Below, in pieces: positions 1 through 64,000 of a stretch of 64,000 nucleotides of DNA. How positions within the stretch are numbered: position 1 is the stretch's first letter; the number at the start of each line of letters is the position of its first letter. Source of the stretch: a virus. The stretch lies in IMG/VR virus record IMGVR_UViG_3300011116_000416, positions 1-64,000 of that record; one strand, 5' to 3'. The position numbers and the translations under genes were made by a program. The notes below the pieces were generated by a model that saw only the letters and a program-made list of their open reading frames with translations, searched no databases and was not told the DNA's origin.

Positions 1-139
1 CGCTAAACTACTTGGCAGTATTTACTGATGACGCTAATGAAAAAGTCCAATCTGGTATTTGGGGTTTTGTAAGCGTTCAGTTTTTTATTCTAGCGTTTAT
101 TCTGGCGTTAGTGTTTATAATTCGTTCTAGAAAAAAGTA
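1..139 (+). CDS. 3' end of small membrane protein (partial)
   Basis: Open frame ...GIWGFVSVQFFILAFILALVFIIRSRKK* ending TAA at 137-139; hydrophobic helix plus basic tail. Confidence 0.5.
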
Positions 140-203
140 AAACTAAAAATAATTTTGTAGTGTGTTGCAACTTGACATACCGCAAAATTTTTGCCGACCC
201 CCC

Positions 204-224
204 TGTGGATAACTTTGTGGATAA
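204..224 (-). promoter_or_regulatory. Tandem DnaA boxes (TTATCCACA x2)
   Basis: TGTGGATAA at 204-212 and 216-224. Confidence 0.6.
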
Positions 225-360
225 CCTTTACGGAGCTGGTTACGACACGCCCGAAAGTTTTTTATAACAAAATTGTTATAATTAATAAAAAAGGTGTGTT
301 TGTCCCCATAAATGTCAGTGGCTACCCCTATAATTAGAACATAGCAAGAAAGGCTAAAGA

Positions 361-504
361 ATGAAATTACACAAAAACCCTATGAAGCGATACACCCTAT
401 TTATCTACAACCTAAACGGACAGCAAGTTATCTCAGCAATTCACCAACTAGACATTTTTAGTTTTTTGGCAGAACACCCTGACGCTAAGGTTTATCAACG
501 CTAG
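361..504 (+). CDS. Hypothetical early protein (47 aa)
   Basis: ATG after promoter 313 and AGAAAGG RBS; not in ORF track (<60 aa). Confidence 0.6.
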   Translation: MKLHKNPMKRYTLFIYNLNGQQVISAIHQLDIFSFLAEHPDAKVYQR

Positions 505-556
505 GCGTGTCAGTGGTTCCCCTTATAATTTACTTATCAAAAGAAATGGAAAATAA

Positions 557-730
557 ATGAAATTAGAAAAGAATGCAACCCTTATCCAAGCAATTCACGC
601 CCTACAAAACAAAAGTGGAATTGCAGGTAAAGAACCAACTGCATACTTGTCAGGTTTGTTGTTCGCTCACATTAGCGACAGAGATTGGCAAGAAGTCATC
701 AAGAGAATAAATGAAATGGAGAATAAATAA
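557..730 (+). CDS. Hypothetical early protein (57 aa)
   Basis: Follows promoter 508 and an RBS; MKLEKNATLIQ...EMENK*. Confidence 0.6.
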   Translation: MKLEKNATLIQAIHALQNKSGIAGKEPTAYLSGLLFAHISDRDWQEVIKRINEMENK

Positions 731-1033
731 TGGAAACTTTCGAATGTGCCAGATGTGGTGCGGAAGTAGAAAACACCGCTGAACACCCTGAAATTGGTTG
801 CGACTTTTAGTCGCTTCCAAATGTCAGTGGTTAGATGTAAAATAGTTTTATCAAAAAGAAATGGAGAATAAATTGGAACAGTTTGAGAAAAACAGGGTTG
901 CAGATTTGGAAAAGTATTTCGCTGAATTTGGCGAAGCAATTGCAAAAGGTTGGATTAGTCCAGAAGCAATTTTTGAACACGCTTACAATTTAGGGGCGTT
1001 AGGTTGGGAAAATAAAGATAAGGGAAAAAACTA

Positions 1034-1234
1034 ATGGACATTAGAGAAAAATACACTCAAGAAGAATTAGAAGAAATGCACGATGAAATGCTGGATGAAA
1101 CTTATCCACCTTATAAAATTGGATACTCAGATTTCTACGCTTCACAAATTCTTGCAAACTGCGACCCAATACTTTATTCAATTTCCGTTGATGAATTTGC
1201 AGATTTCTTGCAAGAACAGGAAGATGAAGACTAA
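1034..1234 (+). CDS. Hypothetical acidic early protein
   Basis: ORF track; RBS AAGGG; phage-like acidic protein. Confidence 0.7.
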   Translation: MDIREKYTQEELEEMHDEMLDETYPPYKIGYSDFYASQILANCDPILYSISVDEFADFLQEQEDED

Positions 1235-1426
1235 TGGAACCTATAACTACTTTTGGAATTGTGTTTACAGTTCTACTAATAATCTGGGCAATCGCAGAAT
1301 AAATTTGTGGGGTGTGTCGCTACTTGACATGCCCCCAAATTTATGCCGACCGCCACCAGCTCAAATTGTATTAAGTACGATGTCAGTGGTTCCCCCTATA
1401 ATTATTTTATCAAGAAAGGAAAAAGT

Positions 1427-1612
1427 ATGTCATCACTTATTTACGCTTCAGGTCAAGTTTTAGAAAACATTAGAAAGTCAAACAATGACCTTGCCACACT
1501 CAACCCTGTAGCATACGCATTTGGTTTGGCTTGGGGTAGGCTTACTGAAAAGCAGAGAAAAGAAATTTTAGAATACACAGAAAAAATGGCACAAGAAAGC
1601 GAGAGCAACTAA
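1427..1612 (+). CDS. Hypothetical early protein
   Basis: Start moved to ATG 1427, after promoter 1381 and AAGAAAGGA RBS. Confidence 0.7.
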   Translation: MSSLIYASGQVLENIRKSNNDLATLNPVAYAFGLAWGRLTEKQRKEILEYTEKMAQESESN

Positions 1613-2056
1613 TGATAGATGACCCAAGAGAAGCACACGCAATGAGAGTCTATGAAGAATACCCAACGGAGTATGATGATGAAGACTATGAAGAAGACGA
1701 TTGGTCTTGCGTAGAGTCTGGACTCTTTGGGGACTGCTAAGGCAGCCCCTTTGGGTGCCGACCGCCCTGGGAACAATTTAATTAAGAAAGTTTTAAGAAA
1801 ACCCTTGACAAGCTCCCAATGTCAGTGGTACCATTTATAATAGAAGTATCAAGAAAGGAAAAACTATGGTTTATGTATGTGTATTTTGTGAAACTCTTTA
1901 CTCAAGCGAGGCTGTAATCTGTAATGAGTGCCAAGACTATAAGGGTATGATGCCCTTAGAACTTGCTAAGGAAACTTACGACTTTATAGCAGAAAGCCAC
2001 GCTGACTAAATGTCAGTGGTAGCCTGTATAATAAATCTATCAAACAAAGGACACTA

Positions 2057-2263
2057 ATGGAACAACTAGCACAAGAACTAACTGCCCTAATGAACGAAAT
2101 TGAGCAGGAATACAATGATACAGGTATCGCTGTGGGCTATGACCCTGAACTACCTGACGAGGAACAAGACCCTAGATTAGTTAGAATTGGTAATCTAATT
2201 ACCCTTATCTCTACCCTTGCCCCTGACCTACTAGACCCTAGACTAAAATACGCTGACGAGTAA
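2057..2263 (+). CDS. Hypothetical early protein
   Basis: Promoter 2011, RBS AAAGGA. Confidence 0.7.
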   Translation: MEQLAQELTALMNEIEQEYNDTGIAVGYDPELPDEEQDPRLVRIGNLITLISTLAPDLLDPRLKYADE

Positions 2264-2316
2264 ATGTCAGTGGTTAGGTCTATAATTAGATAATCAAGAA
2301 ACGAAAAGGATAAAAA

Positions 2317-2511
2317 ATGGAAAACAAGAAATACAACTTTGGTGGATACTCATTTGGAGATAAGGGCTTGGCTGTTCTAAGCATACAAGTTCTAAATCAC
2401 ACCGAAACAGGAACAAACTACTCAACCGAAATTGCTTTAGAACTAACGCCAGATGAACGAGTAGAACTAATCAAAAAAATTATCACACTAGACGAAAAGG
2501 AAGTTCGCTAA
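2317..2511 (+). CDS. Hypothetical early protein
   Basis: Promoter 2265, RBS AAAGGA. Confidence 0.7.
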   Translation: MENKKYNFGGYSFGDKGLAVLSIQVLNHTETGTNYSTEIALELTPDERVELIKKIITLDEKEVR

Positions 2512-2702
2512 TGATGACACGCAAGGACTATGTAGAAACTGCCAACATTCTCGCAGAGAGTAGAGATGCCTTACTCTCACTAGGAGTTGATGGTGAAATA
2601 ATTTTTGAGAACCTAGTTGGAGATTTTATTGAGATGTTCCAAAATGACAATGAGAGATTTATTGTCAGTAAGTTTGCTAAGGCTTGCTGGGGTGAAAACT
2701 AA
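2511..2702 (+). CDS. Hypothetical phage protein (MTRKDY... family)
   Basis: Translationally coupled (TAATG); MMTRKDYV...DNERF..KF..AC pattern common in phage early genes. Confidence 0.7.
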   Translation: MMTRKDYVETANILAESRDALLSLGVDGEIIFENLVGDFIEMFQNDNERFIVSKFAKACWGEN

Positions 2703-2960
2703 TGGACATCACAATTTTACTAATGTTGGGATACATTCCGCTAATCGCTTGGCTACTTGTTCAGGCAATACAACTTGATAAGTTTGCTAAGTTTATCAAA
2801 GAACAAAATGATGAAATCAAAAGGCTAAAACCTTTTTAGTTTCACCTGCCACCCTTCGGGGTGGTTTGGGTCGGCAGCTCTTTATAACATTTTGATTAAG
2901 TTAATTAAGAAACACCCCCAGAATGCCCTGTATGTCAGTGGCGTAGTGTATAATCTTAGT

Positions 2961-3122
2961 ATGAAAAGAAATGGCAAACATAAAGGCACTGAAAACAAGG
3001 CTTACATTATCGCTATGCGTGAAATCCGTAAGTCTAACGCTGCGACTACCCACGACAACAGACCAAACAGGCTTCGCACACGCAAGGCTGTAATCACTAA
3101 CGCTATCAAGGAGTATAACTAA
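2961..3122 (+). CDS. Small basic protein, probably leaderless
   Basis: ATG 6 nt after TATAAT of promoter 2933. Confidence 0.65.
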   Translation: MKRNGKHKGTENKAYIIAMREIRKSNAATTHDNRPNRLRTRKAVITNAIKEYN

Positions 3123-3427
3123 TGGCGAAAAAAGAACACAAGGTAATTCTTAGAGAAATTGAGATGTTGCCTTTACAGGAACAAATCTATCAAATACTTA
3201 TTGGCAAGGGTATCCGTAGAACCTTTGGTAATAGGTTAGATGTTATGGAATTGGCTGATGAACTTATCTTTACCCTTGACTTTGTAAATGGTGGAGAACC
3301 TGAACAATTGGTTTCTCTAAATACCCTGCCAGAACTAACCAATGGTGATGACGGAGTGCCAGCGATAGACCTAATCAAGTATTTTGAGTTAGATGACTAC
3401 ATCATTGAGAGTGTCCTAACTGCCTAA
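3122..3427 (+). CDS. Hypothetical early protein
   Basis: ORF track; coupled TAATG; RBS AAGGAG. Confidence 0.7.
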   Translation: MAKKEHKVILREIEMLPLQEQIYQILIGKGIRRTFGNRLDVMELADELIFTLDFVNGGEPEQLVSLNTLPELTNGDDGVPAIDLIKYFELDDYIIESVLTA

Positions 3428-3595
3428 TGTCAGTGGTTCAAAGTATAATTAGATAAACAAGAAAGGTAAAACTATGGAATCATGTTTCTATTGTGGTTGC
3501 GAACTAATAGAAGGCGAACTAATTCTATGCGACAAAGACCTCATGTCTGCAGTTATTGCTAAACTATTCTATGAGATAATCGAGGAAGGCTTCTA

Positions 3596-3949
3596 ATGAC
3601 CAGAGAACAAATAATCAAAAAGTATAACATCAACCCTAACCAAACTTTTGACGTATTCTATGAAAATGGCGAGGTATGGTGTAGCGATGACGGTATGCTA
3701 AGTGTATTCCATTGTGGCGAAATGCGTGTTGACTATCAAGACGAAAGACTATACACAAACACGGACTTCATCAAAGTTGGTTTAGATACTGATGATAAAG
3801 TCAGTTTAGCAGACCACAACAATGAACTTTACTGGCATTTGAACCCTTGGTTTATTGTTGCCAACAAAGATGAATTAGACTATGAATACTACATTAGCGG
3901 AGACATTGTTGACGCTATCAGGTATGCCCTTGACCTTAGCAAAAGCTAG
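3596..3949 (+). CDS. Hypothetical early protein
   Basis: ORF track; RBS GGAAGG. Confidence 0.7.
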   Translation: MTREQIIKKYNINPNQTFDVFYENGEVWCSDDGMLSVFHCGEMRVDYQDERLYTNTDFIKVGLDTDDKVSLADHNNELYWHLNPWFIVANKDELDYEYYISGDIVDAIRYALDLSKS

Positions 3950-4014
3950 GGTTTCGGGTCGGCAATGTCAGTGGTAGCAATTATAATTAAGATACACAAA
4001 AAGAAAGGCTGAAA

Positions 4015-4305
4015 ATGGCAGTATTCAATTTCATTCACGATGACTCTCACGGTTGGTTAGAAGTAAATCTAACTGAGTTTCCAGAAGCAAGAAACTACGC
4101 AACAGGTTGGGGCTACATCAACGGAAACACTATCTATCTTGAAGAAGACCAAGAAGCAGAAAACTTTATCTATCACCTAACAACTCAGGGCGAACCTATT
4201 GAATACATTGACAAAGTGTATGACGGTCAATGGTTTGGTAGAAGTTATGCCAGAAATGTCAGGGGTATCCACTATAATCAAGACATCATTAGAGAAGGGA
4301 ACTAA
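4015..4305 (+). CDS. Hypothetical phage protein (HDDSHGWLEV...YLEED motif)
   Basis: Promoter 3966; D.HGWL.V and YLEED pattern seen in small phage/plasmid proteins. Confidence 0.7.
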   Translation: MAVFNFIHDDSHGWLEVNLTEFPEARNYATGWGYINGNTIYLEEDQEAENFIYHLTTQGEPIEYIDKVYDGQWFGRSYARNVRGIHYNQDIIREGN

Positions 4306-4564
4306 ATGAGCGACAGCTATGTTCAGGAACTATTTGACCTATACCACGCTGGCGAAATGGACTTACCAGAACTAATGGAGCAGTTAGAAGTAGAACGCTT
4401 CGATGGCGACATTTTTGATTACCTGTAAAGGGTAGTCCCCTTCGGGGGTCGGCAGCTTTATAACATCCTGGTTACGATAATTAAGAAACACCTTACGATA
4501 CCCTTGTAAATGTCAGTGGTATCCTGTAAAATAGAGTTATCAAACAAAGAAAGAGAGAACCCCT

Positions 4565-4795
4565 ATGTTGTATGTAGCATTTGATGGAAACTATGGCGAT
4601 AGTGATGGTATGGTTGTTGTAGATAATGATGACTTTGATGACCATTTCTATCAATACCTTGACTATTGTAGCGACTGGCAAAGACCTAGTTTCGCTGAAT
4701 GGTTTGAGAAGAACAACCACGAACTAGTCCCTGAAAACGGAGTAGAATGGTCTTGCGATACTTGCGAAGACTGGATAAATGACGTGCAATACTAA
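4565..4795 (+). CDS. Hypothetical acidic early protein
   Basis: Promoter 4511; ORF track. Confidence 0.7.
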   Translation: MLYVAFDGNYGDSDGMVVVDNDDFDDHFYQYLDYCSDWQRPSFAEWFEKNNHELVPENGVEWSCDTCEDWINDVQY

Positions 4796-5014
4796 ATGTC
4801 AGTGGTATCAACTATAATAATACTAACCCCTAAGAGAAAGTAGAGTAATGGAACTTGAACGCCATTTCAATCACGACATTGTTATTGCTAAGTATTCTGG
4901 TTTGGATGCTGAACCAGTAAATTATGCGGTAGAGTGCGAAACCTGCTACGAAGTAATCATAGACCAAGATGTCAGTGGTATAGAGTAAAATAGTAATCTA
5001 ACGAAAGGAAGCCA

Positions 5015-5227
5015 ATGAACGAACAAACAAACGAAACTGAGTTTTCTAACGATTATAAGTTTATCTTGGAAAGTATAAGTATCTGGGTTGATTTGGTAAG
5101 TGAAAATCCTGACGAGTTTAGGGCAAGTATCTACAATAAGGATAAAGAACTTTTACAAGAAGCTTGGGACAACACAATCTCCAACGCAATCAGCAAAGCA
5201 ATCACTTACATCATAAAGGAAAACTAA
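5015..5227 (+). CDS. Hypothetical early protein
   Basis: Promoter 4970; RBS AAAGGA. Confidence 0.7.
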   Translation: MNEQTNETEFSNDYKFILESISIWVDLVSENPDEFRASIYNKDKELLQEAWDNTISNAISKAITYIIKEN

Positions 5228-5400
5228 TGGAACTAGAGCAAGCATACCAAATAGTCTTAGCAGACTTAGAAAACAGAAACTCACACACAATAGGTAGGCT
5301 CTTACAATGGGACTATACAGGTCAAGAAAACGAAGTAATGTTTAGGGCTTGGCTTGCGGCTAAGAACTTTATAGAAAGTTTTGAGTGGGATAGGGCTTAG
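5227..5400 (+). CDS. Hypothetical early protein
   Basis: Coupled start TAATG at 5227; RBS AAGGA. Confidence 0.6.
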   Translation: MELEQAYQIVLADLENRNSHTIGRLLQWDYTGQENEVMFRAWLAAKNFIESFEWDRA

Positions 5401-5520
5401 GCTCTACCCTGGTCGGCAGCATAACAAATTGATAACATAATTTACGAAACACCATAAATTTCCCCTAAATGTCAGTGGGTATCTGTATAATTGAACTACA
5501 CCAAAAGAAAGAAGATAATT

Positions 5521-5952
5521 ATGGAAAACGAAAACGCAACAAGCAACCACCCTGTTCTAACTGCCCTAAATGGTAAGATTACCGAATTGGTAAATAGAAT
5601 TGCTGAGTTGGAAAAAGACATTGAAACAAGAAAAGAGCAATCAAGGCAACGAGCAGTTGAAATGGTTGAGAATGAAGAAAAACTACAAGAAGTTTTGGTT
5701 GAAGGTATCAACGATAGTGAAATCACACACGAATTCGCACAGGCTATCGCAGACATCTTTGGCATTGAACTAACAGAAGAAATTGCTGTTGAATTCACTT
5801 TCAAGGTTCAGGCAAGTTTCACTGTTCCTATTGGTTTTGATAGTGATGAACTTGCTAGTGAAGTTGGAATAAAAACTGAGTTTATTGGCAAGGCTGACGA
5901 GTATCTCAATAACGATTATTGGGAACTTGAAGATTGGCAAGTTTCATCTTAG
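5521..5952 (+). CDS. Coiled-coil acidic early protein
   Basis: Promoter 5470; start moved to ATG 5521. Confidence 0.7.
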   Translation: MENENATSNHPVLTALNGKITELVNRIAELEKDIETRKEQSRQRAVEMVENEEKLQEVLVEGINDSEITHEFAQAIADIFGIELTEEIAVEFTFKVQASFTVPIGFDSDELASEVGIKTEFIGKADEYLNNDYWELEDWQVSS

Positions 5953-6033
5953 GCGGTTCTAACCTTTCTTTTCCGCCTAACCTGTGGCTCTCAATGATAA
6001 CAGAGTAAGAGTAGCGTAGTCGCTACCGCCACA

Positions 6034-6060
6034 ACACCTGAGCAAGTGTATAAAAGGCTC
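6034..6060 (+). ncRNA. Putative H-type pseudoknot RNA element, copy 1
   Basis: ACAC-CT-GAGC-AA-GTGT-ATAAAAG-GCTC; pairings ACAC/GTGT and GAGC/GCTC. Confidence 0.65.
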
Positions 6061-6118
6061 TCCACAGCAGGAGTGGTGTCTTGAGTGTGTGATTATAATA
6101 ATAGTATGAATAATGACC

Positions 6119-6145
6119 ACACCTGAGCAAGTGTATAAAAGGCTC
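6119..6145 (+). ncRNA. Putative pseudoknot RNA element, copy 2 (immediately 5' of tRNA-Glu)
   Basis: Identical 27-mer to 6034-6060. Confidence 0.65.
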
Positions 6146-6149
6146 ACTT

Positions 6150-6224
6150 GGTCCCATCGTCTAGTGGTCAGGACATCAGGTTTTCATCCTGAAAACGAGA
6201 GTTCGATTCTCTCTGGGACTGCCA
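6150..6224 (+). tRNA. tRNA-Glu(TTC)
   Basis: GGTCCCA/TGGGACT acceptor stem, TCAGG-TTTTCAT-CCTGA anticodon arm, GTTCGA T-loop, encoded CCA. Confidence 0.95.
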
Positions 6225-6285
6225 ATTTTGGTCGGCACCAAAAATAACAGAATGATAACGCTTTACGAAAACCTTACGAAAACCC

Positions 6286-6314
6286 TTGACAAAACCCTGA
6301 AATCGTGGGACAAT
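6286..6314 (+). promoter_or_regulatory. Sigma70/SigA-type promoter
   Basis: TTGACA-17 nt-GACAAT with TG extension. Confidence 0.55.
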
Positions 6315-6363
6315 AGATTATCAGCAAAAGTTGATAATAAAAATACTAGTAGAAAGAAGCAAA

Positions 6364-6516
6364 ATGGGAAACACTATTCCAACTGTTGGCTCACAGTTCG
6401 CAACGCAGAAGTCTGGCGTGGTTGGCACTGTTCAGGAAGTCATCAAAAACGCAAGTGGTTCGTATCGTATTCGCCTAGATGTAAATGGCAAGACACGCTG
6501 GACAACCGCTAAGTAG
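6364..6516 (+). CDS. Small beta-rich (SH3/KOW-like) phage protein
   Basis: VGSQFATQKSGVVGTVQEV...RIRLDVNGKTRWTT; start moved to ATG 6364. Confidence 0.65.
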   Translation: MGNTIPTVGSQFATQKSGVVGTVQEVIKNASGSYRIRLDVNGKTRWTTAK

Positions 6517-6533
6517 TTCATAACAGAACTATA

Positions 6534-6560
6534 ACATCTGGGTAAATGTATAAACTGCCC
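6534..6560 (+). ncRNA. Putative pseudoknot RNA element, copy 3
   Basis: ACAT-CT-GGGT-AA-ATGT-ATAAACT-GCCC; compensatory changes in both stems. Confidence 0.6.
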
Positions 6561-6624
6561 ATTTACAAATCACCCTTTATCCTGTATAATTTATACATAA
6601 CCCTAAATAGAAAGAAGATAAATA

Positions 6625-7068
6625 ATGGCTCGTTCATTAGCAGTAAAAGTTCCAACCGCTAGTTTGATTGTTCTCGTAGAAGACAAGATTGCTAGTATTC
6701 AGTCTGCTCTTGCTACATACCCTGCTGATGTAAAGCAGTATGAAGCAGATGTAAAGGCTCACCAAGCAAACCTAGTCAAGTCTGTAATCAAGGTTCTAAC
6801 TGATAACCCTGAGTTGATTGGCGAAAACTATGATAGCCCAATTCGTGTTTCTTATGGCTATCGTGGTGTTGATGTAAGCATAGATGCTGATGCTCTTGGC
6901 TTACCTGAGCAACCAAAAAAGCCACAGAACCCAAATGATAGACAATCGTTTGGTCGTGAGTATGCTACTCCACTAGAAATGTTGGAAAAGACACTCAAAG
7001 TTCTAAAACTAACAACTCAGGAAGAAGTAAATGCTTCTACCTATTCATCAGTAATGGACTTACTATAA
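6625..7068 (+). CDS. Hypothetical phage protein
   Basis: ORF track 147 aa; TGTATAAT upstream. Confidence 0.75.
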   Translation: MARSLAVKVPTASLIVLVEDKIASIQSALATYPADVKQYEADVKAHQANLVKSVIKVLTDNPELIGENYDSPIRVSYGYRGVDVSIDADALGLPEQPKKPQNPNDRQSFGREYATPLEMLEKTLKVLKLTTQEEVNASTYSSVMDLL

Positions 7069-7131
7069 ACCATTGGCTTCCCCTAGTCTTCCGTTCCGTC
7101 AGGGTAAATCGCTAGACTTGCGTTAGCCAAA

Positions 7132-7158
7132 ACACCTGAGCAAGTGTCTAAAAGGCTT
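7132..7158 (+). ncRNA. Putative pseudoknot RNA element, copy 4
   Basis: ACACCTGAGCAAGTGTCTAAAAGGCTT (G-U in stem 2). Confidence 0.6.
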
Positions 7159-7201
7159 CCCAAGTTGGGGTAGCGACTAGATGGGTAAAATAATTTCGCT
7201 A

Positions 7202-7256
7202 ATCCCCTTGTGAAGTCTGGAGTAAAATCCCGAAAGTAGCAAGGGGATTTTTTCTT
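7202..7256 (+). terminator. Intrinsic terminator-like hairpin
   Basis: AATCCCCTTG...CAAGGGGATT followed by a T tract. Confidence 0.5.
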
Positions 7257-7314
7257 GCCGACCCCTTGTGGATAAAGCTGTGGAAAAGTTTATTAAGATT
7301 ATTTACGAAACCCC

Positions 7315-7343
7315 TTGACAATCCCTAGATTATTTGAGATAAT
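7315..7343 (+). promoter_or_regulatory. Sigma70/SigA-type promoter for DUF932 gene
   Basis: TTGACA-17 nt-GATAAT with TG extension. Confidence 0.6.
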
Positions 7344-7385
7344 TGAGTATCAAATAAATCCATTTATCACGAAAGGTGTCCATTT

Positions 7386-8399
7386 ATGGCTCACGAATTA
7401 GAAATAAACGAAGCAACAGGCGAAGCAACTTTTGCTAGCCTACGCCAACCTGCTTGGCACAATCTAGGAACTGTGTTTCAAGATGAAGTAAATACCGCAG
7501 AAATGCTATCCCTTGCTAAACTAGACAATTGGAATGTTCGCTTAGAAGAAGTCCCTGTCCCTGCTGGTTTTACTAGCGACAAAACTTATTCTTTTGTATC
7601 ACGAACTAATCCATTCAACAAAGACCAGACAGACATTCTGGGAATTGTTGGAGAACGCTACACACCTTTACAGAATGAAGACTTGTTTTCATTTGGCGAC
7701 AACTTGCTAGATGGTGGTGGGCGTTGGGAAACTGCTGGTTCAATCAAAGGTGGTAGAGTTGTATTTGGTTCTATTGCTTTACAGAACTCAATTACCCTAG
7801 ACCCGAATGGCATTGCTGATAAGATAGACAACTATCTACTTATCAACACATCTCACGATGGTTCTATCGCTATTCAAGCGTCAATCACACCTGTTAGAGT
7901 TGTATGTGCTAACACGCTAAACCTTGCTCTATCATCATTCAAGGGTAAAAAGGCAAGTAAGCAAACATTCAAGATTAGACACACTCAAACAGCGGAAGGC
8001 AAAATCGCAGTTGCTCGCCAAGCGTTGGGTCTTGCTAACTCTTACATTGACGAGTTTAGCGAACTTGCTAACAAACTTATTCAAACTGAGATTACTAAGG
8101 CTCAATTTGATAAGATTGTTGAACTTGCTTACCCTGCCCCTGAAAAAGACAGCAAGGGTTCATTCAAAAAGCACGACAGCAAAGTTGAACTACTAAACGA
8201 CATTTATGTTGGTCAGTATAACAACACTATTGCTGGAACTGCTTGGGGTGCTTACAATGCTCTAACAGAACGCTTGGATTGGTATAGAACTGCTCGTGGT
8301 GGCAACAGTGAAAGTATTTACGCTTCTGCTTCTGGTTTTGACCCTGTAATCAACGCTGAGAAAAATCGCCTAATGGGATTGGTTTTAGCAAACATCTAA
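7386..8399 (+). CDS. DUF932 / TIGR03299-family phage/plasmid protein
   Basis: PAWHNLG, YTPLQN, WETAGSIKGG, NTSHDGS, TPVRVVCANTL, GTAWGAYNA motifs. Confidence 0.85.
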   Translation: MAHELEINEATGEATFASLRQPAWHNLGTVFQDEVNTAEMLSLAKLDNWNVRLEEVPVPAGFTSDKTYSFVSRTNPFNKDQTDILGIVGERYTPLQNEDLFSFGDNLLDGGGRWETAGSIKGGRVVFGSIALQNSITLDPNGIADKIDNYLLINTSHDGSIAIQASITPVRVVCANTLNLALSSFKGKKASKQTFKIRHTQTAEGKIAVARQALGLANSYIDEFSELANKLIQTEITKAQFDKIVELAYPAPEKDSKGSFKKHDSKVELLNDIYVGQYNNTIAGTAWGAYNALTERLDWYRTARGGNSESIYASASGFDPVINAEKNRLMGLVLANI

Positions 8400-8405
8400 A
8401 CTGAT

Positions 8406-8432
8406 AGACCTGAGCAAGTCTAAAAACTGCTC
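8406..8432 (+). ncRNA. Putative pseudoknot RNA element, copy 5
   Basis: AGAC-CT-GAGC-AA-GTCT-AAAAACT-GCTC, 6 nt after the DUF932 stop codon. Confidence 0.65.
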
Positions 8433-8573
8433 ACCAATTTCCTACTTGACAAAGTGGGGAATTTGGGTCGGCAATTTTACATAATCTTGTTAGATATAAA
8501 AACTTAATTACGAACAGGTAAATTTTTCCCCAGAACTATTGCATTTGTCAGTGGTGGTCTGTATAATGGATTT

Positions 8574-8843
8574 ATGAATGAAGATGAAGAATACTATAAA
8601 TACCCTGAAGCACACGAACTAAAATCCTACCAAATCAAGCAATTTAAGGTTTGGGGTCTTGAAGCACTTGAAAGAGAGTTTTGGGACAGGATAGAGCGTG
8701 GTATCTTGAAACGCACCCCTGAAACAATGTCCTTTATTGAAATGCTAACAGGCATTCGTGAAGAAGCGTGGATTGCTCTTGAACCTGACAATCATAAGAT
8801 ACTTTATGATGAAATGCTGGAACAAGCGGCTATGCTTTGGTAA
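8574..8843 (+). CDS. Hypothetical early protein, probably leaderless
   Basis: ATG 6 nt after TATAAT of promoter 8546. Confidence 0.7.
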   Translation: MNEDEEYYKYPEAHELKSYQIKQFKVWGLEALEREFWDRIERGILKRTPETMSFIEMLTGIREEAWIALEPDNHKILYDEMLEQAAMLW

Positions 8844-8893
8844 TGTCAGTGGTATCCCCTATAATAATAATCTAAGAGAAAGAGAAAACCCTT

Positions 8894-9085
8894 ATGGCAA
8901 ATCTATACAATGTAAAAGTAATCGTAGAACTAGAATACGAAGTTGAGTGTGAAACCGAAGATGAAGCAGAAGAACTTGGCTGGCATTGGGAAGAATACAC
9001 ACAATACTCGTCTGTCTATTCCATAGATGTAGAACATCTAAAAGAGATAGAAGACTTTGATGAAGAAGATGAAGATAATGACTGA
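8894..9085 (+). CDS. Hypothetical acidic early protein
   Basis: Promoter 8844; YEVECETEDEAEE pattern. Confidence 0.7.
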   Translation: MANLYNVKVIVELEYEVECETEDEAEELGWHWEEYTQYSSVYSIDVEHLKEIEDFDEEDEDND

Positions 9086-9254
9086 TTGTGAATGCGACAA
9101 GGTTGATTGTCCTAAACACGAAGGCAGTTATGACTGTCATTCATTCTGCGACATTTGCGAAGGTAATCAGGGTTATTGCCCTACCCACGATGAATGGGAA
9201 GCAGAACAAGCACAAATCTATTTAGACCAACACAGACAGGAAGATAATGAGTGA
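9078..9254 (+). CDS. Small Cys/His-rich (zinc-binding) protein
   Basis: CEC..DCPKH...DCHSFCDIC...YCPTH. Confidence 0.6.
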   Translation: MTDCECDKVDCPKHEGSYDCHSFCDICEGNQGYCPTHDEWEAEQAQIYLDQHRQEDNE

Positions 9255-9394
9255 ACTAAAAAGCCTAATGGCTGAACGCAAAGCAATAGAAGCAGACCTA
9301 GACAAGTTTGAGGGTATGCTAAACGATTGGACTTATGACCTTATCGTAGGTCGTATGGAAATATTAGACAGTATGATTGCGATTGAGAGTTATA

Positions 9395-9631
9395 ATGCCT
9401 AAAATTTATAGAGCACAAATCATCTGGGACTTTGAAGTGGATGATGATGGATACGTTGAAAGCGAACGTGAGTATCTGGACTATGAACTTGAAGATGGTG
9501 AAACTCTGGAACCACGCACCGAAGAACAAATCATCAACTATGCTCGTAGTGAACTAGTAGAAGCACTATACAATGGTGTCAAATACAATGACCTATACAA
9601 TATGGTTGATGTGGTGGTAGTAAATGAGTGA
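9395..9631 (+). CDS. Hypothetical early protein
   Basis: ORF track, ATG 9395. Confidence 0.6.
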   Translation: MPKIYRAQIIWDFEVDDDGYVESEREYLDYELEDGETLEPRTEEQIINYARSELVEALYNGVKYNDLYNMVDVVVVNE

Positions 9632-9872
9632 AATGTCAGATAAAGAACTAGTCTTGTCTATGATTGACAACTTTCAAAAAATCAAGGGCATTGACAATTT
9701 GCCAACATCACAAGTATTAGAACTAATTAGAAAAAGATTGAATGCAACACCAGAAGAAATGGCGTTCATCCAACATGCACGAGAAGTTCTAAAGGAAGTA
9801 TGACGTGGACGGTTACCTTTCTTAGCGTTATGATTCTTATATGGCTTATTCGACAATAAGGGATAATAGGGG

Positions 9873-9910
9873 ACCAGGGTGGTTGGAGCTTTCTAACTGC
9901 CCTGGTTTTT
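9873..9910 (+). terminator. Intrinsic terminator
   Basis: ACCAGGGTGGTTGGA...TCTAACTGCCCTGGT hairpin followed by TTTTT. Confidence 0.6.
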
Positions 9911-10045
9911 GCCGACCACTTTACATAATAATTTTATTAGAGATAAAAAGTTTATTACGAACATGTAACAAAATCCCCTAAACTATTGACTTTACGATGA
10001 TTAGACGGTATCCTTGAAATATAAACCTAGAGAAAGAGAAACCCT

Positions 10046-10594
10046 ATGCATGTAATGCAATACCTGCTCACTGAAGTTGAGCGTATGGATGAACAAACTG
10101 TTGAAGATATTGAGCAAGAAGCCATTAGTCATGTCAATGCTTGGCTAGACCTAGAAGCAGATGGTAATGGCTTTGTTGGTGGCTGGTCTGATGGTTGCAC
10201 TGTTGGCGGTAGATGGGCTGATGTTCCTATCCTTATTTATTCTGACGAGAATGCTTGTGAGTTCTTAGAAGCATTAGATATGCTAGACCTAAAGCAGCGA
10301 AGTCAGTTCAACGAGTATTTTGCTGAGTTTGATTTTCCTACTATCAACAGTCTTATGGTAAAGTATTCTAATGGTGAAGATGTTGAATACCGTGAAATTA
10401 TTGAAGCCAATGTATCTAGTTTGTCAGGAGCATTGAAGATTATGCGTGGCTACTGGAACTGGGATAGTGGCTATTACGATACCATTGACTATACCATCAA
10501 GACTGAGCCTTTACGAGCAAGGCTAAAAAAAGCTATTGACAACAATGATACTACTATGATACAATGTTTAGTGCCAGTAGATTTCCACTTCTAA
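10046..10594 (+). CDS. Hypothetical phage protein (WSD..VGGRW ... VDFHF C-terminus)
   Basis: TTGACT-17-TATCCT promoter at 9986-10014; VGGRW and C-terminal VDxH motifs. Confidence 0.75.
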   Translation: MHVMQYLLTEVERMDEQTVEDIEQEAISHVNAWLDLEADGNGFVGGWSDGCTVGGRWADVPILIYSDENACEFLEALDMLDLKQRSQFNEYFAEFDFPTINSLMVKYSNGEDVEYREIIEANVSSLSGALKIMRGYWNWDSGYYDTIDYTIKTEPLRARLKKAIDNNDTTMIQCLVPVDFHF

Positions 10595-10744
10595 GAGAAA
10601 GACCCCAAATGAAAATACTAGCAAAACCTGAAATGCTTGTAGATGAACTCTATAATGTTATGGATATGCTTGAAGATGTTCAAGACCCTAAAGCAGGGGA
10701 TATCTATCATTATATAAATCAACTTCTATTAGCAGTGGTGGTAG

Positions 10745-11110
10745 ATGATGACTGAACTAACCTACGAAGAATGGTCTGAGAAATACAAGCCTATCAAAAA
10801 TCATTTAGTTACTGATGACACTACATCTTTTGAGACTTATGGCGATGAAGTGTTGTTTGTTTGTGAGCAACCTAACAATACCGTTTGGACTGAGATGGAT
10901 GGTGACGATGGTGTGTACATCGTTACTGGCTATCATTTGGCTAATAGGATTGCTTATTATGTTACCGAAGTACCGTGGACAGATGACGAGTATGTCACGG
11001 TATGCAAGTTTGTCGTATGTGACTGCTATGATGTAGATAACGAAGATGAAGAACCTGACCAAGACTGCGACCTATGTTTTGGTGATGGAACCTACACAGA
11101 TTGGAAATAA
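10745..11110 (+). CDS. Hypothetical phage protein (FETYG motif)
   Basis: ORF track; KYKPIKNH..FETYG..VWT..G.H..NR..Y pattern. Confidence 0.75.
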   Translation: MMTELTYEEWSEKYKPIKNHLVTDDTTSFETYGDEVLFVCEQPNNTVWTEMDGDDGVYIVTGYHLANRIAYYVTEVPWTDDEYVTVCKFVVCDCYDVDNEDEEPDQDCDLCFGDGTYTDWK

Positions 11111-11111
11111 C

Positions 11112-11279
11112 ATGGATGAACTAATTGCTTGGCTTGAAGAGCGACTAAAAGAAAAAGACGCAGAGTTATCTGGTTTAGATAGTGATATAGATGAAGAAGA
11201 TTATTGCTATGCAAAGGGATATATGTATGCTTATCTTAATACACTAATAAAGATAAAGGAAATTACCAATGACAGATAA
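11112..11279 (+). CDS. Hypothetical early protein
   Basis: ATG 11112 in frame with track ORF 11046..11279. Confidence 0.55.
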   Translation: MDELIAWLEERLKEKDAELSGLDSDIDEEDYCYAKGYMYAYLNTLIKIKEITNDR

Positions 11280-11411
11280 ATTTAATAATAATCCTGACTA
11301 CGACCAGGGATGGCAAGAAGCCATTGACCATGTTATTGACATTATTAACGAAATGCAGTATACTTATGATTGGCACAACCCTACACTAGATGAACTGGAG
11401 CAACGAATAGT

Positions 11412-11600
11412 ATGAGAAAATATGTAAAACACCTAAACAACAACGAACTGCTAGAGCGTATGGCAGAAGACCTTGTGTCAATGCACGAGCAAACTGGTAT
11501 TGACTTGGGGTATTGGGAGACAGCCCTAGAAGTTGTAGAACGTTTCTACAATGTATTTGTTGATGTAACAGTTGGTGGAAAGAAGATAGACAATGCCTAA
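11412..11600 (+). CDS. Hypothetical early protein
   Basis: ORF track. Confidence 0.6.
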   Translation: MRKYVKHLNNNELLERMAEDLVSMHEQTGIDLGYWETALEVVERFYNVFVDVTVGGKKIDNA

Positions 11601-11761
11601 ATTTAAAATCTATGCCCTGCGTAAAATCTGGTATGAAGTACCAATTGAAGCAGAAGACGAAGCAGATGCTTTTGATAAGATTGATGACTGGATTTCAGAT
11701 GACTTTGAAGATTTTGAAGTATCTGGTGAGTGGGAATTTGAAGCGGTAGGAGTAGAAGATA

Positions 11762-11959
11762 ATGCGTAAGATGTTTGAAAGTCTAGTTTTAGATAAAGAA
11801 AACTTCGAGTCATACTTTGACCCTGAAGATGGTATTGACATTACTGACGAGTTGTGGGATACTATTATTGACGATGTTGATGGTACTGTTGCTAACTACC
11901 TTGACGAACTGTTAAATAATATTGTTTTAGATATCAAGGAAGGTATTTATAATGCTTAA
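11762..11959 (+). CDS. Hypothetical acidic protein
   Basis: ORF track. Confidence 0.65.
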   Translation: MRKMFESLVLDKENFESYFDPEDGIDITDELWDTIIDDVDGTVANYLDELLNNIVLDIKEGIYNA

Positions 11960-12368
11960 AGATTGGGACCTAAACCTATGGTTCAGAGACTTAGGACGAG
12001 ATGAAGATGGCTTGGACATATTGGACGATGTTATAACTATAAACCCTGCTATCTATATCAACGAACAACCTGATGACTTTTACGGTGCAGTTAATAAAGT
12101 TTATACTGGTATTCTTTATATATGTACCCCAGAAGAAACGGCTAAAATCCGTGCATTCAGGAGCGAACAGGAATACGGTGATGACTGGTTTGACTTTAGA
12201 CAGGACCTATTTGCCCTTGAGATTAGCCAGGGTATTCAGCAGTTCCTAGAAGATTTAGGAGACCCCTATAGCATCAATACAGATGACTATGGAGACCTAT
12301 ATCACATTGATAGTATTAGTAAACTTGATGGGTTGAGAACACTCCCTGTCAATGGTCAGAGCAGTTAG
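11952..12368 (+). CDS. Hypothetical acidic protein
   Basis: ORF track, coupled to upstream gene. Confidence 0.7.
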   Translation: MLKDWDLNLWFRDLGRDEDGLDILDDVITINPAIYINEQPDDFYGAVNKVYTGILYICTPEETAKIRAFRSEQEYGDDWFDFRQDLFALEISQGIQQFLEDLGDPYSINTDDYGDLYHIDSISKLDGLRTLPVNGQSS

Positions 12369-12461
12369 GGGTTTCTGTGTCTGACTATCTGGGGAAGCAT
12401 GGGTAAATTGCTACTTGTGCTTCCCCTACATTTTTGGTATAATTGGACTATTGGAGTATAA

Positions 12462-12662
12462 ATGAGAAGACACATAATAACCAGAGAAGAAAGAGAAGTA
12501 AGTAAATTAGCAAACATTCTAGCAGATTTGAGATTAGACCTAGAACTGATGGGGTATTATCTGGGAATGAATGTCAGTAGCGTAGTGTATAATAGACTAC
12601 AAATCATCAGTGAAACAGCAAAACAAACAAAGGAAAAAGACTATGAGCCAAACGACAGATAA
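12462..12662 (+). CDS. Hypothetical protein
   Basis: TGGTATAAT upstream, GGAG RBS. Confidence 0.65.
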   Translation: MRRHIITREEREVSKLANILADLRLDLELMGYYLGMNVSSVVYNRLQIISETAKQTKEKDYEPNDR

Positions 12663-12906
12663 CGACAAGATTGCTATTCTGGCTGACCTATGGATAAACT
12701 ACCGCAATGACCAGAACTTTGAAGACTTCATTGCTTACAACGATTTAGGTTTGCCACTAGCCTATCTGCTAAACGAAGATGTCGTAGCACCAACACCACG
12801 AGCCCTAATGTTCGTTAGTGAAACATTTGACCTCTTGCTTGCTGGTCTAGAACTAAAAGACACAGGCTTCACAAACTTAGACGAGATGCTAGAAGCAGAA
12901 GAGTAA
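12643..12906 (+). CDS. Hypothetical phage protein (YNDLGLPLAY motif)
   Basis: Embedded promoter 12572, AAGGA RBS. Confidence 0.7.
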   Translation: MSQTTDNDKIAILADLWINYRNDQNFEDFIAYNDLGLPLAYLLNEDVVAPTPRALMFVSETFDLLLAGLELKDTGFTNLDEMLEAEE

Positions 12907-12936
12907 ATGTCAGTGGTAGGTGATAGTGTGGATAGC

Positions 12937-13098
12937 ATGAAGATAGAACTAACCAAAAGAAAAGCAGAAGAACTCGCTGGCAGAGAACTAACAGATAAAG
13001 AGTGGGATTACATCACATCTGGAATAGTCAAATACATAGATGACTATTTTTATGGTGAAATAGACTACTACCTAACCGAGTTAGCAGAAGACTCTTAG
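12937..13098 (+). CDS. Hypothetical early protein
   Basis: Start moved to ATG 12937, after promoter 12908. Confidence 0.6.
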   Translation: MKIELTKRKAEELAGRELTDKEWDYITSGIVKYIDDYFYGEIDYYLTELAEDS

Positions 13099-13153
13099 TC
13101 TTTTCTAGCTTCGGCTGGTCGGCAAAAAATAACAAAATTGTTATAAAACCCTA

Positions 13154-13182
13154 TTGACAAATAGCCATTACGATGGTATAAT
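13154..13182 (+). promoter_or_regulatory. Consensus sigma70/SigA promoter with no convincing downstream ORF
   Basis: TTGACA-17 nt-TATAAT with TG extension. Confidence 0.75.
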
Positions 13183-13570
13183 TGTTATCCCCAAATTTGG
13201 GATATTACGATTTGATAACAATATCCAAATCAGGATAATTTGACATTATGAACCCAAGTCAAAAAATCGTGGAATGTTTTTATATATGTACTATAGGTAT
13301 TACGAACCCTTATTTTATATTCCCTGGCTTTGCCAGCTGCCGAAGGCAGGGTATCCAAACAACCCTTGAACAAATCCCCTATACATATATACACTATATA
13401 AAACATTACGAAGGGCTATTTATTTTCCCCAAATTTGAATATTTTTTATATAAAACTAATTTGTTTTTGATATTTTTTATAACAATTTGAGCAAAAAGCT
13501 TGACAAAATTGCATATTTATGATAGGGGTATTTGGGGATATAAATGTTTGGGGATAAGGGGATTTGGGGG

Positions 13571-13599
13571 TTGACATTACGAACGCCATATGATAAAAT
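13571..13599 (+). promoter_or_regulatory. Sigma70/SigA promoter pointing into the DnaA-box cluster
   Basis: TTGACA-17 nt-TAAAAT with TG extension. Confidence 0.65.
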
Positions 13600-13670
13600 G
13601 TATAATTACACATACCACTATCCTCCATTTCCCTCCATTCTGATATCAAATTATTTCAGTAAGATTTATC

Positions 13671-13940
13671 TGTGGAAAACTATGTGGATAACTATGCTAT
13701 TTCTGTGGATAACTTTATATATTCCTGTGGATAACTTTCAGTATTTTCAGGTAAATCTGGGGTATCTAAACCAAGTTTGTTGTGGATATATCTGTGGATA
13801 TCCATAAAATGTTTTGTATATGAATTAACATATTCTTGACTATATAGGCTATCACACATCTCACAATATAGCTCAAAGCCATCTTGTGTTTTTACATAAA
13901 GTAATATTTGCATATTTTTCAACGGTATTTCTGTGTATAA
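13671..13940. other. DnaA-box cluster, putative replication origin
   Basis: TGTGGAAAA 13671; TGTGGATAA 13683, 13704, 13726; TGTGGATAT 13781, 13793; TGTGTATAA 13932; AT-rich tract at ~13380-13520; strand-switch junction. Confidence 0.6.
13692..13922 (-). CDS. Possible C2H2-like zinc-finger protein overlapping the DnaA boxes
   Basis: CEMC...HFMDIH; coupled to the upstream ORF by ATGA overlap. Confidence 0.4.
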   Translation of the reverse strand: MKNMQILLYVKTQDGFELYCEMCDSLYSQEYVNSYTKHFMDIHRYIHNKLGLDTPDLPENTESYPQEYIKLSTEIA

Positions 13941-14125
13941 CTGTTTACTTTTGTGTCTGTTGGAAAGGGTGTTTTCTTTCTATTCAGGGATAGTCCCATT
14001 ATGTGTTTGTTTGTTTGTATTCCTATACCAAATCCCCATTTCCAGAAAGCAATCTTGATTGGTGGTTGTTTGATTAGTCCTTTACTTAGAATTCTATATT
14101 TATATGTATGTATTCTCTTAGGCAT
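13919..14125 (-). CDS. Small basic hypothetical protein
   Basis: ORF track. Confidence 0.5.
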   Translation of the reverse strand: MPKRIHTYKYRILSKGLIKQPPIKIAFWKWGFGIGIQTNKHIMGLSLNRKKTPFPTDTKVNSYTQKYR

Positions 14126-14126
14126 A

Positions 14127-14333
14127 TTATGAACCTTCTTTCTCTACCCTCGGATTTTTTAGATACTCAATAATATTAGTAATAAGCCCTGCTTCAGCAT
14201 AATAATGCTCTATCAAACATTCATCTGCCATTGCATCTAATTCTTTAAGTATGCGTTCTCTCTCTGCTTGGACACCTTTCTCAAAATCAGGTAGCTCATG
14301 CAGTATTGCATCTAAATCCTTTATCCTTCCCAT
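14127..14333 (-). CDS. Hypothetical protein (GVQAERERI motif)
   Basis: ORF track. Confidence 0.65.
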   Translation of the reverse strand: MGRIKDLDAILHELPDFEKGVQAERERILKELDAMADECLIEHYYAEAGLITNIIEYLKNPRVEKEGS

Positions 14334-14563
14334 CCCACTAACTCCTTATCTTCTTTATGGTTCTTTACGATAGGCAAGATATCTCTTACCTCTAAAGGTG
14401 TTTCTTGAAGCCAATCAATGTTCTCAATATGGCTAGACAAAAGGTCTATGATTTGATTCTTTTGTTCTAGCATACCTGCTTCATAGCCATGCTCCCAACC
14501 CTTGTCATAGGCTTTCTGAACAATGCGTAATCTAAACTTAAATAGATTAAGAAACTTCTTCAT
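14321..14563 (-). CDS. Hypothetical protein (AYDKGWEHGYEAG motif)
   Basis: ORF track; likely start MKKFL. Confidence 0.6.
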   Translation of the reverse strand: MKKFLNLFKFRLRIVQKAYDKGWEHGYEAGMLEQKNQIIDLLSSHIENIDWLQETPLEVRDILPIVKNHKEDKELVGWEG

Positions 14564-14750
14564 TCTTCCCCCTAATTTCAGCAATATAATCTTCAATAGG
14601 TGGATAATCAAGAGATACTTCTTCTAGTAATTTGACTATGCGTTCCTGTTCCTTATTACGAACATACTCCTGAAACTCAGCAACCGCTCTCATATCTTCC
14701 AGGGTTGCTGAACTATCTAACACCAACATACCGTGCTCAAACCTAATCAT
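14547..14750 (-). CDS. Hypothetical protein (EQERIVKLLE motif)
   Basis: ORF track. Confidence 0.65.
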   Translation of the reverse strand: MIRFEHGMLVLDSSATLEDMRAVAEFQEYVRNKEQERIVKLLEEVSLDYPPIEDYIAEIRGKNEEVS

Positions 14751-15250
14751 GCAGCCACCTTAACAAACTTAGGGTCATGTGCAACCCAATAATACTGGCA
14801 AGGCACCTTACGGTCAGGGCAACAAGGCTCACTAATATCAAGCGAATTATAAAAATCACAGTAATACACAGGGTCTTTCTTATATAGATTAGCCCTATGT
14901 GTAGTAGTTAGTCTAGACATTACGAAAGGGTCAGTAAACCACTTGGCTCTTCCATACCCCCACATACTACCAGCCCAAGCCTTAAGTTCCTTAAGATTAG
15001 ACATGTTCTTATCAGTCTTAATACCACGCATATCTGCTTCCTTAACCATAGCCATAATATACAGCCACAGTTGCCCTTCATGCCCACGCCACATCTTAAC
15101 CGCAGGGTGATTACGCCAAGCAGCTTTAGGGTCATCGTTAGACAATACTTTAAGAATTTGATAGCCTTCAAGAATTTGTTTATTTAAGCGTTTGCTATCT
15201 AACGCCTGTGCAGACTTATCGAAGTCTTTAAAAGGTAAAAAGGTTTGCAT
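14747..15250 (-). CDS. Pyrimidine-dimer DNA glycosylase / MSMEG_6728 family (T4 DenV-like)
   Basis: MQTFLP, LDSKRLNKQILE, WRNHPAVKMWRG, HRANL..KDP.YY. Confidence 0.85.
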   Translation of the reverse strand: MQTFLPFKDFDKSAQALDSKRLNKQILEGYQILKVLSNDDPKAAWRNHPAVKMWRGHEGQLWLYIMAMVKEADMRGIKTDKNMSNLKELKAWAGSMWGYGRAKWFTDPFVMSRLTTTHRANLYKKDPVYYCDFYNSLDISEPCCPDRKVPCQYYWVAHDPKFVKVAA

Positions 15251-15387
15251 ACGTTCTCTCTCTCGTTTAATGGACCTTATATATCAATTATAGGGGATAT
15301 TCGCTTGCTTGTCAAGCGGTTAGACCTCCTATTTACCGCCCGACTTTGCCCCTTTACGAACCGAACTTTTAGTGGTATAATGGGGAT

Positions 15388-15579
15388 ATGCCTAACAAGA
15401 CACGCTACCTAATACTTCCTGACCGCATGTATGTGGTTAAATTAGACAATGGCGAGGAAATAGAAGTATCTGGTCTTGACATTATCCAAATGGGACATTC
15501 AGTTAAACGAACCCAAATGATTGTTGAGGCTATGAAACATTTAGAAGATTTAGACGAAACAGGAAGGGCTTGGTTTTAA
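15388..15579 (+). CDS. Hypothetical protein, probably leaderless
   Basis: TGGTATAAT 6 nt upstream of ATG. Confidence 0.65.
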   Translation: MPNKTRYLILPDRMYVVKLDNGEEIEVSGLDIIQMGHSVKRTQMIVEAMKHLEDLDETGRAWF

Positions 15580-15771
15580 ATGAACAAGGCTAAAACAAGA
15601 TTGGCATTCCTAATCCTTTGGGGATTGCTATTTATCTCAGCACAAATACCGCTAATGATAATTTATACTGCTGTAAATTTTGAGCAATACACAGTTGCCG
15701 TCAGCGAAATACTTGCCGCTATCTTTACAGCTATGATTGCAGCAATGATGGTTGTAAAGGAGGACCTATAA
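15580..15771 (+). CDS. Small two-TM membrane protein
   Basis: Two hydrophobic segments. Confidence 0.65.
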   Translation: MNKAKTRLAFLILWGLLFISAQIPLMIIYTAVNFEQYTVAVSEILAAIFTAMIAAMMVVKEDL

Positions 15772-15877
15772 TGGCTAAGAAACCAACAATCAGAAATGCA
15801 GACCGCAACAATGGCAAGGCTTGGAAAAAGCACCCAAAGAAGTTTGACCCTATCAAAAGAAAACTAGTTAGAGCCTA

Positions 15878-16252
15878 ATGCCAGCCAATAGCGATTTTGA
15901 TATTGACCTTAAGTTTGGACAGGAAGGCGAAAACACAGTAGCCAAAATCCTCTCTATCGAAACAGTAGAAGTTAAAAGAGACAAGCGTTGGAAAGAAACA
16001 GGCAACCTATATATCGAAACTGACTGTTGGTACAATGCTTCACAATCCTGGAAGCCATCTGGTCTTAGTGTATCTAAGGCTACCCACTATGCTTTTGTTC
16101 TTGAAAATATGGTGGTCATTACAACTACCCCCGATTTAAAGGCTATTGTCGAAAAGAGTGGCAGAGCTATCGAATGCAAAATTGAACCAAATCCATCTAA
16201 AGGATATTTAATTAAGTTATCTGACATAGTGGAGCATCAACTTGGGCGTTAG
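15878..16252 (+). CDS. PD-(D/E)XK nuclease-like phage protein
   Basis: FDIDL.FG..GE, VEVKRD, TGNLYIE, PSGL..SKA. Confidence 0.65.
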   Translation: MPANSDFDIDLKFGQEGENTVAKILSIETVEVKRDKRWKETGNLYIETDCWYNASQSWKPSGLSVSKATHYAFVLENMVVITTTPDLKAIVEKSGRAIECKIEPNPSKGYLIKLSDIVEHQLGR

Positions 16253-16424
16253 AATTTGTGGCTTCTGCATGACAGGGCATCACCAAAACTGCAAGAAGTC
16301 TATCACCTATTACGAAAAGACATGGGTATGCGAATGCTCATGCAACAATGAGGTATAATTATGTTATGGAAGTTTTTATATTCTGTGTTATTTGCTTTGT
16401 TATTAGTTTGGTATTGATAAGAAA

Positions 16425-16808
16425 ATGATTATCTGCGACATTGATAATACCCTGCTGAGAAATGGTACTCAGCCAATCAAACGCACCATTGACTATATAA
16501 ATTCCCTAAACACAAGAGTCATTATTGTAACTGGTAGAGAGCGTAGCCAAAGAGCCGAAACGGTAAGAGCCTTACGAGAAGCTGGAGTAAAATATAGTTC
16601 CCTTCTTATGAATCCTTACTCATATAAAGAATCAAATAGGTGGAAGGCTGAAACTGCCGAGAAACTAAAAGAAGCAACACTAGCAATTGACGATAACGCA
16701 GGAGCCAGAGCAGCCTACTCAAAGGCTGGTATCAAGGCTATTCATCCTAGCGATGTTCCAGACATGGACAAGTTCTGGACTATTTTTGAAACAGATAGCG
16801 GATATTAA
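16425..16808 (+). CDS. HAD-family phosphatase (polynucleotide kinase 3'-phosphatase-like)
   Basis: DIDNTL, VTGR, K, IDDN HAD motifs. Confidence 0.8.
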   Translation: MIICDIDNTLLRNGTQPIKRTIDYINSLNTRVIIVTGRERSQRAETVRALREAGVKYSSLLMNPYSYKESNRWKAETAEKLKEATLAIDDNAGARAAYSKAGIKAIHPSDVPDMDKFWTIFETDSGY

Positions 16809-16809
16809 G

Positions 16810-16864
16810 ATTAATCTCTAGTTTACTATTCGTTAACTAAGTAAACAAACAAACCCATTACGAT
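16810..16864 (+). promoter_or_regulatory. PHO-box-like 11-nt repeats plus -10 upstream of pstS
   Basis: ATTAAT (16810), GTTTAC (16821), GTTAAC (16832) at 11-nt period; TACGAT at 16859, 6 nt before ATG. Confidence 0.5.
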
Positions 16865-16870
16865 AGAGTT

Positions 16871-17890
16871 ATGAAGATTTCTCGTATTGTATCTATCGTT
16901 CTTTCTATTGGTCTGTTGACCTCTACTACCCCAGCCTATGCTGGCGAATCTCTTGCTGGCAAGGGTTCTTCTTTTGCTTATAATGTTCTGGCTGTTTGTT
17001 CTGCAAACTATACAGTTGATGATGTAAATTATGTTTCAACTGGTTCTGGTACAGGTCGTACTGAATTTGCTGCTAAAAATGTTGAATGGGCTGCTACTGA
17101 TGCAGCATATACTTCTGGTTATCCAAACTTTAACTATGTAACCTTTCCACTATTCGGTGGACCAATCGCTTTTGCTTATTCAGCAGTTGGTGTTGGTGAC
17201 GGTCTAAACCTAACTCCACAAATTGTTTCTGGAATCCTAAAAGGAACAATCACTCGCTGGGACGATGCTGCAATTAAAGCTTTAAATCCTAGAGTTAAAC
17301 TTCCAAAAAAGGCAATAAAAGTTGCTTACAGAACATCTGGCTCAGGAACTAATACAAATCTAATTAACTATTTGCGTCAAACTGTTGGTGGCTGGACACC
17401 AGGTAGCGACATGGCTGCATCTTCTGGTGGATTAACAGCAAACTCAACATCGTTTGCAAACTCACAACTGCTAGCAACCTACATCGAAGACAACTCGAAC
17501 GCTTTCGGCTACTTTGACCTATCTGACGCAATCAACGCTGATGTCTCTATCGCAAAATTGAGAAACGCAGCTGGTTCATTTGTTGCACCTACCGCTAGTG
17601 CCGCAGGTAGATTTATTAACGCACAGACAATAAATCCCGATGGAACAATTACAATTGATTTTAACAAAACTGTTTCTGGTGCTTATCAATTATCTATCAT
17701 TACTTATGGACTAGCCCCAAAGAGACCTGATTCTCAAAAAACATCTAGTGGCAAAGGCTTGGCTATTCAAAAATGGTTTACTTACGTTGTTAGCACTTGC
17801 TTACCAGCTAAAGGTGCTGGCTTAGGATATTCTCCATTGTCAAGTTCTGTAAAATCAAAAACGTTAACGATTATTAAGTCTATTGGTTAA
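16871..17890 (+). CDS. pstS: Phosphate ABC transporter substrate-binding protein
   Basis: Signal peptide, GKGSSF, NYVSTGSGTG, WDDAAIKALNP, RTSGSGT, GAYQLSIITY. Confidence 0.9.
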   Translation: MKISRIVSIVLSIGLLTSTTPAYAGESLAGKGSSFAYNVLAVCSANYTVDDVNYVSTGSGTGRTEFAAKNVEWAATDAAYTSGYPNFNYVTFPLFGGPIAFAYSAVGVGDGLNLTPQIVSGILKGTITRWDDAAIKALNPRVKLPKKAIKVAYRTSGSGTNTNLINYLRQTVGGWTPGSDMAASSGGLTANSTSFANSQLLATYIEDNSNAFGYFDLSDAINADVSIAKLRNAAGSFVAPTASAAGRFINAQTINPDGTITIDFNKTVSGAYQLSIITYGLAPKRPDSQKTSSGKGLAIQKWFTYVVSTCLPAKGAGLGYSPLSSSVKSKTLTIIKSIG

Positions 17891-18573
17891 TTATCTTTAG
17901 TCTTTTGTTTTACCAAAGCAAGCATACGTTCTGGAGTAGAGGCTGAATAGTAAAGCCAATATAGTTCGATATTGCGAAGATGATTGAAGTTAAATCCAGG
18001 GTCATGTATTTGCTGGTCATGTCCTAAGCAATAGATATATCCATCATGCTTGACTATTTTTCTACCCTTGATGACAGAGTGTGCTAACTCAAATGCTGAG
18101 TCTTCCCCACCCCACTGAATAAACTTTTCATCCATACCGCCAACTGACCACCAAGCCTCTGGAGTACATACATAAATCCCACCATTGGCTTCCGTGTATA
18201 ATGTATGTTTAACTAATTTAATATCAGCACCATTAAAAATCTTATCTGTCATATCCTTATCAAAATACTTACAAAGTCTGTAAGGATTGTGAATCATGCC
18301 ATCTTTTTGGCATTCTTCTATAGCTTCGAGCAATGGCTCAATTTCGGGTAGTGTATCTGCATCATTAATTATAATAACGTCACAGTGAGCCTCCTGTGCC
18401 CTTTTTACCCCATCATTTCGACTGGCGGCTGCATTCCAAAATTCCCCTGGTCTATCAGAATAAAAGACCTCAATGTCTATTAAATTAGTTTGATACCAAT
18501 CAAGGACTGCCTCAAGTGGCTTTATCCTACTTGGCTGTTCTCTCCAAGGTATTACTAATCCTATCTTAGACAA
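17887..18573 (-). CDS. Glycosyltransferase (GT2/GT7-like)
   Basis: VIPWR, SRNDG, NDADT (DxD), GGMDEKFIQWGGED. Confidence 0.85.
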   Translation of the reverse strand: MSKIGLVIPWREQPSRIKPLEAVLDWYQTNLIDIEVFYSDRPGEFWNAAASRNDGVKRAQEAHCDVIIINDADTLPEIEPLLEAIEECQKDGMIHNPYRLCKYFDKDMTDKIFNGADIKLVKHTLYTEANGGIYVCTPEAWWSVGGMDEKFIQWGGEDSAFELAHSVIKGRKIVKHDGYIYCLGHDQQIHDPGFNFNHLRNIELYWLYYSASTPERMLALVKQKTKDN

Positions 18574-19432
18574 TGCCCTTCAGTGCCCTTTCGATACCCT
18601 CTTCCAAACTAATCTTTGGTGTATAGAATGATAGCATCTTGGCTGGGTTAGATATTCTGTTTAGCACTCCTACTGGAGCTGCTGGTAAATGCTTAAACTC
18701 TGGTGAATATCCCTCAATTTCACTAACAATCTTGGCTAACTCATTAAAAGTTGTTCTACGACCCCAACCAAGATTTACTGCCCCCTGGATATCCTGTCTG
18801 ATTGCTTCATCAACTGCGTTCACAACATCTATCATGTGAATAAAGTCTCTGCTCTGCTCTCCATCTCCCCAAATCTCAAATGGGTCCATGCGGTCTTTAG
18901 CCCTTTTTATGTAGCTGGGGAATGGGTAGTCAAGCGATTGGTCTGTTCCATACCCAGAGAATGGACGAAATACATGAACAGGGATGCCCTCAGCCTGTAC
19001 AAATTTGGCAAGGTACTCACCAGTTAGCTTAGACCAACCATAGGTGAGGTCTGGATTACTAATATCATCTAAATCAATCATTGACTCTGTAAGCAACTGC
19101 CAATTATTGTTTGTTTGATATTTAACAGGATAAGCAGCACTAGAACTAAAATAAACTATTCTTCCTGGTCTAGTTATTAATGCCCAGTTAAAGAAGTCTG
19201 AGTCAATTGCTAGGTCTGTTGCTACTGATAGAGGATTGCCTTCAATGGTTGCTCTACCACCAACAATTGCAGCAAGATGAATAACTAAATCATAATACTC
19301 TCTGTTGTTCTTAAAAAAGTCCCTGACATCATTTCCATCTGCTAGGTCAATTCCTGTTATATCGTGGTCAGCATACTTCTTAACAAAATACTTTCCAACA
19401 AATCCTTTGTGTCCTGTAATCAAAATCTTCAT
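18566..19432 (-). CDS. NAD-dependent nucleotide-sugar epimerase/dehydratase
   Basis: ITGHKGFVG, HLAAIVGG, FSSSAAY, YGWSK, RDFIH. Confidence 0.9.
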   Translation of the reverse strand: MKILITGHKGFVGKYFVKKYADHDITGIDLADGNDVRDFFKNNREYYDLVIHLAAIVGGRATIEGNPLSVATDLAIDSDFFNWALITRPGRIVYFSSSAAYPVKYQTNNNWQLLTESMIDLDDISNPDLTYGWSKLTGEYLAKFVQAEGIPVHVFRPFSGYGTDQSLDYPFPSYIKRAKDRMDPFEIWGDGEQSRDFIHMIDVVNAVDEAIRQDIQGAVNLGWGRRTTFNELAKIVSEIEGYSPEFKHLPAAPVGVLNRISNPAKMLSFYTPKISLEEGIERALKGIV

Positions 19433-20175
19433 GGCTTCTCCAATAAATCAAAATCGTATAGGTATCTATTGTGCTTGTTTTTTAATTTTGCTTGCTCTAT
19501 GTCAAATGGAAACACATAGTCATCGTTCTCGTCAATGGCTGCTCCTATGTGATTATCTGGATATCTATCTGGGCTGGGGAATCTTTTTTGTATGCTTCTT
19601 CCAGCAGGGTTGCACTCATAATGCTCGCTATGAAATAAACAATCGTCTTTAACAATTGGATAGACTTCTTCCGCCAAAAACGTCTGGTCAACGCCATAGA
19701 TGTAATATGGGTTTTCGTGAAAGAACTTTATCAACATCTTTTGCATGTTGCGTAGCTTATCTGTTCTACCACCAAACATACCACCAGAAATGAGATAGCC
19801 ATGACCAACAGGATGGTCTTTCATTATATGAAATGAAAAGTCTGTGGATAGCCATTCATTTACAGCCAGAATATCTCTGGCACTAATTCTGGCATCTACA
19901 TCTCTAACGATGGCTATATCAACTTCTGGGTCAGAAAATACTAAAAAGCGATAGGTCATTTTAAATAATCTAAGTTCTTCAAATCTAACAAAGATAACTT
20001 CGCAATTATCCATAAGAGTTAAAGTCTGAACAACCCACTGTGGAACTTCTTCATCAATGTAAAAACGACATTTCCAATCTGGCATATATTGTTTTGCAAG
20101 GACTGCATTTTTTATAGCCCCAATAGTATATCTTGGATTATTACCATACAAAGAATAAGAAATTACCTTTTTCAC
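19429..20175 (-). CDS. Putative glycosyltransferase-like protein
   Basis: ISYSLYG, RDVDAR (DxD), MKDHP.H, GGMFG, DQTFL; lies in the GT cluster. Confidence 0.6.
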   Translation of the reverse strand: MKKVISYSLYGNNPRYTIGAIKNAVLAKQYMPDWKCRFYIDEEVPQWVVQTLTLMDNCEVIFVRFEELRLFKMTYRFLVFSDPEVDIAIVRDVDARISARDILAVNEWLSTDFSFHIMKDHPVGHGYLISGGMFGGRTDKLRNMQKMLIKFFHENPYYIYGVDQTFLAEEVYPIVKDDCLFHSEHYECNPAGRSIQKRFPSPDRYPDNHIGAAIDENDDYVFPFDIEQAKLKNKHNRYLYDFDLLEKP

Positions 20176-20840
20176 TTTTTGGTAAGTCTCCTCAAGTCTT
20201 GGTCAAACTCTGTTTGAGAATAAAGCAAATAGGCATTCTGGTCAGCCTTATATAGTTCGGAACTATTTACCTCTAGGTATCCGTTATCGGCATCAGCCTT
20301 GCCAGCTACTGGGTGCATATGCTCAATAATTGTGTCAGCACTGTATCTGAGTGTGCCAAGCTCCTGACCCAAATCTTTCCAAAAATTATCTAGGAACAAA
20401 TGCTTCATAGCAGGTGGAGCCATAAAGCCCAAGGTGTTTACAATGCTTGACTTCATAAGTACTGCTGTTGGCAGATTCTCTCCTTGATACAAATCATTTC
20501 CATAAGCAATACCGTGCTCAACATCAGCAATTAAATCAACAAGCTTCTGGTCCCAGCCATACGTCCTTGGTCTATGGTCATCTCCCATAAAAGCAAGGTA
20601 CTCATAATCATTAGCATACTTATTAGCAATAAGATTAAGCGTACCATTCATCATTGCTCTTGGATTAACCTCATATATTACCCCATCAAAATGTGGATAT
20701 TCCATATCATCATCGTCTAGACCCAGCACAAGGTCTGTAATCGTGGAATTCTTTTTAAACTCCTCATAGAACTCTACCGCTTTTAGTGGTCTACCACGAG
20801 TTGGAACAATCAGTAAAACTTTATTCTTCATCTTCTTCAC
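20172..20840 (-). CDS. Glycosyltransferase family 2
   Basis: IVPTRGRP, FMGDDH, HLFLDN, IEHMHP. Confidence 0.8.
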   Translation of the reverse strand: MKKMKNKVLLIVPTRGRPLKAVEFYEEFKKNSTITDLVLGLDDDDMEYPHFDGVIYEVNPRAMMNGTLNLIANKYANDYEYLAFMGDDHRPRTYGWDQKLVDLIADVEHGIAYGNDLYQGENLPTAVLMKSSIVNTLGFMAPPAMKHLFLDNFWKDLGQELGTLRYSADTIIEHMHPVAGKADADNGYLEVNSSELYKADQNAYLLYSQTEFDQDLRRLTKK

Positions 20841-21147
20841 CTTCTAGGATTGCCAGAACGCTAACACTAAACAAAGATAAATATTCATCTTCATCATGCT
20901 TAAATGTCATTACACCACCTGGATTATACATAATCTTATCTCCAACTTTTACATCCATTGGAGCACGAACACCATTACGAAGCTGTCTGCCTTCGCCTAC
21001 AGCAACCACAATACCGATATTCTTATTCTCTTCATCCCCAAGATTAGCAAGGAACAGACCACTCTTAGTTTGCTCTGGCTCTGTCTTCTTTTCTTTCTTA
21101 ATGATAATGATATCTTCTGGTGCCTTAATCACGGTCCCACTCCCCAT
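20821..21147 (-). CDS. groES: Co-chaperonin GroES
   Basis: TKSGLFL, GIVVAVGEG, MDVKVGDKI, VLAIL. Confidence 0.85.
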   Translation of the reverse strand: MGSGTVIKAPEDIIIIKKEKKTEPEQTKSGLFLANLGDEENKNIGIVVAVGEGRQLRNGVRAPMDVKVGDKIMYNPGGVMTFKHDEDEYLSLFSVSVLAILEGEEDEE

Positions 21148-21457
21148 CTAAAACCAATAATGCGATAATTGCATAGTTAGCCATATCGATAAAAGAATCC
21201 CGAAGACTTTCATTTTCGGGGGCAGCACCAGAGTCATAAAGATTGTTAATACGAGCCAGCTTATCATGGATGCGTACCCTAAGTCCATTGATAGGACCTC
21301 CTGGGCTTGCCGATATATTCTTAGGTCCATAATCCCTATGCTTTCTCAGTAGCAGTTCTTCTGCCTCTATGTACTTGCTTGAGACAGCCTTTTCGAATGG
21401 TGTCTGTTCTGCTAACTTTACGATTACATCTGGTGTTAGTTCTGTTTCTCTTTGCAT
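21125..21457 (-). CDS. DUF1599 / nucleotide-modification-associated domain protein
   Basis: KHRDYG..NI, RIHDKLARINNL, ESLRDSFIDMANYAII. Confidence 0.75.
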   Translation of the reverse strand: MQRETELTPDVIVKLAEQTPFEKAVSSKYIEAEELLLRKHRDYGPKNISASPGGPINGLRVRIHDKLARINNLYDSGAAPENESLRDSFIDMANYAIIALLVLDGEWDRD

Positions 21458-21654
21458 TAATATACCTCATGCTCTACGCCATGCTTACTGTCTACATACT
21501 TGTGAATTTTGCGTAGTGTTCTAGCCTTTGCAAATGCGTATACTGCCAAAGCAAATACTGCATTCCAAAAGAACTCAGCAACAACATGCTCAATTCCAAA
21601 AGTTATTTCTACTATTGTATCCAATAGGCTTTCGCCCTCGTGTGCGTGTTCCAT
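21457..21654 (-). CDS. Small membrane protein
   Basis: One hydrophobic segment; His-rich ends. Confidence 0.6.
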   Translation of the reverse strand: MEHAHEGESLLDTIVEITFGIEHVVAEFFWNAVFALAVYAFAKARTLRKIHKYVDSKHGVEHEVY

Positions 21655-21807
21655 TATTCTTCTCCCTCGCAATTTAAAATTGCTTCTCTCTCTGTGTTGT
21701 AATTATTCCAACAATTATTGTCAAAATATCTAGCATTCATTATCATACCAATAACAACTAATATATTAATAATAACTGATATTATTACTAATGTTTTAAT
21801 TGTTTTT

Positions 21808-22158
21808 TCACTTATTTGGTGAGTCATCTTTAAGTAGCCATTCTACTAGTTTTGGGTTGTCTTTAAATACCGCCAATAAACCAGACTCGTACATGGCAAT
21901 AAAGTAATGTTCCCAAGTTTCAAAATCATCGTCTTTACTTGGCTTAGGCATACCATCATAGCTCATTCTTACAGCATGTAGCACTTCGTGTAGCAGTGTA
22001 ACCTGTTTCTTACCATTGCTTGCATCAGAACTTATTACGATAGTGTTAGAATTATCCAGGGTATAGCCATAGGCACCCTCGTTAAGCATACCGTCTTCTT
22101 TAGGACTGCGTTCAACAATAGTGAACTTCTGTGGACCTACCTTAACTGATTTAACCAT
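21808..22158 (-). CDS. HExxH metallopeptidase-like phage protein
   Basis: TLLHEVLHA motif. Confidence 0.7.
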   Translation of the reverse strand: MVKSVKVGPQKFTIVERSPKEDGMLNEGAYGYTLDNSNTIVISSDASNGKKQVTLLHEVLHAVRMSYDGMPKPSKDDDFETWEHYFIAMYESGLLAVFKDNPKLVEWLLKDDSPNK

Positions 22159-22379
22159 TATCTTATCTTTCTAATAATCTCGATTGCTTTTTCCATACCA
22201 GCAGTCACATTCTTATTCTGATTTGGATTGCTTTGAATATTCTTTTGAAGTGTAGCAAGAATTACCTTACGTTGTTCTGCAATTGCTTTCTTTCTACCCA
22301 CTTCGAATCCCTCACTCCAACCATCATTATGACCAATAGAATAGCCTAAATTATACCTACGCTTAAAGAATTTTTTCAT
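22158..22379 (-). CDS. Hypothetical protein
   Basis: ORF track; probably leaderless (GGTAAAAT upstream). Confidence 0.6.
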   Translation of the reverse strand: MKKFFKRRYNLGYSIGHNDGWSEGFEVGRKKAIAEQRKVILATLQKNIQSNPNQNKNVTAGMEKAIEIIRKIR

Positions 22380-22410
22380 AAGTCTATTTTACCCTAAAAG
22401 GTCATATGTG

Positions 22411-22659
22411 TCAAGCAAATAGGGATAATATCTTATCTTCTGTGGCTGTTCCCTTATGGAAGGTTTCTTTGCCATCTACCTTAGCGATAAAGGCTGGAAC
22501 TCCAGTAATACCATGTTCCTGGAAAACGCTTACATCTTTGTCAGCATCATACTTTATATAATTAATGTCTGGATTCTCACTAAGAATCTTATCAATCATA
22601 GGCTGCATCTGCTTACAAGGCTGACACCAAGTAGCACTAAAATGAATTAGCTCTTTCAT
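22411..22659 (-). CDS. trxA: Thioredoxin
   Basis: FSATWCQPCK, GITGVPAF. Confidence 0.9.
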   Translation of the reverse strand: MKELIHFSATWCQPCKQMQPMIDKILSENPDINYIKYDADKDVSVFQEHGITGVPAFIAKVDGKETFHKGTATEDKILSLFA

Positions 22660-23897
22660 CGTGCCCTTAATGTTTTTATCTTGTGTCCAACTAGAGTATC
22701 TGTTGGCTTGCCATCACGATAAATTCTAATAACTGCTGCTGGGTCTTCTGGTGTACCGCTCACAGTGAAGTCAGAGTTTGGAACGTTATATTTACCATTA
22801 CGAATAATTCTAACAATCTTGCCAGTGGCAGTGCCGCCAGACGAATTCCAAGATACCATATCACCAACGCCAACTCCTTTATAAACTAATGTTTCTTCTC
22901 TAGAATAATCTTTACCAAAATCAGCAAACAGTGCTTTATCTTTCATTCTGTTTACGATTGCTCGTGACCATGTGAAGCCAGCATCGCCGCCCCAAGCGTC
23001 CCACATTATTCTACCGTTCGAAGGATTGCTTGTGTTATAGAAGTCTTTACCCTTTTTGTCTACCTCGTGACGAGAGAAGAATGAGTACATCCTTCGTACC
23101 ACGCTTAATGACATTGAGCGACCTGCTACAATATCTCTTGCTCTACCCCAACCAACTGGAGTACCTGCACCTGTAGCCTTCCCCTGTTCTTTCCAACGGA
23201 TAGCACGAGCAGCTGCTGCCTTCATACCAGAAGTAGGAGTATAGCCTTCAGCCTTATCCATTTCATTTTCCATCTCGTCTTCTTCATCTTCTTCTTCCAT
23301 CTCTAATTCTAAATCTGGAATCTTTTCTGCATCAGACATTAGCATACCAATTGAGTATGCGGTTGGCTCCCAGACACCTTCGTCTTCTTCGAATACTCTA
23401 ACAGCCATTGCTGGATTTTCTGGGGTAGACTGAATAGCATACTCTGTGCCTGGAATACCATACACGCCACCTTCAGTCATTACATGCTCAACAAGACCAA
23501 CAACCGTACCCTCTGATGTCATACCACGAACATAATCGCCTTCAGCAATAGGGAGTGCTTTATACATTGCACTAATGGCTGTGCCTCCACTACTTACGGC
23601 ACCAGAAGCAGACTGACCATTACCACCCTGCATTCTTTTTGGTTTACGAATCTTAACTTTCTTACCACCACGCATTGAGTCTGGTGTTCTTACTCCAACA
23701 TTTGGATATTTTGGATTAGGGGTAGATGATGGATTTACCCCTGTATCTGCTTTATCAGCTTCAGAAGCGTAAAGGGCTTGCACTTGTGCTGCTGCCTCTG
23801 CTTGTGTTGTGTGGCATCCCATCACTTCGCCACCTTCTTTTACTACTGGATATCCTGAGCATCCGTATGAACCTTTTTGTCCTACTGCATATGGCAT
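22656..23897 (-). CDS. Multidomain, probably virion-associated protein
   Basis: Modules: GCH...AAAQ..ALYASE; SH3-like GD.V; GTPVGWGRA...RMYSFFSRH...WDAWGGDAG; VGDMVSWNSSGG..GKI. Confidence 0.7.
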   Translation of the reverse strand: MPYAVGQKGSYGCSGYPVVKEGGEVMGCHTTQAEAAAQVQALYASEADKADTGVNPSSTPNPKYPNVGVRTPDSMRGGKKVKIRKPKRMQGGNGQSASGAVSSGGTAISAMYKALPIAEGDYVRGMTSEGTVVGLVEHVMTEGGVYGIPGTEYAIQSTPENPAMAVRVFEEDEGVWEPTAYSIGMLMSDAEKIPDLELEMEEEDEEDEMENEMDKAEGYTPTSGMKAAAARAIRWKEQGKATGAGTPVGWGRARDIVAGRSMSLSVVRRMYSFFSRHEVDKKGKDFYNTSNPSNGRIMWDAWGGDAGFTWSRAIVNRMKDKALFADFGKDYSREETLVYKGVGVGDMVSWNSSGGTATGKIVRIIRNGKYNVPNSDFTVSGTPEDPAAVIRIYRDGKPTDTLVGHKIKTLRAR

Positions 23898-24361
23898 TAG
23901 TCTTCCATCTCCATTTCATTCTCTGGCTCTTCCATGCTTGCACGAAGTTGCCAACAGAATTTCTGAGATGCTGTTTGCCTATCTGCAAAGAAGTTTGCCA
24001 ATCCATATTGTTTAGCATTGTTAGCCATATCACTTGCAAGAACAAGGTCTTCGATATGCTTTTCAATTGTGTCATACAGGTCTTCAATCATTGGTTCTGG
24101 TTCTCCAACCAATACTGGTTCTGATACCGTGCTCAAATCAAAAAAGTCTGCAAGTCTGTATGGTGAATAAGCTTTTAACATACGCAACCATTCTGCGTAT
24201 TCGTCTGTTGCACCATCAAAATCTTCATAAATTTCTGCAAAAAAATCGTGTAATTGTTTAAAGTCATCGGACTCTACGTTCCAGTGATAGCCATGTGCTT
24301 TAAATTTAATAGCAATATTGTTTGCTAGAAGCACCCTAAGTGCCGATAATAATTGTTCCAT
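23897..24361 (-). CDS. dps: Dps / ferritin-like DNA protection protein
   Basis: KAHGYHWNV..F.QLHDFF.EIY, D.YAE.LR, K..WQLRAS. Confidence 0.85.
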   Translation of the reverse strand: MEQLLSALRVLLANNIAIKFKAHGYHWNVESDDFKQLHDFFAEIYEDFDGATDEYAEWLRMLKAYSPYRLADFFDLSTVSEPVLVGEPEPMIEDLYDTIEKHIEDLVLASDMANNAKQYGLANFFADRQTASQKFCWQLRASMEEPENEMEMED

Positions 24362-24416
24362 TTGACAATTATACCATAATAAGTGGGCAGTTTTTAGTCA
24401 TACCCAGGACCGCTAA

Positions 24417-24821
24417 TTACTTGATAGTAATAGTCTTGGGCTTCTTTTCCTCTGGAATATTGATAACTAAATCAATAGTCAGAATGCCGTGCTTTAGTTC
24501 AGCCTTAGCGACTTCAGCGTATTCTGGTAGAGTAAATGAACGAGAGAACTTACGACCAGCAATACCCTTATAAACATAGCGGATATCTTCTGGTAGTTCT
24601 TTGTCCTCCTTAGTTTCACCACTGACTGTTAGGACATTCTTGTCTGTAGTGATTGTGATGTCATCTTTCTCAAATCCAGCAAGAGCGAATTCAAGATACC
24701 ATTCGTTCTTATCCTTTGAGTAGATTACATTATAGGGTGGGTATGTAGCCTTAATTGGCTGTGCAAACAACTTATCAAATTCCTGACTAAGCGTTGCGAA
24801 TGGGTCTGTATAGATTACCAT
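24417..24821 (-). CDS. Small heat-shock protein Hsp20 (IbpA-like)
   Basis: YPPYNV, LEFALAGF, YKGIAGRKFSRSFTL, GILTIDL, PEEKKPKTI. Confidence 0.92.
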   Translation of the reverse strand: MVIYTDPFATLSQEFDKLFAQPIKATYPPYNVIYSKDKNEWYLEFALAGFEKDDITITTDKNVLTVSGETKEDKELPEDIRYVYKGIAGRKFSRSFTLPEYAEVAKAELKHGILTIDLVINIPEEKKPKTITIK

Positions 24822-24876
24822 TTATATCATCTCCTTATTAAGCGAGTTATTTTTGTACCCCCAATAGGCAGGTACA
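24822..24876 (-). promoter_or_regulatory. ROSE-like RNA thermometer in the hsp20 5' UTR
   Basis: mRNA CUC-G-CUU-aau-AAG-GAG hairpin sequesters the SD with a bulged G; upstream GUACC...GGUAC hairpin; TGCTATAAT promoter at 24882-24890. Confidence 0.65.
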
Positions 24877-24933
24877 TATTTATTATAGCAAAAAAGGACA
24901 GGCTTTGCACCTGTCCCTCAATGCTTACTAAGA

Positions 24934-25215
24934 CTACTTCTTAGCAGGTGTCTTCTTGGCAGGTGCCTTCTTGACTGGTGCCTTCTTAGGCGTTGCCTTG
25001 GCTAGTGCATCCTTGATGTCACTTTCCTTTGGAACAACACCGAATGCTTTGTCATTTGGATTTACTGCTCTAAGAACTACTGGTAATACAGCAGCGACTA
25101 GTGACCATGCTAGGTCTAGTGGGTCAGTCAGTCCAGCAAGATAAAGAGCTGCGGCTGCTGATAGAACGCTACGACCATATGATGCCAGTAGTGCCTTTAG
25201 TTGAACTACGTTCAT
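24934..25215 (-). CDS. Holin-like membrane protein with PAKK-rich tail
   Basis: Two TM segments, RAVNPNDKAFG, C-terminal KKAPVKKAPAKKTPAKK; start MNVVQ after AAGGAG. Confidence 0.55.
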   Translation of the reverse strand: MNVVQLKALLASYGRSVLSAAAALYLAGLTDPLDLAWSLVAAVLPVVLRAVNPNDKAFGVVPKESDIKDALAKATPKKAPVKKAPAKKTPAKK

Positions 25216-25228
25216 TTGTTTCTCCTTG

Positions 25229-25675
25229 TTAGTTGTTTGGTGTTTCATTGTTCTTTGGCAAAAGACTTTGTAGTTTTTTATATGCCAAAGAAATCTCTAA
25301 TAATCTATCACGAAATACGTTGTCCTGAATAGCTGAACCATATGTTTCTGTCCACCTTAAAATTGGAGCAACTATTTCATCAAATTCTTCAAGTGCTTCT
25401 TGTACTTCTTCAATATAGTCAAAAGCCCAGTCACGAGAAGTAGAAAGAAACTTTACGAAACCATCACTTTCAGACAGTTCTCGTAATGCCTTTTCTTCTT
25501 GCAACGTTGTTATTTCCATTCCAAGTAGTTTTTTGTCTAGTTCTGCCTGAATGTATCTTGCAAAAAGTTCTTTGTTGTTTACCCTTGCCCTGTATACAAA
25601 ATATAACAATACCGAAACAAGAATTGTGTATACAGCATATAAAACTATGTCTATGCTAAAGCCCCATTGAGTCAT
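25229..25675 (-). CDS. Membrane-anchored hypothetical protein
   Basis: N-terminal TM, FVKFLSTSRDWAFDYIE. Confidence 0.7.
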   Translation of the reverse strand: MTQWGFSIDIVLYAVYTILVSVLLYFVYRARVNNKELFARYIQAELDKKLLGMEITTLQEEKALRELSESDGFVKFLSTSRDWAFDYIEEVQEALEEFDEIVAPILRWTETYGSAIQDNVFRDRLLEISLAYKKLQSLLPKNNETPNN

Positions 25676-25905
25676 TCTTCTAGTGCCTTTCTAACCACAA
25701 AGACAACAGTTCCAAAAGACTCTAAAGTTCTCTTTACATCGTTTACATATTTTACAGCATCTAGTTTAGCTTCATCAGATAGTTTAATTAAATCTTTTGG
25801 GTCAACTTCTACTGTAATAAAATCTGGATTTTCGTATAGAACAACTCCAAATCCTTCTGGTGCCTTGATTGCTTTAAATGCAGATGCCATTTCTGGTGTA
25901 TACAT
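25672..25905 (-). CDS. Hypothetical protein
   Basis: ORF track; coupled to neighbours. Confidence 0.7.
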   Translation of the reverse strand: MYTPEMASAFKAIKAPEGFGVVLYENPDFITVEVDPKDLIKLSDEAKLDAVKYVNDVKRTLESFGTVVFVVRKALEE

Positions 25906-26195
25906 CAGTATTCCTTATCTGTTGTTAGATATTGCCAGGTGTTAGCCCAGTCTTGCTTTGTCTTATGTTTATTAAATTCTCTGGATACTTTACCCTTATC
26001 AAGATAAATACCGCCCCAAACCCCATAAGCCTTTTGGGATACTCCAACTGCAAAACATATTCTAGCCATAGGACAAATTGAACAAAGAGAGTCAATCTCT
26101 TTTCTTACCTCGACATCTTCTTCATATTTTTCAAAGAATAGTTCGACATCTTCCCCAGCACAAATTGCTTCGTCTTTCCAATTCTCATTCGGCAT
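25905..26195 (-). CDS. whiB: WhiB-family transcription factor
   Basis: W...AIC...LFF...CSICPM...C...GVWGG; four Cys plus GVWGG. Confidence 0.92.
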   Translation of the reverse strand: MPNENWKDEAICAGEDVELFFEKYEEDVEVRKEIDSLCSICPMARICFAVGVSQKAYGVWGGIYLDKGKVSREFNKHKTKQDWANTWQYLTTDKEY

Positions 26196-26406
26196 ACTTC
26201 TTCACCAACTTGGATGGTATGTTCCAACCATCTTTACCAGCTTCAAAGCGATTGGTGATGAACCATTTGTTATTTTTAAACATAGCATTTGGTGACATCC
26301 ACGCTGTTTGAGATACCCTGGACTCTACTACGGTCCAGCCATCCCATGATAGAGACTTGTTGTTTTCTACAATTATCTCCATCTGCTCTAGTGATTTAAT
26401 TAACAT
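26185..26406 (-). CDS. Hypothetical phage protein
   Basis: LSWDGWTVV motif; ORF track. Confidence 0.7.
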   Translation of the reverse strand: MLIKSLEQMEIIVENNKSLSWDGWTVVESRVSQTAWMSPNAMFKNNKWFITNRFEAGKDGWNIPSKLVKKYAE

Positions 26407-26420
26407 AATCACCCTTTCGT

Positions 26421-26771
26421 TTAGTAACGATATACTCCGACTTCGATATCTTTTGCTTCTGCAAAATCTACCAATTCAGATACTGGCTCTTTTGGTTTGC
26501 TAAAATATGCAAAGTATCCAATATCGTGAATATTTTCTTTTATCCACTTGGGTGGAATCTTAATAAGTTTAATTTTGATATTACGAGCTTTTAGGCTTCT
26601 CTCCGAGATATTTCTAAACTCCATACCCATCTGGTTAATCTGTAGAGGACCAGCGGAAGCAATAACAAACTCTGTGTCATCTTCTTTCATGCTAGAAAGT
26701 GCAACACCCATGGCTCTTAGAAAAACATTGTAATCATTAAAATTCTTTGTTCCTTGAATTGCCACTATCAT
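26421..26771 (-). CDS. SLOG / YspA-like protein
   Basis: MIVAIQGTKNFNDY N-terminus resembles YspA/DUF2493 SLOG proteins. Confidence 0.55.
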   Translation of the reverse strand: MIVAIQGTKNFNDYNVFLRAMGVALSSMKEDDTEFVIASAGPLQINQMGMEFRNISERSLKARNIKIKLIKIPPKWIKENIHDIGYFAYFSKPKEPVSELVDFAEAKDIEVGVYRY

Positions 26772-27147
26772 TGTTATCTCCTTCCGTCAACTTTTCTACA
26801 ATGAATATTACTCTATCTAATTCTACCTTATCAAGGTTATGCGTGTCAACCCTTTTCTTAGAATCTCTATCAATTTGTCCATCTATAAAATCTGCGGTAA
26901 CTAGATAGCCATCCTCAATCCAATAAACAGCATCACCATACACCAGTGCACGGTGCGAAGATTTTTTTCTGTTGTTGAGTGATTGAGTGTCATTTGATTT
27001 TTTAATAAAATAAATTTTGATTAAATCAAACTTCCTACTTTGAGAAAACAAGGGTACTGAAAGTTTGGGACTAATGTTCCTATTAATCTTTATATTAAGA
27101 AAAATAAGCGATAGCAAGGTTATCAGAGAACCCAAGAAATATTCCAT
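26737..27147 (-). CDS. Membrane-anchored hypothetical protein
   Basis: N-terminal hydrophobic helix. Confidence 0.65.
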   Translation of the reverse strand: MEYFLGSLITLLSLIFLNIKINRNISPKLSVPLFSQSRKFDLIKIYFIKKSNDTQSLNNRKKSSHRALVYGDAVYWIEDGYLVTADFIDGQIDRDSKKRVDTHNLDKVELDRVIFIVEKLTEGDNNDSGNSRNKEF

Positions 27148-27149
27148 AA

Positions 27150-27371
27150 TTAATCACCTATTTTGCTACGCTCGTCTATAATCTGATAAGCAAATTGGTT
27201 CATTGCTTTCTGTGCTTTCTCATTACTTAGAATACCCTCGTAATGATGGGCACAGAAAAGCAAATCACCTGCTGTTCCAATAGTTTGAACATAGGCTTGT
27301 GCATTACAGACATCGCATCTGTGGGTTGCATCCAAAACCCATTTCTTTTCTTCTATTAGATTATTTGTCAT
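27150..27371 (-). CDS. Zinc-binding actinophage protein
   Basis: RCDVCNAQAYV...LLFCAHH. Confidence 0.7.
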   Translation of the reverse strand: MTNNLIEEKKWVLDATHRCDVCNAQAYVQTIGTAGDLLFCAHHYEGILSNEKAQKAMNQFAYQIIDERSKIGD

Positions 27372-27537
27372 TTGAGTAAAATCCTCCACCATTAAATTTA
27401 ATTGCTCCAACCGAGTATACCTTATTCATTGGTATATTGCAAGACTTGCATAGGAATTCTTTATCTGCATCAGAAAAAGACCTCACATCCGTATCAATCT
27501 TGTCACACTTAGGGCATTGAAATTTATAGGTTGGCAT
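27361..27537 (-). CDS. FmdB-family zinc-ribbon protein (58 aa)
   Basis: Translated by hand: MPTYKFQCPKC...CKSC...FNGGGFYSNDK. Confidence 0.8.
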   Translation of the reverse strand: MPTYKFQCPKCDKIDTDVRSFSDADKEFLCKSCNIPMNKVYSVGAIKFNGGGFYSNDK

Positions 27538-27542
27538 GATAT

Positions 27543-28007
27543 TTACTTTGCTGAGTTTGCTAGAATGTGCTTTAGTGGGTCAACCAGGTCTTCGTATGGA
27601 GCCAAGTGAATGTTTGGATTGCTCCAAGCCTTATTAGCCTTACCAATAGACATGTGGAGGTGAGCCCCAGTACTGGCTGTACCGCTGGGAGTATTCTTTC
27701 CACCGCCCACAAGACCAATGGTGTCTCCAAGCTTAACCTTAGCATCTTTCTTCAATGGTGACTGTTCTGCTAGGTGAGCATAAAGCACAAAGTATCCATC
27801 CTTTGCTGAGTGAACCAGGAACCATCCTAGAACATCAGACCAAGCATTTACGAATACAGTTCCATCAGTGATTGCTGGAATTGGAGACTTCTCCTTTGGT
27901 GCCCAGTCCTGACCACGGTGTGGTCTACCCTGACGATATGGTGCTAGATTTCCAAATTCATCTCCACGAGTTTTAGCAGGAAATGGCTCTTTGTAAATTA
28001 CTGTCAT
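27543..28007 (-). CDS. M23 family peptidase (putative endolysin / cell-wall hydrolase)
   Basis: HRGQD (HxxxD), YAHL, GTASTGAHLH, DPL. Confidence 0.88.
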   Translation of the reverse strand: MTVIYKEPFPAKTRGDEFGNLAPYRQGRPHRGQDWAPKEKSPIPAITDGTVFVNAWSDVLGWFLVHSAKDGYFVLYAHLAEQSPLKKDAKVKLGDTIGLVGGGKNTPSGTASTGAHLHMSIGKANKAWSNPNIHLAPYEDLVDPLKHILANSAK

Positions 28008-28073
28008 ATTTCTACTTCCTTTCAAAAAGTATTCTATGAACTATTCATAGTAATATAATTATAACATTCTTAC

Positions 28074-28149
28074 TGGAGCTACCTGTGGGATTCGAACCCA
28101 CCACCTATGCATTACAAGTGCATTGCTCTACCGAATGAGCTAAGGTAGC
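28074..28149 (-). tRNA. tRNA-Thr(TGT)
   Basis: ATGCA-CTTGTAA-TGCAT arm; GGTTCGAATCC; CCA encoded. Confidence 0.95.
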
Positions 28150-28153
28150 GTTG

Positions 28154-28227
28154 CGACTTCGATGGGACTTGAACCCACGACCTGTTGCCTGACAAACAAC
28201 TGCTCTAACCAACTGAGCTACGAAGCC
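28154..28227 (-). tRNA. tRNA-Asp(GTC)
   Basis: GTTGT-TTGTCAG-GCAAC arm; GGTTCAAGTCC; no CCA encoded. Confidence 0.88.
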
Positions 28228-28228
28228 T

Positions 28229-28302
28229 TGGAGCGTGTAGGGAGAATCGAACTCCCACTACAACCTTGGCAAGGTTGGGCACTACCATTATGCAACACAC
28301 GC
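28229..28302 (-). tRNA. tRNA-Gly(GCC)
   Basis: CAACC-TTGCCAA-GGTTG arm; CCA encoded. Confidence 0.93.
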
Positions 28303-28306
28303 ATTG

Positions 28307-28378
28307 CTCCCCCTTCTGGACTCGAACCAGAAACCTTAGAGTTAACAGCTCTCTGCTCTGCCATTGAGCTAAAGGGGA
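28307..28378 (-). tRNA. tRNA-Asn(GTT)
   Basis: AGAG-CTGTTAA-CTCT arm; GGTTCGAGTCC. Confidence 0.92.
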
Positions 28379-28385
28379 ATGCTAG

Positions 28386-28628
28386 TTAAAGTGTGTAGCC
28401 ACTGTTAGTTGCTCGCCATACAGACGGAGCATGATTCTCTTCTACAGCCAACTTGGTTGCTTCATCTTCATACAATCTTAGAACATGGATGCAATCATCT
28501 GCCCCTTGCTCCCATCCAGCATCTTCTTCTGCAGTTGTTGGTAATCCATCGTGGATAGCACAAACAGCAGGACCACAGAATCCAAGGCTAATGCCTTCCT
28601 GTAGCCATTCGTCAAACGACTTTTCCAT
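28386..28628 (-). CDS. Hypothetical actinophage protein
   Basis: FCGPAVCAIHDGLP...DDCIHVLRLY motif. Confidence 0.75.
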   Translation of the reverse strand: MEKSFDEWLQEGISLGFCGPAVCAIHDGLPTTAEEDAGWEQGADDCIHVLRLYEDEATKLAVEENHAPSVWRATNSGYTL

Positions 28629-28685
28629 AGAAAAACCCCTTTCAGGTCTATATCAATTATAGGGCACCAAAAGGGGTTTGTCAAG

Positions 28686-28982
28686 TTATTTCTTAGATGT
28701 GCTAGATGTTTGTTCATCTTTAGCAACATCTTTAAGAGCAACTGTCTGGCGGAAAGCAGCATCAATCTCATTACGAGATAGTTTGCCATCTTCCAGGAAT
28801 GCTAGGGATAGTAGTTCTACTACCTTGGCTACCGCCAAAATACCACCCATAACAGCACTGAACCAAACTGGGATATCAATTCCGCTTACACCGCTTGCAA
28901 CGGTACCAGCACCAACTACTCCAAGTGCCGATGCAACGAAAGTTGCAACGATACGCATAAGGACATTACCGAATGTTTTCAT
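28686..28982 (-). CDS. Two-TM membrane protein with EF-hand-like tail
   Basis: Two hydrophobic helices; EDGKLSRNEIDAAF. Confidence 0.75.
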   Translation of the reverse strand: MKTFGNVLMRIVATFVASALGVVGAGTVASGVSGIDIPVWFSAVMGGILAVAKVVELLSLAFLEDGKLSRNEIDAAFRQTVALKDVAKDEQTSSTSKK

Positions 28983-29161
28983 TAGTCTTCCTCCTTATCT
29001 TTAGGGTTTCTGAGTCTATAGGTCAAAGCCCACAATACAGTGCTACCAAGAATACAGTAGCCTACAACAGTTTTTGCTGAACCTTCAAGAACAATCCAGG
29101 CAACAAACATACCAAGAAGTGTCCATAGTTGGTTAATCATATCACTCAAAAAATCTTTCAT
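28982..29161 (-). CDS. Small two-TM membrane protein (59 aa)
   Basis: Translated by hand: MKDFLSDMINQLWTLLGMFVAWIVLEGSAKTVVGYCILGSTVLWALTYRLRNPKDKEED; TAATG coupling on both sides. Confidence 0.75.
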   Translation of the reverse strand: MKDFLSDMINQLWTLLGMFVAWIVLEGSAKTVVGYCILGSTVLWALTYRLRNPKDKEED

Positions 29162-29433
29162 TATGTTCTCCTTCTAGCAGAACCAGACGATGCCGAAGCA
29201 CTTGCCGCAGCAGCTGCTTGTGTAGCCATAGCCGCTGCCTGTGTTGCAATCTGTGTAACGATAATTGCTGATACCACAACCTTTTGTGCTTTTTCACGAA
29301 CTGCTGGTGGTAGGTCAGCACCGATATTATTCAGAGCATTTAATGCATCAGCAAGCCCTTCAAATACCGCCCCCACTAGTGGGATGTCTGCGACTGGGTT
29401 AGTCCCAAACTCCTTGGGGGGAATTATTTTGGG
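29161..29433 (-). CDS. C-terminal TM-anchor extension of the PA14 protein (-1 frame)
   Basis: Open -1 frame from slippery site CCCAAAA to stop at 29161; VVVSAIIVTQIA helix plus RRRT. Confidence 0.65.
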   Translation of the reverse strand, partial: PKIIPPKEFGTNPVADIPLVGAVFEGLADALNALNNIGADLPPAVREKAQKVVVSAIIVTQIATQAAAMATQAAAAASASASSGSARRRT

Positions 29434-30875
29434 TCTGGTACAAATGTTGGTCTAGGAACATATGCTCCATCTGCCATCGGTCTATTCGTCACCTTCTTCG
29501 GCTTTCTTTTATCCTTTGCTGTTGGCTTAGGAATGTTTGCTAAATCTAATTTTGCTTGAGCCAATTGTGCCTCTAATTCATCTACACGATTAACGGCACT
29601 CTGAATACCAGCAAATGTACTGGCATATTCTGCTTTTAGGTCTCTTAGATTTGCATCTTTAATAGCCTTATCATCACTTCTGAATTGCCATTCATTTTCT
29701 GCGTTATTCATTATTGTCTCAAATTGTTCTAGTGTATTTCGTTTACTTGCAAGGTCTCCACTCAATGAAACATAAGTTAGCCATTTGCCATCATAAACAT
29801 TTTCTGCAATGATGTATGTATTATATTTTTGTTCTTCTACAGCTACTGCAGCAACGAAAGCCGCTGTCTTCTGGTCTAGAACTACTTTCTTTGCAGGGTC
29901 TTTTACCCAAGTAGCAGCAGCATCTTGAGTAAAGAATGAAGTAGGAGCCACTGCCCATTGACCACCTTGTGGCTGATAGTTCAAAGTAGAACATGCACCG
30001 CCAGTCCACTCATAGAACCAAGCGTCAATAGTGTAAGATTTACCACCAGTAAAAGAGAATACACCAGTTGAGTTAGCCCCACAACCTTTCAACGACCAGT
30101 CATTAATAATTTGCTGACCATTAATTTTCATGTAAAAACCATCATCAGCAGGTGCCTGAAAATAAACTTTTGTTGTTGTTGGGTATGTAATGTATCCACG
30201 ATAATTAAGCATAATGTAGTCACCACCACAACCAAAAATACTTCCGCTACCCCAGTTAGCGTTAATGTTGCTTACCGTAACTGTTTTACACTTTGTATAT
30301 ACAACATCAGAACGACTTGGTGGATTGCCATTTCTATTAATACCAACATAGATATCGACAACCAGTCCTGGCTGAGTACCCTGACCACCTTCATTAATAA
30401 GTTGTGTATCATAATTGTTTTGAGCAATATTCATTTCTACTTCTGCATTATCTGCATTAGCCTGTGCAACAAGATAATCATTGTAAGTATTATCTACCAC
30501 ATCAGCGGCTGCATTAACATCGACAATTGCTACAGATACTAATTGCTCTGCTTCCTGAACCTGTGCATACCAAGAGTCATAATCACCCTTTTTAGACAAA
30601 TAATCTGATGAAGCAATGTCTAATGCTTCTTGTGCTTCTGTAGCCGCTGTCTGGGCTGAGTTAATCAATACCGCTTGGTCATTAGACGAATTTGTCCAGC
30701 TATCTAAATTTGCCTGAGCAGCATTAAGTTGATTTTGTAGGTCTGCAATCTTTGCTTGTGCATCTGCTACCTTGCGATTATAGTCATCTGTTGTGTCTGC
30801 ATACGCTAAAGGTGTTGCAATCATAAACAAACAGGATAGGGCTAATCCTACTGTAAATTTAAAAATTTTTTTCAT
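29424..30875 (-). CDS. Secreted coiled-coil protein with PA14-like domain
   Basis: Signal peptide (AYA-D), coiled coils, INANWGSG...YRGYI...ADDGF.MKING...WFYEWTGGA. Confidence 0.8.
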   Translation of the reverse strand: MKKIFKFTVGLALSCLFMIATPLAYADTTDDYNRKVADAQAKIADLQNQLNAAQANLDSWTNSSNDQAVLINSAQTAATEAQEALDIASSDYLSKKGDYDSWYAQVQEAEQLVSVAIVDVNAAADVVDNTYNDYLVAQANADNAEVEMNIAQNNYDTQLINEGGQGTQPGLVVDIYVGINRNGNPPSRSDVVYTKCKTVTVSNINANWGSGSIFGCGGDYIMLNYRGYITYPTTTKVYFQAPADDGFYMKINGQQIINDWSLKGCGANSTGVFSFTGGKSYTIDAWFYEWTGGACSTLNYQPQGGQWAVAPTSFFTQDAAATWVKDPAKKVVLDQKTAAFVAAVAVEEQKYNTYIIAENVYDGKWLTYVSLSGDLASKRNTLEQFETIMNNAENEWQFRSDDKAIKDANLRDLKAEYASTFAGIQSAVNRVDELEAQLAQAKLDLANIPKPTAKDKRKPKKVTNRPMADGAYVPRPTFVPDPK

Positions 30876-30920
30876 GGGGTTCTCCTAGTCAGAGGCATCT
30901 GACAAGACTATTATACCATT

Positions 30921-31085
30921 CTATTCGTAAGAAAGGTTATCGTTCTTTTTGCTTGGAGCCATTCGAGTTTGATTTTGATATCTATTTTGGCTCATTTTGT
31001 ATTGACTGCGTAACAGATTTCGTGGTCTTCGTAGATGCCAGTGCTGGCTTTTACGATGGTGAAATGGTGTCACGTTATTAGCCAT
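30921..31085 (-). CDS. Small basic hypothetical protein (54 aa)
   Basis: MANNVTPFHHRKSQHWHLRRPRN...; GGAG RBS and TGATATAAT upstream. Confidence 0.45.
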   Translation of the reverse strand: MANNVTPFHHRKSQHWHLRRPRNLLRSQYKMSQNRYQNQTRMAPSKKNDNLSYE

Positions 31086-31110
31086 GTTGCTCCATGACTT
31101 TATTATATCA

Positions 31111-32907
31111 TTACATTATATTAATGTTGAACTGTTTGAAATAGGCATCCAAGTCTTTTTGTTCTGGTCTATTTCTTTCAATGATTGAACGCTTATCCCA
31201 TTCGTGCATATCTTCAACTTTTCTATCCCTAAAGGTATGTATTTCTACCATTTGATTTTGGTTTCTAGGTGTGTGAGATATTGCACCAAAAATTGCACCA
31301 CAGACAGCATCTGCCAAGTCTTTTGATGATTTACGAGGGTGGTCAACACGATTACCCTTCATAATCTTAAGTTCTGTTAGTTCGTGAAATAGCAGTTCGA
31401 TTGCTGGCATTACTAGACGCTCTTCATAAATAAGCATAGCCATATCTTCATAGTGCTTCTTTGCAACAGAAACAGTTTCGGTACGAATACCCACAGACTT
31501 TAGCTCATTCTGGATATCAAATGACTGCCAGCGGTCAAAGCTTACCATACCGATATCAAAGCCCAGCCTACGCAGATTTTGAATCCATTGCTTCACTTCT
31601 GATAGGTTTACTGGACCTTCAATGCGTGGCTCCCACCATACTACTGCATCTACTACTACGATAGGCATTACTTGTGAGTAGTCTTTAACTACCTGGACAT
31701 TTACCCATTTTTCAACGTGAGCAATAGCAACCGCACACTTGTCGTGCTTTTGTGCAAGGTCAGCATGGACAAAGTATTTCTTTTCTGGGTCAGGCTTAAA
31801 GGATTCTATAAAACTCTTGTTTGTGTCAATTGGATTTACGACAGTCATACAGGCACGAACCTTGTCCTGTTGCTTGAAAAATGCGTCAGACATGTATGTT
31901 GGAATACAGGCAAAACGCTGCATAGCATCGCCAAGGTCTGTATAAAAGGCTAGTTTAAAATCATCGATTTTACGAGTAGGATTGACCACCCATGTTGGTC
32001 TTTTAATGGCAAACATTCCTGGAAACTTGTAGGATAGAATATTGTCTTCTTCCCACTCAATCTCAAGGCTGTTGCCCTCAGCATCTTCGGGTAGGTCTGG
32101 ATTCATAATAAACTTATGTTTCTTTACTATGACTTCTTTGTCTGCAATTACCTCGTCATATCTAGTCGAAATAAAGTCTCCAGGGTATCTAGGAAAGGAT
32201 AGTAGGGCAACTTTGCCTAAATCTGGAAAACGGCTGTCTACGGAGGCACGGAAGGCTTTATAGATGTTGTCTGCGGTCTTTCCCTGCTCGTTTCCTGTGC
32301 CCACCTCTTGTGCAAAACCAGAAATCTCGTCCAGTACTGCCAAGATAAGGTTAAGACCCTCGTGAGACTCACGTTCTGAGTGACCAGAATAAACAGTAAT
32401 AGCTTTATTAAACTCAATGCTGTCTACCTTGGCATAGTATTTACCAGCAAACCATGGGGACTTTTCTACCTTAGTTTTAAAGCCTTTAAAAAACACGTTC
32501 TTAGCCTGTTGTGCGTTAATAGCGATGTTAATAATATCGATGGCATCTCCAGATGGTTTGCCAAAATAGCGAGCAGGGTCTTTCAAACAAAGGAGTTTAT
32601 AGACCACATAGCAACAAGCCACAGTAGATACAAAGTCTTTACCAGAACCCTTACCAAGCTGTAGGATAACCTCATTCTTTGTGTATTTTGCATAATGCTT
32701 GCGACCAGCATCATCACCCATTACCTCAATTAATTCTTCCAGTTTATAGATTTGGCTCATAGCCTCTACAATGTCATACTGAATATCTGATAGCCCTGGC
32801 TGACCCAAAAAGTCTTCGCCTTCAACAAATGTCTTTACGTCTACTGGCTTTTCTTCGAATACGTTACTCTTAAGTACCTCAATGAAATCATTGAACATCA
32901 TGGACAA
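31111..32907 (-). CDS. terL: Terminase large subunit
   Basis: Walker A LGKGSGKD, Walker B VLDEISG, nuclease HADLA..HD and DHP..SSKDLADA. Confidence 0.9.
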   Translation of the reverse strand: MSMMFNDFIEVLKSNVFEEKPVDVKTFVEGEDFLGQPGLSDIQYDIVEAMSQIYKLEELIEVMGDDAGRKHYAKYTKNEVILQLGKGSGKDFVSTVACCYVVYKLLCLKDPARYFGKPSGDAIDIINIAINAQQAKNVFFKGFKTKVEKSPWFAGKYYAKVDSIEFNKAITVYSGHSERESHEGLNLILAVLDEISGFAQEVGTGNEQGKTADNIYKAFRASVDSRFPDLGKVALLSFPRYPGDFISTRYDEVIADKEVIVKKHKFIMNPDLPEDAEGNSLEIEWEEDNILSYKFPGMFAIKRPTWVVNPTRKIDDFKLAFYTDLGDAMQRFACIPTYMSDAFFKQQDKVRACMTVVNPIDTNKSFIESFKPDPEKKYFVHADLAQKHDKCAVAIAHVEKWVNVQVVKDYSQVMPIVVVDAVVWWEPRIEGPVNLSEVKQWIQNLRRLGFDIGMVSFDRWQSFDIQNELKSVGIRTETVSVAKKHYEDMAMLIYEERLVMPAIELLFHELTELKIMKGNRVDHPRKSSKDLADAVCGAIFGAISHTPRNQNQMVEIHTFRDRKVEDMHEWDKRSIIERNRPEQKDLDAYFKQFNINIM

Positions 32908-33424
32908 TTGTAATTACCTCTTGTTCTTTTGATACCGCAGAAAGTCTACGCATAATCTCGTCTCGAATCTCTGGATACTCTGAAGCAACATCTCTTAAAA
33001 TACCAACAAGAATATCTTGCTTGCGTTCAATCTCTACCATCTCTTCTGCAAGTTCTTTATTTTCTAGCAAGCCAGCCTTTTGTAGCATATCAATACGCTT
33101 ACTTTCAATATCTAAAACAAGTTTGATTGCACCAGTCTTAGCACCAAGATTTCCATTGGTCGTGGCATCGTCAATAACTTCGTATGCCTTGTTAATAAGT
33201 TTATTAAAGTGTGCGTCAGCACCTGCAAGAGCTTCTTTAGCTCTAGCACGAATAATAGAATTGTCTGCTGCAAGCTGCTTCCACTGATTGATATGAGAAA
33301 CAACTTTATTTCTTGATAGCGAAAGTTCTTTAGAAATCTGAGTAGGCTCAACACCCTGGAGATACTTCTCCACAACTTTGTTCATCTCGTCAAGATGTTC
33401 AACCGTTAGGTCTTCAATCGACAT
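32888..33424 (-). CDS. HTH protein, putative terminase small subunit
   Basis: N-terminal HTH (PTQISKELSLSRNKV), helical body, directly upstream of terL. Confidence 0.55.
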   Translation of the reverse strand: MSIEDLTVEHLDEMNKVVEKYLQGVEPTQISKELSLSRNKVVSHINQWKQLAADNSIIRARAKEALAGADAHFNKLINKAYEVIDDATTNGNLGAKTGAIKLVLDIESKRIDMLQKAGLLENKELAEEMVEIERKQDILVGILRDVASEYPEIRDEIMRRLSAVSKEQEVITIVHDVQ

Positions 33425-33701
33425 TCTTTTTCCTTCTTCCACGCTTTGTTGGAATTCTCTTTATCCTGTTTGGATAAAATGAACGCCAAGATGAAGGCTT
33501 ACCCTTATCCAACTCAAAGCAATCTATCCAAGAAACGCCTGTTTCGGTATTGGTCACAAGGCTATCAAATTGGAACTTTAAGCCATGTTCTCCATCTATT
33601 TTAATGATATCACCTTTGGAGATAGTAAAGTTGCCAAATTGCAACTGGTACTCTCTGCTAAACTTTGTGGTTTGTGGCTTGCTTGCCTTTACTTTTTTCA
33701 T
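33414..33701 (-). CDS. Hypothetical phage protein
   Basis: ORF track. Confidence 0.7.
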   Translation of the reverse strand: MKKVKASKPQTTKFSREYQLQFGNFTISKGDIIKIDGEHGLKFQFDSLVTNTETGVSWIDCFELDKGKPSSWRSFYPNRIKRIPTKRGRRKKNVD

Positions 33702-33853
33702 CTCTTAGACTTCCTTAATCCAAACTTGGCTAGATATACATAGATTGTTTCTACGCTGGCTCCGCATTCTTTAGCGATTTCCTCTGCACTCTTCTTGTCT
33801 ATCCAATAACGTTTGCGTAGCCATGCTTCATTAGTGTAAAACTTATTTGCCAT
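33698..33853 (-). CDS. Small HTH DNA-binding protein
   Basis: WLRKRY...SAEEIAKECGASVETIY.YL.KFGL. Confidence 0.75.
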   Translation of the reverse strand: MANKFYTNEAWLRKRYWIDKKSAEEIAKECGASVETIYVYLAKFGLRKSKR

Positions 33854-34419
33854 TAGTACCCTCCAAATGCCTTGGTCCAGTTGTGAATAGCCCAATGCCC
33901 AATGGCACAGGCATCGGCAACATCATCATCTACCAAGTGTTTATCATAGTTTATATTAACAAAGTTTATTGTTCTTTGCTTGCGAATATTTCGTTCCTCA
34001 TTTTTAAGCCAGGAGTTCGACTTCTTAGGGTTGTCTTTCATAATCTGAAGTTTTTCTTCCTTAGTTAGTTTCTTGTTGCCAATAAAGTTTTGCCAAGTTA
34101 TTGGGGATACAGAGCCTATGTGCTTTACCCCAGACATAGATGCAGCCCCAAGAAGTGCTCCCTGGACCATAGCCAATTGTGCAGCAGTCTTTGGACTGTT
34201 CATAAATACTGTATGTTCTATTACAATTGTGTCAAAGTCAAAGTTGTCAAAGAACTGTTTTGTTTTCTTGGCTGCATCCATAACTTTTTCATATGTGCTT
34301 GCACCCTCAAACTTAATCTTGCCACAAGCAGTTATCTTACCATTGTCAAATATTGCAAAGGCTAGGCTGTTAGTGCTAGCATCAATAGCACAGAATTTTT
34401 TAGAGTTCAATTTTACCAT
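33853..34419 (-). CDS. ruvC: RuvC-like Holliday junction resolvase
   Basis: AIDAST, IVIEH, DDDVADACAIG. Confidence 0.8.
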   Translation of the reverse strand: MVKLNSKKFCAIDASTNSLAFAIFDNGKITACGKIKFEGASTYEKVMDAAKKTKQFFDNFDFDTIVIEHTVFMNSPKTAAQLAMVQGALLGAASMSGVKHIGSVSPITWQNFIGNKKLTKEEKLQIMKDNPKKSNSWLKNEERNIRKQRTINFVNINYDKHLVDDDVADACAIGHWAIHNWTKAFGGY

Positions 34420-34696
34420 TTACAATACCTCTAATTTCTTTAAGAGCATTTTTGACTTCATCTGGAACTACCTCACAAGACTGACAAACAGTTTCTTCTG
34501 TATAGATAGACAATTGCTTGCCACAGTTTTTGCAAAGTCTAACCTTGCCAATACGCTTCTTAATCTTATTCTTTAAATATTTTTCTGCAATTTTTTGTTT
34601 TGTTGCTTGCTCCCTGCATTCAGCAGAGCAGTATATCTGATAAGATAATGTAGTTTCAAACTGATGGTCGCACCAGCTACAGTGTTTGGTTTTCAT
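34400..34696 (-). CDS. Zinc-finger protein
   Basis: CSWC, YCSAEC, CKNC, CQSC. Confidence 0.75.
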   Translation of the reverse strand: MKTKHCSWCDHQFETTLSYQIYCSAECREQATKQKIAEKYLKNKIKKRIGKVRLCKNCGKQLSIYTEETVCQSCEVVPDEVKNALKEIRGIVNGKIEL

Positions 34697-35486
34697 CTAA
34701 CGGCTCCAGAGAATTTAGTTTTATCTCTCCAGAACCAGCAGACTCACAGGCTTCCTTAATTGGACATACCTTGCAAATCTTTGAATTAGAACGATAGTTC
34801 TTCGTAGGCAAGGTTTTGTCTTCCCATGCTTTACGAACCTGTCGCATCCATTCAAATGTGTTCTCTACCCACTCATACATGTACTGATTTAGTTCAACAG
34901 GGAACACCAACAATTCGTGGTTATTCTTGTTTTCATAAATTAGTACAGCTTTGCTCTTGTTCAAAATCTTCATATAGATAAGCAACTGAACTAGGTGTCC
35001 AGTTTTTGGCTTGCCAGCAGCTTTTCTATACTCAAAGCCCTCGTGAGGCATTGTCTTGATTTCTCCAAGTAACTCTTTTTCATCCCAGTTTAGAATAACG
35101 TCACCAAATCCGAAGATTGGTGGGTCATTATATGTCACCTTAAATTCAGAATCAACTAGAAGTCCTGGTACGTTTGCCATTGCTTCCTGTATTCTTTCAT
35201 GTGACTTAGTTCCAGCTGTCATATTTGCAGCACCATAGGCATCAGCATTGTCTGTAAATACCGCACCCTCAAACGCAAGATACCAGTATCTAGGACACTC
35301 ACCAAACGCATAAGCGATTGTGCTAGGTGCAAACGACTTCTTCTGCTGGAACTTGTCTACACGATTAACTGTGTATCCAGAATTAATTTTTGCAATCAGT
35401 TCTTCTTTGTTCAAGAAAGATGGTTTTGATTCTGGATTAGATTCTACTTTCTTAAGCATAACCTGATTTAATAAGTTTTTAGCCAT
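34677..35486 (-). CDS. Cas4-like PD-(D/E)XK exonuclease
   Basis: ECPRYWY, GTKSHERIQ, GDVI..EIKT, QLLIYM, CKVCPIKEAC. Confidence 0.8.
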   Translation of the reverse strand: MAKNLLNQVMLKKVESNPESKPSFLNKEELIAKINSGYTVNRVDKFQQKKSFAPSTIAYAFGECPRYWYLAFEGAVFTDNADAYGAANMTAGTKSHERIQEAMANVPGLLVDSEFKVTYNDPPIFGFGDVILNWDEKELLGEIKTMPHEGFEYRKAAGKPKTGHLVQLLIYMKILNKSKAVLIYENKNNHELLVFPVELNQYMYEWVENTFEWMRQVRKAWEDKTLPTKNYRSNSKICKVCPIKEACESAGSGEIKLNSLEPLDENQTL

Positions 35487-35494
35487 AGTAGCCA

Positions 35495-35809
35495 CTAGCG
35501 AGTAATATATTTAAGTGCTGATACCAAGTCATTAATTGCCTCGGCAGCAGTGAAGTAAATATTCTTCTTCGCTCTATCTCCTTTTTCTACATTGACCATC
35601 CAAGTGGCTTTAAGCGACATCTTTGCAGCAATTGCTTGCAAGCGTACTATTTCTATTGTTGCAACGTTTAGTGGAATATCTGGCTTTAGAATTACCTTTG
35701 CTACAAAGGTTAATGCTGTGGTAAGCTCTTCGTCATTCATAAAGTCAGCAATCTCTGAAAGACCGTTGACCATCTCTAAAGTTGTTTTATTCTGCTCTGT
35801 GTTTTCCAT
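35495..35809 (-). CDS. Hypothetical phage protein
   Basis: ORF track. Confidence 0.75.
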   Translation of the reverse strand: MENTEQNKTTLEMVNGLSEIADFMNDEELTTALTFVAKVILKPDIPLNVATIEIVRLQAIAAKMSLKATWMVNVEKGDRAKKNIYFTAAEAINDLVSALKYITR

Positions 35810-35835
35810 TTTGTTTCCTTAATGTTATAATTCTA

Positions 35836-36123
35836 TTATACACTATCATCAAGGATTTGTTCAAGTAGCGATAATTCAATGACTGCCAATCTTGTTTTAC
35901 TATTACCCTCGCCAATAACAACCACAATTGCAGGGTCATTATTGTTTCTTATGGCATCAGTAACAGCCTTAGCCCAAACATCCTTATTTAGAGTAAAAGA
36001 CTTGCCAACCTCTTTAAAGTCTACGGTAAAGTTCTCCCAAGACGCATCGCCTTTCTTGATGCCCCTACCAGAGTTTTTGTGCTGTTTAGCACCCAAACGC
36101 TTGCTTTCGCCTCTTTCACTCAT
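35836..36123 (-). CDS. Small PD-(D/E)XK endonuclease / resolvase-like protein
   Basis: NSGRG..KGDA...VDFKE..KSFTL. Confidence 0.65.
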   Translation of the reverse strand: MSERGESKRLGAKQHKNSGRGIKKGDASWENFTVDFKEVGKSFTLNKDVWAKAVTDAIRNNNDPAIVVVIGEGNSKTRLAVIELSLLEQILDDSV

Positions 36124-36286
36124 AGTCTTTTTTGCTTTTCTTTGTTTCTAGGCTAACTTCGCTTAGGTGCTTTTCTGGACACATCCAGGTAATCAGCTTC
36201 TCTTTTGGATAAAGTCTGACGGTCTTAACCTCAGTCTTACAGGTGTGGCAAGGAAAGGTGCCTGTATAGATGCTATACTTGCCCAT
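36116..36286 (-). CDS. Small zinc-ribbon protein (56 aa)
   Basis: Translated by hand: MGKYSIYTGTFPCHTCK...WMCPEKHLS. Confidence 0.7.
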   Translation of the reverse strand: MGKYSIYTGTFPCHTCKTEVKTVRLYPKEKLITWMCPEKHLSEVSLETKKSKKDYE

Positions 36287-37283
36287 TTACCTTAGCCTTA
36301 ATTTCATCCTGTAGGTCTAGGTCCTCTCGTACTCTTGCTACGAACTTATCTCTACCCTGCAGTTTAGTGCCATCTGGTAGGATATACCAAGCACCTGTAC
36401 GCTCTACAATACCCATCATCTCGGCAGTATCAACCAAATCACCAATGCTGTCAATGCCAACATCACCTCGGAAATAAAAATCGTACTCTCCAGATTGGAA
36501 GGCTGGCGATGTCTTGGAGAACTGGACTTCCCAACGAACTTTCCTACCAATCTTTTCCTCAATGAGTTTATCGCCAACTGCAATCTTGCCTTTAATTGCT
36601 TGATTTTCTGATTCGGAACTGAATAACTTGATAATCGTAGATGAATAAAATTTAGTAGCCTGACCACCAGAAGGCTGTTGACTAGTATACATAGCAGAAA
36701 TATTGTTACGAGATTGCGAAATAAGTACCAAAAGGGTTGGCTTAACTTTGTTATTAGCGTAATTAAGCATCTTCCAAGCATTGCTAAAATCTCTAGACTC
36801 CGCACCAATCTGCTTAGTGTTCTCCAACTGTTTAAGTTCATCTGAATCCTTTTCAAAATAAATTGCTGGTAGTAGTGATGTAATTGAATCAACCACAATC
36901 AAATCTACGCCAGCTGTCATTAGGTTTGTGCCAACATCAACCATCTCGTTGATTGTTCTGGCTTGTGATACGATTAGGTTTGCCGTATCCACTCCAAGAG
37001 CCTTAGCCCATTCTTCTGAGTACGACATCTCTGCATCAATCCAAGCACACAGTTTGCCTTCCTGTTGTGCTAGTGCAATCATCTGTAGACATAGTGAAGA
37101 CTTAGCGGATGACTTGCTACCCCAGATAAGTACCTGGCGACCATATGGCAAACCACCATTGAGTGCACGGTTTAGTCCAAAGCTAGGCGTAGCCTGATAC
37201 TCAGTCTTAAAACCAACACCAGTAGTAAGGTTCTTGCGAATGCGTGGGTCTAATTGTGCCAAAGCTTCTTCGATAGTTGTCAT
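36273..37283 (-). CDS. recA: RecA-family recombinase
   Basis: ALNGGLPYGR, WGSKSSAKS, WIDAE, VVDSI, SGGQATKFYSS, GAWY. Confidence 0.92.
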   Translation of the reverse strand: MTTIEEALAQLDPRIRKNLTTGVGFKTEYQATPSFGLNRALNGGLPYGRQVLIWGSKSSAKSSLCLQMIALAQQEGKLCAWIDAEMSYSEEWAKALGVDTANLIVSQARTINEMVDVGTNLMTAGVDLIVVDSITSLLPAIYFEKDSDELKQLENTKQIGAESRDFSNAWKMLNYANNKVKPTLLVLISQSRNNISAMYTSQQPSGGQATKFYSSTIIKLFSSESENQAIKGKIAVGDKLIEEKIGRKVRWEVQFSKTSPAFQSGEYDFYFRGDVGIDSIGDLVDTAEMMGIVERTGAWYILPDGTKLQGRDKFVARVREDLDLQDEIKAKVNGQV

Positions 37284-37627
37284 TAGAAACGTACCCCATG
37301 CTTTTCTGGACGTGTCTTGTTGAATCCAGTCTTCTTGTCAAGTGCATAGTCTAAAGAAATATTTGTGTAACCCTGCTCTACCAAACCTGCATATAGGTCA
37401 AGTGTGCGGATAAGTATGTCTGCAAATTCTGCAGCAATCTCTTCTTCGCCTTTGTCTTTGCGGATTGCTTCCATAACCTCGGTTACTTCAGAAACAATCA
37501 TCATTAGTTGTTTAGTTACAAAGATATCTACCTGCTCTGCAGAAGCATCATCAATAACTTTCCAGAAACCTTTTTTAACTGCGGTTTCATGCAGTTCCAT
37601 TGCTAGTTCATCAAACATTGAATACAT
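37283..37627 (-). CDS. mazG: MazG-like nucleotide pyrophosphohydrolase
   Basis: IVSEVTEVMEAIRK, EFADILIRTLDL, K..FNKTRPEKHG. Confidence 0.8.
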   Translation of the reverse strand: MYSMFDELAMELHETAVKKGFWKVIDDASAEQVDIFVTKQLMMIVSEVTEVMEAIRKDKGEEEIAAEFADILIRTLDLYAGLVEQGYTNISLDYALDKKTGFNKTRPEKHGVRF

Positions 37628-40600
37628 CCTCCATTATCGTTGTTCCATCTTTTGTTTTGCCTAATGCAAACTTATAAACATTTCCCTCGTCCAACTTCAT
37701 GTATGCCTTTGCAAACGTAGTTGGAAATACCGTAACGCTGTGAAGCTCTCTAGCGGCATCTGCCAGAACCAGCGAAGCCATCTTCTTCCCAGCCTTAGTC
37801 ACACGAGGTTTGAATGACACTACAAATAGTTCATCATCCTTGTATGGCAATTGCCTAAAGTTTAGCAACTTAATCAGTGCTGACGGATTACCCTTAACTT
37901 CATCGGCTGGAATAGCAGTAACAACCCTATTATCACTTGCTAAAACAATGTATGTTCTACCAGCTTCGATTGTCGTATTCTCGTCATCAAAGATACCTGT
38001 GCTACCAGTCTTATCTAGTAGTTCTACTCTTGACCATCCCTTGCCACGCTTGATACTCTTAATCATACCCATCAAAACGTATGCACCTTTTTCTTCGTAT
38101 TCTTCGACATCGTTGATGAATGCGTGATAGTGCTGTGGAATAGAAATGCTAAACTCTGGCAGATTTAGATACTCGTAAAGATTTTCACGAATTTCTTCAT
38201 CGTTTCTAGGGTTGTCATCAAATGTGGCAGCACCTACGAGCCTTAGAGCCTGTAATGCACGACTATTTACGCCATTGCCCTTACCAAATGTAAACGCTTC
38301 TAAGTCTTTATATGAAGCAAATGGTCTAGCCGCAATATACTTATTAGCAATGTTATCACTAATAAACTTGATAGCACTTAGTCCAAATCTAATACCCTTG
38401 CCTTCAATCTTGAAATCAACATCGGATTCATTGATGTGTGGCAAGCGAACTGGAATACCCATACGCTTTGCTTCGATTAGATATTCTGTACGAGCATCTT
38501 TATCGCTCTCATTCTTAAGTAGCGAATACATGAACTCAATTGGATAGTTGTACTTTAGCCATGCAGTCCAGTAAGATACTGTCGAATAGGCAACAGCGTG
38601 AGACTTGTTAAACGAATATCCAGCGTGAGCCTCAAAGTCATGCCACAGGTCTTCTGCCATGTTTGGTGACAGGTAGCGTGAAGCACCTGCAATAAACTTA
38701 TCTTGGAATACCTTAAACTCTTTAGCATCCTTTTTCTTACCGATAATCTTACGAACCTTGTCAGCTTCTGCCATCGTCATACCGCCAAGTTCCACACAGG
38801 CAAGCATAACCTGTTCCTGATACAGAATGCAACCATAAGTTTCTGCTGTAAATGACTTTATGACTTCGTGCTTGTAGTCAATATTTTGCTTACCGTGCTT
38901 ACGAGCAATATAGTCTTTACCGATTGTGTTCATAGCACCTGGACGAACCAAGGCGTTAGAAGCCGCCAACTCATTAAAGTTTTTAACAACCATCTTAATT
39001 AGTAGGTTGGTGTATGGCGTTGCTTCACATTGGAATACACCTTTAGTAAAACCATCAGACAACATACGATAAACATTGGCATCTTCCATATTAATTTTGT
39101 GTAGGTCAATGTCTTCGCCTGTACGCTCTTTAATAATTGCAAGCGTGTCCTGAATAACAGATAGAGTCTTTAGACCCAAAGCATCAATCTTAATTAGACC
39201 AATACGTTCTGCTTCTTCCATGTCCACTGCCACAACTGGAATACGTTCCTTGCTACCTGGAGTTGTTCTAGTCTCTAGTGGTGCATACTTAAAGATAGGC
39301 TCTTTAGCAGTAACCACACCAGCAGCGTGAATACCTGTACCACGAATACGACCACGAAGTTGTTCTCCATAAAGTTCAATCTCTGGATACTTCTCACGGA
39401 ATTCAGCAGTAGATTTTGATGTTAGGTAGTCATCCCAGTCATCAACCAACTTAAGAACCTTGTTCACATCTGGTAGCGGAATATTTAACACACGAGCAAT
39501 ATCACGAATCATTCCCTTACCCTTGAACTCTAGGAATGTTGCAATAGAAGCAACGTGACGATACTGACGGACAAGGTAATCCTTTACTTCTTCACGTCTT
39601 GAATCCTGAATGTCTGTATCGATATCTGGGAAGTCATTACGTTCTGGGTTAATAAATCTAAAGAACAGAAGACCATGCTTGATTGGGTCAACATCTGTAA
39701 TACCGAGAGCATAGCAGACAAGCGAGCCAGCGGCTGAACCACGACCTGGACCAACCATAATGCCTTCTTTCTTAGCCCAGTTAATCATATTACGAACAAC
39801 CAAGAAGTATGGTGCAAAATTCTTGTCTTTAATAATTTGCAGTTCTTCTTCAACTCTAGCGTGGTATGTTGGGTCTAAGTCTAGTCCACGAGCCTTTAAG
39901 CCATCTAGCGATAACTCATATAGTTCTTGGTCTGGATTCTGATATTGTGCAGGTAGCAGGTCTAAGTAGTCTTTGATATTGTAGTCTTCAACCTTGTTCA
40001 TAATCTCAACAGTGTTGTCGTACATGTCCTGTCTTACAATACCCTGGGCTTCCATAGCATTGTGCATCTCTTCGTCAGATAGCAGGTGAATTTCATAATC
40101 CCTAAAAGTAATCTGGCGGTCAGCACCATACAGGTAATCCAACTTGTCCATAAGATTGTCTAGCTTTTGGCTACCAGCAAAAGTAGCATCTTTCTCAATC
40201 TTGTTAGAATATGTGTTTAGGATTAGTTTGAGTTCCTGGATTTCTCTCTGCTCTTTATTTGCGTGATGGCAGTCAGGAGTCACAATTGGCTTGATACCAA
40301 ATTCATCTGCAAGACTTAGAATAGTCTTGTTAATCTCTGGTGGGTTATGTGGCATAACCTCGATGTAGTAGTCATCACCAAATGTCTCTTTAGCCCATTG
40401 TAGGTGCGACTTAGCACTTGCTAGGTCATCCGCTTCAATTGCTTTTGCAAGATAGCCAGATAGACAGCCAGAAGTAATAATAAGTCCTTCTTTATACTTT
40501 TCTAGTGAAGCCCAATCCATTCTTGGCTTCTTAAAAAATCCTTCTGTCCAAGCAATCTCATTAAGTTTGTTTAGGTTCTCTAAACCTTTTTCGTTTTTAG

Positions 40601-40892
40601 CAAGAATGATTAGGTGGTTATAAACCAAGTCTAGTGGGGTATCTTCTCGTTCATTCTTGTCACGTTGGTCAAATCTGTCCTGTGCAATATATCCTTCAAC
40701 ACCGAGGATTGGCTTGATACCCTTTTCAATTGCAGCACGATACATCTCACGATGTCCAGATAGCGAACCATGGTCAGTAATAGCGATGGCTGGCATTCCA
40801 ATCTCGATTGCCCTGTCCACATATTCTTGTGGTGTCGCAATGCCATCAAATAGCGAATAGTGAGTGTGAACGTGTAGTCCAGCATAACTCAT
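37611..40892 (-). CDS. dnaE: DNA polymerase III alpha subunit
   Basis: PHP HVHTHYS/TDHG, GPGRGSAAGS, FPDIDTD, HAAG, YQEQ, YSFNKSH. Confidence 0.97.
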   Translation of the reverse strand: MSYAGLHVHTHYSLFDGIATPQEYVDRAIEIGMPAIAITDHGSLSGHREMYRAAIEKGIKPILGVEGYIAQDRFDQRDKNEREDTPLDLVYNHLIILAKNEKGLENLNKLNEIAWTEGFFKKPRMDWASLEKYKEGLIITSGCLSGYLAKAIEADDLASAKSHLQWAKETFGDDYYIEVMPHNPPEINKTILSLADEFGIKPIVTPDCHHANKEQREIQELKLILNTYSNKIEKDATFAGSQKLDNLMDKLDYLYGADRQITFRDYEIHLLSDEEMHNAMEAQGIVRQDMYDNTVEIMNKVEDYNIKDYLDLLPAQYQNPDQELYELSLDGLKARGLDLDPTYHARVEEELQIIKDKNFAPYFLVVRNMINWAKKEGIMVGPGRGSAAGSLVCYALGITDVDPIKHGLLFFRFINPERNDFPDIDTDIQDSRREEVKDYLVRQYRHVASIATFLEFKGKGMIRDIARVLNIPLPDVNKVLKLVDDWDDYLTSKSTAEFREKYPEIELYGEQLRGRIRGTGIHAAGVVTAKEPIFKYAPLETRTTPGSKERIPVVAVDMEEAERIGLIKIDALGLKTLSVIQDTLAIIKERTGEDIDLHKINMEDANVYRMLSDGFTKGVFQCEATPYTNLLIKMVVKNFNELAASNALVRPGAMNTIGKDYIARKHGKQNIDYKHEVIKSFTAETYGCILYQEQVMLACVELGGMTMAEADKVRKIIGKKKDAKEFKVFQDKFIAGASRYLSPNMAEDLWHDFEAHAGYSFNKSHAVAYSTVSYWTAWLKYNYPIEFMYSLLKNESDKDARTEYLIEAKRMGIPVRLPHINESDVDFKIEGKGIRFGLSAIKFISDNIANKYIAARPFASYKDLEAFTFGKGNGVNSRALQALRLVGAATFDDNPRNDEEIRENLYEYLNLPEFSISIPQHYHAFINDVEEYEEKGAYVLMGMIKSIKRGKGWSRVELLDKTGSTGIFDDENTTIEAGRTYIVLASDNRVVTAIPADEVKGNPSALIKLLNFRQLPYKDDELFVVSFKPRVTKAGKKMASLVLADAARELHSVTVFPTTFAKAYMKLDEGNVYKFALGKTKDGTTIMEDVFNV

Positions 40893-40956
40893 ATTGTTTT
40901 TCCTTAAAGTCTAAAAAGTGGGGGCACAGAGCAAATCATGTACCCCCACAGCCTGA

Positions 40957-41610
40957 TTACCAGTCTATGTTACTTGATGTAACAGACGGAGTGTCAAAGC
41001 CGAAGAAGAAATTCTCCTGCTCTGCATATGGAACTTCACGAACAACCTTTTCAAGATTGAAAGGCTCGATACCATCCCATTTGAATGGTTCTGTATCTGG
41101 CTTAGTTGGAAGCAAGGTGTAGCTGGTTTCAGTTCCCTGACCATTACGCTTAATCTTCCACTCCAAGTTAGAGATAGAACCAGTTTCCAGTGCATACTCA
41201 CGAATAGTGTTGAATGCAGACTGCTTTGAAATACCCTGAGACCATACAGCAACGTATGTTGGCTCTAGACCATCTTCGATTAGTACGTTTCCGTACCAGC
41301 GTAGACGTGCTCTCCAGCCAGACTTAGGCTCCTTACGAGCCATCTCACAGCCATAGCAACGACCTTCTGATTCGATGGTACAAGCAGCCTTACGCTTGTA
41401 GTCCTTTGGGTTAGTGTGTTCTGCGATTACAACAGAAAGACCACGGCTCTCGTTGTATGTTGCAGAATCGGTGTCCAGTTCCTCGATGAAACGGATTTTT
41501 GCAGACTGTCCATCCGCTAGCTTTACCCAGCGAACTTTCTGTCCAGTGCTTTCATACTTTGGCTTATCAAGTATATCGCTGATATTCTTTAGCCCTTTAA
41601 TTACGCTCAT
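40957..41610 (-). CDS. Single-stranded DNA-binding protein (gp32-like)
   Basis: KIRF, H...C...CYGC, KIKRNGQGTETSY; acidic/aromatic tail; between primase and polymerase. Confidence 0.7.
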   Translation of the reverse strand: MSVIKGLKNISDILDKPKYESTGQKVRWVKLADGQSAKIRFIEELDTDSATYNESRGLSVVIAEHTNPKDYKRKAACTIESEGRCYGCEMARKEPKSGWRARLRWYGNVLIEDGLEPTYVAVWSQGISKQSAFNTIREYALETGSISNLEWKIKRNGQGTETSYTLLPTKPDTEPFKWDGIEPFNLEKVVREVPYAEQENFFFGFDTPSVTSSNIDW

Positions 41611-41641
41611 AATATTCTCCTTATGTTTTTGTAGCGGTATA

Positions 41642-42586
41642 TTAGTTTAGCATACTAGCAATAGTTTTGTCAAATGATTCATCAAGATTCTTAATAGCTT
41701 CATCAGACATATCGCCAATATCCTTATATTGTTTATCTAGTTGTACAACAGATACACGAGAGCCAAGACGTTCAATAATCTTGTCTTTCATATTTCCGCC
41801 AGCTTCATCATTATCAGCAATAACAATAATGTTATTGAAATACTTCTGAAGTAGGTCTGTTTGGAAGTTGGACACATTTGCACCCAACGTTGCTACCGCT
41901 GAAAAACCGCATTGGTCTAGACGGATAGCATCAAATGATGATTCAACTACATAGACTTTGCTAGAAGTCTTTACACGATGTAAGTTGAATAAAGTCTTTG
42001 CTTTCGGCAATCCTGGTGTATTCTTGAAGTCCTTGCCTTCAATGGAACGACCAACAAAGCCAACAGGTATGCCATCTGGAGAGTGAACAGGGATAGTGAC
42101 CATATCTTGCTTTTCACTAAATCCAAGGTCAAACTTCTTGATTGATTCTTCTGTTATTAGTCTGCCACTGTAATATCTCAATGCCCTTGGCGATTCCAAT
42201 GCCTGTTGATTTAAACGTCTAATCTGCAACTCGTCATATGGGATATAGTCTGGCTTAGTCACCAATGTTTGATTAATTTGATACTCTAGGTCAGTTTCTG
42301 TTTCTTTGGACTTGATAAAGCGTACTGCCTCAAAGTATGTTCTAGCGGATGTTTGCATAACCAATGCAACTAAATCACAAACATGTTGGCAAGAGAAGCA
42401 ATAGAACATACCAGAACGCTTGTCAACTTCCCCAGCTGGTGAGCGGTAGTTGTTGTGAAATGGACAGAAAATGATATAATCAGAGTCTACTTCGTTTTCG
42501 ACTGTGATGCCTGACCCTGCAATAACTCTTTTAATTTGTTCTTTTGAGTAGGAACCAGTTGAGTTCCGTCTATTCCTGATATCCAT
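41642..42586 (-). CDS. dnaG: DNA primase
   Basis: CPFH...CFSC zinc finger; TOPRIM VVESSFDA, DND.AG, KDIGD. Confidence 0.9.
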   Translation of the reverse strand: MDIRNRRNSTGSYSKEQIKRVIAGSGITVENEVDSDYIIFCPFHNNYRSPAGEVDKRSGMFYCFSCQHVCDLVALVMQTSARTYFEAVRFIKSKETETDLEYQINQTLVTKPDYIPYDELQIRRLNQQALESPRALRYYSGRLITEESIKKFDLGFSEKQDMVTIPVHSPDGIPVGFVGRSIEGKDFKNTPGLPKAKTLFNLHRVKTSSKVYVVESSFDAIRLDQCGFSAVATLGANVSNFQTDLLQKYFNNIIVIADNDEAGGNMKDKIIERLGSRVSVVQLDKQYKDIGDMSDEAIKNLDESFDKTIASMLN

Positions 42587-42831
42587 AAAGCCTTTTTCTT
42601 TCCTATGTATGTTCCGTATACTGTTAATGTGAATTCAAAGTAATCGTGTTCGTTATTATATTTTATCGTAAACTGTGGGTCTATGTCAAGTCTTGGAATA
42701 TAGCCCAGTTCACACATTTCAAGGTTCTTTAGTCTAACTAATTCGAGCCTGAGCCTTCCGATAGCAGCATCATTCTTGATGATACCATCAAAAGTAAAGT
42801 TCTTAATAGGCTTGTGATATAAATTGTCCAC
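42487..42831 (-). CDS. Hypothetical phage protein
   Basis: ORF track; GTG start 5 nt after TATAAT. Confidence 0.65.
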   Translation of the reverse strand: MDNLYHKPIKNFTFDGIIKNDAAIGRLRLELVRLKNLEMCELGYIPRLDIDPQFTIKYNNEHDYFEFTLTVYGTYIGKKKALWISGIDGTQLVPTQKNKLKELLQGQASQSKTK

Positions 42832-42843
42832 AATCCATTATAA

Positions 42844-44064
42844 CTAGTTATCTTCATAATCCTTGTATTTATACCAGCCCTTGTCAAAGTCAACCTGAAC
42901 CAGGAACTCGCCCATAAAGCCATTACGGTTTTTACGGAATACGCACTCGATAATGTCTGAATTTGTCCCACGACCTAGAGCCATTACCCAGTCAGCATCG
43001 TAGGCAATCTGGCGTGACCAAGCGGTTTGCCCCAAAGTAGGAACAGTATCTAACTTGGTAACGTCATCTGGTGTAGCAGACGAAATTGCAATAATCGGCA
43101 CTTCTTCTGCGATAGCCATAAGCTTTAGTTCACGAGATAGGTTCTTCATACGAACTGTTTCGTTGTCTGACTTTTGGTTTGGAGACATAAGTTGCAAATA
43201 GTCCACAATAATAAAGTCTGGCTTGTACTGGTCAATCTTGCCACGAATAACCGATGGAGTAACTTCTCCACCAGAATCATTAGAGATGATATGGAATTCT
43301 GGCTTGCCAGCAAGCTCTTTGCCATGCCAACGCTTTAGGTCATCAATCTCTACCTGACCATTACTTAGTTTACGGTGTGACCATAAACCATCACCCATAA
43401 TCGTAAAGACACGATTACGAACTTCTGTTTCTGACATTTCTAGCGATATGATTAGTGGTGACTTGCCCTGCTTCCATGCCTGTACCGCAAAATATAGCGA
43501 TAGCCAAGATTTACCAATACCTGGATAAGCAAGGAATACGCCCAATTGTCCTGGCATAATTCCAGCAGGTAGATAGTTATCAAATCCTGGTAGCCCAGTC
43601 TTGATACCAACAGCACCTAATTCGTTTTGCTTTTGTACTTGCTCAAAGTATGCGACAGCAGAATCAATATCAGTAACGTCAATATCACGAATTACTGCTG
43701 TGTTTTTCTTTAGCTCTGATGTTTTTTGAATAATGTCTTCGAGTGCTTTGCTACCCTGACCAGCCTGAACATCTGTAGCAGTAGTACGCAAGATATCTTT
43801 AAGGCTATCATTTAGGTATTCAGCCTGTAGCTCTTCTAGGTGATATTTAGTTGCACCCACGCCATCTATTGGTGCAAAATCACGGAACTTTTCTACAACC
43901 AAAGATACAGGTGGAACCGTGCCATTGGCTTCAGAATAGTTGCGGATAAATGTCCATATATCATTATGTGTTCTAAGAATGTTCTCGACATTTGCTTGCA
44001 GCAAAACGTGAACTTGTTTGTCTGCCAATACAGCAGATATTAGTTTTGATTCTGTATTATTCAC
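42844..44064 (-). CDS. dnaB: Replicative DnaB-like helicase
   Basis: AYPGIGKS, SLEM, IVDYLQLM, SRELKLMA, DAD, KNRNG. Confidence 0.92.
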   Translation of the reverse strand: MNNTESKLISAVLADKQVHVLLQANVENILRTHNDIWTFIRNYSEANGTVPPVSLVVEKFRDFAPIDGVGATKYHLEELQAEYLNDSLKDILRTTATDVQAGQGSKALEDIIQKTSELKKNTAVIRDIDVTDIDSAVAYFEQVQKQNELGAVGIKTGLPGFDNYLPAGIMPGQLGVFLAYPGIGKSWLSLYFAVQAWKQGKSPLIISLEMSETEVRNRVFTIMGDGLWSHRKLSNGQVEIDDLKRWHGKELAGKPEFHIISNDSGGEVTPSVIRGKIDQYKPDFIIVDYLQLMSPNQKSDNETVRMKNLSRELKLMAIAEEVPIIAISSATPDDVTKLDTVPTLGQTAWSRQIAYDADWVMALGRGTNSDIIECVFRKNRNGFMGEFLVQVDFDKGWYKYKDYEDN

Positions 44065-44365
44065 TTAGCCACTCCTTAGCCCTTGCCCTACGTTCTGCAC
44101 GTTCTTCTATATCTTCTTGTATTTGCTTACGCTTATACACAATGTGGTCTGCATAATTTGCAAAGTATTTCCAGTTTGGTGTTGGTGCTACATCAAAGTA
44201 GTATTGTAGTAACTCATAGCAATCTGGCAAGCCATAGGATTCGATAAGGGCATCTGCTGCCCATTGCTCTACGTTTAAGTTTAGTGATGGCTTTTCTTCG
44301 TACCTTGCAGTATGTAACTTGCTGTAGCGACTAAGCAAAGCCATGCGGTCTTTGCGGTCTGCCAT
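44057..44365 (-). CDS. Hypothetical protein (possible helicase loader)
   Basis: ORF track; directly upstream of the helicase. Confidence 0.7.
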   Translation of the reverse strand: MADRKDRMALLSRYSKLHTARYEEKPSLNLNVEQWAADALIESYGLPDCYELLQYYFDVAPTPNWKYFANYADHIVYKRKQIQEDIEERAERRARAKEWLSE

Positions 44366-44574
44366 TACTTACTTTCTGTTTCTTCTACTGCTTCTGCAAC
44401 TTTTTCAGATAGCTTCTGCTCTACAAAAGCATAAACACGCTCAAATGCATCGTTTGTATTTTCACCTTCACGCTTATTATCTGATACAGATAGGTCAATA
44501 CGCAGGGATTGAAAGTTGCCTAGATTAAGCGTATAGCCTAGCCCAACTGTTACTTTAGTGTTGTCGTTTTCCAT
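44365..44574 (-). CDS. Conserved actinophage protein (TLNLGNFQSLRID)
   Basis: YTLNLGNFQSLRIDL motif. Confidence 0.75.
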   Translation of the reverse strand: MENDNTKVTVGLGYTLNLGNFQSLRIDLSVSDNKREGENTNDAFERVYAFVEQKLSEKVAEAVEETESK

Positions 44575-44595
44575 TATTCTCATACCCTTTCAAGG

Positions 44596-45126
44596 CTAAA
44601 TAGATTCAGACCAGACAGGGATAAAACGCCCATCTTCAGTCTTCGTATATGTAAGTATACCATCTCCCATTCGTCTTGTCAACTCCTGTTTGGTAGGTGT
44701 TACATCATTTGTAATTAGTTTATCTTTTCTTGGTCTACCGTGATGGTAGGAAGCCAGTATATCACGAATTTCCCTAACTTGTGCCTCGGAATAGTAAGAA
44801 CGAACCTGCCAAGCCCTCTCTCCGCCCTTCTGTGACCCCATAGGGAAGGGAATAATGCCTTTGAACATTAATTGTGGCATATATTTTTTATGTCTGTTTA
44901 CGAGCTGTGCAGCCTGTCCAACGGTATATGCACGAAGCCTATTTTTCTTAAAATCATTAACTAAACAACTTTCGATTCTATCTTTTGTAATATTATAAAC
45001 AGACATTATTCCATTAGAGTTGTTCATATGATAAACACGAACCAAGTCCCCATTCAAAAACCATACCTTTTTGCTTGCTGGTACAACTGGGGCTGAATTA
45101 TACTCTTCCATTGTTAGAGCAGCCAT
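44596..45126 (-). CDS. HTH (MerR-like) DNA-binding protein
   Basis: YTVGQAAQLVNRH...GIIP.P...RSYYSE. Confidence 0.7.
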   Translation of the reverse strand: MAALTMEEYNSAPVVPASKKVWFLNGDLVRVYHMNNSNGIMSVYNITKDRIESCLVNDFKKNRLRAYTVGQAAQLVNRHKKYMPQLMFKGIIPFPMGSQKGGERAWQVRSYYSEAQVREIRDILASYHHGRPRKDKLITNDVTPTKQELTRRMGDGILTYTKTEDGRFIPVWSESI

Positions 45127-45134
45127 TTAAACTC

Positions 45135-45605
45135 CTAAGTAGTAGTTGTAGCTAATTTTCCAATAGCTGTGATAAGAACGCCAAGTGTTTGTGAGTCTGC
45201 TGTTTTGGCTGGACCACAAACAACCTTAAATGTACAGGAGTCAAGCCCAACGTCTGTAATCACTATACTAGATAAAATATCCTGTGAATTTACTTGACCA
45301 CCAGAAGCATATATTGTTGCCTGAACTATTGGATTTTCTAAAAATCTTATGCCAAAATTAACCTTTTCTTCTCCACTAGTGCTATTTGCAGTAGTTTTTA
45401 AAGTAAAGGTTGTTCTTTGAAAAACAGTAGAAGTTCCCCATTGACCATTTTTTAAAATAGATTTTGTGGTATCTCCATTTTTACCTATTGAAGAGTCGGA
45501 GGAGTATTGCAATGAAGAAATTGCATTAATAGTATTTACTATGTTAGAAAGTACTTGCTGGTCTATTAGTGTACCAGATTGGATTGGTGAAATGTCTTGA
45601 GCCAT
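45135..45605 (-). CDS. Minor tail / H-type lectin-like protein
   Basis: VNFG..F..PIVQAT...FKV...LITAIG pattern at end of tail module. Confidence 0.55.
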   Translation of the reverse strand: MAQDISPIQSGTLIDQQVLSNIVNTINAISSLQYSSDSSIGKNGDTTKSILKNGQWGTSTVFQRTTFTLKTTANSTSGEEKVNFGIRFLENPIVQATIYASGGQVNSQDILSSIVITDVGLDSCTFKVVCGPAKTADSQTLGVLITAIGKLATTTT

Positions 45606-45639
45606 AACTCTATTATACCATTAAATCCTTTGCTTATTA

Positions 45640-46161
45640 TTAAACAATAGACCCTGCATCGAATATGGGTCTAGTGGAGATTCCACCTGTTTGGAAGAGA
45701 AGTGCGTTAGTATTAATAACCTTTAGCCCTGTTGGAATTTGAACAGCAACCTTAACATATTGAGCTAAAACCGATGAAACTATGGGTATCTCAATAAAGT
45801 AAGTATATGTATTTACCGTATCAGCATATTCAAAATCTGTGTAAGAAGCTCCATTATCATAAGACCAGGCAAAATATATATCAAATTTTTGTCTATCTAA
45901 GATTTCGGGAACTGTCCATCTAACATTCAATGCTGTTCCACCAGATTGAAAAGATGTTACAGAATACTCTGGAGTGTATCCAGCTATTATAGATGAAACG
46001 CTATCTTGAGAAGATAATGAAAATGTTGACCATTCAGATGCTGTTTCACCATCAGTTGAAACAAGTTTAAATCTATTGAGATAGCTTAAGCTAGATGATG
46101 AATTTTCTATTGTTGCCGAGCCTACCGCTGCTAAAATTGCTGTTGCTATTTGTTCTGCCAT
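45640..46161 (-). CDS. Minor tail protein
   Basis: Tail module position; beta-rich. Confidence 0.6.
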   Translation of the reverse strand: MAEQIATAILAAVGSATIENSSSSLSYLNRFKLVSTDGETASEWSTFSLSSQDSVSSIIAGYTPEYSVTSFQSGGTALNVRWTVPEILDRQKFDIYFAWSYDNGASYTDFEYADTVNTYTYFIEIPIVSSVLAQYVKVAVQIPTGLKVINTNALLFQTGGISTRPIFDAGSIV

Positions 46162-47513
46162 TATGTCACATCCACAACTGCTTTAAATTCCATAAAGTTT
46201 GCAGTGTTTTCTTTTTTAATGATTGGTTGTAAATCGGTTGTTGCTATTTTTGTATATCCTGTTAAACCATAAACGTTACTAAAAGATGATATATTTTCAA
46301 TTCTCATTGCATCTAAGGCTACATAGAAGTCATCTGGAGTAGCACCTCCAGAGCCAGTGACATAAACATAAATATGTACAACAGTTACTTCAGACCATTT
46401 AAATGAGGCACTTTTAACTAATTCACTTAATTTTTTAGTTGCAACAACATATCTATTATTTGGATAATCTTGTTGCGTTGTTGATGTTCCATTATCTAAA
46501 TTCACTACAAAATTTGCATAGTTTGTTGCAGATTCATCACTTAGGAATCTTACTAATATTTTTACATTGCTTACTGCATCTGTGTTTCCAATTCCACCTT
46601 TATTTAACACCGAAAATGCTAGCTTTAATTCATCATCAGTTGAATTTGAATCAAAATCAAATCCGTTTGGTGTATCTAGATGTAAGTGAGAGCCAGAACT
46701 TATTGTAAGATTGCTTCCGCTAGCTGCTAAAACTGATGTATCTCCTCTTATGATGACTACGTTATTTAGAAATCTCGGTCTTTCATATCTATTAATTCTT
46801 GTAGGATATAGTGTGCTATCAAACAATCCATTATCTGCGTTTGTAAAAAATGCGTCAGAGGTTTCTGTTATGTCATTATTTGCATTTGTTATTGCTCCAA
46901 ATTTTTCTGGAATAGAAGTTATGGCTGTTCCTGTATCATATTGCCAAGCTTCCGTTGTGTTAAATAGCATAATGTTTATACTGTCTGAGCCAGTTGCAGT
47001 TGGATTTACAAGAGCTGGATAAAGACCAACCTCTGTAATTTCATATCTATTTAAACTAGGAAGTTCTGCAGTAAAAATTATTTTAGATATTCCATCTTCT
47101 GTTACATAAGATTTTGAAATTATTGGAACCCTTTCCATTTCAAATAGCATAGATGTTTTATTTGCAAAGCTTACTACCGCAGTTCCTGTTGGGCTTACTG
47201 CAGTAGAACTAATGGTTGCCGAAGAAGCAACCGTATAAACTAGTGATGTGTTGCTAGTTCCAGCAATTAATTGATATGTTCCATTAAGTCTAGTATCTAC
47301 GTTATAAACACTAATATAATCACCAACAGCAAGTCCATGTGCAACTGAAGTTGTTAAAGTTGCGGTATTTGATAATAATGCCTTATTGTTAATTGTAAAT
47401 GTTTGTGTAGAGACTGGTTTTGTTCCACAGCCAATAGCCAAATAAGATGCGAACTCTTGTGCCTGACCAACAAGATATTTGCCAATTATCGATTTTCCTG
47501 TATTTGTAATCAT
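46161..47513 (-). CDS. Minor tail / baseplate protein
   Basis: MITNTGK.II.KYL..., FTAELP...YEITEVGLY. Confidence 0.7.
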   Translation of the reverse strand: MITNTGKSIIGKYLVGQAQEFASYLAIGCGTKPVSTQTFTINNKALLSNTATLTTSVAHGLAVGDYISVYNVDTRLNGTYQLIAGTSNTSLVYTVASSATISSTAVSPTGTAVVSFANKTSMLFEMERVPIISKSYVTEDGISKIIFTAELPSLNRYEITEVGLYPALVNPTATGSDSINIMLFNTTEAWQYDTGTAITSIPEKFGAITNANNDITETSDAFFTNADNGLFDSTLYPTRINRYERPRFLNNVVIIRGDTSVLAASGSNLTISSGSHLHLDTPNGFDFDSNSTDDELKLAFSVLNKGGIGNTDAVSNVKILVRFLSDESATNYANFVVNLDNGTSTTQQDYPNNRYVVATKKLSELVKSASFKWSEVTVVHIYVYVTGSGGATPDDFYVALDAMRIENISSFSNVYGLTGYTKIATTDLQPIIKKENTANFMEFKAVVDVT

Positions 47514-47559
47514 ATTATCCTAGAATCTATTGTAGCAGATTTAGCCCATACTTTCTTTA

Positions 47560-48093
47560 TCATGGCAACAATGACCCCCAGTTTCCAAAAACTAGCTTCG
47601 TTTCTGGGGTTGCTATTTGAAGCACAATTTGAGTATTTTTAGGAACACCAGTTGTAGGAACATTAATAGTAATAACCCCAGAGGTGGATGTTGTAGAGCC
47701 ATAACCCTTGATATCCTCTGCATAAATTGCCGCCATTGTTTTAATTGGTATAATTTTTGTAGAACGATTAGACTCGGTTATTTCCCTAATATTCGAAATA
47801 TTGTCAGTTAGACCAAGCACTTGAATATTACTATTTATATTATTATTTAAAGCAAGACCAACAATATCTTTTGCACTTATTTCATCAAATAGTGCTTGGG
47901 TTATTTGGTCTACCGTGACTTCTGGCTCATTTTGAATAAATAAATTTGATGTAGCTATCTTAACATCATTTGTCTTTTTTATATCCTTTTTAGGAACTTC
48001 TGGTGTTGCCGCTGTAAGTTCCGCCCTTCTTGGACTTGAAAAACCTGATGCTGATGTCGCTGTTCTTTCTGCAATTCTTGCATTTACTGACAT
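47560..48093 (-). CDS. Minor tail protein
   Basis: Tail module position. Confidence 0.6.
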   Translation of the reverse strand: MSVNARIAERTATSASGFSSPRRAELTAATPEVPKKDIKKTNDVKIATSNLFIQNEPEVTVDQITQALFDEISAKDIVGLALNNNINSNIQVLGLTDNISNIREITESNRSTKIIPIKTMAAIYAEDIKGYGSTTSTSGVITINVPTTGVPKNTQIVLQIATPETKLVFGNWGSLLP

Positions 48094-48094
48094 A

Positions 48095-51000
48095 TTACAC
48101 TACCTCACTTACATATACTAGCATACTTAATCCAGTTTCGTTTTTGCTATGTTCAATTCCATATACAAGAAATTTTGAATTTGGGGATACTTCAAATACA
48201 TCAGAGCCTGGATTTGTATAGTTAATTTGAACGATATCTCCCAGTTGCAAAATTGGTAAACCAAAAACATCTATACCCAATACTTGTCTTGGTTTTCTTA
48301 ATTTATTAATTGTCCAATCCATAAGTCTATATGCTGTATCGTAGTTTTGAATATATGGTGAATCGATTGTAAACGATTTTGTTCCATATGTTAATCTACT
48401 ATTTTTAATATCAGTATATTGCTTTTTGTAAGAGTTTGGGTCTTCTCCAAAATTAAGACCATCATTATAAGATAGGTCGCTTCTCTTAAGGTAGTATTCA
48501 TCTACCGTTAAATCGTGAGTTGATTCTTGTGTAAACGCTATTCCTAGAATTCTTAAATAATTTCCAGATGTTGCGTCTAATGAAAGTGCAGAATCAGTAG
48601 CGTTAAATACTAAAAATTCTGCACCATATGGATTATCATTATATCCAGAAACAACGTATCCTCTTTCACCAGTAAATGTTGGTGCAATTTTAGAAAATAG
48701 TGCTGGATAAGCTTTTTCAAATCTAACATTAAAATAAGCCATCTCTCTCATAATTGTTCCAAATTCTTCATAGTATATTGTTGGTGCTGGTTTTCCAGTT
48801 GTTCTAATTCCGCTCAAAGCTGTTGATTGCAAAATTCCACTAAGAGCATATCTATTTGTAGAAATAGTTGCTGAAGATTCTCTAAAAATTGAATTAACTA
48901 ATTTTATATCCTCTGTATTGTTGGCGGTTGTGTCTACTGCAAATACGTTTTCAAACATTACTTTTGAGGAACCACGAATAAACAAGCCAACATTTTGAAC
49001 AAGAGGCAATGGAGAAGTATCTTCTACTGTGTCGATAAGACTATTATTTAGGTATATATAAAATTTTCTGCGATTACCTACTGTGAGCTCTTGTTCTGCT
49101 TGAACCGATAGGTCGTATACCGTTGGGTTTTGTTCTGCAGATACCCTACCCTGACCCACAAACTGACCATCATCTGTAATGATTGACCTTAAAGAACTAG
49201 ATAACAATATTGGTTTTAAGACACCGTTAGTTTTTTGTAACTTTGTGCTTGAAAGTGCAACATAATTGCCATTCTCTGTGGATGGTGATTGTCCAGTTAG
49301 TCTGACATAATCTCCAGCGGTAACTCCAGAAATTGCAGAAGATGCAGTAAAAATATCTCCGCTTAAACTTCCAGCAATATTATCTTTTGTTATTTCATAA
49401 GCCACTAGCTTATAAAATAAAACATTATAAATATCACTAGCAGATGTTATTCCTGTAAGAATTGGATTGCTGTCAGTTAATGCTATGATTTCATAGTAAT
49501 ATCCCTCTCCAGCTGCATTTGTGTAAAATGACATACCGCCAGACGAACCACCCAAAACCGTAGTTTTGTTTTTAGAATTTGTTAGAGAATATATGTCTAT
49601 GCTTCCATTTGGAAATTGTTTCGATGATGAAGATTCTTTATTTCCAATAATTCTCATTCTGGTTCCAAACGTATCGTATTTTGAGCCAGAAGATGTTAAA
49701 TTTTTAGTGATTCTATTAATTGATGCAGATGCAGAGCTATCTAAAACAAAGCCAGCTCCAGAGAATACCAAACTTGATGATTGCAACATATCTGTAGATG
49801 TGTCATATTTTTGTGTAGACATATTGTATTTTAGTGTAGATAAATAATTTTTAATTGCATAAGTTGCTGTGCCTAATTTTGTTAATGCAGACACATTTTC
49901 TGTTATGTTGGTAGATTTTTCTTCATTAAACACGTTTGTATAGACACCAGTATTTTCGTTTTTCTTTACATTAAATAAAAACTGGTAGTCGTTCAGGGTT
50001 GATTTTATTGTAGATGTTTGCCAATCTGTAATATTTGAACTTATTAAATGGTTGGTTATTGTTGTTCCAAATTGACCTCTACCGTGTTTTGCAACATCTC
50101 CTTCTTTTAACTTTCCATCTCTAGTCCATCTAGGTTCTGCATAAATTCTAACTTTTCCAGTCGGATACATTCTTCCACCTGCAGGTAAACTAGCAAAATA
50201 TTTTTGATAATCTTCTGTACTTGTAATAAATACTTCATTGTTTAAATAAGCTGTTCCAGATGTGGTTATTGCTCCTGTTGTTGTAGTTTTAAACTTAAAT
50301 TGTGTTAAATTTGGAACTGCTGTAATTGTTTGAACTCCACGATATCCAATAGGAACCACATCCATGATTACTATTTCATCCCCAACTTGCAAGTTATGAT
50401 TTGCGGAAGCAGTAAAAGTAACTTCTCCAGCTACTGAAACTATGCTAGAGTTATTTGCTGGTGTAATTGATATTGGAGAATTTGGAGATGTTACGTTATA
50501 TTGTATTGCATCATATTTTATAATTTCACCATTTGCATAGAAATATCCGTTATATCTACTCAGCCAGTAAACGCCATCCCCAAATTCAATGATATTGTTT
50601 ACAATTTGTCCCTTATTGTTTACCTGTGGTACTGAACTCCTTAATACTGCGTTTAACGGTACCGCACTTAAAACATAATTTGATTGAGTGGATAGCTCTT
50701 CATTAATGCTTTTGGTAGTTTGTTCTCCAGAAACTTCCCAAAGTAAAACTGGCTTATATCTCCAAATCCTATCTTTATCTAATTTACTTGCTTGTGTTAA
50801 TGAACTTATAGATTTTTGAATATATCTATTTTTATAAATAACCTTACCATCATTAAAGATGTCTTTATTTTCACCTTTTAAATTTATTATATTTGCTTTA
50901 ATTCCATTTGATAAATCATCGCCATATAAAACTATGTTTGTGTCCCTAACATTGCTTGTTTCTGGAACCAAAAATTGTTTGCTCATACAAACAAAATTAT

Positions 51001-52856
51001 TGTCCTCGTCAAAAAACATTGCTGTTTGCGTAGAAGTAGCTAGGTCATTTAAAACTTCCATTATTGTTTTGTCTGGTGGTACAAAAAAGTATGGAATAAC
51101 TGGGTCATATTCCCCAAAAGCCCTTTTAAAAATATAATTTGTAAATCCAATATTATCTAGCAAAGTTGCTATAATTTTGCTTAGAGTTGCATTATTTAAC
51201 ATAATTCTAGGTGCTAAAATTGATTCGAAATAAAATGACAAATCTCTTAAATTAAAGGTTACTTCTCTATTTGCATTATCGTATTGAGGATATCCGTCTG
51301 TATACATTGTTTTAACTGGTAGCATATAGTCTTTAAAACTTGACAAAACTGGAACAGATATCACAGACTCGTAAAACTTAAGTTGTAAATTTTTACTTGC
51401 AAAGGTAAATTGTAATTCATCTCCTGCATACTTATTTAATATACTAAATTTATTATTTTGATTAAATGCCTGGCTAAAATCAAATAGACTCATTTGTCCA
51501 GTTGAAGCTAAAAGCTGCCCTACTGGAAGGCTTGTCAAGCCGATGTCTGAAGCCATTTTCTTTATTGAATACGACACTACAATATCTGAAATGTCTGCTG
51601 TTAATCTTGGAGAAAGCTCAATCAGGTCAAAGGTTGTATTGACGTTCTTCATTTTTGTTACAGAAAGTCTTAATCCATCGACATAATCGAACTGTCTATA
51701 TACCCTTGTAGAGTTAGACATGTAATAATCTACTTTATCTGTTCTATCTTCGGTATCTGTTTTTGGAACTATAAAATCTGTTACATATTGCTGTGTGTTT
51801 GTAACAGTTTGTGTATTCTTATACCATCCATAGTTAGGAACAACCTGCTCCCAAGAATCTCCATCCCAAATATGTAAAGTTCCAATGCTTTGGTTTGTTG
51901 CCTTTAATAAATATGCAAAGCCCTTTTCTTTGTCGGATAGATTTGGCAACACAAAATTAGAAGAAACATTATCAATTAATTTAAAATTATTAGTGTATGC
52001 AACTGGAATATTTGTAATTCCATAAGATAATTCTAGATATCCATCTGTTGGAAAATCATCGCCTCCGTTATAAACTGTTGTCCAGGTTGTACCAACCAAC
52101 TTTTCTAGCTTCCATTCAACTGGGGTTGATTTATAATTTGTTGCAGAGCCAGACCAAAATGGGTCATTCGTTCCATCTGGCTTAAGGTCTAGTTTAATAT
52201 CTCCGACATTTGTTTGAACCTTAATTACGACTCTATTTGCTGGAATTGAATTTTTATATTTAACAAATGGTGCAACATCTTCAATAAGAAATTCACCAGA
52301 CTTATTGTAAGAAAGACCAACAATTTCGGTATCACTTGGTTTAGATAATGATGTTATTCTTCTATAGGAAGACCAGTATTTAAATATATCATCTTTTCCA
52401 GCAACATAATATCTTGGTCTAGAATAAGTTGTTTCATTTGTTGGTGGTATTTTGTTATTAGCATCAAATCTTAACTTATTAATTCCAGAACGTGGTCTAA
52501 ATCTAGTAAAACATGACTCTAGTGACATGAGTAATTTTTGCTGGTCATTTTGCTTTAAGAAAATGGCTGGGGTACTACCATCTTCTTCATAGCCACCATC
52601 TATCACTGTATCATAGTCTGTTCCACCATAATATCTTGGACTTGTTGTGTTTTCATCCTCTAAAACAAAAGTTGTTGGTAATGTGGCATATGTTGAAACA
52701 TATCTAGAACTAGCTGTATCATGTCTATAAAAATAATTACCAATAACATCCAGATTTTCAAATATGTTTAGATTCCATTCGGCAATTATTTTACTTTTTA
52801 ATTCTACAACACTAGATGTTTGCAGATGATTTGTTAAATCACTATCTGTATACATT
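48095..52856 (-). CDS. Large minor tail / baseplate hub protein
   Basis: ~1590 aa; C-terminal GLPILQLGDIVQI hub motif; downstream of tape measure and Dit. Confidence 0.8.
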
Positions 52857-53490
52857 ATGCCTCCTCTAGTGTCATTTGTATATTCCACATATCGTAATTT
52901 GTTCTACCACGTTTTTCTACGGACCATGTGAAATTTGTTATATACATTTCCAATCTTTCATTATATTGTGTTAGTTTTGTAAAAGATGATGCATCTTTAT
53001 CTCCACTAACACCAGCAACAGGAAATTCTGCATAATTGTCATATGCTAAAAAGACCCAAAAGGTTCCATAATGATTGTTGTACCAATCTAAAAGTTCTAC
53101 TCCACCTGCTCCACCATCAACTGTATATTCATCTACCGTGCTAGTTGGTGCACCTGTTGTTGTATTAAAATTAGGGTCTGAGCTATATGCTCTAGATGGT
53201 AGCATTTGCCAGCTAACAGAGAGCTGTCTTTTATCGGCTACCCAATAAGAACGCATACGACCGTTAACCATACGCTGACGATTTTCAATTCTTTGAACGT
53301 TAAAATCTAAAGCACTTCTGTTATGGTCAGAAAGTATTAAAAAATCTCCATTATTATTTGAGGCGTTTCCTATTTCAAGACCATCTGGAACATAAATACC
53401 ATTATCAATAGAGCCAGAACTTTCTGAAAACAGAATAGCTTGAGGTCTTGGGTAGGACTTTCTACCATTGATATATCCTGAAGTAGCCAT
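52855..53490 (-). CDS. Distal tail (Dit)-like protein
   Basis: Directly after tape measure; RMVNGRMRSY..DKR...SW, WNIQMTLEEA. Confidence 0.7.
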   Translation of the reverse strand: MATSGYINGRKSYPRPQAILFSESSGSIDNGIYVPDGLEIGNASNNNGDFLILSDHNRSALDFNVQRIENRQRMVNGRMRSYWVADKRQLSVSWQMLPSRAYSSDPNFNTTTGAPTSTVDEYTVDGGAGGVELLDWYNNHYGTFWVFLAYDNYAEFPVAGVSGDKDASSFTKLTQYNERLEMYITNFTWSVEKRGRTNYDMWNIQMTLEEA

Positions 53491-56400
53491 TAGATAGTGT
53501 TGCCCCTAACTCTCATATTGTCAATACGTCTAATTTGTGTCAGAACTGCCTGAGCAATTGTGTCAGGGTTAGAATCAGAACGAACATTGACGTTTATACT
53601 ATAATTATACACTGAATCGCCTATGCTTGCTCCATTATTAATACTTCCTAATTTAGCGGCACCTATTCTGTCTACCGCTGACTTCTTAATTACAAATTCT
53701 CCTGGGGTAAGCATAGCAGGAACAATATCGGTTCCACGAGCAGCCCCACCAAATGCAAAGTATGAGACTAAACCACCTTTAGCAAATGGTTTTCTGGCAT
53801 ATCCAGCAAAACTTCCAGACCCAAGAGTCTTAGTTAAATCCGCATATTCTAATGCATTTAGCATTTCTTGTAAATCTTGTTTTGTATATTTCTTTCCACC
53901 AACAGTTACAGTTGCACCAGCAAGCTCTGCTTCTCTAGCTGCATTAATTCCAGCCCTTTGGTCTTCAAGTGCGGACTGGGCATTCTGTGCCCTAATTCCA
54001 GTAACAATTCCAGCAGCAGCAGAAATATCTCCACGAGACAAAGCATCCGCAAGGTCAAGCTGTCCTCTTTGCTGTTGAGCAATCTTGTCGTTAGCTTTCT
54101 GAATCTCGTCTAATTTCTTTAGCCTTGCATCATATTTCTTATTAATGGCATCTTCTTGTTTACCTAACAATGTCATGGCTGCATTTAATCTAGACTGTTT
54201 TTTGATTGCAATATCTTGAGCAATTTCTGCTGGAGTTTTTTGCTGTTCTAAAGAATCTGTAATTGCATCCATAATTTCGGAAATTGCATTTGTAAGACTA
54301 TTTCTTGTCCATTGTTTTGCTGCTTCTTGTACTCTAGGACTTGCACCAGCCAATTTACCCTTGCCACTAAGAATATCGGCTTGGCTCTTAGTTACTTCAA
54401 TTCCAAGCGAAGATGCCTTGATAATCAAAAGTTTATCGTTTATGTCTTTTAGCCCCTGAACAGTTGTTTTAATACTACTTGGAAGATTGTTTACCGCAAT
54501 GTTTAATAGCTTTATTGCAACGCTTTTATCTTTTATGTTATTTAATTTTTCTCCCAGGTTATCAAACTGTGCATTAAAGGCTTTGATGTCTAAAGTGCCT
54601 TCTTTAAATTGACTAGAAAAACCTTTAAGCATAGTCGATAGATTAGCACCAGTTGTATATAATGCCTTGTCAGTTTTTAACTGCTCTGGTGTTCTTTGAT
54701 TGTTTCCAAAATTATACCGACCAAAGTCCTGAGCCTTTGTTCCATAATATCCAGTTTGACCAGATACTGGTTTCGGCATATTTGCTGCCACAATTTTTTC
54801 TGCAGTAGATATTTGATAACCTATATTTTCCTGAACTGCCTTATTGGTTATCTTATTTACATCAAATGCTATATTTGACTTTCCAGAAGATTGCCTTAAA
54901 GCATTCATAACTGTTTGAATCATGTCATCTTTAAATCCCTTGCCTCTTAAGCCTACGGTTAATGATGTCATTAAATTTCTTGTTTCTTCTGCTGTTGCTT
55001 TTTTAAGTGCGTCTATTGTTGAGCCAAATTCTTTTTTAAATTCTGGTAACCCCAACAGAGCCGCTGTAGATTGCATTTGTCCTACATCTTTAGTTAATCC
55101 TGCAGATATTTTAGCTGTTTCAAGCGGTGATTTTTCATTTGGAGCTATGCCAAAAAAGTCACCCAAAGTTTTTATTTTTTTACTTGTTAGAGTTGCAGCA
55201 TTTCCTAAGTCATGTATTGCCTTATACTCCTTTTTCTTTCTCTCCTGCTCTTGATTATATAAAAGTGTTAATCCACCTACCGCTAAAGCTAATCCACCAA
55301 AAACTGGTAATAATGGAGTTATTGCTGGCAATAAAGCACCAAATCCACTGATTAAGTTTGGGAACATTGATGTAAGTGTTGACATTAACATTACTGGTCC
55401 AGCAGCTTGTCCAGCAATTTGTCCAACTGGACCAGGCATCATAGAAGCCATACCAACAGTAGAGCTAAGACCAAATCCAACACCCATAACTCTATTTCTA
55501 TCTATTTTCTGCAATCCTGCGGACGCTCTTCCTACTCCACTATTTAATGCATAATTAAATCTGGATTTAAATCTTTCTAGTCTTGTTCCCTGTCTAGGAC
55601 CTTGTAGAATACCGCCTTGTCCATCAAAATCGGTAGCAAACATTCCAGGAATATATTTTGTTCCAGACGAAGCAGCAATACCATTACGCATACCCTGTGT
55701 AGCTGCTGCACCTAGCTGTTCACCAGTAATAACAGCTTCTTTAATTTTTTTCTTTGCACCAGCGTTAAGACTTTGTCCATAGTTCTGTCCAATTGCATCA
55801 GCTTCCCTTGATGGAGAAGCCATTCTAGTGCTCTTCTTAAATCCTTTTTGAACTCCTTCTTTAGCACTAGCTTGAACCTGCTGAATTATATTTGTGGCAG
55901 CAGCTTCTACTATTGCTTCAACTTCATATGCAAACTTTCCTCTGGAAGCTCCACTACCAGCACCCATCCAAGGTCCCATGAGTTGTACAAGCCTTGCCTG
56001 TCTTCTTACATCTCCTGTTCTTCTTGCAAATCTTTCTGGAGTATATATTTCTGATGTACCAGTTGCCATGGCTCTAGTTGCAAATTTAATTCTGTCTTCT
56101 GCTGAAGTTGTTCCAGAAAAACTTGTAACATTTTTGCCATATGGATTTATAACAGATGGGGTAAGATATGCCAATGCAGATTTTCTTGACAATTCTGAAC
56201 CAGTAAGACCTTGAGTCCTAAGTGCTGCAATCTTTTTATCTTGTTCTGTCAGAAGTCTTTCTGCCTCTATTCTTGCTTTTTCTACAGACAAACCTTGTTT
56301 TGAAATTAATGATGCTTCTAATGCTTCTTTTGCTGTTTTTCTTGCAAAAGCAACTCTTTCATTATCTGCATTTGCCACGTCAGCCAGGGCTTTTGAAGCA

Positions 56401-59400
56401 ACTGTCCCCCTATTCGACAATTCTTTTAATGCAGAAACTTCTTCTTCTCTAGCCTTAATTTCTCCATTTTTAATTTTTAGCAATCTTTCATCGGCTAACT
56501 TCCCTTGCTCAGATGATGCTTCTAATGTTGATGCCCTACCCTTGATTCCCAAAGGATTATATGCCATATTAATATTTGCTGCTTCTGGAATAGTTGTACC
56601 ACCATAAAGTCTTCCAGTTCCAAATAATGTGCCATATCCTTGTTTAATTGTCTCTAATAAGGTCATATGTCTTTGACGTGCTTCGGTAATTCCCTTTGCA
56701 CCCTGTTTTATTTCATAAACCATTACTTTAGCTTCTGCGATTTCAGGCGATAGGTCTATCATTTCTGATAAAGTTGATGATAAACTTTCTGCTTGTAAAA
56801 TATCTAAATGTGAAGCTTGTGCACGAGTTGGGTCATTCGGTCCTTTAATTTTAAGACCTGCAGTTCCTTTTGCAAATTTAGGTAGACTATCTGCAATCAT
56901 TCCCTTGACAATACCAGAATATTTCTGTGCCTGTTTAGCAGGAATAATAGCTTCGCCATTTGATACCATAGCTAAGATAGAGTCTGAAGTGCCTGAGCCT
57001 GGACCAGAAATTATTCCACCATTAGCAAGATAGTTGTGTTTTGACGTAAACATCTTTCCTAATTCTCTAGAAGATGTTCCAAGGTCAAAAACCGATATGT
57101 TTTCTAAACCATTTTCTTTTAGAAGCTTTTGAACCTCTACTATTTTTGCAGCTGTTCTTTCTGGGAAGTCATTAGAAATACCAATTCTTTCAACATCCTG
57201 TATACTAAATCCGCCTGGCAAATGTGCTTCAATATATGGAATTGCACCCATCTTGCTATCTTTGTATATTGACTTACTGGCTTTCAATGTTTTTGCAAGA
57301 GAAGACTTGTTTGTTTGGAATAATTTCCTAACTAATGGAACTTTCTTGCCAAGTTTTAATGCCTGTTCCCAAATTGTTAGTGTATCTCCAAATGATATAG
57401 ATGCTCTTGCTAGTGCTTCTGGTTTTAAGAATAACGTGTTTTCTCCATATTTTCTTAATGCCACGCTTTGAGGATTAATTAGTCTAAGGAACTCTTCCTC
57501 AATTCTTTGCTCTGGAGTAAGTGGGTCGTGGGTGCCAAAGGAGTCTTTTTTCAGTTGTGTTGGCGTTCCACCCTGATACAGGGTTCCATAATAAGTTGGT
57601 ACCATTTCTTTACTTGTCAAGAATCCATAAACTGGTCGCTGACCAGCACCAGAACCAACTGGAACACCCATTGTTGCTTTTTCAATAAGGGCTCGCTGTG
57701 ACTGAGTGTCCTGTGCTGAACTTCTTACACCATGGAACAAACTCTTATATTGACCTTCTTGAATAAACTGACCTAAAGCATCACCACGCATCTTAAAAGC
57801 AAGCGTTGGTGTTCTACTTGCAGCAGCCTTGCCACCAAAAAGTTGGAAAAGACTTCTTGCATTTGCCATTGCGGTATTAATAACTCCACCAGCAGCAAAT
57901 CTAGGAAGATTATCCATAATCATGTTCTGAATTAAACCAGAATATTTTGCTGTCTGTTTTGCTGGAATAACTGCTTCACCATTAGAAAGCATTGCTGGAA
58001 TTGAATCTGATGTTCCTGTGCCAGGACCTCTAACAATACCACCCTTAGCAAATGCCTTTCTCTTGGTACCATCTCCAGATACGATTGGTCCCATAAATGC
58101 TCGTTGTGCTGCAATAGAACGACCGTAGGCTGCTGTTAGTTGGTCAACTGCTTTTGCTTCTACTGTAAATCTTTGCTGCAGTTTAGAGTGTACCTGTTCA
58201 AGAGATGCTCCTACTGCTGCCGCCTCAATTTGCTTAGTTGTCATATACTTTGTTTGAGAACCAAGGTCAAGAGATGACTTTCCTGTTCTGTTAAAGAAGT
58301 CTTTTAGATTAGCAAATAGCTTAATTAAGTTTGCCACACCGTTAGCAATTAGACCAAATGTCATTAGCAAGACTGGACCTAATCCACCAACACCAGCAAC
58401 TAGAATCATTGCAAAGTTTTTAACGGAATCTGGAAGATTATTGAAAGCATTAAGTATCTTGGTAATTCCATCAATAATTGGTGTAACTACCTTCATAAAC
58501 TGCTCACCAATTGGAGCCATAGCAGCCTGTAGCTTGGCAACACTTTCCTGGAACTTATACATGGTGGACTCTTGCATCTTTTCCATTTCTTTTTGAGAGA
58601 TGTATGCAAGTTGCTGTGGTGTTCTTGCTGCAAGCTCCATTACCCTATTTGCTTGGCTATTTTCATCTGCCACGTTCTTGAACAATGTGGATAGACGAGA
58701 GAACTGGAACTTACCAAACATCTGCTCAATAGCACGAGCACGGTTTAGAGGGTCTAGAGTGTCAAGTGCAGATGCAAAGTTAAGAACTGTTTGCTTTAGA
58801 TTTCCTTGGTCCTTTTCTACGATAGCATTGATGTCAATACCCATCTGCTTCATCATTGCACTCGTTTTAGCTGTTGGGTTAATCAAGGATGCCAGACCAG
58901 ACTTTAAGGCGTTAGCACCCTCTGAAGCGTTAACACCACCTTCTTTCATAGCAGTTAGGAAGAACGTTAAGTCTTCTACATCTCCACCAAGCTGTCTAAC
59001 TACTGGAGCAGCCTTTGGAATTGCAATTGTTAGGTCTTCAATCGATGTAATGGTTTGGTTTTCTACTGCGTTTAGGAAGTCTATTTTCTTTGTTAGGTCT
59101 TCCGCAGAAATACCAAATGCGTCAACCAAAGAGATTGTTGTTTGAAGTGCTTGCTGTTGGTCAATAGCACCTAGAGTTGCAAGCTTATTTGCCTGTGTTA
59201 CCTGTGCTAATAGTTTTGCACCTGTAGCACCAGTGGCAGCAGCGGTAGCAGCCATATCCATGGTATCTTGAACAGTAAGTCCAAACTTGGTAAATTCCAT
59301 AGCAATCTTTTTGATATCATTGAATACCTTGTTTGTTTCTTCTGTTGTTGTAAACATGTCTCCATAGACACGCTTAAACTTGATTGCTGCTTTTTCCATT

Positions 59401-60044
59401 TCCATGAATGATTTTGCAGCCGCTGTACCAGCCATTGTTAGAGGTACGGTAAAACCAACCATAAGCTGACGACCAGCCCATTGTGTGTTTTTACCAAAGT
59501 TTAGAAGATTTGTAGAGCCTTGTTTTAAAAGCTGATTTAATAGTTGCTGTCTTTGTGCTGCAATCTGTGTTTTAGTAGATAAATTCTCCATGTCGAGAAT
59601 TAAGGGTCTTACCTTAATTGCTCGCATTGCACCATTTGCATCACGACCAAGTTTGATGTATTGGGTTTGTAGGTCTTTTACTCTTTCACGAGCAACCTTG
59701 TTTATTGTTTCAAACTCTGTTTTAAAGAATCTTCCAAAAGACCTGGATGATGCACCAGCATATCTAAAATATTCTCCAAGAGAAAGTTTATTCTTTTCAA
59801 GTGAATCTGTGAACTGTTCAGCAGATGATTTTACTGTTGTCATGCTAGCAGCAAATTTGTTGGTAGCATTAATAGAGTTTATTAAGTTTTGCTGTAGATT
59901 TCTTGCTTCCGCTGCGGCTTGAGCACCGCCTTTGGACATTTGGGTGTGGAAGGCTGAGATTTGAGTCTGAAGTTGCTTGATACTAGCCAATGCAGCACTA
60001 GTATCAATATTAACTTTAATATTGGACTGAATTTCGTCAGCCAT
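53490..60044 (-). CDS. Tape measure protein (2184 aa) with internal accessory domains
   Basis: TP901-type TMP core (AMKEGGVNASEGANALKSGL), hydrophobic segments, position after tail chaperones. Confidence 0.93.
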   Translation of the reverse strand: MADEIQSNIKVNIDTSAALASIKQLQTQISAFHTQMSKGGAQAAAEARNLQQNLINSINATNKFAASMTTVKSSAEQFTDSLEKNKLSLGEYFRYAGASSRSFGRFFKTEFETINKVARERVKDLQTQYIKLGRDANGAMRAIKVRPLILDMENLSTKTQIAAQRQQLLNQLLKQGSTNLLNFGKNTQWAGRQLMVGFTVPLTMAGTAAAKSFMEMEKAAIKFKRVYGDMFTTTEETNKVFNDIKKIAMEFTKFGLTVQDTMDMAATAAATGATGAKLLAQVTQANKLATLGAIDQQQALQTTISLVDAFGISAEDLTKKIDFLNAVENQTITSIEDLTIAIPKAAPVVRQLGGDVEDLTFFLTAMKEGGVNASEGANALKSGLASLINPTAKTSAMMKQMGIDINAIVEKDQGNLKQTVLNFASALDTLDPLNRARAIEQMFGKFQFSRLSTLFKNVADENSQANRVMELAARTPQQLAYISQKEMEKMQESTMYKFQESVAKLQAAMAPIGEQFMKVVTPIIDGITKILNAFNNLPDSVKNFAMILVAGVGGLGPVLLMTFGLIANGVANLIKLFANLKDFFNRTGKSSLDLGSQTKYMTTKQIEAAAVGASLEQVHSKLQQRFTVEAKAVDQLTAAYGRSIAAQRAFMGPIVSGDGTKRKAFAKGGIVRGPGTGTSDSIPAMLSNGEAVIPAKQTAKYSGLIQNMIMDNLPRFAAGGVINTAMANARSLFQLFGGKAAASRTPTLAFKMRGDALGQFIQEGQYKSLFHGVRSSAQDTQSQRALIEKATMGVPVGSGAGQRPVYGFLTSKEMVPTYYGTLYQGGTPTQLKKDSFGTHDPLTPEQRIEEEFLRLINPQSVALRKYGENTLFLKPEALARASISFGDTLTIWEQALKLGKKVPLVRKLFQTNKSSLAKTLKASKSIYKDSKMGAIPYIEAHLPGGFSIQDVERIGISNDFPERTAAKIVEVQKLLKENGLENISVFDLGTSSRELGKMFTSKHNYLANGGIISGPGSGTSDSILAMVSNGEAIIPAKQAQKYSGIVKGMIADSLPKFAKGTAGLKIKGPNDPTRAQASHLDILQAESLSSTLSEMIDLSPEIAEAKVMVYEIKQGAKGITEARQRHMTLLETIKQGYGTLFGTGRLYGGTTIPEAANINMAYNPLGIKGRASTLEASSEQGKLADERLLKIKNGEIKAREEEVSALKELSNRGTVASKALADVANADNERVAFARKTAKEALEASLISKQGLSVEKARIEAERLLTEQDKKIAALRTQGLTGSELSRKSALAYLTPSVINPYGKNVTSFSGTTSAEDRIKFATRAMATGTSEIYTPERFARRTGDVRRQARLVQLMGPWMGAGSGASRGKFAYEVEAIVEAAATNIIQQVQASAKEGVQKGFKKSTRMASPSREADAIGQNYGQSLNAGAKKKIKEAVITGEQLGAAATQGMRNGIAASSGTKYIPGMFATDFDGQGGILQGPRQGTRLERFKSRFNYALNSGVGRASAGLQKIDRNRVMGVGFGLSSTVGMASMMPGPVGQIAGQAAGPVMLMSTLTSMFPNLISGFGALLPAITPLLPVFGGLALAVGGLTLLYNQEQERKKKEYKAIHDLGNAATLTSKKIKTLGDFFGIAPNEKSPLETAKISAGLTKDVGQMQSTAALLGLPEFKKEFGSTIDALKKATAEETRNLMTSLTVGLRGKGFKDDMIQTVMNALRQSSGKSNIAFDVNKITNKAVQENIGYQISTAEKIVAANMPKPVSGQTGYYGTKAQDFGRYNFGNNQRTPEQLKTDKALYTTGANLSTMLKGFSSQFKEGTLDIKAFNAQFDNLGEKLNNIKDKSVAIKLLNIAVNNLPSSIKTTVQGLKDINDKLLIIKASSLGIEVTKSQADILSGKGKLAGASPRVQEAAKQWTRNSLTNAISEIMDAITDSLEQQKTPAEIAQDIAIKKQSRLNAAMTLLGKQEDAINKKYDARLKKLDEIQKANDKIAQQQRGQLDLADALSRGDISAAAGIVTGIRAQNAQSALEDQRAGINAAREAELAGATVTVGGKKYTKQDLQEMLNALEYADLTKTLGSGSFAGYARKPFAKGGLVSYFAFGGAARGTDIVPAMLTPGEFVIKKSAVDRIGAAKLGSINNGASIGDSVYNYSINVNVRSDSNPDTIAQAVLTQIRRIDNMRVRGNTI

Positions 60045-60063
60045 CCATGAACACCCTCTTTAA

Positions 60064-60381
60064 TTAAATATTACCAAGAAGCGATGTGCCTGACAAATCA
60101 ATGCCAGATGCTTCGTTGATAATCTTATAAACCATCGGAAGATTCAAGATTTCTTCCAGGTCAACCTCTTTTTCCAAGAGCTTTGGCTCATATTGTTTTA
60201 GTGCAATTTTCACACACTCTACAAGCAAAGCCAAAGATTTTTCGTTGTCTTCAGCGACCGCAGAGATTTCATCAAACTTCTTCATAAATTCACGAAGAAG
60301 AGAAATCTTCAGTGGTCTAACTGTGATGGATGTTCCATCAAGTAGTTCTACTGTTGTTGCTTCATTAACAGTTACTGCCAT
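60064..60381 (-). CDS. Tail assembly chaperone (short paralog)
   Basis: Position before TMP; homologous to N-terminus of 60429..61136. Confidence 0.75.
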   Translation of the reverse strand: MAVTVNEATTVELLDGTSITVRPLKISLLREFMKKFDEISAVAEDNEKSLALLVECVKIALKQYEPKLLEKEVDLEEILNLPMVYKIINEASGIDLSGTSLLGNI

Positions 60382-60428
60382 TATTCCTCCTTTTAAGGTC
60401 TTATTAAATTATAACATAAATAAGGCTT

Positions 60429-61136
60429 TTATTCTGTCATTACTTCGTAATCAAGTCCCATGCCTATACCAAATCCAAGCTGTTGTGCTCTTACTCCCTG
60501 TAGTGCTGTTACATCATTAGGATTGCCATCACCAATACCGCTTAATTTTGCCGAAACTCTTGCTTTCATTGCTTCCCAAGGGTCTTCTTGAGCCTTTCCG
60601 CTAGCTTCATCAAGGTCTATGCCTTTTAGTGATGCTGTAAATTTTTTATCTTGATAATCTGATTCTCGTTTAGATTCTAATGTTGCAAATAATTCTGCTA
60701 ATGATAATGACTTTTCTAGTTCTTCATAATCCTTCCAAATTCCCAACAAGAATATTTCTGATTCTAACTTTGCTAAATCCAGGGTATCCCAAGTACTTTT
60801 ACTTTTAGAATCACTGTCTATATTATTATTCTCTTTTGAGCCATTTTCGTCAGTTGTAAATTTAATACCAGAACAATATTCAATCAGATTATACATATTC
60901 TTCATGTCTAGCGAATCTTCTAGCTGTTCTTTGGTTTTTATTATTGGGTAATATTGAGCCATAGCAATTAGGGAGCATTCAATGAGTACATCCAATGGGT
61001 CTTCTGTGGTTGGTTTATCTAATTCGTCAAACTTGTCCATAAACTGCCTTAGATAGTATATCTTTAGTGGACCTATCAAAAGGGCTGTGCCATCAATCAG
61101 CTCTATGTACTTTGTTTCATATATTTTTGTGCTCAT
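60429..61136 (-). CDS. Tail assembly chaperone (long paralog)
   Basis: Between tail tube and TMP; ELIDGT...PLKI..LRQFM.KFDE. Confidence 0.75.
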   Translation of the reverse strand: MSTKIYETKYIELIDGTALLIGPLKIYYLRQFMDKFDELDKPTTEDPLDVLIECSLIAMAQYYPIIKTKEQLEDSLDMKNMYNLIEYCSGIKFTTDENGSKENNNIDSDSKSKSTWDTLDLAKLESEIFLLGIWKDYEELEKSLSLAELFATLESKRESDYQDKKFTASLKGIDLDEASGKAQEDPWEAMKARVSAKLSGIGDGNPNDVTALQGVRAQQLGFGIGMGLDYEVMTE

Positions 61137-61154
61137 TTATCTATTATAGCAAAA

Positions 61155-61182
61155 ACTGCCCCAGGAATCCCCAGGGCAGTTC
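61155..61182 (-). terminator. Terminator after major tail gene
   Basis: AACTGCCC...GGGCAGTT hairpin followed by T tract on the minus strand. Confidence 0.6.
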
Positions 61183-61206
61183 TCTATATTCAATTATTAT
61201 TAAATT

Positions 61207-61914
61207 TTAGTAGGTGCGGTCGATAATCTTTCCGTAAGCACCAGAGTCATCTGGTAGAAGGCGGAACTCTACATCGAACATGCTTGCAGCATCACGCTTT
61301 GCAGAAACAGTTACAGAGCTAATCGAGATAACTCGATATGCAATGTATACACGCTCTGTCTGGTCTGTTGTACCAGCACCAGAAGCAAACGCTGCCTGTG
61401 GTCCAGGACCAACAGCAACCAAGCTTCTTTCTACTGGGTAATCACCCAAGTCACCAGAAGTAAGGTCGATGTATCTACCCTGAGAAGTTGAACCTTCTGT
61501 CCACGATGGAACAGTTACAGTTACAACAGTTCCGCTTGCAGTTGCACCAGTTGTGTAGCTGTTTACGGAACCCTTCTGACCGATAGAAATTAGAAGATTT
61601 TCTAATGTTGCCTCGGCAAAAGATGTTCTCAGAGTTACTGTCATTCCAGACTTGAAAAGCTTTGCTACGTCTAGAAGCTGGTCCACCATTACATCACCAA
61701 ATGTTGGGTTAAATGTAATGTCAACACCATTGCTTGTGTAGCCAACGTTAGTTACGTTAGCTGAGTTTGTACAGATATCCTTGTAAGAAACACCGTTAGT
61801 AAAAGCTGGCTGGTTAGTAGTTGATGTACTAGTCCAAGTTTTATCTGGTTTCGACAAGAATAGAGCAGCAGCACCAACGATGATGTTGGCGTTTGTACCT
61901 CTTGAATATGCCAT
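61207..61914 (-). CDS. Major tail (tube) protein
   Basis: NIIVGAA.LF, VGYTSNGV, VDQLLD, EATLENL, FDVEFRLLP. Confidence 0.88.
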   Translation of the reverse strand: MAYSRGTNANIIVGAAALFLSKPDKTWTSTSTTNQPAFTNGVSYKDICTNSANVTNVGYTSNGVDITFNPTFGDVMVDQLLDVAKLFKSGMTVTLRTSFAEATLENLLISIGQKGSVNSYTTGATASGTVVTVTVPSWTEGSTSQGRYIDLTSGDLGDYPVERSLVAVGPGPQAAFASGAGTTDQTERVYIAYRVISISSVTVSAKRDAASMFDVEFRLLPDDSGAYGKIIDRTY

Positions 61915-61980
61915 ATTTTTTCACCTCTTATTCATATGCAAAATATGGGCGTGTTTCCTCTGTATAATTATACCATGCTT

Positions 61981-62505
61981 TTATGGTTGTTCCATCATGT
62001 GGTAATCGTAATAAATGATTATCTTATTACCAGCATAAGTTCTGGCTGTGCCAAAGTCGATAACGTCTCTGGTTTCTTGCAGCTGAAATACTTTAAAACT
62101 ATGGAATATAAAGTTTGGCTCAATTGATGTTCCGTCAACTGTGATTGACCCCTTTGTTCCACACCATCTGTTTAGTTCATCTGCTGTTTCATCTTCACGG
62201 TCCATTAACCTTAGCGTTTCTTCTGTAATCTTTACCATGTTTAATACCGAATTTTCTGCTGTTGCATAGAAATAGTACAGCAACTGTTCGCACTTGATGT
62301 GTGGGAATGGACTTTTACGCATTCTTATCATGCGGTCATAGGTAGCCATTACACCGCTTGATGGGAATGATTCTGTGAGGTTGTTGATTGTGGATGGTAC
62401 CGATGGAAAAAATGGCATTGTGTCAAAGCCCAGTGTTTCTAGCTTTTCCTGCAAATATGCATTTATCCATAGCACTGGTGTGTTTAATACCGATGTTTTA
62501 GACAT
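61981..62505 (-). CDS. Tail terminator-like protein
   Basis: Position upstream of tail tube. Confidence 0.6.
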   Translation of the reverse strand: MSKTSVLNTPVLWINAYLQEKLETLGFDTMPFFPSVPSTINNLTESFPSSGVMATYDRMIRMRKSPFPHIKCEQLLYYFYATAENSVLNMVKITEETLRLMDREDETADELNRWCGTKGSITVDGTSIEPNFIFHSFKVFQLQETRDVIDFGTARTYAGNKIIIYYDYHMMEQP

Positions 62506-63178
62506 TTAGACCTCCTGCATTAGCAATCCAATTATATCCTACTTCCAAACCTTTTGCTTTACCTCCAGTTTTTGCGGCACGAAGGTTGTCGTTATATGGC
62601 TTGGCGTTTGATAAATACTTTCTAATTCCAGTTGCCTCTAGCACGGATTGCCTAAAATGGTCTTTAAAGAAGTTAATAAATATTCTTTCAAATGAGCCAA
62701 CGACTCTAGTTCCTCCTGGATTGTCAATAAGCACTGGACCAGAAACAAAGATATCTTCTGTTCCTATGTTAAACTTAAGAGCCTTGGCTGTCTTTGGTTT
62801 AATCCTAACAGAGATGCCCTTTTCCATAATTGTTGCTTTGTTATAAAATGGAACATTTGAGCCATTCTTGATAGATGTTGATTGCTTTAATGTGCCATAA
62901 AACGATATGCCACCGCCACTAACTGAGTAGTCTATGTCAAACAATCTACCTTCTGGTGAGCCTTCCATGTACCATTCATAGATGTGGTGATACATTTCTG
63001 GACTTACCCTGGCTTGCTGGTCTATAAACTGTTTAAGGATTTCGATAGTGTCTTTTGCTATTGCTTTGGCAAATTCTGGCTTTGCTTTTTCTGCACCCTC
63101 TAGAAATCCTTCAGAGTATCCAAGGATATTCTCCATATCTCTAAAGAATTGCTTATCATCAAACTTAACAGTTATCAT
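62498..63178 (-). CDS. Neck / tail-completion protein
   Basis: Position in head-tail connector block. Confidence 0.6.
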   Translation of the reverse strand: MITVKFDDKQFFRDMENILGYSEGFLEGAEKAKPEFAKAIAKDTIEILKQFIDQQARVSPEMYHHIYEWYMEGSPEGRLFDIDYSVSGGGISFYGTLKQSTSIKNGSNVPFYNKATIMEKGISVRIKPKTAKALKFNIGTEDIFVSGPVLIDNPGGTRVVGSFERIFINFFKDHFRQSVLEATGIRKYLSNAKPYNDNLRAAKTGGKAKGLEVGYNWIANAGGLNV

Positions 63179-63621
63179 AGGTCTACCGCCTGATTGTCTG
63201 AACGAGTAATGACTAATTTGTAGTGGTCAACGTTGCCAAAAGGACCAACTACTGGATTTGATGTCGATAGCTCAAAGATTGTTGGCTGACCCTTTCTTGG
63301 TCCTGCTGACTCTGTGTAAATATAGTTTCCTTGACTATCCCTAATATTAGTGATGACAATGTTGGTTATAGCATATAAGTCATTGCCGTTTGATGCAGTT
63401 AAGTCATTTCTTGTTCTTCCAACATAGGAGTTGTCTATGGTAATGTTTGGCTCTGGTCTAACGTCTTCTTTAAACTTTCTACCTGCTGGATTAAAGAAAC
63501 AAGCAATTGTTCTATCTAAAACCCACTGCTTTTTTAGATTACCATAAGCACCTGTTTCAATTATAGGATAGTAAACATCTGCTAAAAGTGGATAGATAAA
63601 ATCGGTATTTTCGCATATCAT
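63175..63621 (-). CDS. Head-closure (stopper)-like protein
   Basis: Position; ADVYYP...YG...W..DRTIAC. Confidence 0.6.
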   Translation of the reverse strand: MICENTDFIYPLLADVYYPIIETGAYGNLKKQWVLDRTIACFFNPAGRKFKEDVRPEPNITIDNSYVGRTRNDLTASNGNDLYAITNIVITNIRDSQGNYIYTESAGPRKGQPTIFELSTSNPVVGPFGNVDHYKLVITRSDNQAVDL

Positions 63622-64000
63622 TATAGTACTGATGGCTTGAAGTTGCTGCCCTTATAGTTGTTAAGAATCTTATCAACGAGCATGTTGCCAGTTCCTTCCA
63701 AGAATTGTGGAGCAAATTTAATGTTGAATTGGTCAGTGCTATATTGCGTGACGAAACGCTTATAATAGTCGTTTGTACCACATTTTAGCTCTTCTACAAG
63801 AATTGTTGCTGCTCTCTCTACATCTGGTGGAATAGTCTTGTGTCCAGCATCAAGAACAAAGGTGTAGTCGTAGCCTTCTGGGAATGCAACATAGCCACTT
63901 CTAGAACCAGAATATAGACCCAAGTCTCCAGTAGCAGCTGGTATCCTTAATGGCGTTGATTCACTCCTATTATAAATTCCATTTGCCTCTACCCTCGCAA
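63621..64000 (-). CDS. Head-tail adaptor protein (5' truncated)
   Basis: FPEGYDY...G...IPPDVERAA..L; frame appears to continue to the window edge. Confidence 0.65.
   Translation of the reverse strand, partial: ARVEANGIYNRSESTPLRIPAATGDLGLYSGSRSGYVAFPEGYDYTFVLDAGHKTIPPDVERAATILVEELKCGTNDYYKRFVTQYSTDQFNIKFAPQFLEGTGNMLVDKILNNYKGSNFKPSVL

What the first reader, a model, noticed from the sequence alone, without database searches (positions are those of the whole stretch)
6034..8432. Five copies of a covarying 27-nt H-type pseudoknot RNA in early 3' UTRs, one abutting tRNA-Glu
Seen: consensus NNAY-CT-GRGY-AA-RTNN-(A-rich 7 nt)-GCYY at 6034, 6119, 6534, 7132, 8406. Stem 1 covaries (ACAC/GTGT, ACAT/ATGT, AGAC/GTCT). 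Stem 2 varies as GAGC/GCTC, GGGT/GCCC and GAGC/GCTT; the G-U wobbles only pair on the + strand, which points to function as RNA. Copies lie shortly after stop codons (5952, 6516, 7068, 8399) or 4 nt before the tRNA 5' end. The topology (short stem, pairing loop, A-rich tail) resembles preQ1-I or exoribonuclease-resistant folds, but I do not recognise the sequence. Inference: an undescribed phage element that blocks RNase J/exonucleases, marks a processing site, binds a ligand, or acts as a protein sponge or antitoxin-like RNA.
Basis: partly seen in the sequence, partly recalled or inferred. Interest (0 to 1): 0.8.

Follow-up and report, generated by a model that had tools for sequence, protein, structure and literature searches.

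The report
Widespread phage gene-end RNA pseudoknot
Six copies of a tiny 27-base knotted RNA fold sit just behind genes, and once just in front of a tRNA, in this freshwater phage and in well over a hundred other phage sequences; no RNA catalogue lists it, and it probably forms or shields the ends of messages, though this is untested.

Summary
The five copies lie where stated, and a sixth lies at 24385-24411 on the minus strand (6 matches against 0.07 expected by chance). Both stems covary: on 99 distinct copies 96% of cells pair, against 82% when shuffled, and 7 of 8 pairs show changes on both sides.

No Rfam family matches, and five literature searches found no description in phages. One scan of IMG/VR hit its 120-locus limit. 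The fold also occurs in cultured phages of Arthrobacter, Mycobacterium, Clostridium, Celeribacter and Paracoccus, and in a crAss-like phage.

It lies in the sense orientation. It starts 5-9 nt after a stop codon in 70 of 156 cases and never 0-3 nt after. In this window it is followed by the next promoter, a hairpin or a tRNA.

Its closest known relatives are the plant-virus coremin knot (xrRNA-C/WCC) and luteovirus-type frameshift knots. It is not a member of either. The coremin loop consensus fails, and the obligatory downstream hairpin is not enriched; an upstream hairpin is enriched instead.

My best reading (0.35) is a gene-end element that defines and shields the 3' end of the upstream message. 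The main rival (0.25) is a coremin-like 5'-to-3' roadblock. The function is untested.

This scan had already noted the same family on other genomes, and the coremin lead came from those notes.

The parts
6034..6060 (+). Knot copy 1, ACAC-CU-GAGC-AA-GUGU-AUAAAAG-GCUC. It lies 81 nt behind the stop of the 5491-5952 ORF, and a hairpin starts directly after it.
6119..6145 (+). Knot copy 2, an identical 27-mer. It ends 4 nt before tRNA-Glu.
6150..6224 (+). tRNA-Glu (UUC), with an encoded CCA, directly behind copy 2.
6534..6560 (+). Knot copy 3, ACAU-CU-GGGU-AA-AUGU-AUAAACU-GCCC. It lies 17 nt behind the stop of the 6364-6516 ORF and 1 nt before a TTTACA-17-TATAAT promoter-like site (6562-6590).
7132..7158 (+). 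Knot copy 4, ACAC-CU-GAGC-AA-GUGU-CUAAAAG-GCUU. It lies 63 nt behind the stop of the 6625-7068 ORF. A small hairpin follows at once, then a hairpin plus T-run near 7203-7250 (read by eye), then a promoter-like site at 7315-7343.
8406..8432 (+). Knot copy 5, AGAC-CU-GAGC-AA-GUCU-AAAAACU-GCUC, followed by ACCA. It lies 6 nt behind the stop of the DUF932 gene (7386-8399).
8434..8465 (+). Strong hairpin that starts 1 nt after copy 5 (-16.4 kcal/mol, z -4.2). It is the only clear coremin-style downstream hairpin in the window.
24385..24411 (-). It lies 5 nt behind the stop of an Hsp20 gene (24417-24821, -). 8 nt after it comes a TGGTATAAT box, whose ATG (ferritin/Dps-like gene, 23897-24361) follows 6 nt later.

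Best explanation
The element is a cis-acting RNA knot at the end of a gene. It is transcribed with the upstream gene and folds into a compact H-type pseudoknot: stem 1 of 3-4 bp, a CU loop, stem 2 of 4 bp (5 bp where A10 can pair with U22), and an A-rich 6-7-nt loop ending in AAAC(U). It most likely marks and shields the 3' end of the upstream message.

Shown:
- Both stems covary.
- The element lies in the sense orientation.
- It never starts closer than 4 nt to the stop codon, and the spacing piles up at 5-9 nt. By my recall of ribosome footprints, that is just outside a terminating ribosome, so it can stay folded while the gene is translated.
- What follows it varies: a promoter, a ribosome-binding site, a tRNA or a T-run.

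Inferred:
- RNA 3' ends arise just behind it. They could come from termination where a U-run follows, from RNase P where a tRNA abuts, or from a cut in the G-poor AU-rich tail.
- The knot, often next to an abutting upstream hairpin, then halts 3'-to-5' exonucleases.
For: Fold:
- On 99 distinct copies 96.2% of cells pair, against 82.0% in shuffles. 7 of 8 pairs carry changes on both sides, 0 of 500 shuffles reach this, and slid registers give 28-48%.
- Among 39 unique copies found without any use of pairing, the three inner stem-1 pairs are Watson-Crick in 39 of 39, with up to four pair types.
- Over 93 unique 27-mers G-U pairs outnumber A-C by 30 to 6.

Orientation:
- The longest open frame lies on the same strand upstream in 127 of 146 cases and downstream in 120 of 146.

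Tie to the upstream gene:
- The stop-to-knot spacer is 5-9 nt in 70 of 156 cases, 0-3 nt in none and 4 nt in one. The distance to the next start codon is broader (7-185 nt, median 34).

Position in the window:
- The knot stands where a terminator would be expected, between a stop codon and the next promoter-like site (copies 3, 4, 5 and 6).
- Two downstream genes start 6 nt after a -10 box, so the knot cannot be their leader (read by eye).

Signs of a 3' end behind the knot:
- A T-run of 5 or more starts within 8 nt behind it in 24 of 164 copies (14 of 108 loci), against 2 and 0 in control windows.
- A tRNA starts 2-8 nt behind it in 11 of 164 copies, but a tRNA ends within 20 nt in front of it in only 1.
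- ACC follows it in 24 of 164 copies and ACCA in 13, against an ACC background of 1.2%.
- A hairpin ends 0-1 nt in front of it in 31% of copies, against 12% in shuffles.

Independence from the polymerase:
- It occurs in a T7-like phage (Paracoccus ParMal1, family Autographiviridae), whose kin carry their own RNA polymerase (recalled), as well as in phages such as this one with sigma-70-type promoter-like sites. This points to a post-transcriptional role.
Against: - No RNA ends were seen. No usable RNA run exists, and contigs cannot show ends.
- Nearest-neighbour energies of either stem alone are only -0.3 to -2.6 kcal/mol. A GC-rich hairpin would be a stronger and easier block to 3' exonucleases.
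- The near-identical sequence across many phyla suggests a more special job than end-capping.
- The known look-alikes (coremin, frameshift knots) act on machines that move 5' to 3' (PMC10321173, Results and Discussion read).
- Copy 4 already has a canonical hairpin plus T-run 45 nt further on, so a cap would be redundant there.
- Most copies (140 of 164) have no T-run, and most (153 of 164) have no tRNA behind them.
- Many IMG/VR loci are relatives of this phage: 15 of 98 upstream genes are DUF932. The counts are therefore not independent.
Confidence: 0.35

Rival explanations
1. Coremin-like 5'-to-3' roadblock. The knot stops a 5'-to-3' exoribonuclease (RNase J) or a scanning RNase E that arrives from the upstream gene. 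Decay started upstream then does not run into the next cistron or tRNA.
For: - The architecture and part of the sequence match the coremin / xrRNA-WCC model: a 3-bp hairpin, a loop that starts with C, a stem 2 of GAG-CUC type, and a loop holding UAAAC(U) in the same position.
- A flavivirus xrRNA blocks bacterial RNase J1 in vitro (PMC5760640, passages).
- Sequence conservation across phyla suggests a special mechanical fold.
- True copies in prokaryote genome bins come mainly from Bacillota, Bacteroidota, Patescibacteria, Cyanobacteria and Actinobacteria. Only one doubtful case among 28 loci is gammaproteobacterial.
Against: - In coremin and WCC the hairpin directly downstream is strictly needed for Xrn1 resistance. 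Here it is not enriched: 24% against 25% in shuffles and 12.8% against 8.4%.
- Plain H-type frameshift knots do not stop Xrn1.
- No RNase J above the cut-off was found in 3 of 5 carrier genomes, among them a Capnocytophaga isolate.
- In this window the genes downstream of copies 3, 5 and 6 have promoter-like sites of their own behind the knot, so their primary transcripts would not hold it.
Confidence: 0.25
2. Ribosome-directed element. The knot docks at the mRNA entrance of the ribosome when the stop codon is in the A site. There it tunes termination, or it stops post-termination ribosomes from sliding into the next unit, acting as a translational insulator.
For: - The spacer of 5-9 nt, never 0-3, is the same as between a slippery site and a frameshift knot (recalled).
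- Coremin and WCC knots stall scanning ribosomes. They also drive -1 frameshifting without the second hairpin, including in a screen run in E. coli.
- The ribosome is the one 5'-to-3' machine shared by all hosts.
Against: - Slippery heptamers are not enriched (6 of 164 against 7 of 164 in a control window).
- In 86 of 156 cases the nearest such upstream stop lies 11 nt or more away, or the ORF ends inside the knot itself (5 at the internal TGA, 1 at -2). Copy 2 precedes a tRNA.
- The same spacing would arise from compaction plus a need to stay clear of the ribosome.
Confidence: 0.1
3. tRNA-end mimic. Stem 2 followed by A-C-C-A copies the acceptor end of a tRNA (G paired to C, U at -1, A as discriminator, then CCA). 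RNase P, 3' trimming enzymes or the CCA-adding enzyme would then treat the knot as a miniature tRNA and punctuate the transcript there.
For: - ACCA follows the knot in 13 of 164 copies and ACC in 24 of 164 (background 1.2%). 7 of the 13 ACCA cases are followed 3-4 nt later by a tRNA, as in tRNA arrays.
- A tRNA starts 2-8 nt downstream in 11 of 164 copies.
- The enzymes concerned are nearly universal (recalled).
Against: - 85% of copies lack ACC.
- The stacked helix has only 8-9 bp and no T-loop.
- Several of the ACCA cases are homologous loci of related phages.
- The RNase P determinants and the TYMV precedent are recalled, not tested.
Confidence: 0.1
4. Binding site for a small ligand or for a conserved protein, in the manner of a riboswitch, a sponge or a processing signal.
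For: - The topology is of the preQ1-I type: a short stem 1, an A-rich tail and a short stem 2 (recalled).
- Several unpaired bases are invariant or nearly so: C in loop 1, A in loop 2, and AAA in loop 3.
Against: - The preQ1-I model, like every other Rfam model, gave no hit on the knot at E up to 10.
- There are up to 9 copies per locus, they lie behind genes or before tRNAs, and they have no fixed relation to a ribosome-binding site.
- The carriers are too diverse (crAss-like, T7-like, actinophages) to share a phage-encoded partner.
Confidence: 0.1
5. DNA-level element, such as a recombination hotspot, a module boundary or a protein-binding site. On this view the RNA fold is incidental.
For: - Contigs of related phages in public runs join across the interval between copies 1 and 2 (6032 to 6116, and 5990 to 6119).
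- Other phages' contigs match this one only over the knot.
- In a group of related loci, and at copy 6, the knot ends 8 nt before an extended -10 box.
Against: - Compensatory changes occur in two interleaved stems, with G-U tolerated and A-C avoided (30 to 6). Together with the sense-strand bias, this is hard to explain for duplex DNA.
Confidence: 0.03

Closest known systems
Coremin motif (xrRNA-C) of beny-, cucumo- and other RNA viruses (Dilweg, Peer and Olsthoorn 2023, PMC10520033: abstract and passages read; PMC6546385: search listing only)
   Same: Both have a very short first hairpin (3-bp core), a loop that starts with a pyrimidine (C), and a following stretch of 7-8 nt that holds UAAAC(U) just before the bases thought to pair back to the loop. 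Both are about 20-27 nt long, sit behind coding regions, and keep their sequence across unrelated viruses.
   Different: - The coremin loop is YGAD or YGNNAD, with G fixed at loop position 2. Here the loop is CUGAGCAA, with U at position 2.
- Coremin's back-pairing is non-canonical; here it is 4-5 Watson-Crick pairs that covary.
- Coremin needs a second hairpin directly downstream, which is not enriched here; an upstream hairpin is enriched instead.
- Coremin hosts are eukaryotes with Xrn1.
Watson-Crick coremin variant xrRNA-WCC (Sanxia picorna-like virus 5 and selected variants; Dilweg et al. 2023, PMC10321173: Results and Discussion read)
   Same: Both form a canonical antiparallel stem 2 between the hairpin loop and the spacer, and in SPlV5 this is GAG-CUC, the same three pairs as in the common phage form. 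G-U is tolerated at the outer pair. A-rich bases are proposed to dock in the stem-1 minor groove. The WCC variant drives frameshifting without the second hairpin.
   Different: - In WCC loop 1 is a single, essential G; here it is CU.
- Stem 2 is 3 bp in WCC and 4-5 bp here.
- WCC has a 4-nt hairpin loop; here the loop has 8 nt.
- Xrn1 resistance of WCC still needs the downstream hairpin.
Luteovirus-type minimal frameshifting pseudoknots (BWYV P1-P2), as discussed in PMC10321173; dimensions recalled
   Same: Both are H-type knots of under 30 nt with a short loop 1 holding a C, a loop of about 7 nt rich in A, and a placement 5-9 nt behind the codon in the A site.
   Different: No slippery heptamer lies upstream (6 of 164 against 7 of 164 in a control window). 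The codon in front is a stop codon, and no extended frame follows.
preQ1-I riboswitch (Rfam RF00522; architecture recalled)
   Same: Both are among the smallest H-type knots, with an A-rich 3' tail that ends in a few bases pairing to the hairpin loop.
   Different: The preQ1-I model gave no hit at E up to 10. The phage knot lies behind genes, not over a ribosome-binding site, and occurs in many copies per genome. Loop 2 is A plus one variable base and lacks the ligand-pairing C (recalled).
Intrinsic terminators and 3' stabiliser hairpins of bacterial and phage operons (general knowledge)
   Same: The position is the same, between a stop codon and the next promoter. A subset is followed by a T-run (24 of 164), and A-rich sequence is often found in front.
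   Different: This is a pseudoknot of fixed sequence, not a GC-rich palindromic hairpin. Most copies have no T-run. It is strand-specific by construction.

Membership tests
Coremin / xrRNA-C | First hairpin loop follows YGAD (4 nt) or YGNNAD (6 nt), with G fixed at loop position 2 (PMC10520033) | tested here: not met
   The loop is CUGAGCAA (8 nt) with U at position 2 in over 90% of the 99 aligned copies. The paper notes that one octaloop works in the BNYVV context, so size alone does not exclude membership.
Coremin / xrRNA-C | Conserved spacer of 8-10 nt behind the hairpin (GUUAAACUAC in the original motif) | tested here: inconclusive
   UAAACU is shared and lies in the same place. AAA is invariant. 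C is present in 126 of 138 contexts and U in 123 of 138. The remainder of the spacer differs.
Coremin / xrRNA-C | Second hairpin directly downstream, required for Xrn1 resistance | tested here: not met
   Across the family, a hairpin starts 0-3 nt after the knot in 24% of copies against 25% in shuffles, and the downstream 35-nt MFE is -2.86 against -2.55. With an MFE cut of -4 or lower, a start at 0-1 nt occurs in 12.8% against 8.4%. In the window itself copies 1, 4 and 5 do have one, and copy 2 has the tRNA.
Coremin / xrRNA-C | Stalls a 5'-to-3' exoribonuclease | not testable with these tools
   This needs an enzyme assay.
xrRNA-WCC | Watson-Crick stem 2 between the hairpin loop and the spacer | tested here: met
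   Stem 2 pairs in 98.2% of cells, and 3 of its 4 pairs show changes on both sides.
xrRNA-WCC | Loop 1 is a single G that cannot be changed | tested here: not met
   Loop 1 is CU. The C is invariant in the 99 copies, and the U is present in at least 90%.
preQ1-I riboswitch (RF00522) | Match to the family covariance model | tested here: not met
   cmscan of 5900-8600 at E up to 10 lists no preQ1 hit, and the whole window at gathering scores gives only tRNAs.
preQ1-I riboswitch (RF00522) | Sits in a 5' leader, with its 3' end at or over the ribosome-binding site or before a terminator | tested here: not met
   In the window it lies behind stop codons and in front of promoter-like sites. Across the family the distance to the next start codon ranges from 7 to 185 nt.
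-1 frameshift stimulator | Slippery X XXY YYZ heptamer 5-9 nt upstream | tested here: not met
   Found in 6 of 164 contexts, against 7 of 164 in a control window.
Intrinsic terminator | Structure followed at once by a U-run | tested here: inconclusive
   A T-run of 5 or more starts within 8 nt in 24 of 164 copies (14 of 108 loci), against 2 and 0 in controls. By the same script's T-rich test (5 or more T in 8), 1 of the 6 window copies (copy 6) qualifies.

The most novel reading that the evidence does not exclude
The knot followed by A-C-C-A may be a 27-nt stand-in for a tRNA acceptor end. Phages of many phyla would then use it to borrow the universal tRNA-processing enzymes (RNase P, 3' trimming, CCA addition) and cut their long transcripts into single-gene messages with tRNA-like, repairable 3' ends. 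This would be a miniature, knot-based form of 'tRNA punctuation'.

A second bold reading also remains open. The knot could be the phage counterpart of the coremin xrRNA of eukaryotic RNA viruses, which would make it the first exonuclease-stopping RNA found in the prokaryotic virus world.
Probability: 0.1. Interest if true: 0.9.

Novelty: new variant of a known kind. Interest (0 to 1): 0.75.

Why it matters
This is a 27-base RNA whose sequence is kept almost unchanged across phages whose named hosts or genome bins span Actinobacteria, Bacillota, Cyanobacteria, Alphaproteobacteria, Bacteroidota and Patescibacteria. Such an element must touch something universal, or act purely through its shape.

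If it sets or shields message ends, it would explain how compact phage operons give each small gene its own RNA lifetime without bulky terminators. If it works like the coremin knot, exonuclease- or ribosome-stopping RNA knots would be shared by DNA phages and eukaryotic RNA viruses.

It would also be a very small, portable part for stabilising or insulating synthetic bacterial transcripts.

Cultured carriers make it directly testable: Arthrobacter phage Amigo, Mycobacterium phage Labelle, Celeribacter phage P12053L, Clostridium phage phiCT19406B and Paracoccus phage ParMal1.

Tried and rejected
Rfam. The whole window at gathering scores gives only the 5 tRNAs. The region 5900-8600 at E up to 10 gives 5 rows. 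The only one touching a knot is Plastid-psbJ-3 over copy 5, at 18.8 bits against a gathering score of 61.7 and E 6.1, which is chance level.

Near-identical phage records. Megablast of 5400-9400 against the phage collection found nothing.

Literature. Five searches found no description of this element in phages:
- general terms.
- six sequence strings, which found only unrelated primers and siRNAs.
- coremin/xrRNA.
- exoribonuclease-resistant + bacteriophage + RNase J.
- xrRNA/phage genomes/RNase J/coremin.

In PMC10520033 the words 'phage' and 'bacteriophage' occur 0 times. PMC11702639 (outline and abstract only) concerns class 3 xrRNAs, not coremin.

RNA evidence. No RNA holder is listed for the stretch. 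The runs I laid are contigs, which cannot show RNA ends or strand.

Rejected ideas:
- A frameshift signal: no slippery heptamer enrichment.
- A coremin-style downstream hairpin.
- A sigma-70 -10 or -35 reading of the motif itself. By eye, the variable positions fall where -10 boxes are invariant.
- An N4-type hairpin promoter. No phage RNA polymerase appeared among the 8 and 10 large ORFs scanned, but the two largest ORFs (1597 and 2184 aa) were not scanned.
- A hammerhead, pistol or other small ribozyme. The core motifs, recalled, do not fit, and there is no Rfam hit.
- An RNase-J-only target.

The Cyanophage MED4-117 BLAST hit lies inside a gene on the other strand and lacks both stems, so it is chance. 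The Pasteurella, Vibrio and Listeria hits, and the Sinorhizobium hit, were not inspected.

A wider count of the family was not made.

Full report
What is there.

The degenerate pattern gives 6 matches in the window, against 0.07 expected; 0 of 100 shuffles reach 6. The sixth match is a further copy on the minus strand at 24411..24385. A loose structural descriptor asked for three inner stem-1 pairs, four stem-2 pairs, C in loop 1, A in loop 2 and AAA in loop 3. Run over the whole 85.6-kb virus record, it returns exactly these six plus one probable false hit at 50221 (-); shuffles average 0.32.

The layout is stem 1 (4 nt), CU, stem 2 (4 nt), A plus one variable base, stem 1' (4 nt), a 7-nt A-rich loop, and stem 2' (4 nt). 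In the copies whose loop 3 ends in CU, the A after stem 2 can pair with that U, giving a fifth stem-2 pair.

Is it a real RNA fold?

One IMG/VR scan with a 17-base-specified pattern hit its 120-locus limit and gave 126 matches. In all but two of the printed rows (L113, L115) the three bases in front are NAC, with N complementary to the free base in GUN'.

To avoid circularity I then searched the 1.97 Mb of fetched loci for any site within 5 mismatches of a consensus that ignores pairing. The reversed consensus, as a control, gave 0 hits at 4 mismatches or fewer and 5 hits at 5. Among the IMG/VR loci, 181 sites at 4 mismatches or fewer collapse to 93 unique 27-mers. Of these, 39 do not fit the retrieval pattern. 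In those 39:
- The three inner stem-1 pairs are Watson-Crick in 39 of 39. One position is AU 23 and UA 16, with no single-sided change. Another shows four pair types.
- Each stem-2 pair is a standard pair in 37-39 of 39, through GGGU/GCCC, GGGC/GCCC, AAGC/GCUU and GAGU/GCUC.

Over all 93 unique 27-mers, G-U pairs outnumber A-C by 30 to 6.

On 99 distinct sequences (these 93 plus the six window copies), 96.2% of cells pair, against 82.0% after shuffling. 7 of 8 pairs carry changes on both sides, 103 cells are double changes against 26 expected, and 0 of 500 shuffles reach the observed values. Sliding the partners drops pairing to 28-48%.

One caveat applies. Many loci are relatives of this phage: 15 of 98 upstream genes are DUF932, as in the window. 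Cells therefore count sequences, not independent events.

Is it known?

Rfam 15 has no family for it. Five literature searches found nothing on such an element in phages.

Earlier notes of this same scan had already described the family on other genomes as a 'widespread phage gene-end RNA pseudoknot' and named the coremin motif as the nearest known thing. I took that as a lead and read the papers. The findings were:
- Coremin is GUCCGAAGACGUUAAACUAC. It has a 3-bp hairpin with a YGAD or YGNNAD loop, a conserved spacer and an obligatory second hairpin (PMC10520033, passages).
- Its Watson-Crick variant forms a three-pair stem 2, GAG-CUC in SPlV5, with loop 1 a single essential G.
- Both variants need the second hairpin to stop Xrn1, but the Watson-Crick form drives -1 frameshifting without it.
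- Plain frameshift knots do not stop Xrn1 (PMC10321173, Results and Discussion).

The phage knot shares the short hairpin, the C at the start of the loop, a GAG-CUC type stem 2 and UAAAC(U) in the same place. It fails the loop consensus and the loop-1 rule.

Where it sits.

The knot lies in the sense orientation. The longest open frame is on its strand upstream in 127 of 146 contexts and downstream in 120 of 146.

In 156 of 164 contexts an ORF of at least 50 codons ends within 200 nt upstream. The spacer from the stop codon to the 27-mer is 5, 6, 7, 8 or 9 nt in 21, 20, 12, 11 and 6 cases, making 70 of 156. It is 4 nt once and 0-3 nt never, although the first two bases of the knot are free to vary. 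Five ORFs end at the knot's own internal UGA. The distance to the next start codon is broader, from 7 to 185 nt with a median of 34.

The flanks carry no conserved sequence. The roughly 8 nt behind the knot are G-poor and AU-rich.

In the window the knots stand between a stop codon and the next promoter-like site:
- Copy 3 ends 1 nt before TTTACA-17-TATAAT.
- Copy 6 ends 8 nt before TGGTATAAT.
- Copies 4 and 5 are followed by hairpins and then promoter-like sites.

The genes behind copies 5 and 6 start 6 nt after their -10 boxes, so they look leaderless and cannot use the knot as a leader (by eye).

New context statistics.

- The coremin-type downstream hairpin is not enriched. The downstream 35-nt MFE is -2.86 against -2.55 shuffled, and a hairpin starts within 0-3 nt in 24% of copies against 25%. 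With an MFE cut of -4, a start at 0-1 nt occurs in 12.8% against 8.4%.
- A hairpin instead ends 0-1 nt upstream of the knot in 31.1% of copies against 12.0% shuffled, and within 0-3 nt in 42.7% against 19.7%.
- A T-run of 5 or more starts within 8 nt behind the knot in 24 of 164 copies (14 of 108 loci), against 2 and 0 in control windows. In locus L073 all nine copies have it.
- A tRNA starts 2-8 nt behind the knot in 11 of 164 copies (Asp 8, Glu 3). A tRNA ends within 20 nt in front in only 1.
- ACC follows the knot in 24 of 164 copies and ACCA in 13 (background ACC 1.2%). 7 of the 13 ACCA cases are followed by a tRNA 3-4 nt later.
- Slippery heptamers are not enriched: 6 against 7 of 164.

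Who carries it.

Among named phages I confirmed it by eye in the following:

| Phage | What was seen |
|---|---|
| Arthrobacter phage Amigo | SSB stop, 8 nt, knot with a 9-nt loop 3, 3 nt, tRNA-Gly |
| Mycobacterium phage Labelle | Stop, 6 nt, knot |
| Celeribacter phage P12053L | Between the ribonucleotide reductase and glutaredoxin-like genes, with a hairpin abutting upstream |
| Clostridium tetani phage phiCT19406B | AAGC/GCUU form |
| Paracoccus phage ParMal1 (Autographiviridae) | Stop, 6 nt, knot, ACCA |
| crAss-like phage cr7_1 | Knot present |
| Erwinia phage Berlingot | Imperfect stem 1 |

BLAST also lists Lentibacter, Geobacillus, Bacillus, Microcystis and Nostoc phages, which I did not inspect.

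In 596 Gb of prokaryote genomes the pattern matches 118 times. Only 29 of these (28 loci) have the complementary NAC. They lie in bins or isolates of Patescibacteria, Bacillota, Bacteroidota, Cyanobacteria, Actinobacteria, two Woesearchaeota bins and a few others. The other 89 look like chance, and I estimate about 69 expected.

RNase J (TIGR00649 above its cut-off) is present in 2 of 5 carrier genomes tested. It is absent from a Capnocytophaga isolate, a Sphingobacteriaceae bin and a Woesearchaeota bin; the two bins may be incomplete.

The window's phage.

It is probably an actinophage from fresh water. Its DUF932 protein matches 602 phage records, mostly of actinobacterial hosts, with a best identity of 53.8% to Streptomyces phages.

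How it most likely works.

The knot's firmest tie is to the end of the upstream gene, and what follows it is interchangeable. It stands where a terminator would be expected. It stays clear of the terminating ribosome by a sharp minimum of 5 nt. A subset is followed by a U-run, a tRNA or a tRNA-like ACCA. It also occurs in a phage of the T7-like family, whose kin use their own RNA polymerase (recalled).

I therefore commit, at 0.35, to a post-transcriptional gene-end element that fixes and shields the 3' end of the upstream message. The fold, orientation and spacing are shown. The origin of the 3' ends and the stalling of 3' exonucleases are inferred.

The main rival, at 0.25, is the coremin-like 5'-to-3' roadblock. 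It has the better structural precedent, and it would explain the extreme sequence conservation. It is weakened by the missing downstream hairpin, by hosts without RNase J, and by the promoter-like sites behind the knots in this window.

Ribosome-directed, tRNA-mimic, ligand- or protein-binding and DNA-level readings remain possible at 0.1, 0.1, 0.1 and 0.03.

Verdict.

The element is an uncatalogued, widespread, strongly covarying RNA family. It resembles the coremin and frameshift knots but is not a member of either, and its function is open and directly testable in cultured phages.

Noticed in passing
window 6032-6119: Contigs of related phages in public runs join across the interval between knot copies 1 and 2: 6032 to 6116 in a DNA run and 5990 to 6119 in another run. 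Some relatives therefore seem to have a single knot directly before the tRNA. The two identical copies may mark a duplication, or a recombination between repeats.
   Followed up: partly
window 8433-8436, and loci L009, L024, L027, L028, L031, L045, L105: ACCA directly follows the knot in 13 of 164 copies. In 7 of these a tRNA starts 3-4 nt later, so the knot occupies the slot of an upstream tRNA in an array.
   Followed up: partly
window 8562-8576 and 24373-24359 (-); also 6094-6108: TATAAT boxes are followed 6 nt later by an ATG, a leaderless-type gene start. At 6106 such an ATG opens a 6-codon mini-ORF that ends at the internal UGA of knot copy 2.
   Followed up: no
window 6230, 7256, 8466: The octamer GGTCGGCA / TGCCGACC recurs beside hairpins just behind the tRNA, behind the hairpin plus T-run after copy 4, and behind the hairpin after copy 5. 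Another first-stage note on this window (e1-6120504) lists about 12 such sites.
   Followed up: no
window 6262-6291 and 7300-7320: The TTGACA boxes of the promoter-like sites at 6286 and 7315 are preceded by a shared TTACGAAA(A)CCC stretch.
   Followed up: no
window 23897-24821 (-) and 16871-17890 (+): The phage carries host-like stress and nutrient genes: Hsp20 (PF00011, E 7e-18), a ferritin/Dps-like protein (PF00210, E 2e-14) and a PstS-like phosphate-binding protein (PF12849, E 4.5e-20).
   Followed up: partly
locus L073 (IMG/VR contig of 6171 bases): Nine knot copies lie within about 3.2 kb. Each sits behind a small ORF and each is followed by AUAU plus a run of 5-8 U. Several carry single uncompensated changes, such as GAGC/GCCC and GGAC/GCCC.
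   Followed up: partly
loci with DUF932 genes (15 of 98 upstream ORFs), and window 7386-8432: The pairing of a DUF932 gene with a knot directly behind its stop codon recurs in many uncultured relatives. Much of the IMG/VR sample therefore belongs to one phage group.
   Followed up: partly
locus L246 (Arthrobacter phage Amigo, record 39914-39946): In this copy loop 3 is 9 nt (GUGUAAACU) instead of 7. The loop can therefore take a 2-nt insert in front of the UAAACU core.
   Followed up: no

Follow-up and report, generated by a model that had tools for sequence, protein, structure and literature searches.

The gene for a PA14-domain protein in an uncultured virus very probably ends in a genuine, conserved programmed -1 ribosomal frameshift, as judged from comparison with its relatives. 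The gene lies on the minus strand of the DNA analysed here (64,000 nucleotides, positions 1 to 64,000 of IMG/VR record IMGVR_UViG_3300011116_000416; hereafter the window), and its 3' end reads ...GAC CCA AAA TAA. Most ribosomes would stop at the TAA (29426-29424) and yield a 483-aa precursor, whose short mature form would, after signal-peptide cleavage, be a soluble exported PA14 lectin-type protein on a long-helix stalk. A fraction of ribosomes would pause on C_CCA_AAA because of a hairpin 5 nt to its 3' side, slip back one base from CCA-AAA to CCC-AAA, and read 88 further codons to give a 571-aa form. With its added linker, amphipathic helix, long hydrophobic helix and basic tail, this long form would be held in the cytoplasmic membrane, the lectin outside and the tail inside. 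In a host with a single membrane, the short form would thus end up free in the wall or the water, while the long form would stay on the infected cell. The features concerned are:

29424..30875, minus strand: PA14 gene in the 0 frame, 483 aa, from the ORF list; product with putative signal peptide (~1-26), helix (29-157), PA14 domain (~160-325), helix (327-446) and tail (451-483)
29427..29433, minus strand: slippery heptamer C_CCA_AAA, in phase with the 0 frame, from the sequence
29424..29426, minus strand: 0-frame stop TAA, directly 3' of the heptamer, from the sequence
29370..29421, minus strand: imperfect hairpin of ~18 bp over 52 nt, predicted by folding, candidate frameshift stimulator
29161..29433, minus strand: -1 frame extension, 90 codons from the heptamer (88 new residues after ...DPK), from translation
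28982..29161, minus strand: tm59, gene for a small membrane protein of 59 aa, from the ORF list
28686..28982, minus strand: tm98, gene for a small membrane protein of 98 aa, last of the apparent unit, from the ORF list
27543..28025, minus strand: M23 peptidase gene, likely endolysin (Pfam Peptidase_M23, 7.9e-18; PHROG endolysin/peptidase families)

Slippage, its rate, the existence of both forms and their ratio, membrane insertion and topology, sugar binding and a role in a lysis or envelope cassette are all matters that we infer from sequence. The comparative evidence begins with the heptamer. Viral loci were taken from the best 80 of 256 stretches bearing the C-terminal module that the -1 frame encodes, and an in-phase X_XXY_YYZ heptamer 0 or 3 nt 5' of the stop was found in 44 of the 45 distinct loci with the split layout. 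It reads CCCAAAA in 26, TTTAAAA in 17 and AAAAAAA in one, and lies 0 nt from the stop in 38 loci and 3 nt from it in six. The same signal is present in 36 of 36 sequences in a comparison of 35 loci and the window, and PA14 identity among loci with the frameshift layout falls to ~46%. The first-pass annotation of this DNA had singled out C-CCA-AAA (29433-29427) as an X-XXY-YYZ site directly before the stop; the site is indeed there, and heptamer, stop and open -1 frame have been kept together in 44 of 45 loci, with three canonical heptamers exchanged. Far from being all single ORFs without a slippery site, the homologues thus include 44 split loci that carry one. In a quick tree the TTTAAAA loci form one clade, so that the change from CCC to TTT would be a single event in this sample; the placement of fused sequences in that tree is unreliable because their branches are long.

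The bases around the heptamer are constrained as well. The wobble base of the codon to its 5' side always equals X, while the amino acid encoded there varies: GAC, GTC, ATC, AGC, AAC, CTC and ACC precede CCA, and GAT, AAT, AGT, GTT and TAT precede TTA. A -1-frame stop sits immediately 5' of the heptamer in 15 of the 44 loci, which means that the two frames can be joined there by a shift at the heptamer only. Within the window, 97 stop-to-stop ORFs of at least 100 codons were counted on both strands; the PA14 ORF alone has an in-phase X_XXY_YYZ heptamer 0 or 3 nt before its stop, and it is the sole one of the 97 to pair such an end with a -1 frame open for at least 70 codons, which speaks against coincidence.

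A GC-rich nested stem about 5 nt downstream had also been described in the first-pass annotation, and a hairpin is predicted there (29421-29370), beginning 5 nt 3' of the heptamer, with a dG of -24.4 kcal/mol when the 70 nt from the heptamer are folded. Its nested pairs are CCCCCC/GGGGG+G, GGA/TCC, GTTTG/CAGAC and GACT/AGTC; the 5' arm consists of codons of a linker, PPKEF, and the 3' arm of codons of a conserved IP-x-L/V-G motif. Against dinucleotide shuffles the window hairpin reaches a z of only -1.92, with 8 of 200 shuffles as stable. A hairpin 5-6 nt 3' of the heptamer is predicted in nearly all frameshift loci, and synonymous resampling of 35 such loci gave a mean MFE of -19.9 vs -8.5 for the resampled sequences (mean z -4.0; 33 of 35 below -2). 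The corresponding values for 25 loci in which both parts are fused in one frame are -12.0 vs -10.5 (mean z -0.5; 2 of 25 below -2). Hairpin stability beyond that of synonymous recodings is found only in loci with the frameshift and not in relatives without it.

Diverged loci retain the hairpin in other letters, as with CCCAGC/GCTGGG in L034 vs CCCAAC/GTTGGG in L036, where both changes are synonymous; the fold of L032 is weak (-11.0, z -0.3). Column-wise covariation over a 12-pair structure in alignment A1 was not significant (82.3% paired vs 81.9% in shuffled columns; score 0.060 vs 0.070), and RNAalifold kept 4 pairs on the same alignment. The stems are near-invariant in the main clade and register-shifted in the diverged clade, hence formal covariation gives no support. 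The hairpin matches no family in Rfam. A transcription terminator was considered and set aside, as no terminator-like site exists on the minus strand there; the short T run 3' of the hairpin is a Phe codon of the conserved module.

The 0-frame product agrees with the architecture that had been read from the letters, namely signal peptide, coiled coil and PA14 domain. Pfam finds PA14 (PF07691) in the 483-aa protein with an E-value of 6.2e-7 and 29.8 bits against a cut-off of 24, and the beta domain is encoded at nt 30398-29901 (minus strand). The AlphaFold2 model (mean pLDDT 83.9) places strands across residues 171-302 and includes the long helices, and residues 451-483 are disordered, basic and Pro/Lys-rich. 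Foldseek searches of the PDB returned PA14 domains as top matches: RsgI PA14 (6qe7, 9e-10), Flo5, Flo1, the Marinomonas PA14 domain, Epa1 and anthrax PA. The signal peptide was called by eye (MKK..., a hydrophobic stretch, then AYA/D), and the two long helices most likely form an antiparallel coiled-coil stalk in the model. Among the 120 homologues listed, lengths range from 312 to 522 aa, which indicates that the position of the stop is conserved. The only match of the PA14 protein among cultured-phage proteins is the PA14 domain of Pelagibacter phage HTVC008M, and a DNA similarity search against cultured phages gave no match.

The -1 frame, which the earlier reading gave as open for about 89 codons, provides 88 codons beyond ...DPK. 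Read from the heptamer, its product has 90 residues (PKIIPPKEFGTNPVADIPLVGAVFEG...RRRT) and terminates at TAA 29163-29161. After a linker come an amphipathic helix, a loop of sequence G-A-D-L-P-P and a long helix whose core (residues 52-76, nt 29280-29206) is hydrophobic; a run of Ala, Ser and Gly then leads to RRRT (29175-29164), the basic end. The hydrophobic helix, which contains Thr and Gln, is only moderately hydrophobic, with a Kyte-Doolittle 19-window mean of 1.78 at its peak (residues 52-70). This extension is conserved in every one of the 35 loci compared, and from its sequence it should be a C-terminal helix-loop-transmembrane-helix module with a basic tail. In the model of a related protein, P0125, the module comprises a helix (223-238), a loop and a second helix (246-281), with pLDDT 81-95 in 10-residue blocks across 221-280.

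The same module forms the C-terminal end of database proteins of at least 150 aa and of very varied length (150 of the 279 matches listed). It is carried in frame by P0126, P0127 and P0130, in which a hydrophobic, signal-like N-terminus is followed by PA14, then a Pro-rich linker and the module, and by fused viral loci (L046, L047, L049-L052 and L085). These distant single-ORF relatives show that both pieces belong to one protein. Related phages encode the anchored architecture as one ORF just 5' of tm59, with PA14, SUEL-lectin or fn3 ectodomains, and the anchored form is the common one among the relatives compared. The frameshift clade would accordingly have gained a soluble isoform or reduced the output of the anchored form.

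No family was found for the module in Pfam (E up to 0.1), NCBIfam (E up to 1) or PHROGs, no match in 50,697 cultured-phage records and no usable match in the protein atlas; a fused-alignment scan of 185,579 cellular species genomes confirmed 0 of 162 candidate stretches. Two known kinds of C-terminal membrane element were considered and rejected. Short sorting signals (LPXTG, PEP-CTERM, GlyGly-CTERM) resemble the module only in the hydrophobic helix and basic tail; they are recognized, by NCBIfam/TIGRFAM CTERM models, from a signature motif directly before the transmembrane helix and a basic cluster, whereas the module is ~75 aa long, carries an additional amphipathic helix and charged residues ahead of its hydrophobic helix, and gave no NCBIfam or Pfam match. 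Unimolecular spanins combine an N-terminal lipoprotein signal, with its lipobox Cys, and a C-terminal transmembrane helix, and act in hosts with an outer membrane. The T1 gp11 type does not fit the PA14 protein, in which the hydrophobic stretch runs past a single Cys to A-Y-A/D, a signal peptidase I-like site; the fused relatives P0126 and P0127 have no lipobox Cys, and the host is inferred to be actinobacterial.

The PA14 gene sits between the terminase large subunit (31111-32907) and the small membrane-protein genes, and both this place and the signal peptide fit the earlier suggestion that recoding occurs here in a gene other than the usual structural ones. The -1 ORF ends in a stop that overlaps the ATG of tm59 (TAATG), and a stop/start overlap of this kind (TAATG, ATGA or GTGA) occurs in nearly all loci. 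A tblastn survey of 20 loci, of both the frameshift and the fused kind, placed a tm59 homologue directly 3' of the module in all 20, so the pairing of anchor module and tm59 was without exception in that sample. The protein atlas places tm59 in unnamed viral clusters only. The window also contains WhiB (26007-26180, 44.6 bits), and its terminase is closest to those of Streptomyces and Gordonia phages (~53%). These two observations point to an actinobacterium as the most likely host, one of fresh water and with a single membrane; whiB serves as an actinophage marker in passages of two published studies (PMC6802176, PMC10202952). Among freshwater actinobacteria, phages of Nanopelagicales have by now been isolated (PMC10202952).

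The alternative that survives best accepts the frameshift but sees its main purpose in gating or timing tm59 translation through the TAATG overlap, in the style of the MS2 lysis gene, whose expression depends on a coat-gene frameshift (passage in PMC10885494). The conserved overlap and the invariable adjacency of module and tm59 speak for it; yet tm59 has a good Shine-Dalgarno sequence of its own (GAAGGAG or GGAGGA), that region is predicted to be no less accessible than its flanks (mean unpaired probability 0.52 vs 0.48), the same overlap occurs in fused loci, where every ribosome arrives, and at the protein level the module is a conserved domain in its own right. We consider this purpose unlikely, and obligatory translational coupling to tm59 was rejected, as the accessibility estimates give it no support.

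It is still less probable that two separate genes meet here, with the heptamer incidental and a small membrane protein starting at a GTG or TTG in IP-x-L/V-G or re-initiating at an AUA or AUU that overlaps the stop. A GTG or TTG does occur at codon 18-22 of the -1 ORF in most loci and could in principle start a 70-aa protein, public gene calls of 69-87 aa exist here (P0122, P0123, P0124, P0128 and P0134), and in L038 a GTG overlaps the TGA stop. However, in the 36-sequence comparison the first ATG, GTG or TTG falls anywhere from codon 3 to codon 49, none of the candidate starts is preceded by a Shine-Dalgarno sequence, and they lie within the 3' arm of the hairpin. In L003, L007, L017, L018 and L032 no start occurs before codon 26, already within the conserved module, part of which would be lost, and L055 and L059 have GTA, not a start codon, overlapping the stop. 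Module homology begins at A-I-P-V-L-G, 5' of every candidate start in the window, and the module is otherwise the C-terminal domain of larger proteins. Two separate genes would also leave the X_XXY_YYZ phase, the wobble-base match and the -1 stops abutting the heptamer unexplained.

Transcriptional slippage, by which mRNAs with one A more or fewer would fuse the frames, is very unlikely. The site does end in an A run, and L032 has seven A in a row, but in 43 of 44 loci the run is of four A only, and efficient polymerase slippage is generally reported to need more. What is conserved is the pattern of tandem tRNA slippage (XXX before YYY, the wobble match, a hairpin at 5-6 nt), and the DNA assemblies show no length variation. 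A viral precedent does exist in the Ebola GP gene, in which recoding at an A run gives a soluble, secreted and a membrane-anchored, transmembrane form of the ectodomain (passage in PMC5009743); the outcome is shared, but Ebola uses polymerase slippage in an animal RNA virus, whereas the signals of the PA14 gene are ribosomal and stand in a DNA phage. A lone contig with a fusion-like -1 ORF could also stem from an indel made in assembly or sequencing, or from a gene broken not long ago and in decay, without recoding, but this is scarcely credible given the same arrangement in 44 distinct viral loci with PA14 identity down to ~46%, the 120 listed homologues that stop at the same place, a downstream module still strongly conserved as protein, and four independent metagenome assemblies from four studies, in which the indel check found no inserted or missing letters and no substitution in heptamer or stop.

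Programmed -1 ribosomal frameshifting thus remains the favoured reading, and it can be set beside known systems. Annotated -1 frameshifts of tailed phages are almost only those of tail chaperones, and some are known in capsid and tail genes. The lambda G/GT pair likewise relies on a -1 slip on X_XXY_YYZ near the end of the upstream gene, gives a short product and a C-terminally extended one, and is conserved across diverse phages as the PA14 frameshift is across its relatives. It differs in that G/GT is a cytoplasmic chaperone encoded between the major tail protein and the tape measure, and its extension is a tail-binding T domain, whereas the PA14 gene lies elsewhere, encodes a signal peptide and gains a membrane-anchor module. 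A tail assembly chaperone pair was accordingly rejected for the PA14 gene, which is in the wrong place, beside the terminase, and has a signal peptide. In E. coli dnaX (tau/gamma), the heptamer ends in a lysine codon, a hairpin follows a few nt downstream and a Shine-Dalgarno-like enhancer lies upstream; the dnaX frameshift truncates the protein. The PA14 site is alike in its terminal lysine codon and predicted downstream hairpin, but its shift lengthens the product instead of shortening it, and no AGGAGG-like element was seen in the sequence 10-14 nt 5' of the heptamer. Short and extended lambda products stand at 30:1 (passage in PMC5009743), and in SEA-PHAGES annotations tail chaperones account for 2397 of the 2476 joined frameshift genes (passage in PMC10885494). 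A soluble and a membrane protein are also made from one gene by the -1 frameshift of E. coli copA / CopA(Z) (passage in PMC6747150, citing Meydan et al. 2017); there the shifted product is a truncated soluble chaperone and the 0-frame product a membrane pump, whereas the shifted PA14 product would be anchored and both PA14 forms exported.

The carbohydrate-binding PA14 domains of RsgI anti-sigma sensors, the yeast Flo/Epa adhesins and the Marinomonas RTX adhesin share the fold of residues ~160-325 (Foldseek E 9e-10 to 1e-7) at 11-22% identity. RsgI is, like the predicted long form, a membrane protein with an external PA14 domain, but none of these proteins comes from a phage or has the coiled-coil stalk or the C-terminal module.

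The PA14 case appears to bear the full comparative signature of a real frameshift, in a gene for an exported lectin-type protein. The outcome would be that one ectodomain is made in either a soluble or a membrane-anchored form, a switching logic known in eukaryotic viruses and antibody genes. In the literature searched we found no report of a phage or bacterial frameshift choosing between such forms, nor of a phage PA14 frameshift, this one included. A C-terminal anchor module that had gone unnamed emerges from the comparison as well; many proteins of uncultured freshwater phages carry it, and it may offer a handle on what abundant actinophages do at the host envelope. As gene callers split such genes, similar cases have probably been missed.

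A wider role, with the frameshift belonging to a device that controls lysis or the envelope, is rather unlikely. The anchor module would act with the adjacent tm59 product, a holin-like two-helix membrane protein, and the swappable ectodomains (PA14, SUEL, fn3) would report the state of cell-wall glycans or block phage receptors. Slip frequency would set the amount of shed soluble lectin relative to the membrane sensor or anchor, and the TAATG overlap may also set the number of ribosomes that reach the membrane-protein gene. If true, translational recoding would serve actinophages as a timer or rheostat of lysis or of superinfection exclusion. The M23 peptidase gene shares the neighbourhood of the module in the window and in relatives, and tm98 homologues lie near the module gene in many relatives; the sole family match of tm98 is PHROG 26427 (labelled nuclease, 4.7e-20).

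The 3' end of the PA14 gene very probably carries a programmed −1 frameshift site, judging by its sequence signals and their conservation. In the window it is composed of:

30875-29424, minus strand: PA14 open reading frame (ORF) of 483 codons, with the 3' end ...GAC CCA AAA TAA
29433-29427, minus strand: slippery heptamer C_CCA_AAA, in phase with the PA14 ORF
29426-29424, minus strand: 0-frame stop TAA of the PA14 ORF
29421-29370, minus strand: nested, imperfect hairpin (predicted fold), 5 nt 3' of the heptamer
29163-29161, minus strand: TAA ending the −1 frame extension, by translation 90 residues from the heptamer (PKIIPPKEFGTNPVADIPLVGAVFEG ... RRRT)

The first-pass annotation had noted the heptamer abutting the stop, the open −1 frame beyond it and the nested stem about 5 nt downstream, and its sequence observation is accurate throughout. 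The TAA of the −1 ORF shares bases with the start codon (ATG) of the following gene, which encodes a 59-aa membrane protein. Among the 97 stop-to-stop ORFs of at least 100 codons in the window, the PA14 ORF alone has an in-phase X_XXY_YYZ within one codon of its stop. The hairpin has a dG of −24.4 kcal/mol (fold of 70 nt from the heptamer); compared with dinucleotide shuffles its z is only −1.92, with 8 of 200 shuffles as stable.

The possibility of an assembly indel is not borne out, as four metagenome runs, each belonging to a different study, yielded contigs that span the site with no letter gained or lost and carry the heptamer and stop without substitution. A homologue search of a large protein collection returned 136 matches to the PA14 protein; the 120 listed have lengths of 312–522 aa, mostly 481–502 aa, and none of them is of fusion length (~570 aa). 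Nor does the −1 ORF appear to have a start of its own. Its first ATG, GTG or TTG falls anywhere between codon 3 and codon 49, no Shine-Dalgarno sequence precedes it in the loci examined, and in L003, L007, L017, L018 and L032 the first possible start is at codon 26 or later, within the conserved part. Where a GTG or TTG is present near codon 19–20, it sits inside the 3' arm of the hairpin.

Related viral loci were fetched from IMG/VR by the PA14 protein (45 loci) and by a fused relative, in which the −1 product, here called the module, is in frame (the best 80 of 256 module-encoding stretches of viral contigs). The gene's end is present in 35 of the 40 orthologous loci of the PA14-protein set, the contig being too short in the other five, and in all 35 the −1 frame is open for 72–108 codons beyond the stop and its product is conserved (...NIGADLPPAVREKAQKVV[IV]SAIIVTQ[IV]ATQAA...RRK). 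Together, the two sets hold 45 distinct loci where the module has a short frame of its own. A canonical in-phase heptamer precedes the stop in 44 of these, abutting it (0 nt) in 38 loci and lying 3 nt away in six, and homologues are thus not all single ORFs lacking a slippery site. The heptamer is CCCAAAA in 26 loci, TTTAAAA in 17 and AAAAAAA in one; the TTTAAAA loci form one clade in a quick tree, so that the CCC-to-TTT change represents a single event in this sample and not many. The base preceding the slip codons, the third position of the previous codon, is always X, though the amino acid varies: CCA follows GAC, GTC, ATC, AGC, AAC, CTC or ACC, and TTA follows GAT, AAT, AGT, GTT or TAT. 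Such a matching wobble base is expected from tandem tRNA slippage, and the protein would offer no explanation for it. Further, a −1-frame stop codon lies directly 5' of the heptamer in 15 of the 44 loci, which leaves the heptamer as the sole possible frame-joining place there.

A hairpin of about 50 nt, starting 5–6 nt 3' of the heptamer, is predicted at every locus but L032. Its 5' arm consists of codons of a linker that fused relatives lack (main clade PPKEF, diverged clade TQP...), and its 3' arm of the codons for the module's conserved I-P-x-L/V-G-A. RNA constraint was separated from protein constraint by synonymous-codon resampling of a 60-nt block with phage codon usage. At 35 distinct frameshift loci the mean minimum free energy (MFE) is −19.9 kcal/mol for native and −8.5 kcal/mol for resampled sequences (mean z −4.0; z below −2 in 33 of 35), whereas the homologous block of 25 fused loci gives −12.0 versus −10.5 (mean z −0.5; 2 of 25 below −2). 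This excess stability in frameshift but not fused loci indicates a structure specific to loci needing a stimulator. The hairpin is also kept with changed sequence in diverged loci, where CCCAGC/GCTGGG in L034 and CCCAAC/GTTGGG in L036 differ by a compensating pair of synonymous changes. By contrast, column-wise tests on a fixed alignment gave no excess over shuffles in pairing (82.3% vs 81.9%) or covariation score (0.060 vs 0.070), and RNAalifold retained only four pairs; the stems scarcely vary within the main clade, and those of the diverged clade are shifted in register. The hairpin matched no known RNA family, and its interpretation as a terminator was rejected. Two fused loci, L113 and L114, have strong excess RNA structure at the hairpin-homologous place (z −2.4 and −4.0 versus synonymous recoding), although fused loci require no frameshift.

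The module occurs elsewhere as part of one protein. With the 90-residue −1 product as query, a full HMMER search brought up 279 representative proteins, and among the 150 listed the match forms the C-terminal end of those of at least 150 aa (up to 1148 aa). PA14 and module share one frame in the database proteins P0126 (514 aa), P0127 (587 aa) and P0130 (616 aa), in the order hydrophobic signal-like N-terminus, PA14, Pro-rich linker and module, and the PA14 motif DAW[FY]YEW.GGACS is common to all three and the window protein. Viral loci L046, L047, L049–L052 and L085 encode such fused forms. The shared homology starts at A-I-P-V-L-G, in the window upstream of any candidate start. Ectodomains among 98 module proteins scanned include PA14 (20), SUEL lectin (7) and fn3 (6). 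No matching family was found in Pfam, NCBIfam or PHROG; the module was not found in 50,697 cultured phage records and was confirmed in 0 of 185,579 prokaryote species genomes. Across P0125–P0254 (alignment A4), proteins of uncultured phages, it is carried on varied ectodomains, often via Pro/Thr/Glu-rich linkers, and 68 of 127 long module proteins have a hydrophobic signal-like N-terminal segment by a crude hydropathy test.

The AlphaFold2 model of the PA14 protein (mean pLDDT 83.9) contains:

residues 29-157: helix of 129 residues
residues about 160-325: beta domain
residues 327-446: helix of 120 residues
residues 451-483: disordered basic tail

The high confidence of the model in both helices suggests that they run antiparallel and make up a stalk tipped by the PA14 domain. 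Its best PDB matches are the PA14 domains of RsgI sensors, Flo/Epa adhesins, a Marinomonas adhesin and anthrax protective antigen. In the model of P0125, a fused fragment (98-sequence alignment), the module begins with an amphipathic helix, which a short loop connects to a single long helix of 36 residues; a disordered tail with terminal basic residues follows. In the window the hydrophobic core of the −1 product spans its residues 52–70 (Kyte-Doolittle mean 1.78), and two to five Arg/Lys occur in the last eight residues of 148 of the 150 listed module proteins. From the putative cleaved signal peptide, the hydrophobic helix and the basic end, we predict that the long form is anchored C-terminally with its lectin-type domain outside.

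The phage record is 85.6 kb long and about 80% complete. Two genes bear on its host:

26007-26180, minus strand: WhiB-family gene (PF02467, 44.6 bits, above cut-off)
31111-32907: terminase large subunit gene, preceding the PA14 gene

The WhiB-family gene is the ground for classing the phage as an actinophage. With the nearest terminases coming from Streptomyces and Gordonia phages (about 53%), and whiB being in use as an actinophage marker (passages of PMC6802176 and PMC10202952), the host is most likely a freshwater actinobacterium without an outer membrane. Such a single-membrane host would release the short form and keep the long one.

A programmed −1 frameshift at this site is thus well supported by the conserved heptamer, the lack of an own start and the fused forms elsewhere; it would switch a secreted PA14 protein to a membrane-anchored form, as the annotation proposed. 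In the proposed mechanism, the hairpin would hold ribosomes decoding CCA-AAA, the two tRNAs would re-pair onto CCC-AAA, and reading would then pass by way of the linker to the module; the stop of the 0 frame, which abuts the slip site, may add a pause. Fused relatives would make the anchored form only, so the frameshift clade would have gained a soluble isoform or lowered the anchored dose. The signals are of the same type as in dnaX, a classical bacterial −1 frameshift, but the outcome differs. The same holds for lambda G/GT (passages of PMC5009743). A like outcome, a soluble and transmembrane pair, is known for Ebola GP, where it is made by polymerase slippage (same passages), and the frameshift is the mirror image of that in E. 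coli copA/CopA(Z) (passages of PMC6747150). The annotation remarked that phage frameshifts are mostly known in tail chaperones and capsid/tail proteins; in actinophage annotations, tail chaperones account for 2397 of 2476 joined frameshift genes (passages of PMC10885494). No prior report of this PA14/anchor frameshift was found in the literature searched. The site adds a new, well-supported case to the −1 programmed frameshifts, one whose putative role is unusual and whose anchor module has no name.

After the PA14 gene and module come the 59-aa gene and a 98-aa membrane-protein gene, then a cluster of tRNA genes and the gene for an M23 peptidase. Nearby signals and tRNA genes are:

30910-30918, minus strand: TGGTATAAT, extended −10 type, ~35 nt 5' of the PA14 start; read by eye and not among the promoter-scan predictions
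30886-30881, minus strand: AGGAGA, Shine-Dalgarno of the PA14 gene, read from the sequence
28656-28684, minus strand: perfect promoter-like TTGACA-17-TATAAT, just after the 98-aa gene and before an 80-aa ORF and the tRNA cluster
28074-28378, minus strand: a row of four tRNA genes (Thr-TGT, Asp-GTC, Gly-GCC, Asn-GTT), 3' of the membrane-protein genes and 5' of the M23 peptidase gene
6150-6224, plus strand: tRNA-Glu gene

None of these five tRNA genes of the window decodes the slip-site codons. The promoter-like site at 28656-28684 suggests that PA14, module and the 59-aa and 98-aa genes form one unit and that the next begins at this site. All 20 related loci examined, whether fused or frameshifted, have a 59-aa homologue directly 3' of the module, usually with the 98-aa protein and M23 peptidase nearby. 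The module stop and the 59-aa gene start overlap as TAATG, ATGA or GTGA in nearly all of loci L001–L120 (29161 in the window), and the Arg/Lys codons of the module tail serve as the 59-aa gene's own Shine-Dalgarno (AGAAGGAGA and similar; 29164-29175, minus strand, in the window). Since this Shine-Dalgarno is not predicted to be sequestered, obligatory coupling of the 59-aa gene to upstream translation is unsupported.

L048 (3180-3420; IMGVR_UViG_3300042807_000317) is the exception among the 45 loci, with an in-frame TAG instead of the heptamer layout. It is a near relative of the fused PA14 clade, and its ORF is broken by this one TAG, which stands where L046 has TAT (IQPYIP*IEPEP vs IQPYIPYVEPEP), just 5' of the Pro-rich linker and module; the frame is unchanged afterwards. 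The TAG, seen in a single contig, might have arisen by mutation, reflect an error in sequencing or mark a site of stop-codon readthrough that would also yield short and anchored forms.

Follow-up and report, generated by a model that had tools for sequence, protein, structure and literature searches.

Enzymes that travel in the virion and modify the host have been known from the phage head. T4 Alt and the fusions of MuF to ADP-ribosyltransferases (ARTs) are carried in the virion and are believed, or in some cases known, to act on the host as infection begins, with MuF-VIP2 examples in the Microbacterium phages Percival, Goodman and Johann (relevant passages of PMC5512222 and PMC7302621). Polyvalent proteins, as outlined by Iyer et al (2017; PMC5512222), are giant virion-associated proteins with variable effector domains in which an ART is often found beside a GNAT domain, and their ARTs belong to the H-Y-D Tox-ART-HYD2 clade; the text of that paper contains no occurrence of either tape measures or DUF3626. 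Enzymes embedded in tape measure proteins (TMPs) so far act on the cell wall, an example being the metallopeptidase of T5 pb2, which according to the pertinent part of PMC10038345 is separated from the ruler by cleavage after R1127, the released part being expelled into the host envelope. The closest enzyme with a known activity is Salmonella SopF, whose domain is DUF3626 (PF12294) according to the relevant section of PMC6682159. As summarised in parts of PMC10333799 and PMC11937434, SopF is an experimentally shown ART (structures 7DN8 and 7DN9), modifies a protein side chain, is the sole characterised member of its family (these three points PMC10333799) and loses its activity upon the substitutions Y224A, Y240A and E325A (both papers).

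Judged by titles and abstract openings, the papers found on tape measures and ADP-ribosyltransferases hold no description of a TMP-borne ART, and judged by the listing of papers, those found on tape measures and polyvalent proteins hold nothing relevant. Our literature search found no paper on DUF3626 in phages and none at all for PF12294. Ghai et al, in ISME J in 2017, reportedly described ADP-ribosylating toxin components in freshwater actinophages.

The locus described here lies in a window of 64,000 nucleotides (positions 1 to 64,000 of IMG/VR record IMGVR_UViG_3300011116_000416), taken from a linear, metagenome-derived viral contig with an estimated completeness of 80%. From its domains and neighbours, the open reading frame at 53490-60044 is identified as the tape measure protein gene in the tail cluster of an uncultured siphovirus:

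48095-52888, minus strand: minor tail protein of 1597 aa, downstream of the TMP gene (phrog_10359 at 1.9e-55)
53490-60044, minus strand: TMP gene, 2184 aa in an intact single frame (list of open reading frames and translation)
55296-55355, minus strand: second hydrophobic, membrane-segment-like stretch of the TMP, aa 1564-1583 (Kyte-Doolittle scan)
58059-60044, minus strand: conserved N-terminal 662 aa of the TMP, including PF10145 and a hydrophobic segment at aa 543-568 (Kyte-Doolittle scan)
60064-60381 and 60429-61136, minus strand: paralogous pair of tail-chaperone-like genes, located upstream of the TMP gene (both match phrog_10504)
61207-61914, minus strand: major tail (Ig-domain) protein gene (phrog_2175 at 1.2e-31; phrog_885, major tail protein, at 3.3e-4)

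The TMP matches PF10145 (PhageMin_Tail) at aa 252-444 with an E-value of 1.7e-24 and tape-measure PHROGs with a best value of 5.7e-96. Its gene order is that of a TMP, with the tail-chaperone-like genes on one side and the 1597-aa minor tail protein on the other; it also has two hydrophobic stretches and a C-terminal element that is recognised via its relatives. The C-terminal region of related TMPs matches lambda gpH residues 700-823 (8iyk_H, E 5e-6), and aa 2087-2180 of P0001 are 52-63% identical to relatives showing this match. A search with the TMP found 4832 metagenomic TMPs at E <= 1e-20, a family whose members range from 1413 to 3814 aa, and the N-terminal 662 aa are 65-88% identical to the best 120 of these 4832. 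A tblastn search with the insert described below had no match in 50,697 phage records, and blastn of the TMP gene found only patches of 55-60 nt, in Streptomyces phages, so that the phage belongs to a lineage without a cultured close relative. Its host is probably an actinobacterium.

An initial annotation, made from the letters of the window without database searches, had placed two repeats of about 57 aa around a globular insert of about 285 aa and a third, degenerate repeat near the C-terminus. All three repeats, here called modules, are real, albeit weak in the case of the third:

53661-53792, minus strand: third copy of the module, degenerate and near the C-terminus, aa 2085-2128 (E 2e-3 by hmmsearch)
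56865-57035, minus strand: module copy 2, aa 1004-1060, 'SDSILAMVSNGEAI' type (BLASTP self-comparison)
57036-57887, minus strand: SopF/DUF3626-family cassette, predicted ADP-ribosyltransferase domain, aa 720-1003, 284 aa (homology and profile comparison)
57888-58058, minus strand: module copy 1, aa 663-719, 'SDSIPAMLSNGEAV' type (BLASTP self-comparison)

Modules 1 and 2 share 37 of 57 residues over their full length (BLASTP 29/42, E 3e-21), and a model built from both was used in the hmmsearch that retrieved the terminal copy; it is the counterpart of this terminal region in relatives that matches lambda gpH. The module is widespread in TMPs, being present in 1075 of the 50,697 phage records, and the TMPs of Douge (8zdo, with two copies), JBD30 (8rk3) and TM4 contain it too; the segment of the JBD30 TMP that it matches is predicted by the authors of that structure to be an anchoring hook adjoining a proposed cleavage site. 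In one related TMP (P0007), the two module types adjoin directly (aa 661-717 and 714-769), which amounts to an empty slot. The GC content of the insert (0.388) equals that of the whole TMP gene (0.387), and with no compositional shift an intein or a recently acquired foreign insert is not indicated.

The motifs by which the insert had been assigned to DUF3626 are all present (YKSLF at aa 766, RPVYGFL at 803, ISFGDT at 883 and YIEAHLPGG at 937), and the assignment is borne out by its homologues. Pfam searches with the insert alone and with the insert plus both repeats returned no family at E <= 10, the whole TMP matched only PF10145, and PF12294 had no match in the whole phage genome record; the insert stays below the PF12294 gathering score of 27 bits, and the relative P0035 attains only 16.5 bits (E 0.0045). 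A single-sequence search of the PDB with the insert gave chance matches only (E >= 0.57). A phmmer search of 1.84 billion representatives retrieved 68 homologues of the insert at E <= 1e-3. In 10 of 10 distant homologues the top Pfam match is PF12294, with six of them exceeding the gathering score; of the 26 sequences in the homologue alignment A1, 23 match this family, as do all seven multi-copy proteins scanned (7/7). When the TMP-borne subfamily was compared with 23 free-standing DUF3626 proteins, hhalign gave a probability of 99.9% and an E-value of 1e-32 over 198 columns. The occurrence of such domains on head-morphogenesis proteins, to which the initial annotation referred, is seen in one of the 26 aligned homologues, which also carries Phage_Mu_F. 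As for the ART fold that had been suggested, the A1 profile, which includes the insert, matches SopF in the PDB over the catalytic core (7dn8_C, E 3e-5; 7dn9_A, E 1e-3), which supports the prediction of such a fold from sequence. A3, a profile limited to the TMP-borne copies, failed to reach SopF and instead matched lambda gpH through its C-terminal part, so the link between insert and SopF is transitive; nor was SopF reached in a single-sequence search with the strong DUF3626 protein P0017.

These profile comparisons show that the insert, though divergent, belongs to the SopF/DUF3626 ADP-ribosyltransferase family and retains the NAD-contacting Tyr, Tyr and Glu:

57228-57230, minus strand: codon of Glu939 (in YIEAHLPGG), equivalent of the catalytic Glu325 of SopF (invariant A1 column E220)
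57447-57449, minus strand: codon of Tyr866 (in KYGENT), equivalent of SopF Tyr240 (A1 column at least 90% conserved)
57627-57629, minus strand: codon of Tyr806 (in RPVYGFL), equivalent of SopF Tyr224 (invariant A1 column Y87; aligned to RPIY of 7dn8)

The RPxY, YG and YIEAH motifs align between the two proteins, 7dn8 reading YIEAH and 7dn9 YIDAH at the position of Glu325. All three residues are invariant in the 18 of 18 TMP-borne copies compared (17 distinct sequences). The same holds for the GD motif, for the G that follows the second Tyr and for the GG that follows the Glu. In other respects the insert is unlike SopF: it is too divergent for the Pfam model, and between RPxYG and YG there is an insertion of about 45 residues that is specific to the TMP-borne subfamily. 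Many TMP-borne copies have another residue in place of the RPxYG Arg, which hardly varies among free-standing DUF3626 proteins. SopF requires a host ARF GTPase, which it binds via its N-terminal helical part. This part has no significant match in the insert (7dn8 alignment score −0.3), where the cassette begins about 80 residues ahead of RPxYG, and activation of the insert domain may therefore differ or be absent. Moreover, the insert forms part of a phage tail protein and must have a bacterial target, whereas that of SopF is the eukaryotic V-ATPase.

The insert also stands apart from the ARTs known from virions. It has no Pfam ART match, the conserved columns are Y, Y/G, D and E, and the motifs R, S-T-S and E-x-E of Alt and VIP2 are not the ones conserved. 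T4 Alt and the MuF-ART fusions, which belong to the R-S-E (Alt/VIP2) clade, are located in the head, whereas the TMP cassette is of the SopF type with Ile/Val-Tyr-Glu and located in the tail; the DUF3626 homologue fused to Phage_Mu_F is a point of likeness. The strand-5 acid is the Glu of YIEAH, and Val, Ile or Ala takes the position of the His, unlike in the H-Y-D Tox-ART-HYD2 clade. A search of the phage record for a macrodomain antidote gene found none.

Aligning the TMPs of relatives had been set beforehand as a test of whether different domains occupy the slot, and the slot does vary: relatives have unrelated cassettes in it, carry the SopF-like domain elsewhere or lack it. Among 121 closely related TMPs, 32 contain a SopF-like domain, in 11 of them directly after module 1 and in the other 21 in the C-terminal third. 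In 10 of these 11 the second module comes much later or is absent, so the bracket of two modules is not universal. A replacement is seen in the two closest relatives, P0070 and P0071. P0070 is 86% identical over aa 1-722; homology ends at the end of module 1 and restarts at module 2, with an unrelated cassette of 293 aa in between. The same 293-aa cassette is found in P0071 (83% identity over an HSP reaching aa 769). This cassette has neither a Pfam match nor a meaningful PDB match and reads like a putative kinase from its glycine-rich loop, VFVKP and RGDKDL..N. At the same slot position, P0158 has a cytidylyltransferase-like domain (PF01467, aa 728-856, above cut-off), and the 183-aa cassette of P0081, which alone gave only chance PDB matches, is 41% identical to that region. 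P0154 combines the SopF-like domain with a cytidylyltransferase-like (nucleotidyltransferase-like) cassette, P0090 carries a HAD phosphatase cassette, and further relatives have a GNAT-like segment beside the SopF-like domain, which scores 17.8 bits against a Pfam cut-off of 20.7 and has Naa30 (E 0.037) as its only PDB match.

Because related TMPs hold other cassettes at the same position, these alignments show the slot after the conserved N-terminal 662 residues to be polymorphic, and the TMP looks like a swappable carrier of enzymes, here with a predicted ADP-ribosyltransferase. The initial annotation had proposed such a polymorphic carrier, and the unrelated cassettes in the slot of relatives speak for it; it had also named two outcomes that would count against the proposal, a plain helical insert without an enzyme fold and invariance across relatives, and the comparisons point to the opposite in both cases. 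As to its further suggestion that the repeats may serve as recombination points, the homology breakpoints coincide with repeat edges. The gene's own two repeats are too diverged to recombine with each other: in DNA they agree at 118 of 171 bases (69%), with a longest identical run of 12 nt, and present-day recombination between modules 1 and 2 was rejected for this reason.

Both polyvalent proteins and T5 pb2 share some of these properties. The SopF-like domain of relatives beside a GNAT-like segment or a nucleotidyltransferase-like cassette recalls the polyvalent proteins, which however combine several unrelated effector domains, whereas the TMP at 53490-60044 has one enzyme cassette and the carrier is the tail ruler. 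Like pb2, it has an enzymatic domain within the ruler, and that of T5 is separated by proteolysis beside an anchoring segment and expelled (PMC10038345, in the part describing processing). Unlike that of T5, the cassette lies in the N-proximal third and not at the C-terminus; furthermore, the T5 metallopeptidase acts on the cell wall, outside the cytoplasm, whereas an NAD+-dependent transferase needs access to the cytoplasm. With SopF, the cassette would share being pushed into the target cell by a secretion or ejection machine.

The reading that we favour, with reasonable though not high confidence, is that this TMP of a probably actinobacterial siphovirus carries a SopF-type cassette that is an active NAD+-using transferase delivered at the onset of infection. 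NAD+ is cytoplasmic. Since the TMP exits the tail before the DNA, its enzyme would be in the host cell as soon as infection starts. There it might modify a host protein (or nucleic acid) and so promote take-over or counter a defence, in the manner of the head-borne T4 Alt. T5 pb2, in which cleavage falls between anchor segment and enzymatic domain, offers an analogy: the modules may likewise be anchor or cleavage elements, and the cassette could then be released as a separate polypeptide.

Delivery to a newly infected host is not the only role conceivable for such an enzyme. It might act in the producing cell or on the virion and modify, for instance, DNA or the proteins of phage or host late in the infection cycle or while tails are being assembled; its location in the TMP would then reflect co-expression or a tether. 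The TMP is indeed synthesised late in infection in an NAD+-rich cytoplasm, and since T5 and lambda TMPs are processed in tail morphogenesis (PMC10038345, same part), cassettes could be trimmed before the virion is complete; yet in T5 the enzymatic fragment, once cleaved, remains in the tail until infection, when it is expelled (same part of PMC10038345), and many lineages have the cassette within the ruler, flanked by conserved modules. An enzyme for the producer only could be a separate gene, which makes its embedding in the ruler hard to explain, and we regard such a role as unlikely. A similarly low probability is given to the idea that the fold was kept but the protein is an NAD+ glycohydrolase, an enzyme modifying nucleic acids or small molecules, or a binder of NAD-derived immune signals. 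Conservation with SopF is limited to the NAD-contacting residues, the target-recognition parts and the RPxYG Arg differ, the insertion of about 45 residues is specific to the subfamily, and cassettes of relatives handle nucleotides (cytidylyltransferase-like in P0158 and P0154, HAD phosphatase in P0090); against this, SopF as the only characterised member modifies a protein side chain (PMC10333799, as above).

That the insert is a catalytically dead spacer or plug adding mass or length to the TMP seems quite improbable. Its lack of a direct Pfam match would fit, as would the range of TMP lengths (1413-3814 aa), by which extra sequence is tolerated, but the residues essential in SopF and the G, GD and GG motifs are invariant in all 18 copies although BLASTP identity to the insert is as low as 34-58% for most of them (72% for the fragment P0003), a pattern expected of a maintained active site. 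Least credible of all, to the point of being nearly negligible, is an artefact of assembly or gene calling, i.e. a chimeric contig or two merged genes: although the contig is metagenome-derived, linear and estimated as 80% complete, the gene is one uninterrupted frame, SopF-like domains occur within TMPs from many independent samples and sources, and a fragment found elsewhere (P0004) is 96% identical across the junction of cassette and module 2.

If the favoured reading, early delivery of an active transferase, is true, a SopF-family NAD+-dependent transferase in the ruler would unite the two ideas of TMP-embedded and host-modifying virion enzymes, especially with a slot that close relatives fill with other enzyme-like cassettes. 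It suggests that enzymes for take-over or anti-defence travel with the protein that exits the virion first, and that phages exchange them as cassettes. The SopF/DUF3626 family would gain a large phage-borne branch with bacterial targets, which could explain the origin of the fold of the Salmonella effector, and because the TMP family is abundant in metagenomes (4832 members), host physiology in natural waters could be widely affected. More tentatively, and with our doubts outweighing our confidence, the whole TMP family might be a modular injection platform, in which the modules would be T5-like anchor or cleavage elements and the cassettes (the SopF-like ART and the cytidylyltransferase-like, HAD phosphatase-like, GNAT-like and 293-aa domains) would be released as separate enzymes into the host cytoplasm before the DNA and exchanged between phages at module boundaries. 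The tail ruler would then join the head as a route by which polymorphic early effectors are delivered. Of note, delivery from the tail poses a problem of storage, as three copies of a globular domain of about 32 kDa would have to be kept, possibly unfolded, in the lumen of the tail tube.

The tape measure protein (TMP) and the repeats within it were delimited as follows:

53490-60044, (-) strand: TMP gene, an uninterrupted open frame of 2184 aa
TMP aa 663-719: repeat 1 (module 1)
TMP aa 1004-1060: repeat 2 (module 2)
TMP aa 2085-2128: third repeat, E 2e-3

Residues 252-444 of the product match the PhageMin_Tail family (PF10145, Pfam E 1.7e-24), and the top matches in a PHROG search are all tape measure families (best 5.7e-96). 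Upstream of the gene lie those for a major-tail/Ig protein and for two paralogous chaperone-like proteins; downstream, a 211-aa protein and a 1597-aa minor tail protein are encoded. The TMP product also has hydrophobic stretches at aa 543-568 and at aa 1564-1583. Because of these domain and family matches, the gene position and the hydrophobic stretches, the 2184-aa product is identified as a tape measure protein.

The initial annotation had described repeats bracketing an insert in this protein, and repeats 1 and 2 indeed have 37 of 57 residues in common (BLASTP E 3e-21). All the motifs that it had listed are found in the 284 residues between them, and the third, degenerate repeat that it had placed near the C-terminus is present but weak. 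By tblastn, the repeat is present in 1075 of 50,697 phage records and, among the 40 matches listed, almost all are located in genes with a tape measure annotation. It also matches, at the sequence level, the TMPs of two phages with solved virions, mycobacteriophage Douge (twice, at 963-1006 and 1411-1450) and Pseudomonas phage JBD30 (at 1018-1049). JBD30 TMP residues 1022-1066 are described as a predicted baseplate-anchoring hook after proposed cleavage at 1066 (PMC11445458). The T5 TMP is reported to be cut after R1127, which separates a hydrophobic stretch from a metallopeptidase domain; what remains is anchored in the hub by its last 42-43 residues, and the enzymatic fragment thus set free is expelled (PMC10038345). 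In addition, a C-terminal element of the window's TMP family matches residues 700-823 of lambda gpH (E 5e-6). As the module is widespread in phage TMPs, including those of Douge and JBD30, the repeats are, as judged from sequence, copies within the protein of an element common in TMPs, which lies next to a processing site in model phages.

The insert between the two modules (TMP aa 720-1003, positions 57036-57887) matched no Pfam family at E ≤ 10, no PDB sequence and none of the 50,697 phage records. A HMMER search of 1.84 billion representative proteins returned 68 homologues at E ≤ 1e-3, 15 of them below 1e-30; the strong homologues are other giant TMPs, and the weaker ones are shorter or multi-copy proteins with DUF3626. 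PF12294, the Pfam model of DUF3626, was the top Pfam match in all ten weaker homologues scanned (six above the gathering score) and matches all seven large multi-copy homologues scanned; a glutamine-deamidase toxin domain is present in one of these seven as well. The DUF3626-like character proposed for the insert is upheld by PF12294 matches in 23 of the 26 rows of an alignment of the insert with distant homologues, and by an hhalign comparison of the 18 TMP-borne copies (17 distinct) with 23 free-standing DUF3626 proteins (probability 99.9%, E 1e-32, 198 columns), which had been retrieved with the insert as query and whose Pfam matches are independent of it. The occurrence of such domains on head-morphogenesis proteins, named in the initial annotation, is likewise supported: Phage_Mu_F stands beside the domain in one row of the 26.

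DUF3626 is the annotated domain at residues 178-338 of the Salmonella effector SopF (PMC6682159), which is reported to ADP-ribosylate Gln124 of ATP6V0C and to have an 'I-Y-E' triad (structures 7DN8 and 7DN9; PMC10333799). A profile of the 26-row alignment, insert included, matches 7dn8 (E 3e-5) and 7dn9 (E 1e-3) from the RPxY motif to YIEAHIHG. SopF activity is described as largely blocked by E325A, Y224A and Y240A, and the published primers place Y224 within PIYAAL, Y240 within SAYGK and E325 within YIEAH (PMC11937434). The Y224, Y240 and E325 columns correspond to TMP Y806 (RPVYGFL), Y866 (KYGENT) and E939 (YIEAHL), and the equivalents of these residues are invariant in all 18 TMP-borne copies, as are the Gly after the second Tyr, the GD motif and the GG after the Glu. 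By BLASTP, identity to the insert is 34-58% among these copies (72% for the fragment P0003). Three observations speak against simply equating the insert with SopF: many TMP-borne copies have another residue in place of the Arg of RPxYG, a profile built from TMP-borne copies only gave no match to SopF, and no counterpart of the N-terminal part of SopF was found in the insert. We conclude that the insert belongs to the SopF family as a divergent branch whose NAD site is apparently intact.

To survey the space directly after module 1 (the slot), we used the N-terminal 660 residues of the TMP as query and found 4832 proteins at E ≤ 1e-20. From these, the 120 best (N-terminal identity 65-88%, lengths 1413 to 3814 aa) were combined with the query into a comparison set of 121 TMPs. 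Slot content was classified in 35 of the 121. As the initial annotation had envisaged, different domains occupy the slot among related TMPs, namely the SopF-like domain, a 293-aa cassette, a cytidylyltransferase-like cassette and a sequence peculiar to the relative P0094, and in one relative the slot is empty. The SopF-like domain is present in 32 of the 121 TMPs (hmmsearch E < 1e-5), directly after module 1, as in the window, in 11 and in the C-terminal third, behind a mid-protein module, in 21; it is absent from three IMG/VR relatives (L003-L005).

The two closest relatives, P0070 (N-terminus 86% identical over aa 1-722) and P0071 (83%, HSP to aa 769), carry an unrelated 293-aa cassette between the modules (aa 721-1014 and 721-1013, respectively). 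Homology to P0070 ends where module 1 ends and restarts at module 2 (72%; 82% for P0071), and the borders of the exchanged segment fall on the module edges. The 293-aa cassette occurs in 50 of the 121 TMPs, directly after module 1 in 16, and has no match in Pfam or PDB; its G-rich loop, VFVKP and RGDKDL..N are, we presume, reminiscent of a protein kinase. The third type fills the slot of seven TMPs (P0158, P0081, P0084, P0086, P0087, P0011 and P0139), and aa 728-856 of P0158 match PF01467 (cytidylyltransferase-like) with 34.8 bits vs a cut-off of 21. This cassette lies further along the TMP in P0154, P0180 and P0110, and P0154 has a SopF-like domain followed by a cytidylyltransferase-like cassette within one slot. 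P0094 holds a fourth type, a unique sequence of 239 aa, and in P0007 both module types are adjacent. Since slot contents among relatives are unrelated, differing or missing, the slot is, on these alignments, polymorphic and bounded by a conserved TMP element.

Further domains accompany the modules or the SopF-like domain. An HAD acid-phosphatase-like domain is found in nine TMPs (P0090 and eight more), immediately ahead of a module copy; in P0090 it spans aa 1563-1704 (PF03767, E 6e-15). In two relatives, the SopF-like domain is closely followed by a GNAT-like segment that contains an R-x-x-G-x-A acetyl-CoA motif:

L002, 9764-11914 (TMP aa 2504-3220; strongest at ~aa 2676-2730): GNAT-like segment
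P0007, aa 2898-2933: GNAT-like segment

Its match to Pfam Acetyltransf_1 (E 0.004, 17.8 bits) is below the cut-off of 20.7, and its sole PDB match is Naa30 (E 0.037).

Mosaicism is seen further along the window's gene. In the N-terminus its product most resembles P0070 and P0071, and module 2 together with aa 1006-1382 is closest to P0077 (64%). Because aa 1064-1363 (window ~56861-55953) have no match in P0070 or P0071 but belong to the part 64% identical to P0077, the TMP gene is, by this comparison, a mosaic beyond the SopF-like slot too.

We propose that the SopF-family cassette would be an active NAD+-dependent transferase stored in the tail lumen and expelled together with the TMP, before the DNA. 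It could then act on a cytoplasmic host target, thereby aiding take-over or countering defence, and cleavage beside the modules could release it, by analogy with T5. Weak points of the proposal are that three domains of ~32 kDa would have to be stored in the tail tube and that the cassette must reach cytoplasmic NAD+. As to storage, the authors of the T5 work suggest that the TMP is metastable and undergoes refolding (PMC10038345). [quoted passage not shown] Neither tape measures nor DUF3626 are mentioned anywhere in the paper on polyvalent proteins (PMC5512222), and the literature searched yielded no description of a TMP-borne ADP-ribosyltransferase. Among distant homologues, P0021 (1687 aa), P0019, P0058 and P0066 have two or three DUF3626 copies per large protein, and P0021 contains a papain-fold glutamine deamidase toxin domain (PF15644) as well.

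The phage record is a linear IMG/VR viral contig of 85.6 kb with a completeness estimate of 80%, coding for a DnaE-type polymerase, DnaB, DnaG, RecA and PstS. Genes located in the window include:

16871-17890, (+) strand: PstS-like phosphate-binding protein
26007-26180, (-) strand: WhiB-family gene (44.6 bits, above cut-off)
36273-37283, (-) strand: RecA
37611-40892, (-) strand: DnaE-type DNA polymerase III alpha subunit
60064-60381 and 60429-61136, (-) strand: tail-chaperone-like paralogue pair, the first ~100 residues of each matching phrog_10504

The WhiB gene and the nearest cultured relatives of the TMP, Streptomyces phages at ~29% identity, suggest an actinobacterial host despite a GC content of 38%. 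The phrog_10504 pair may represent tail chaperones encoded as paralogues, in place of frameshift-encoded ones; the longer gene has an additional C-terminal part (phrog_10474).
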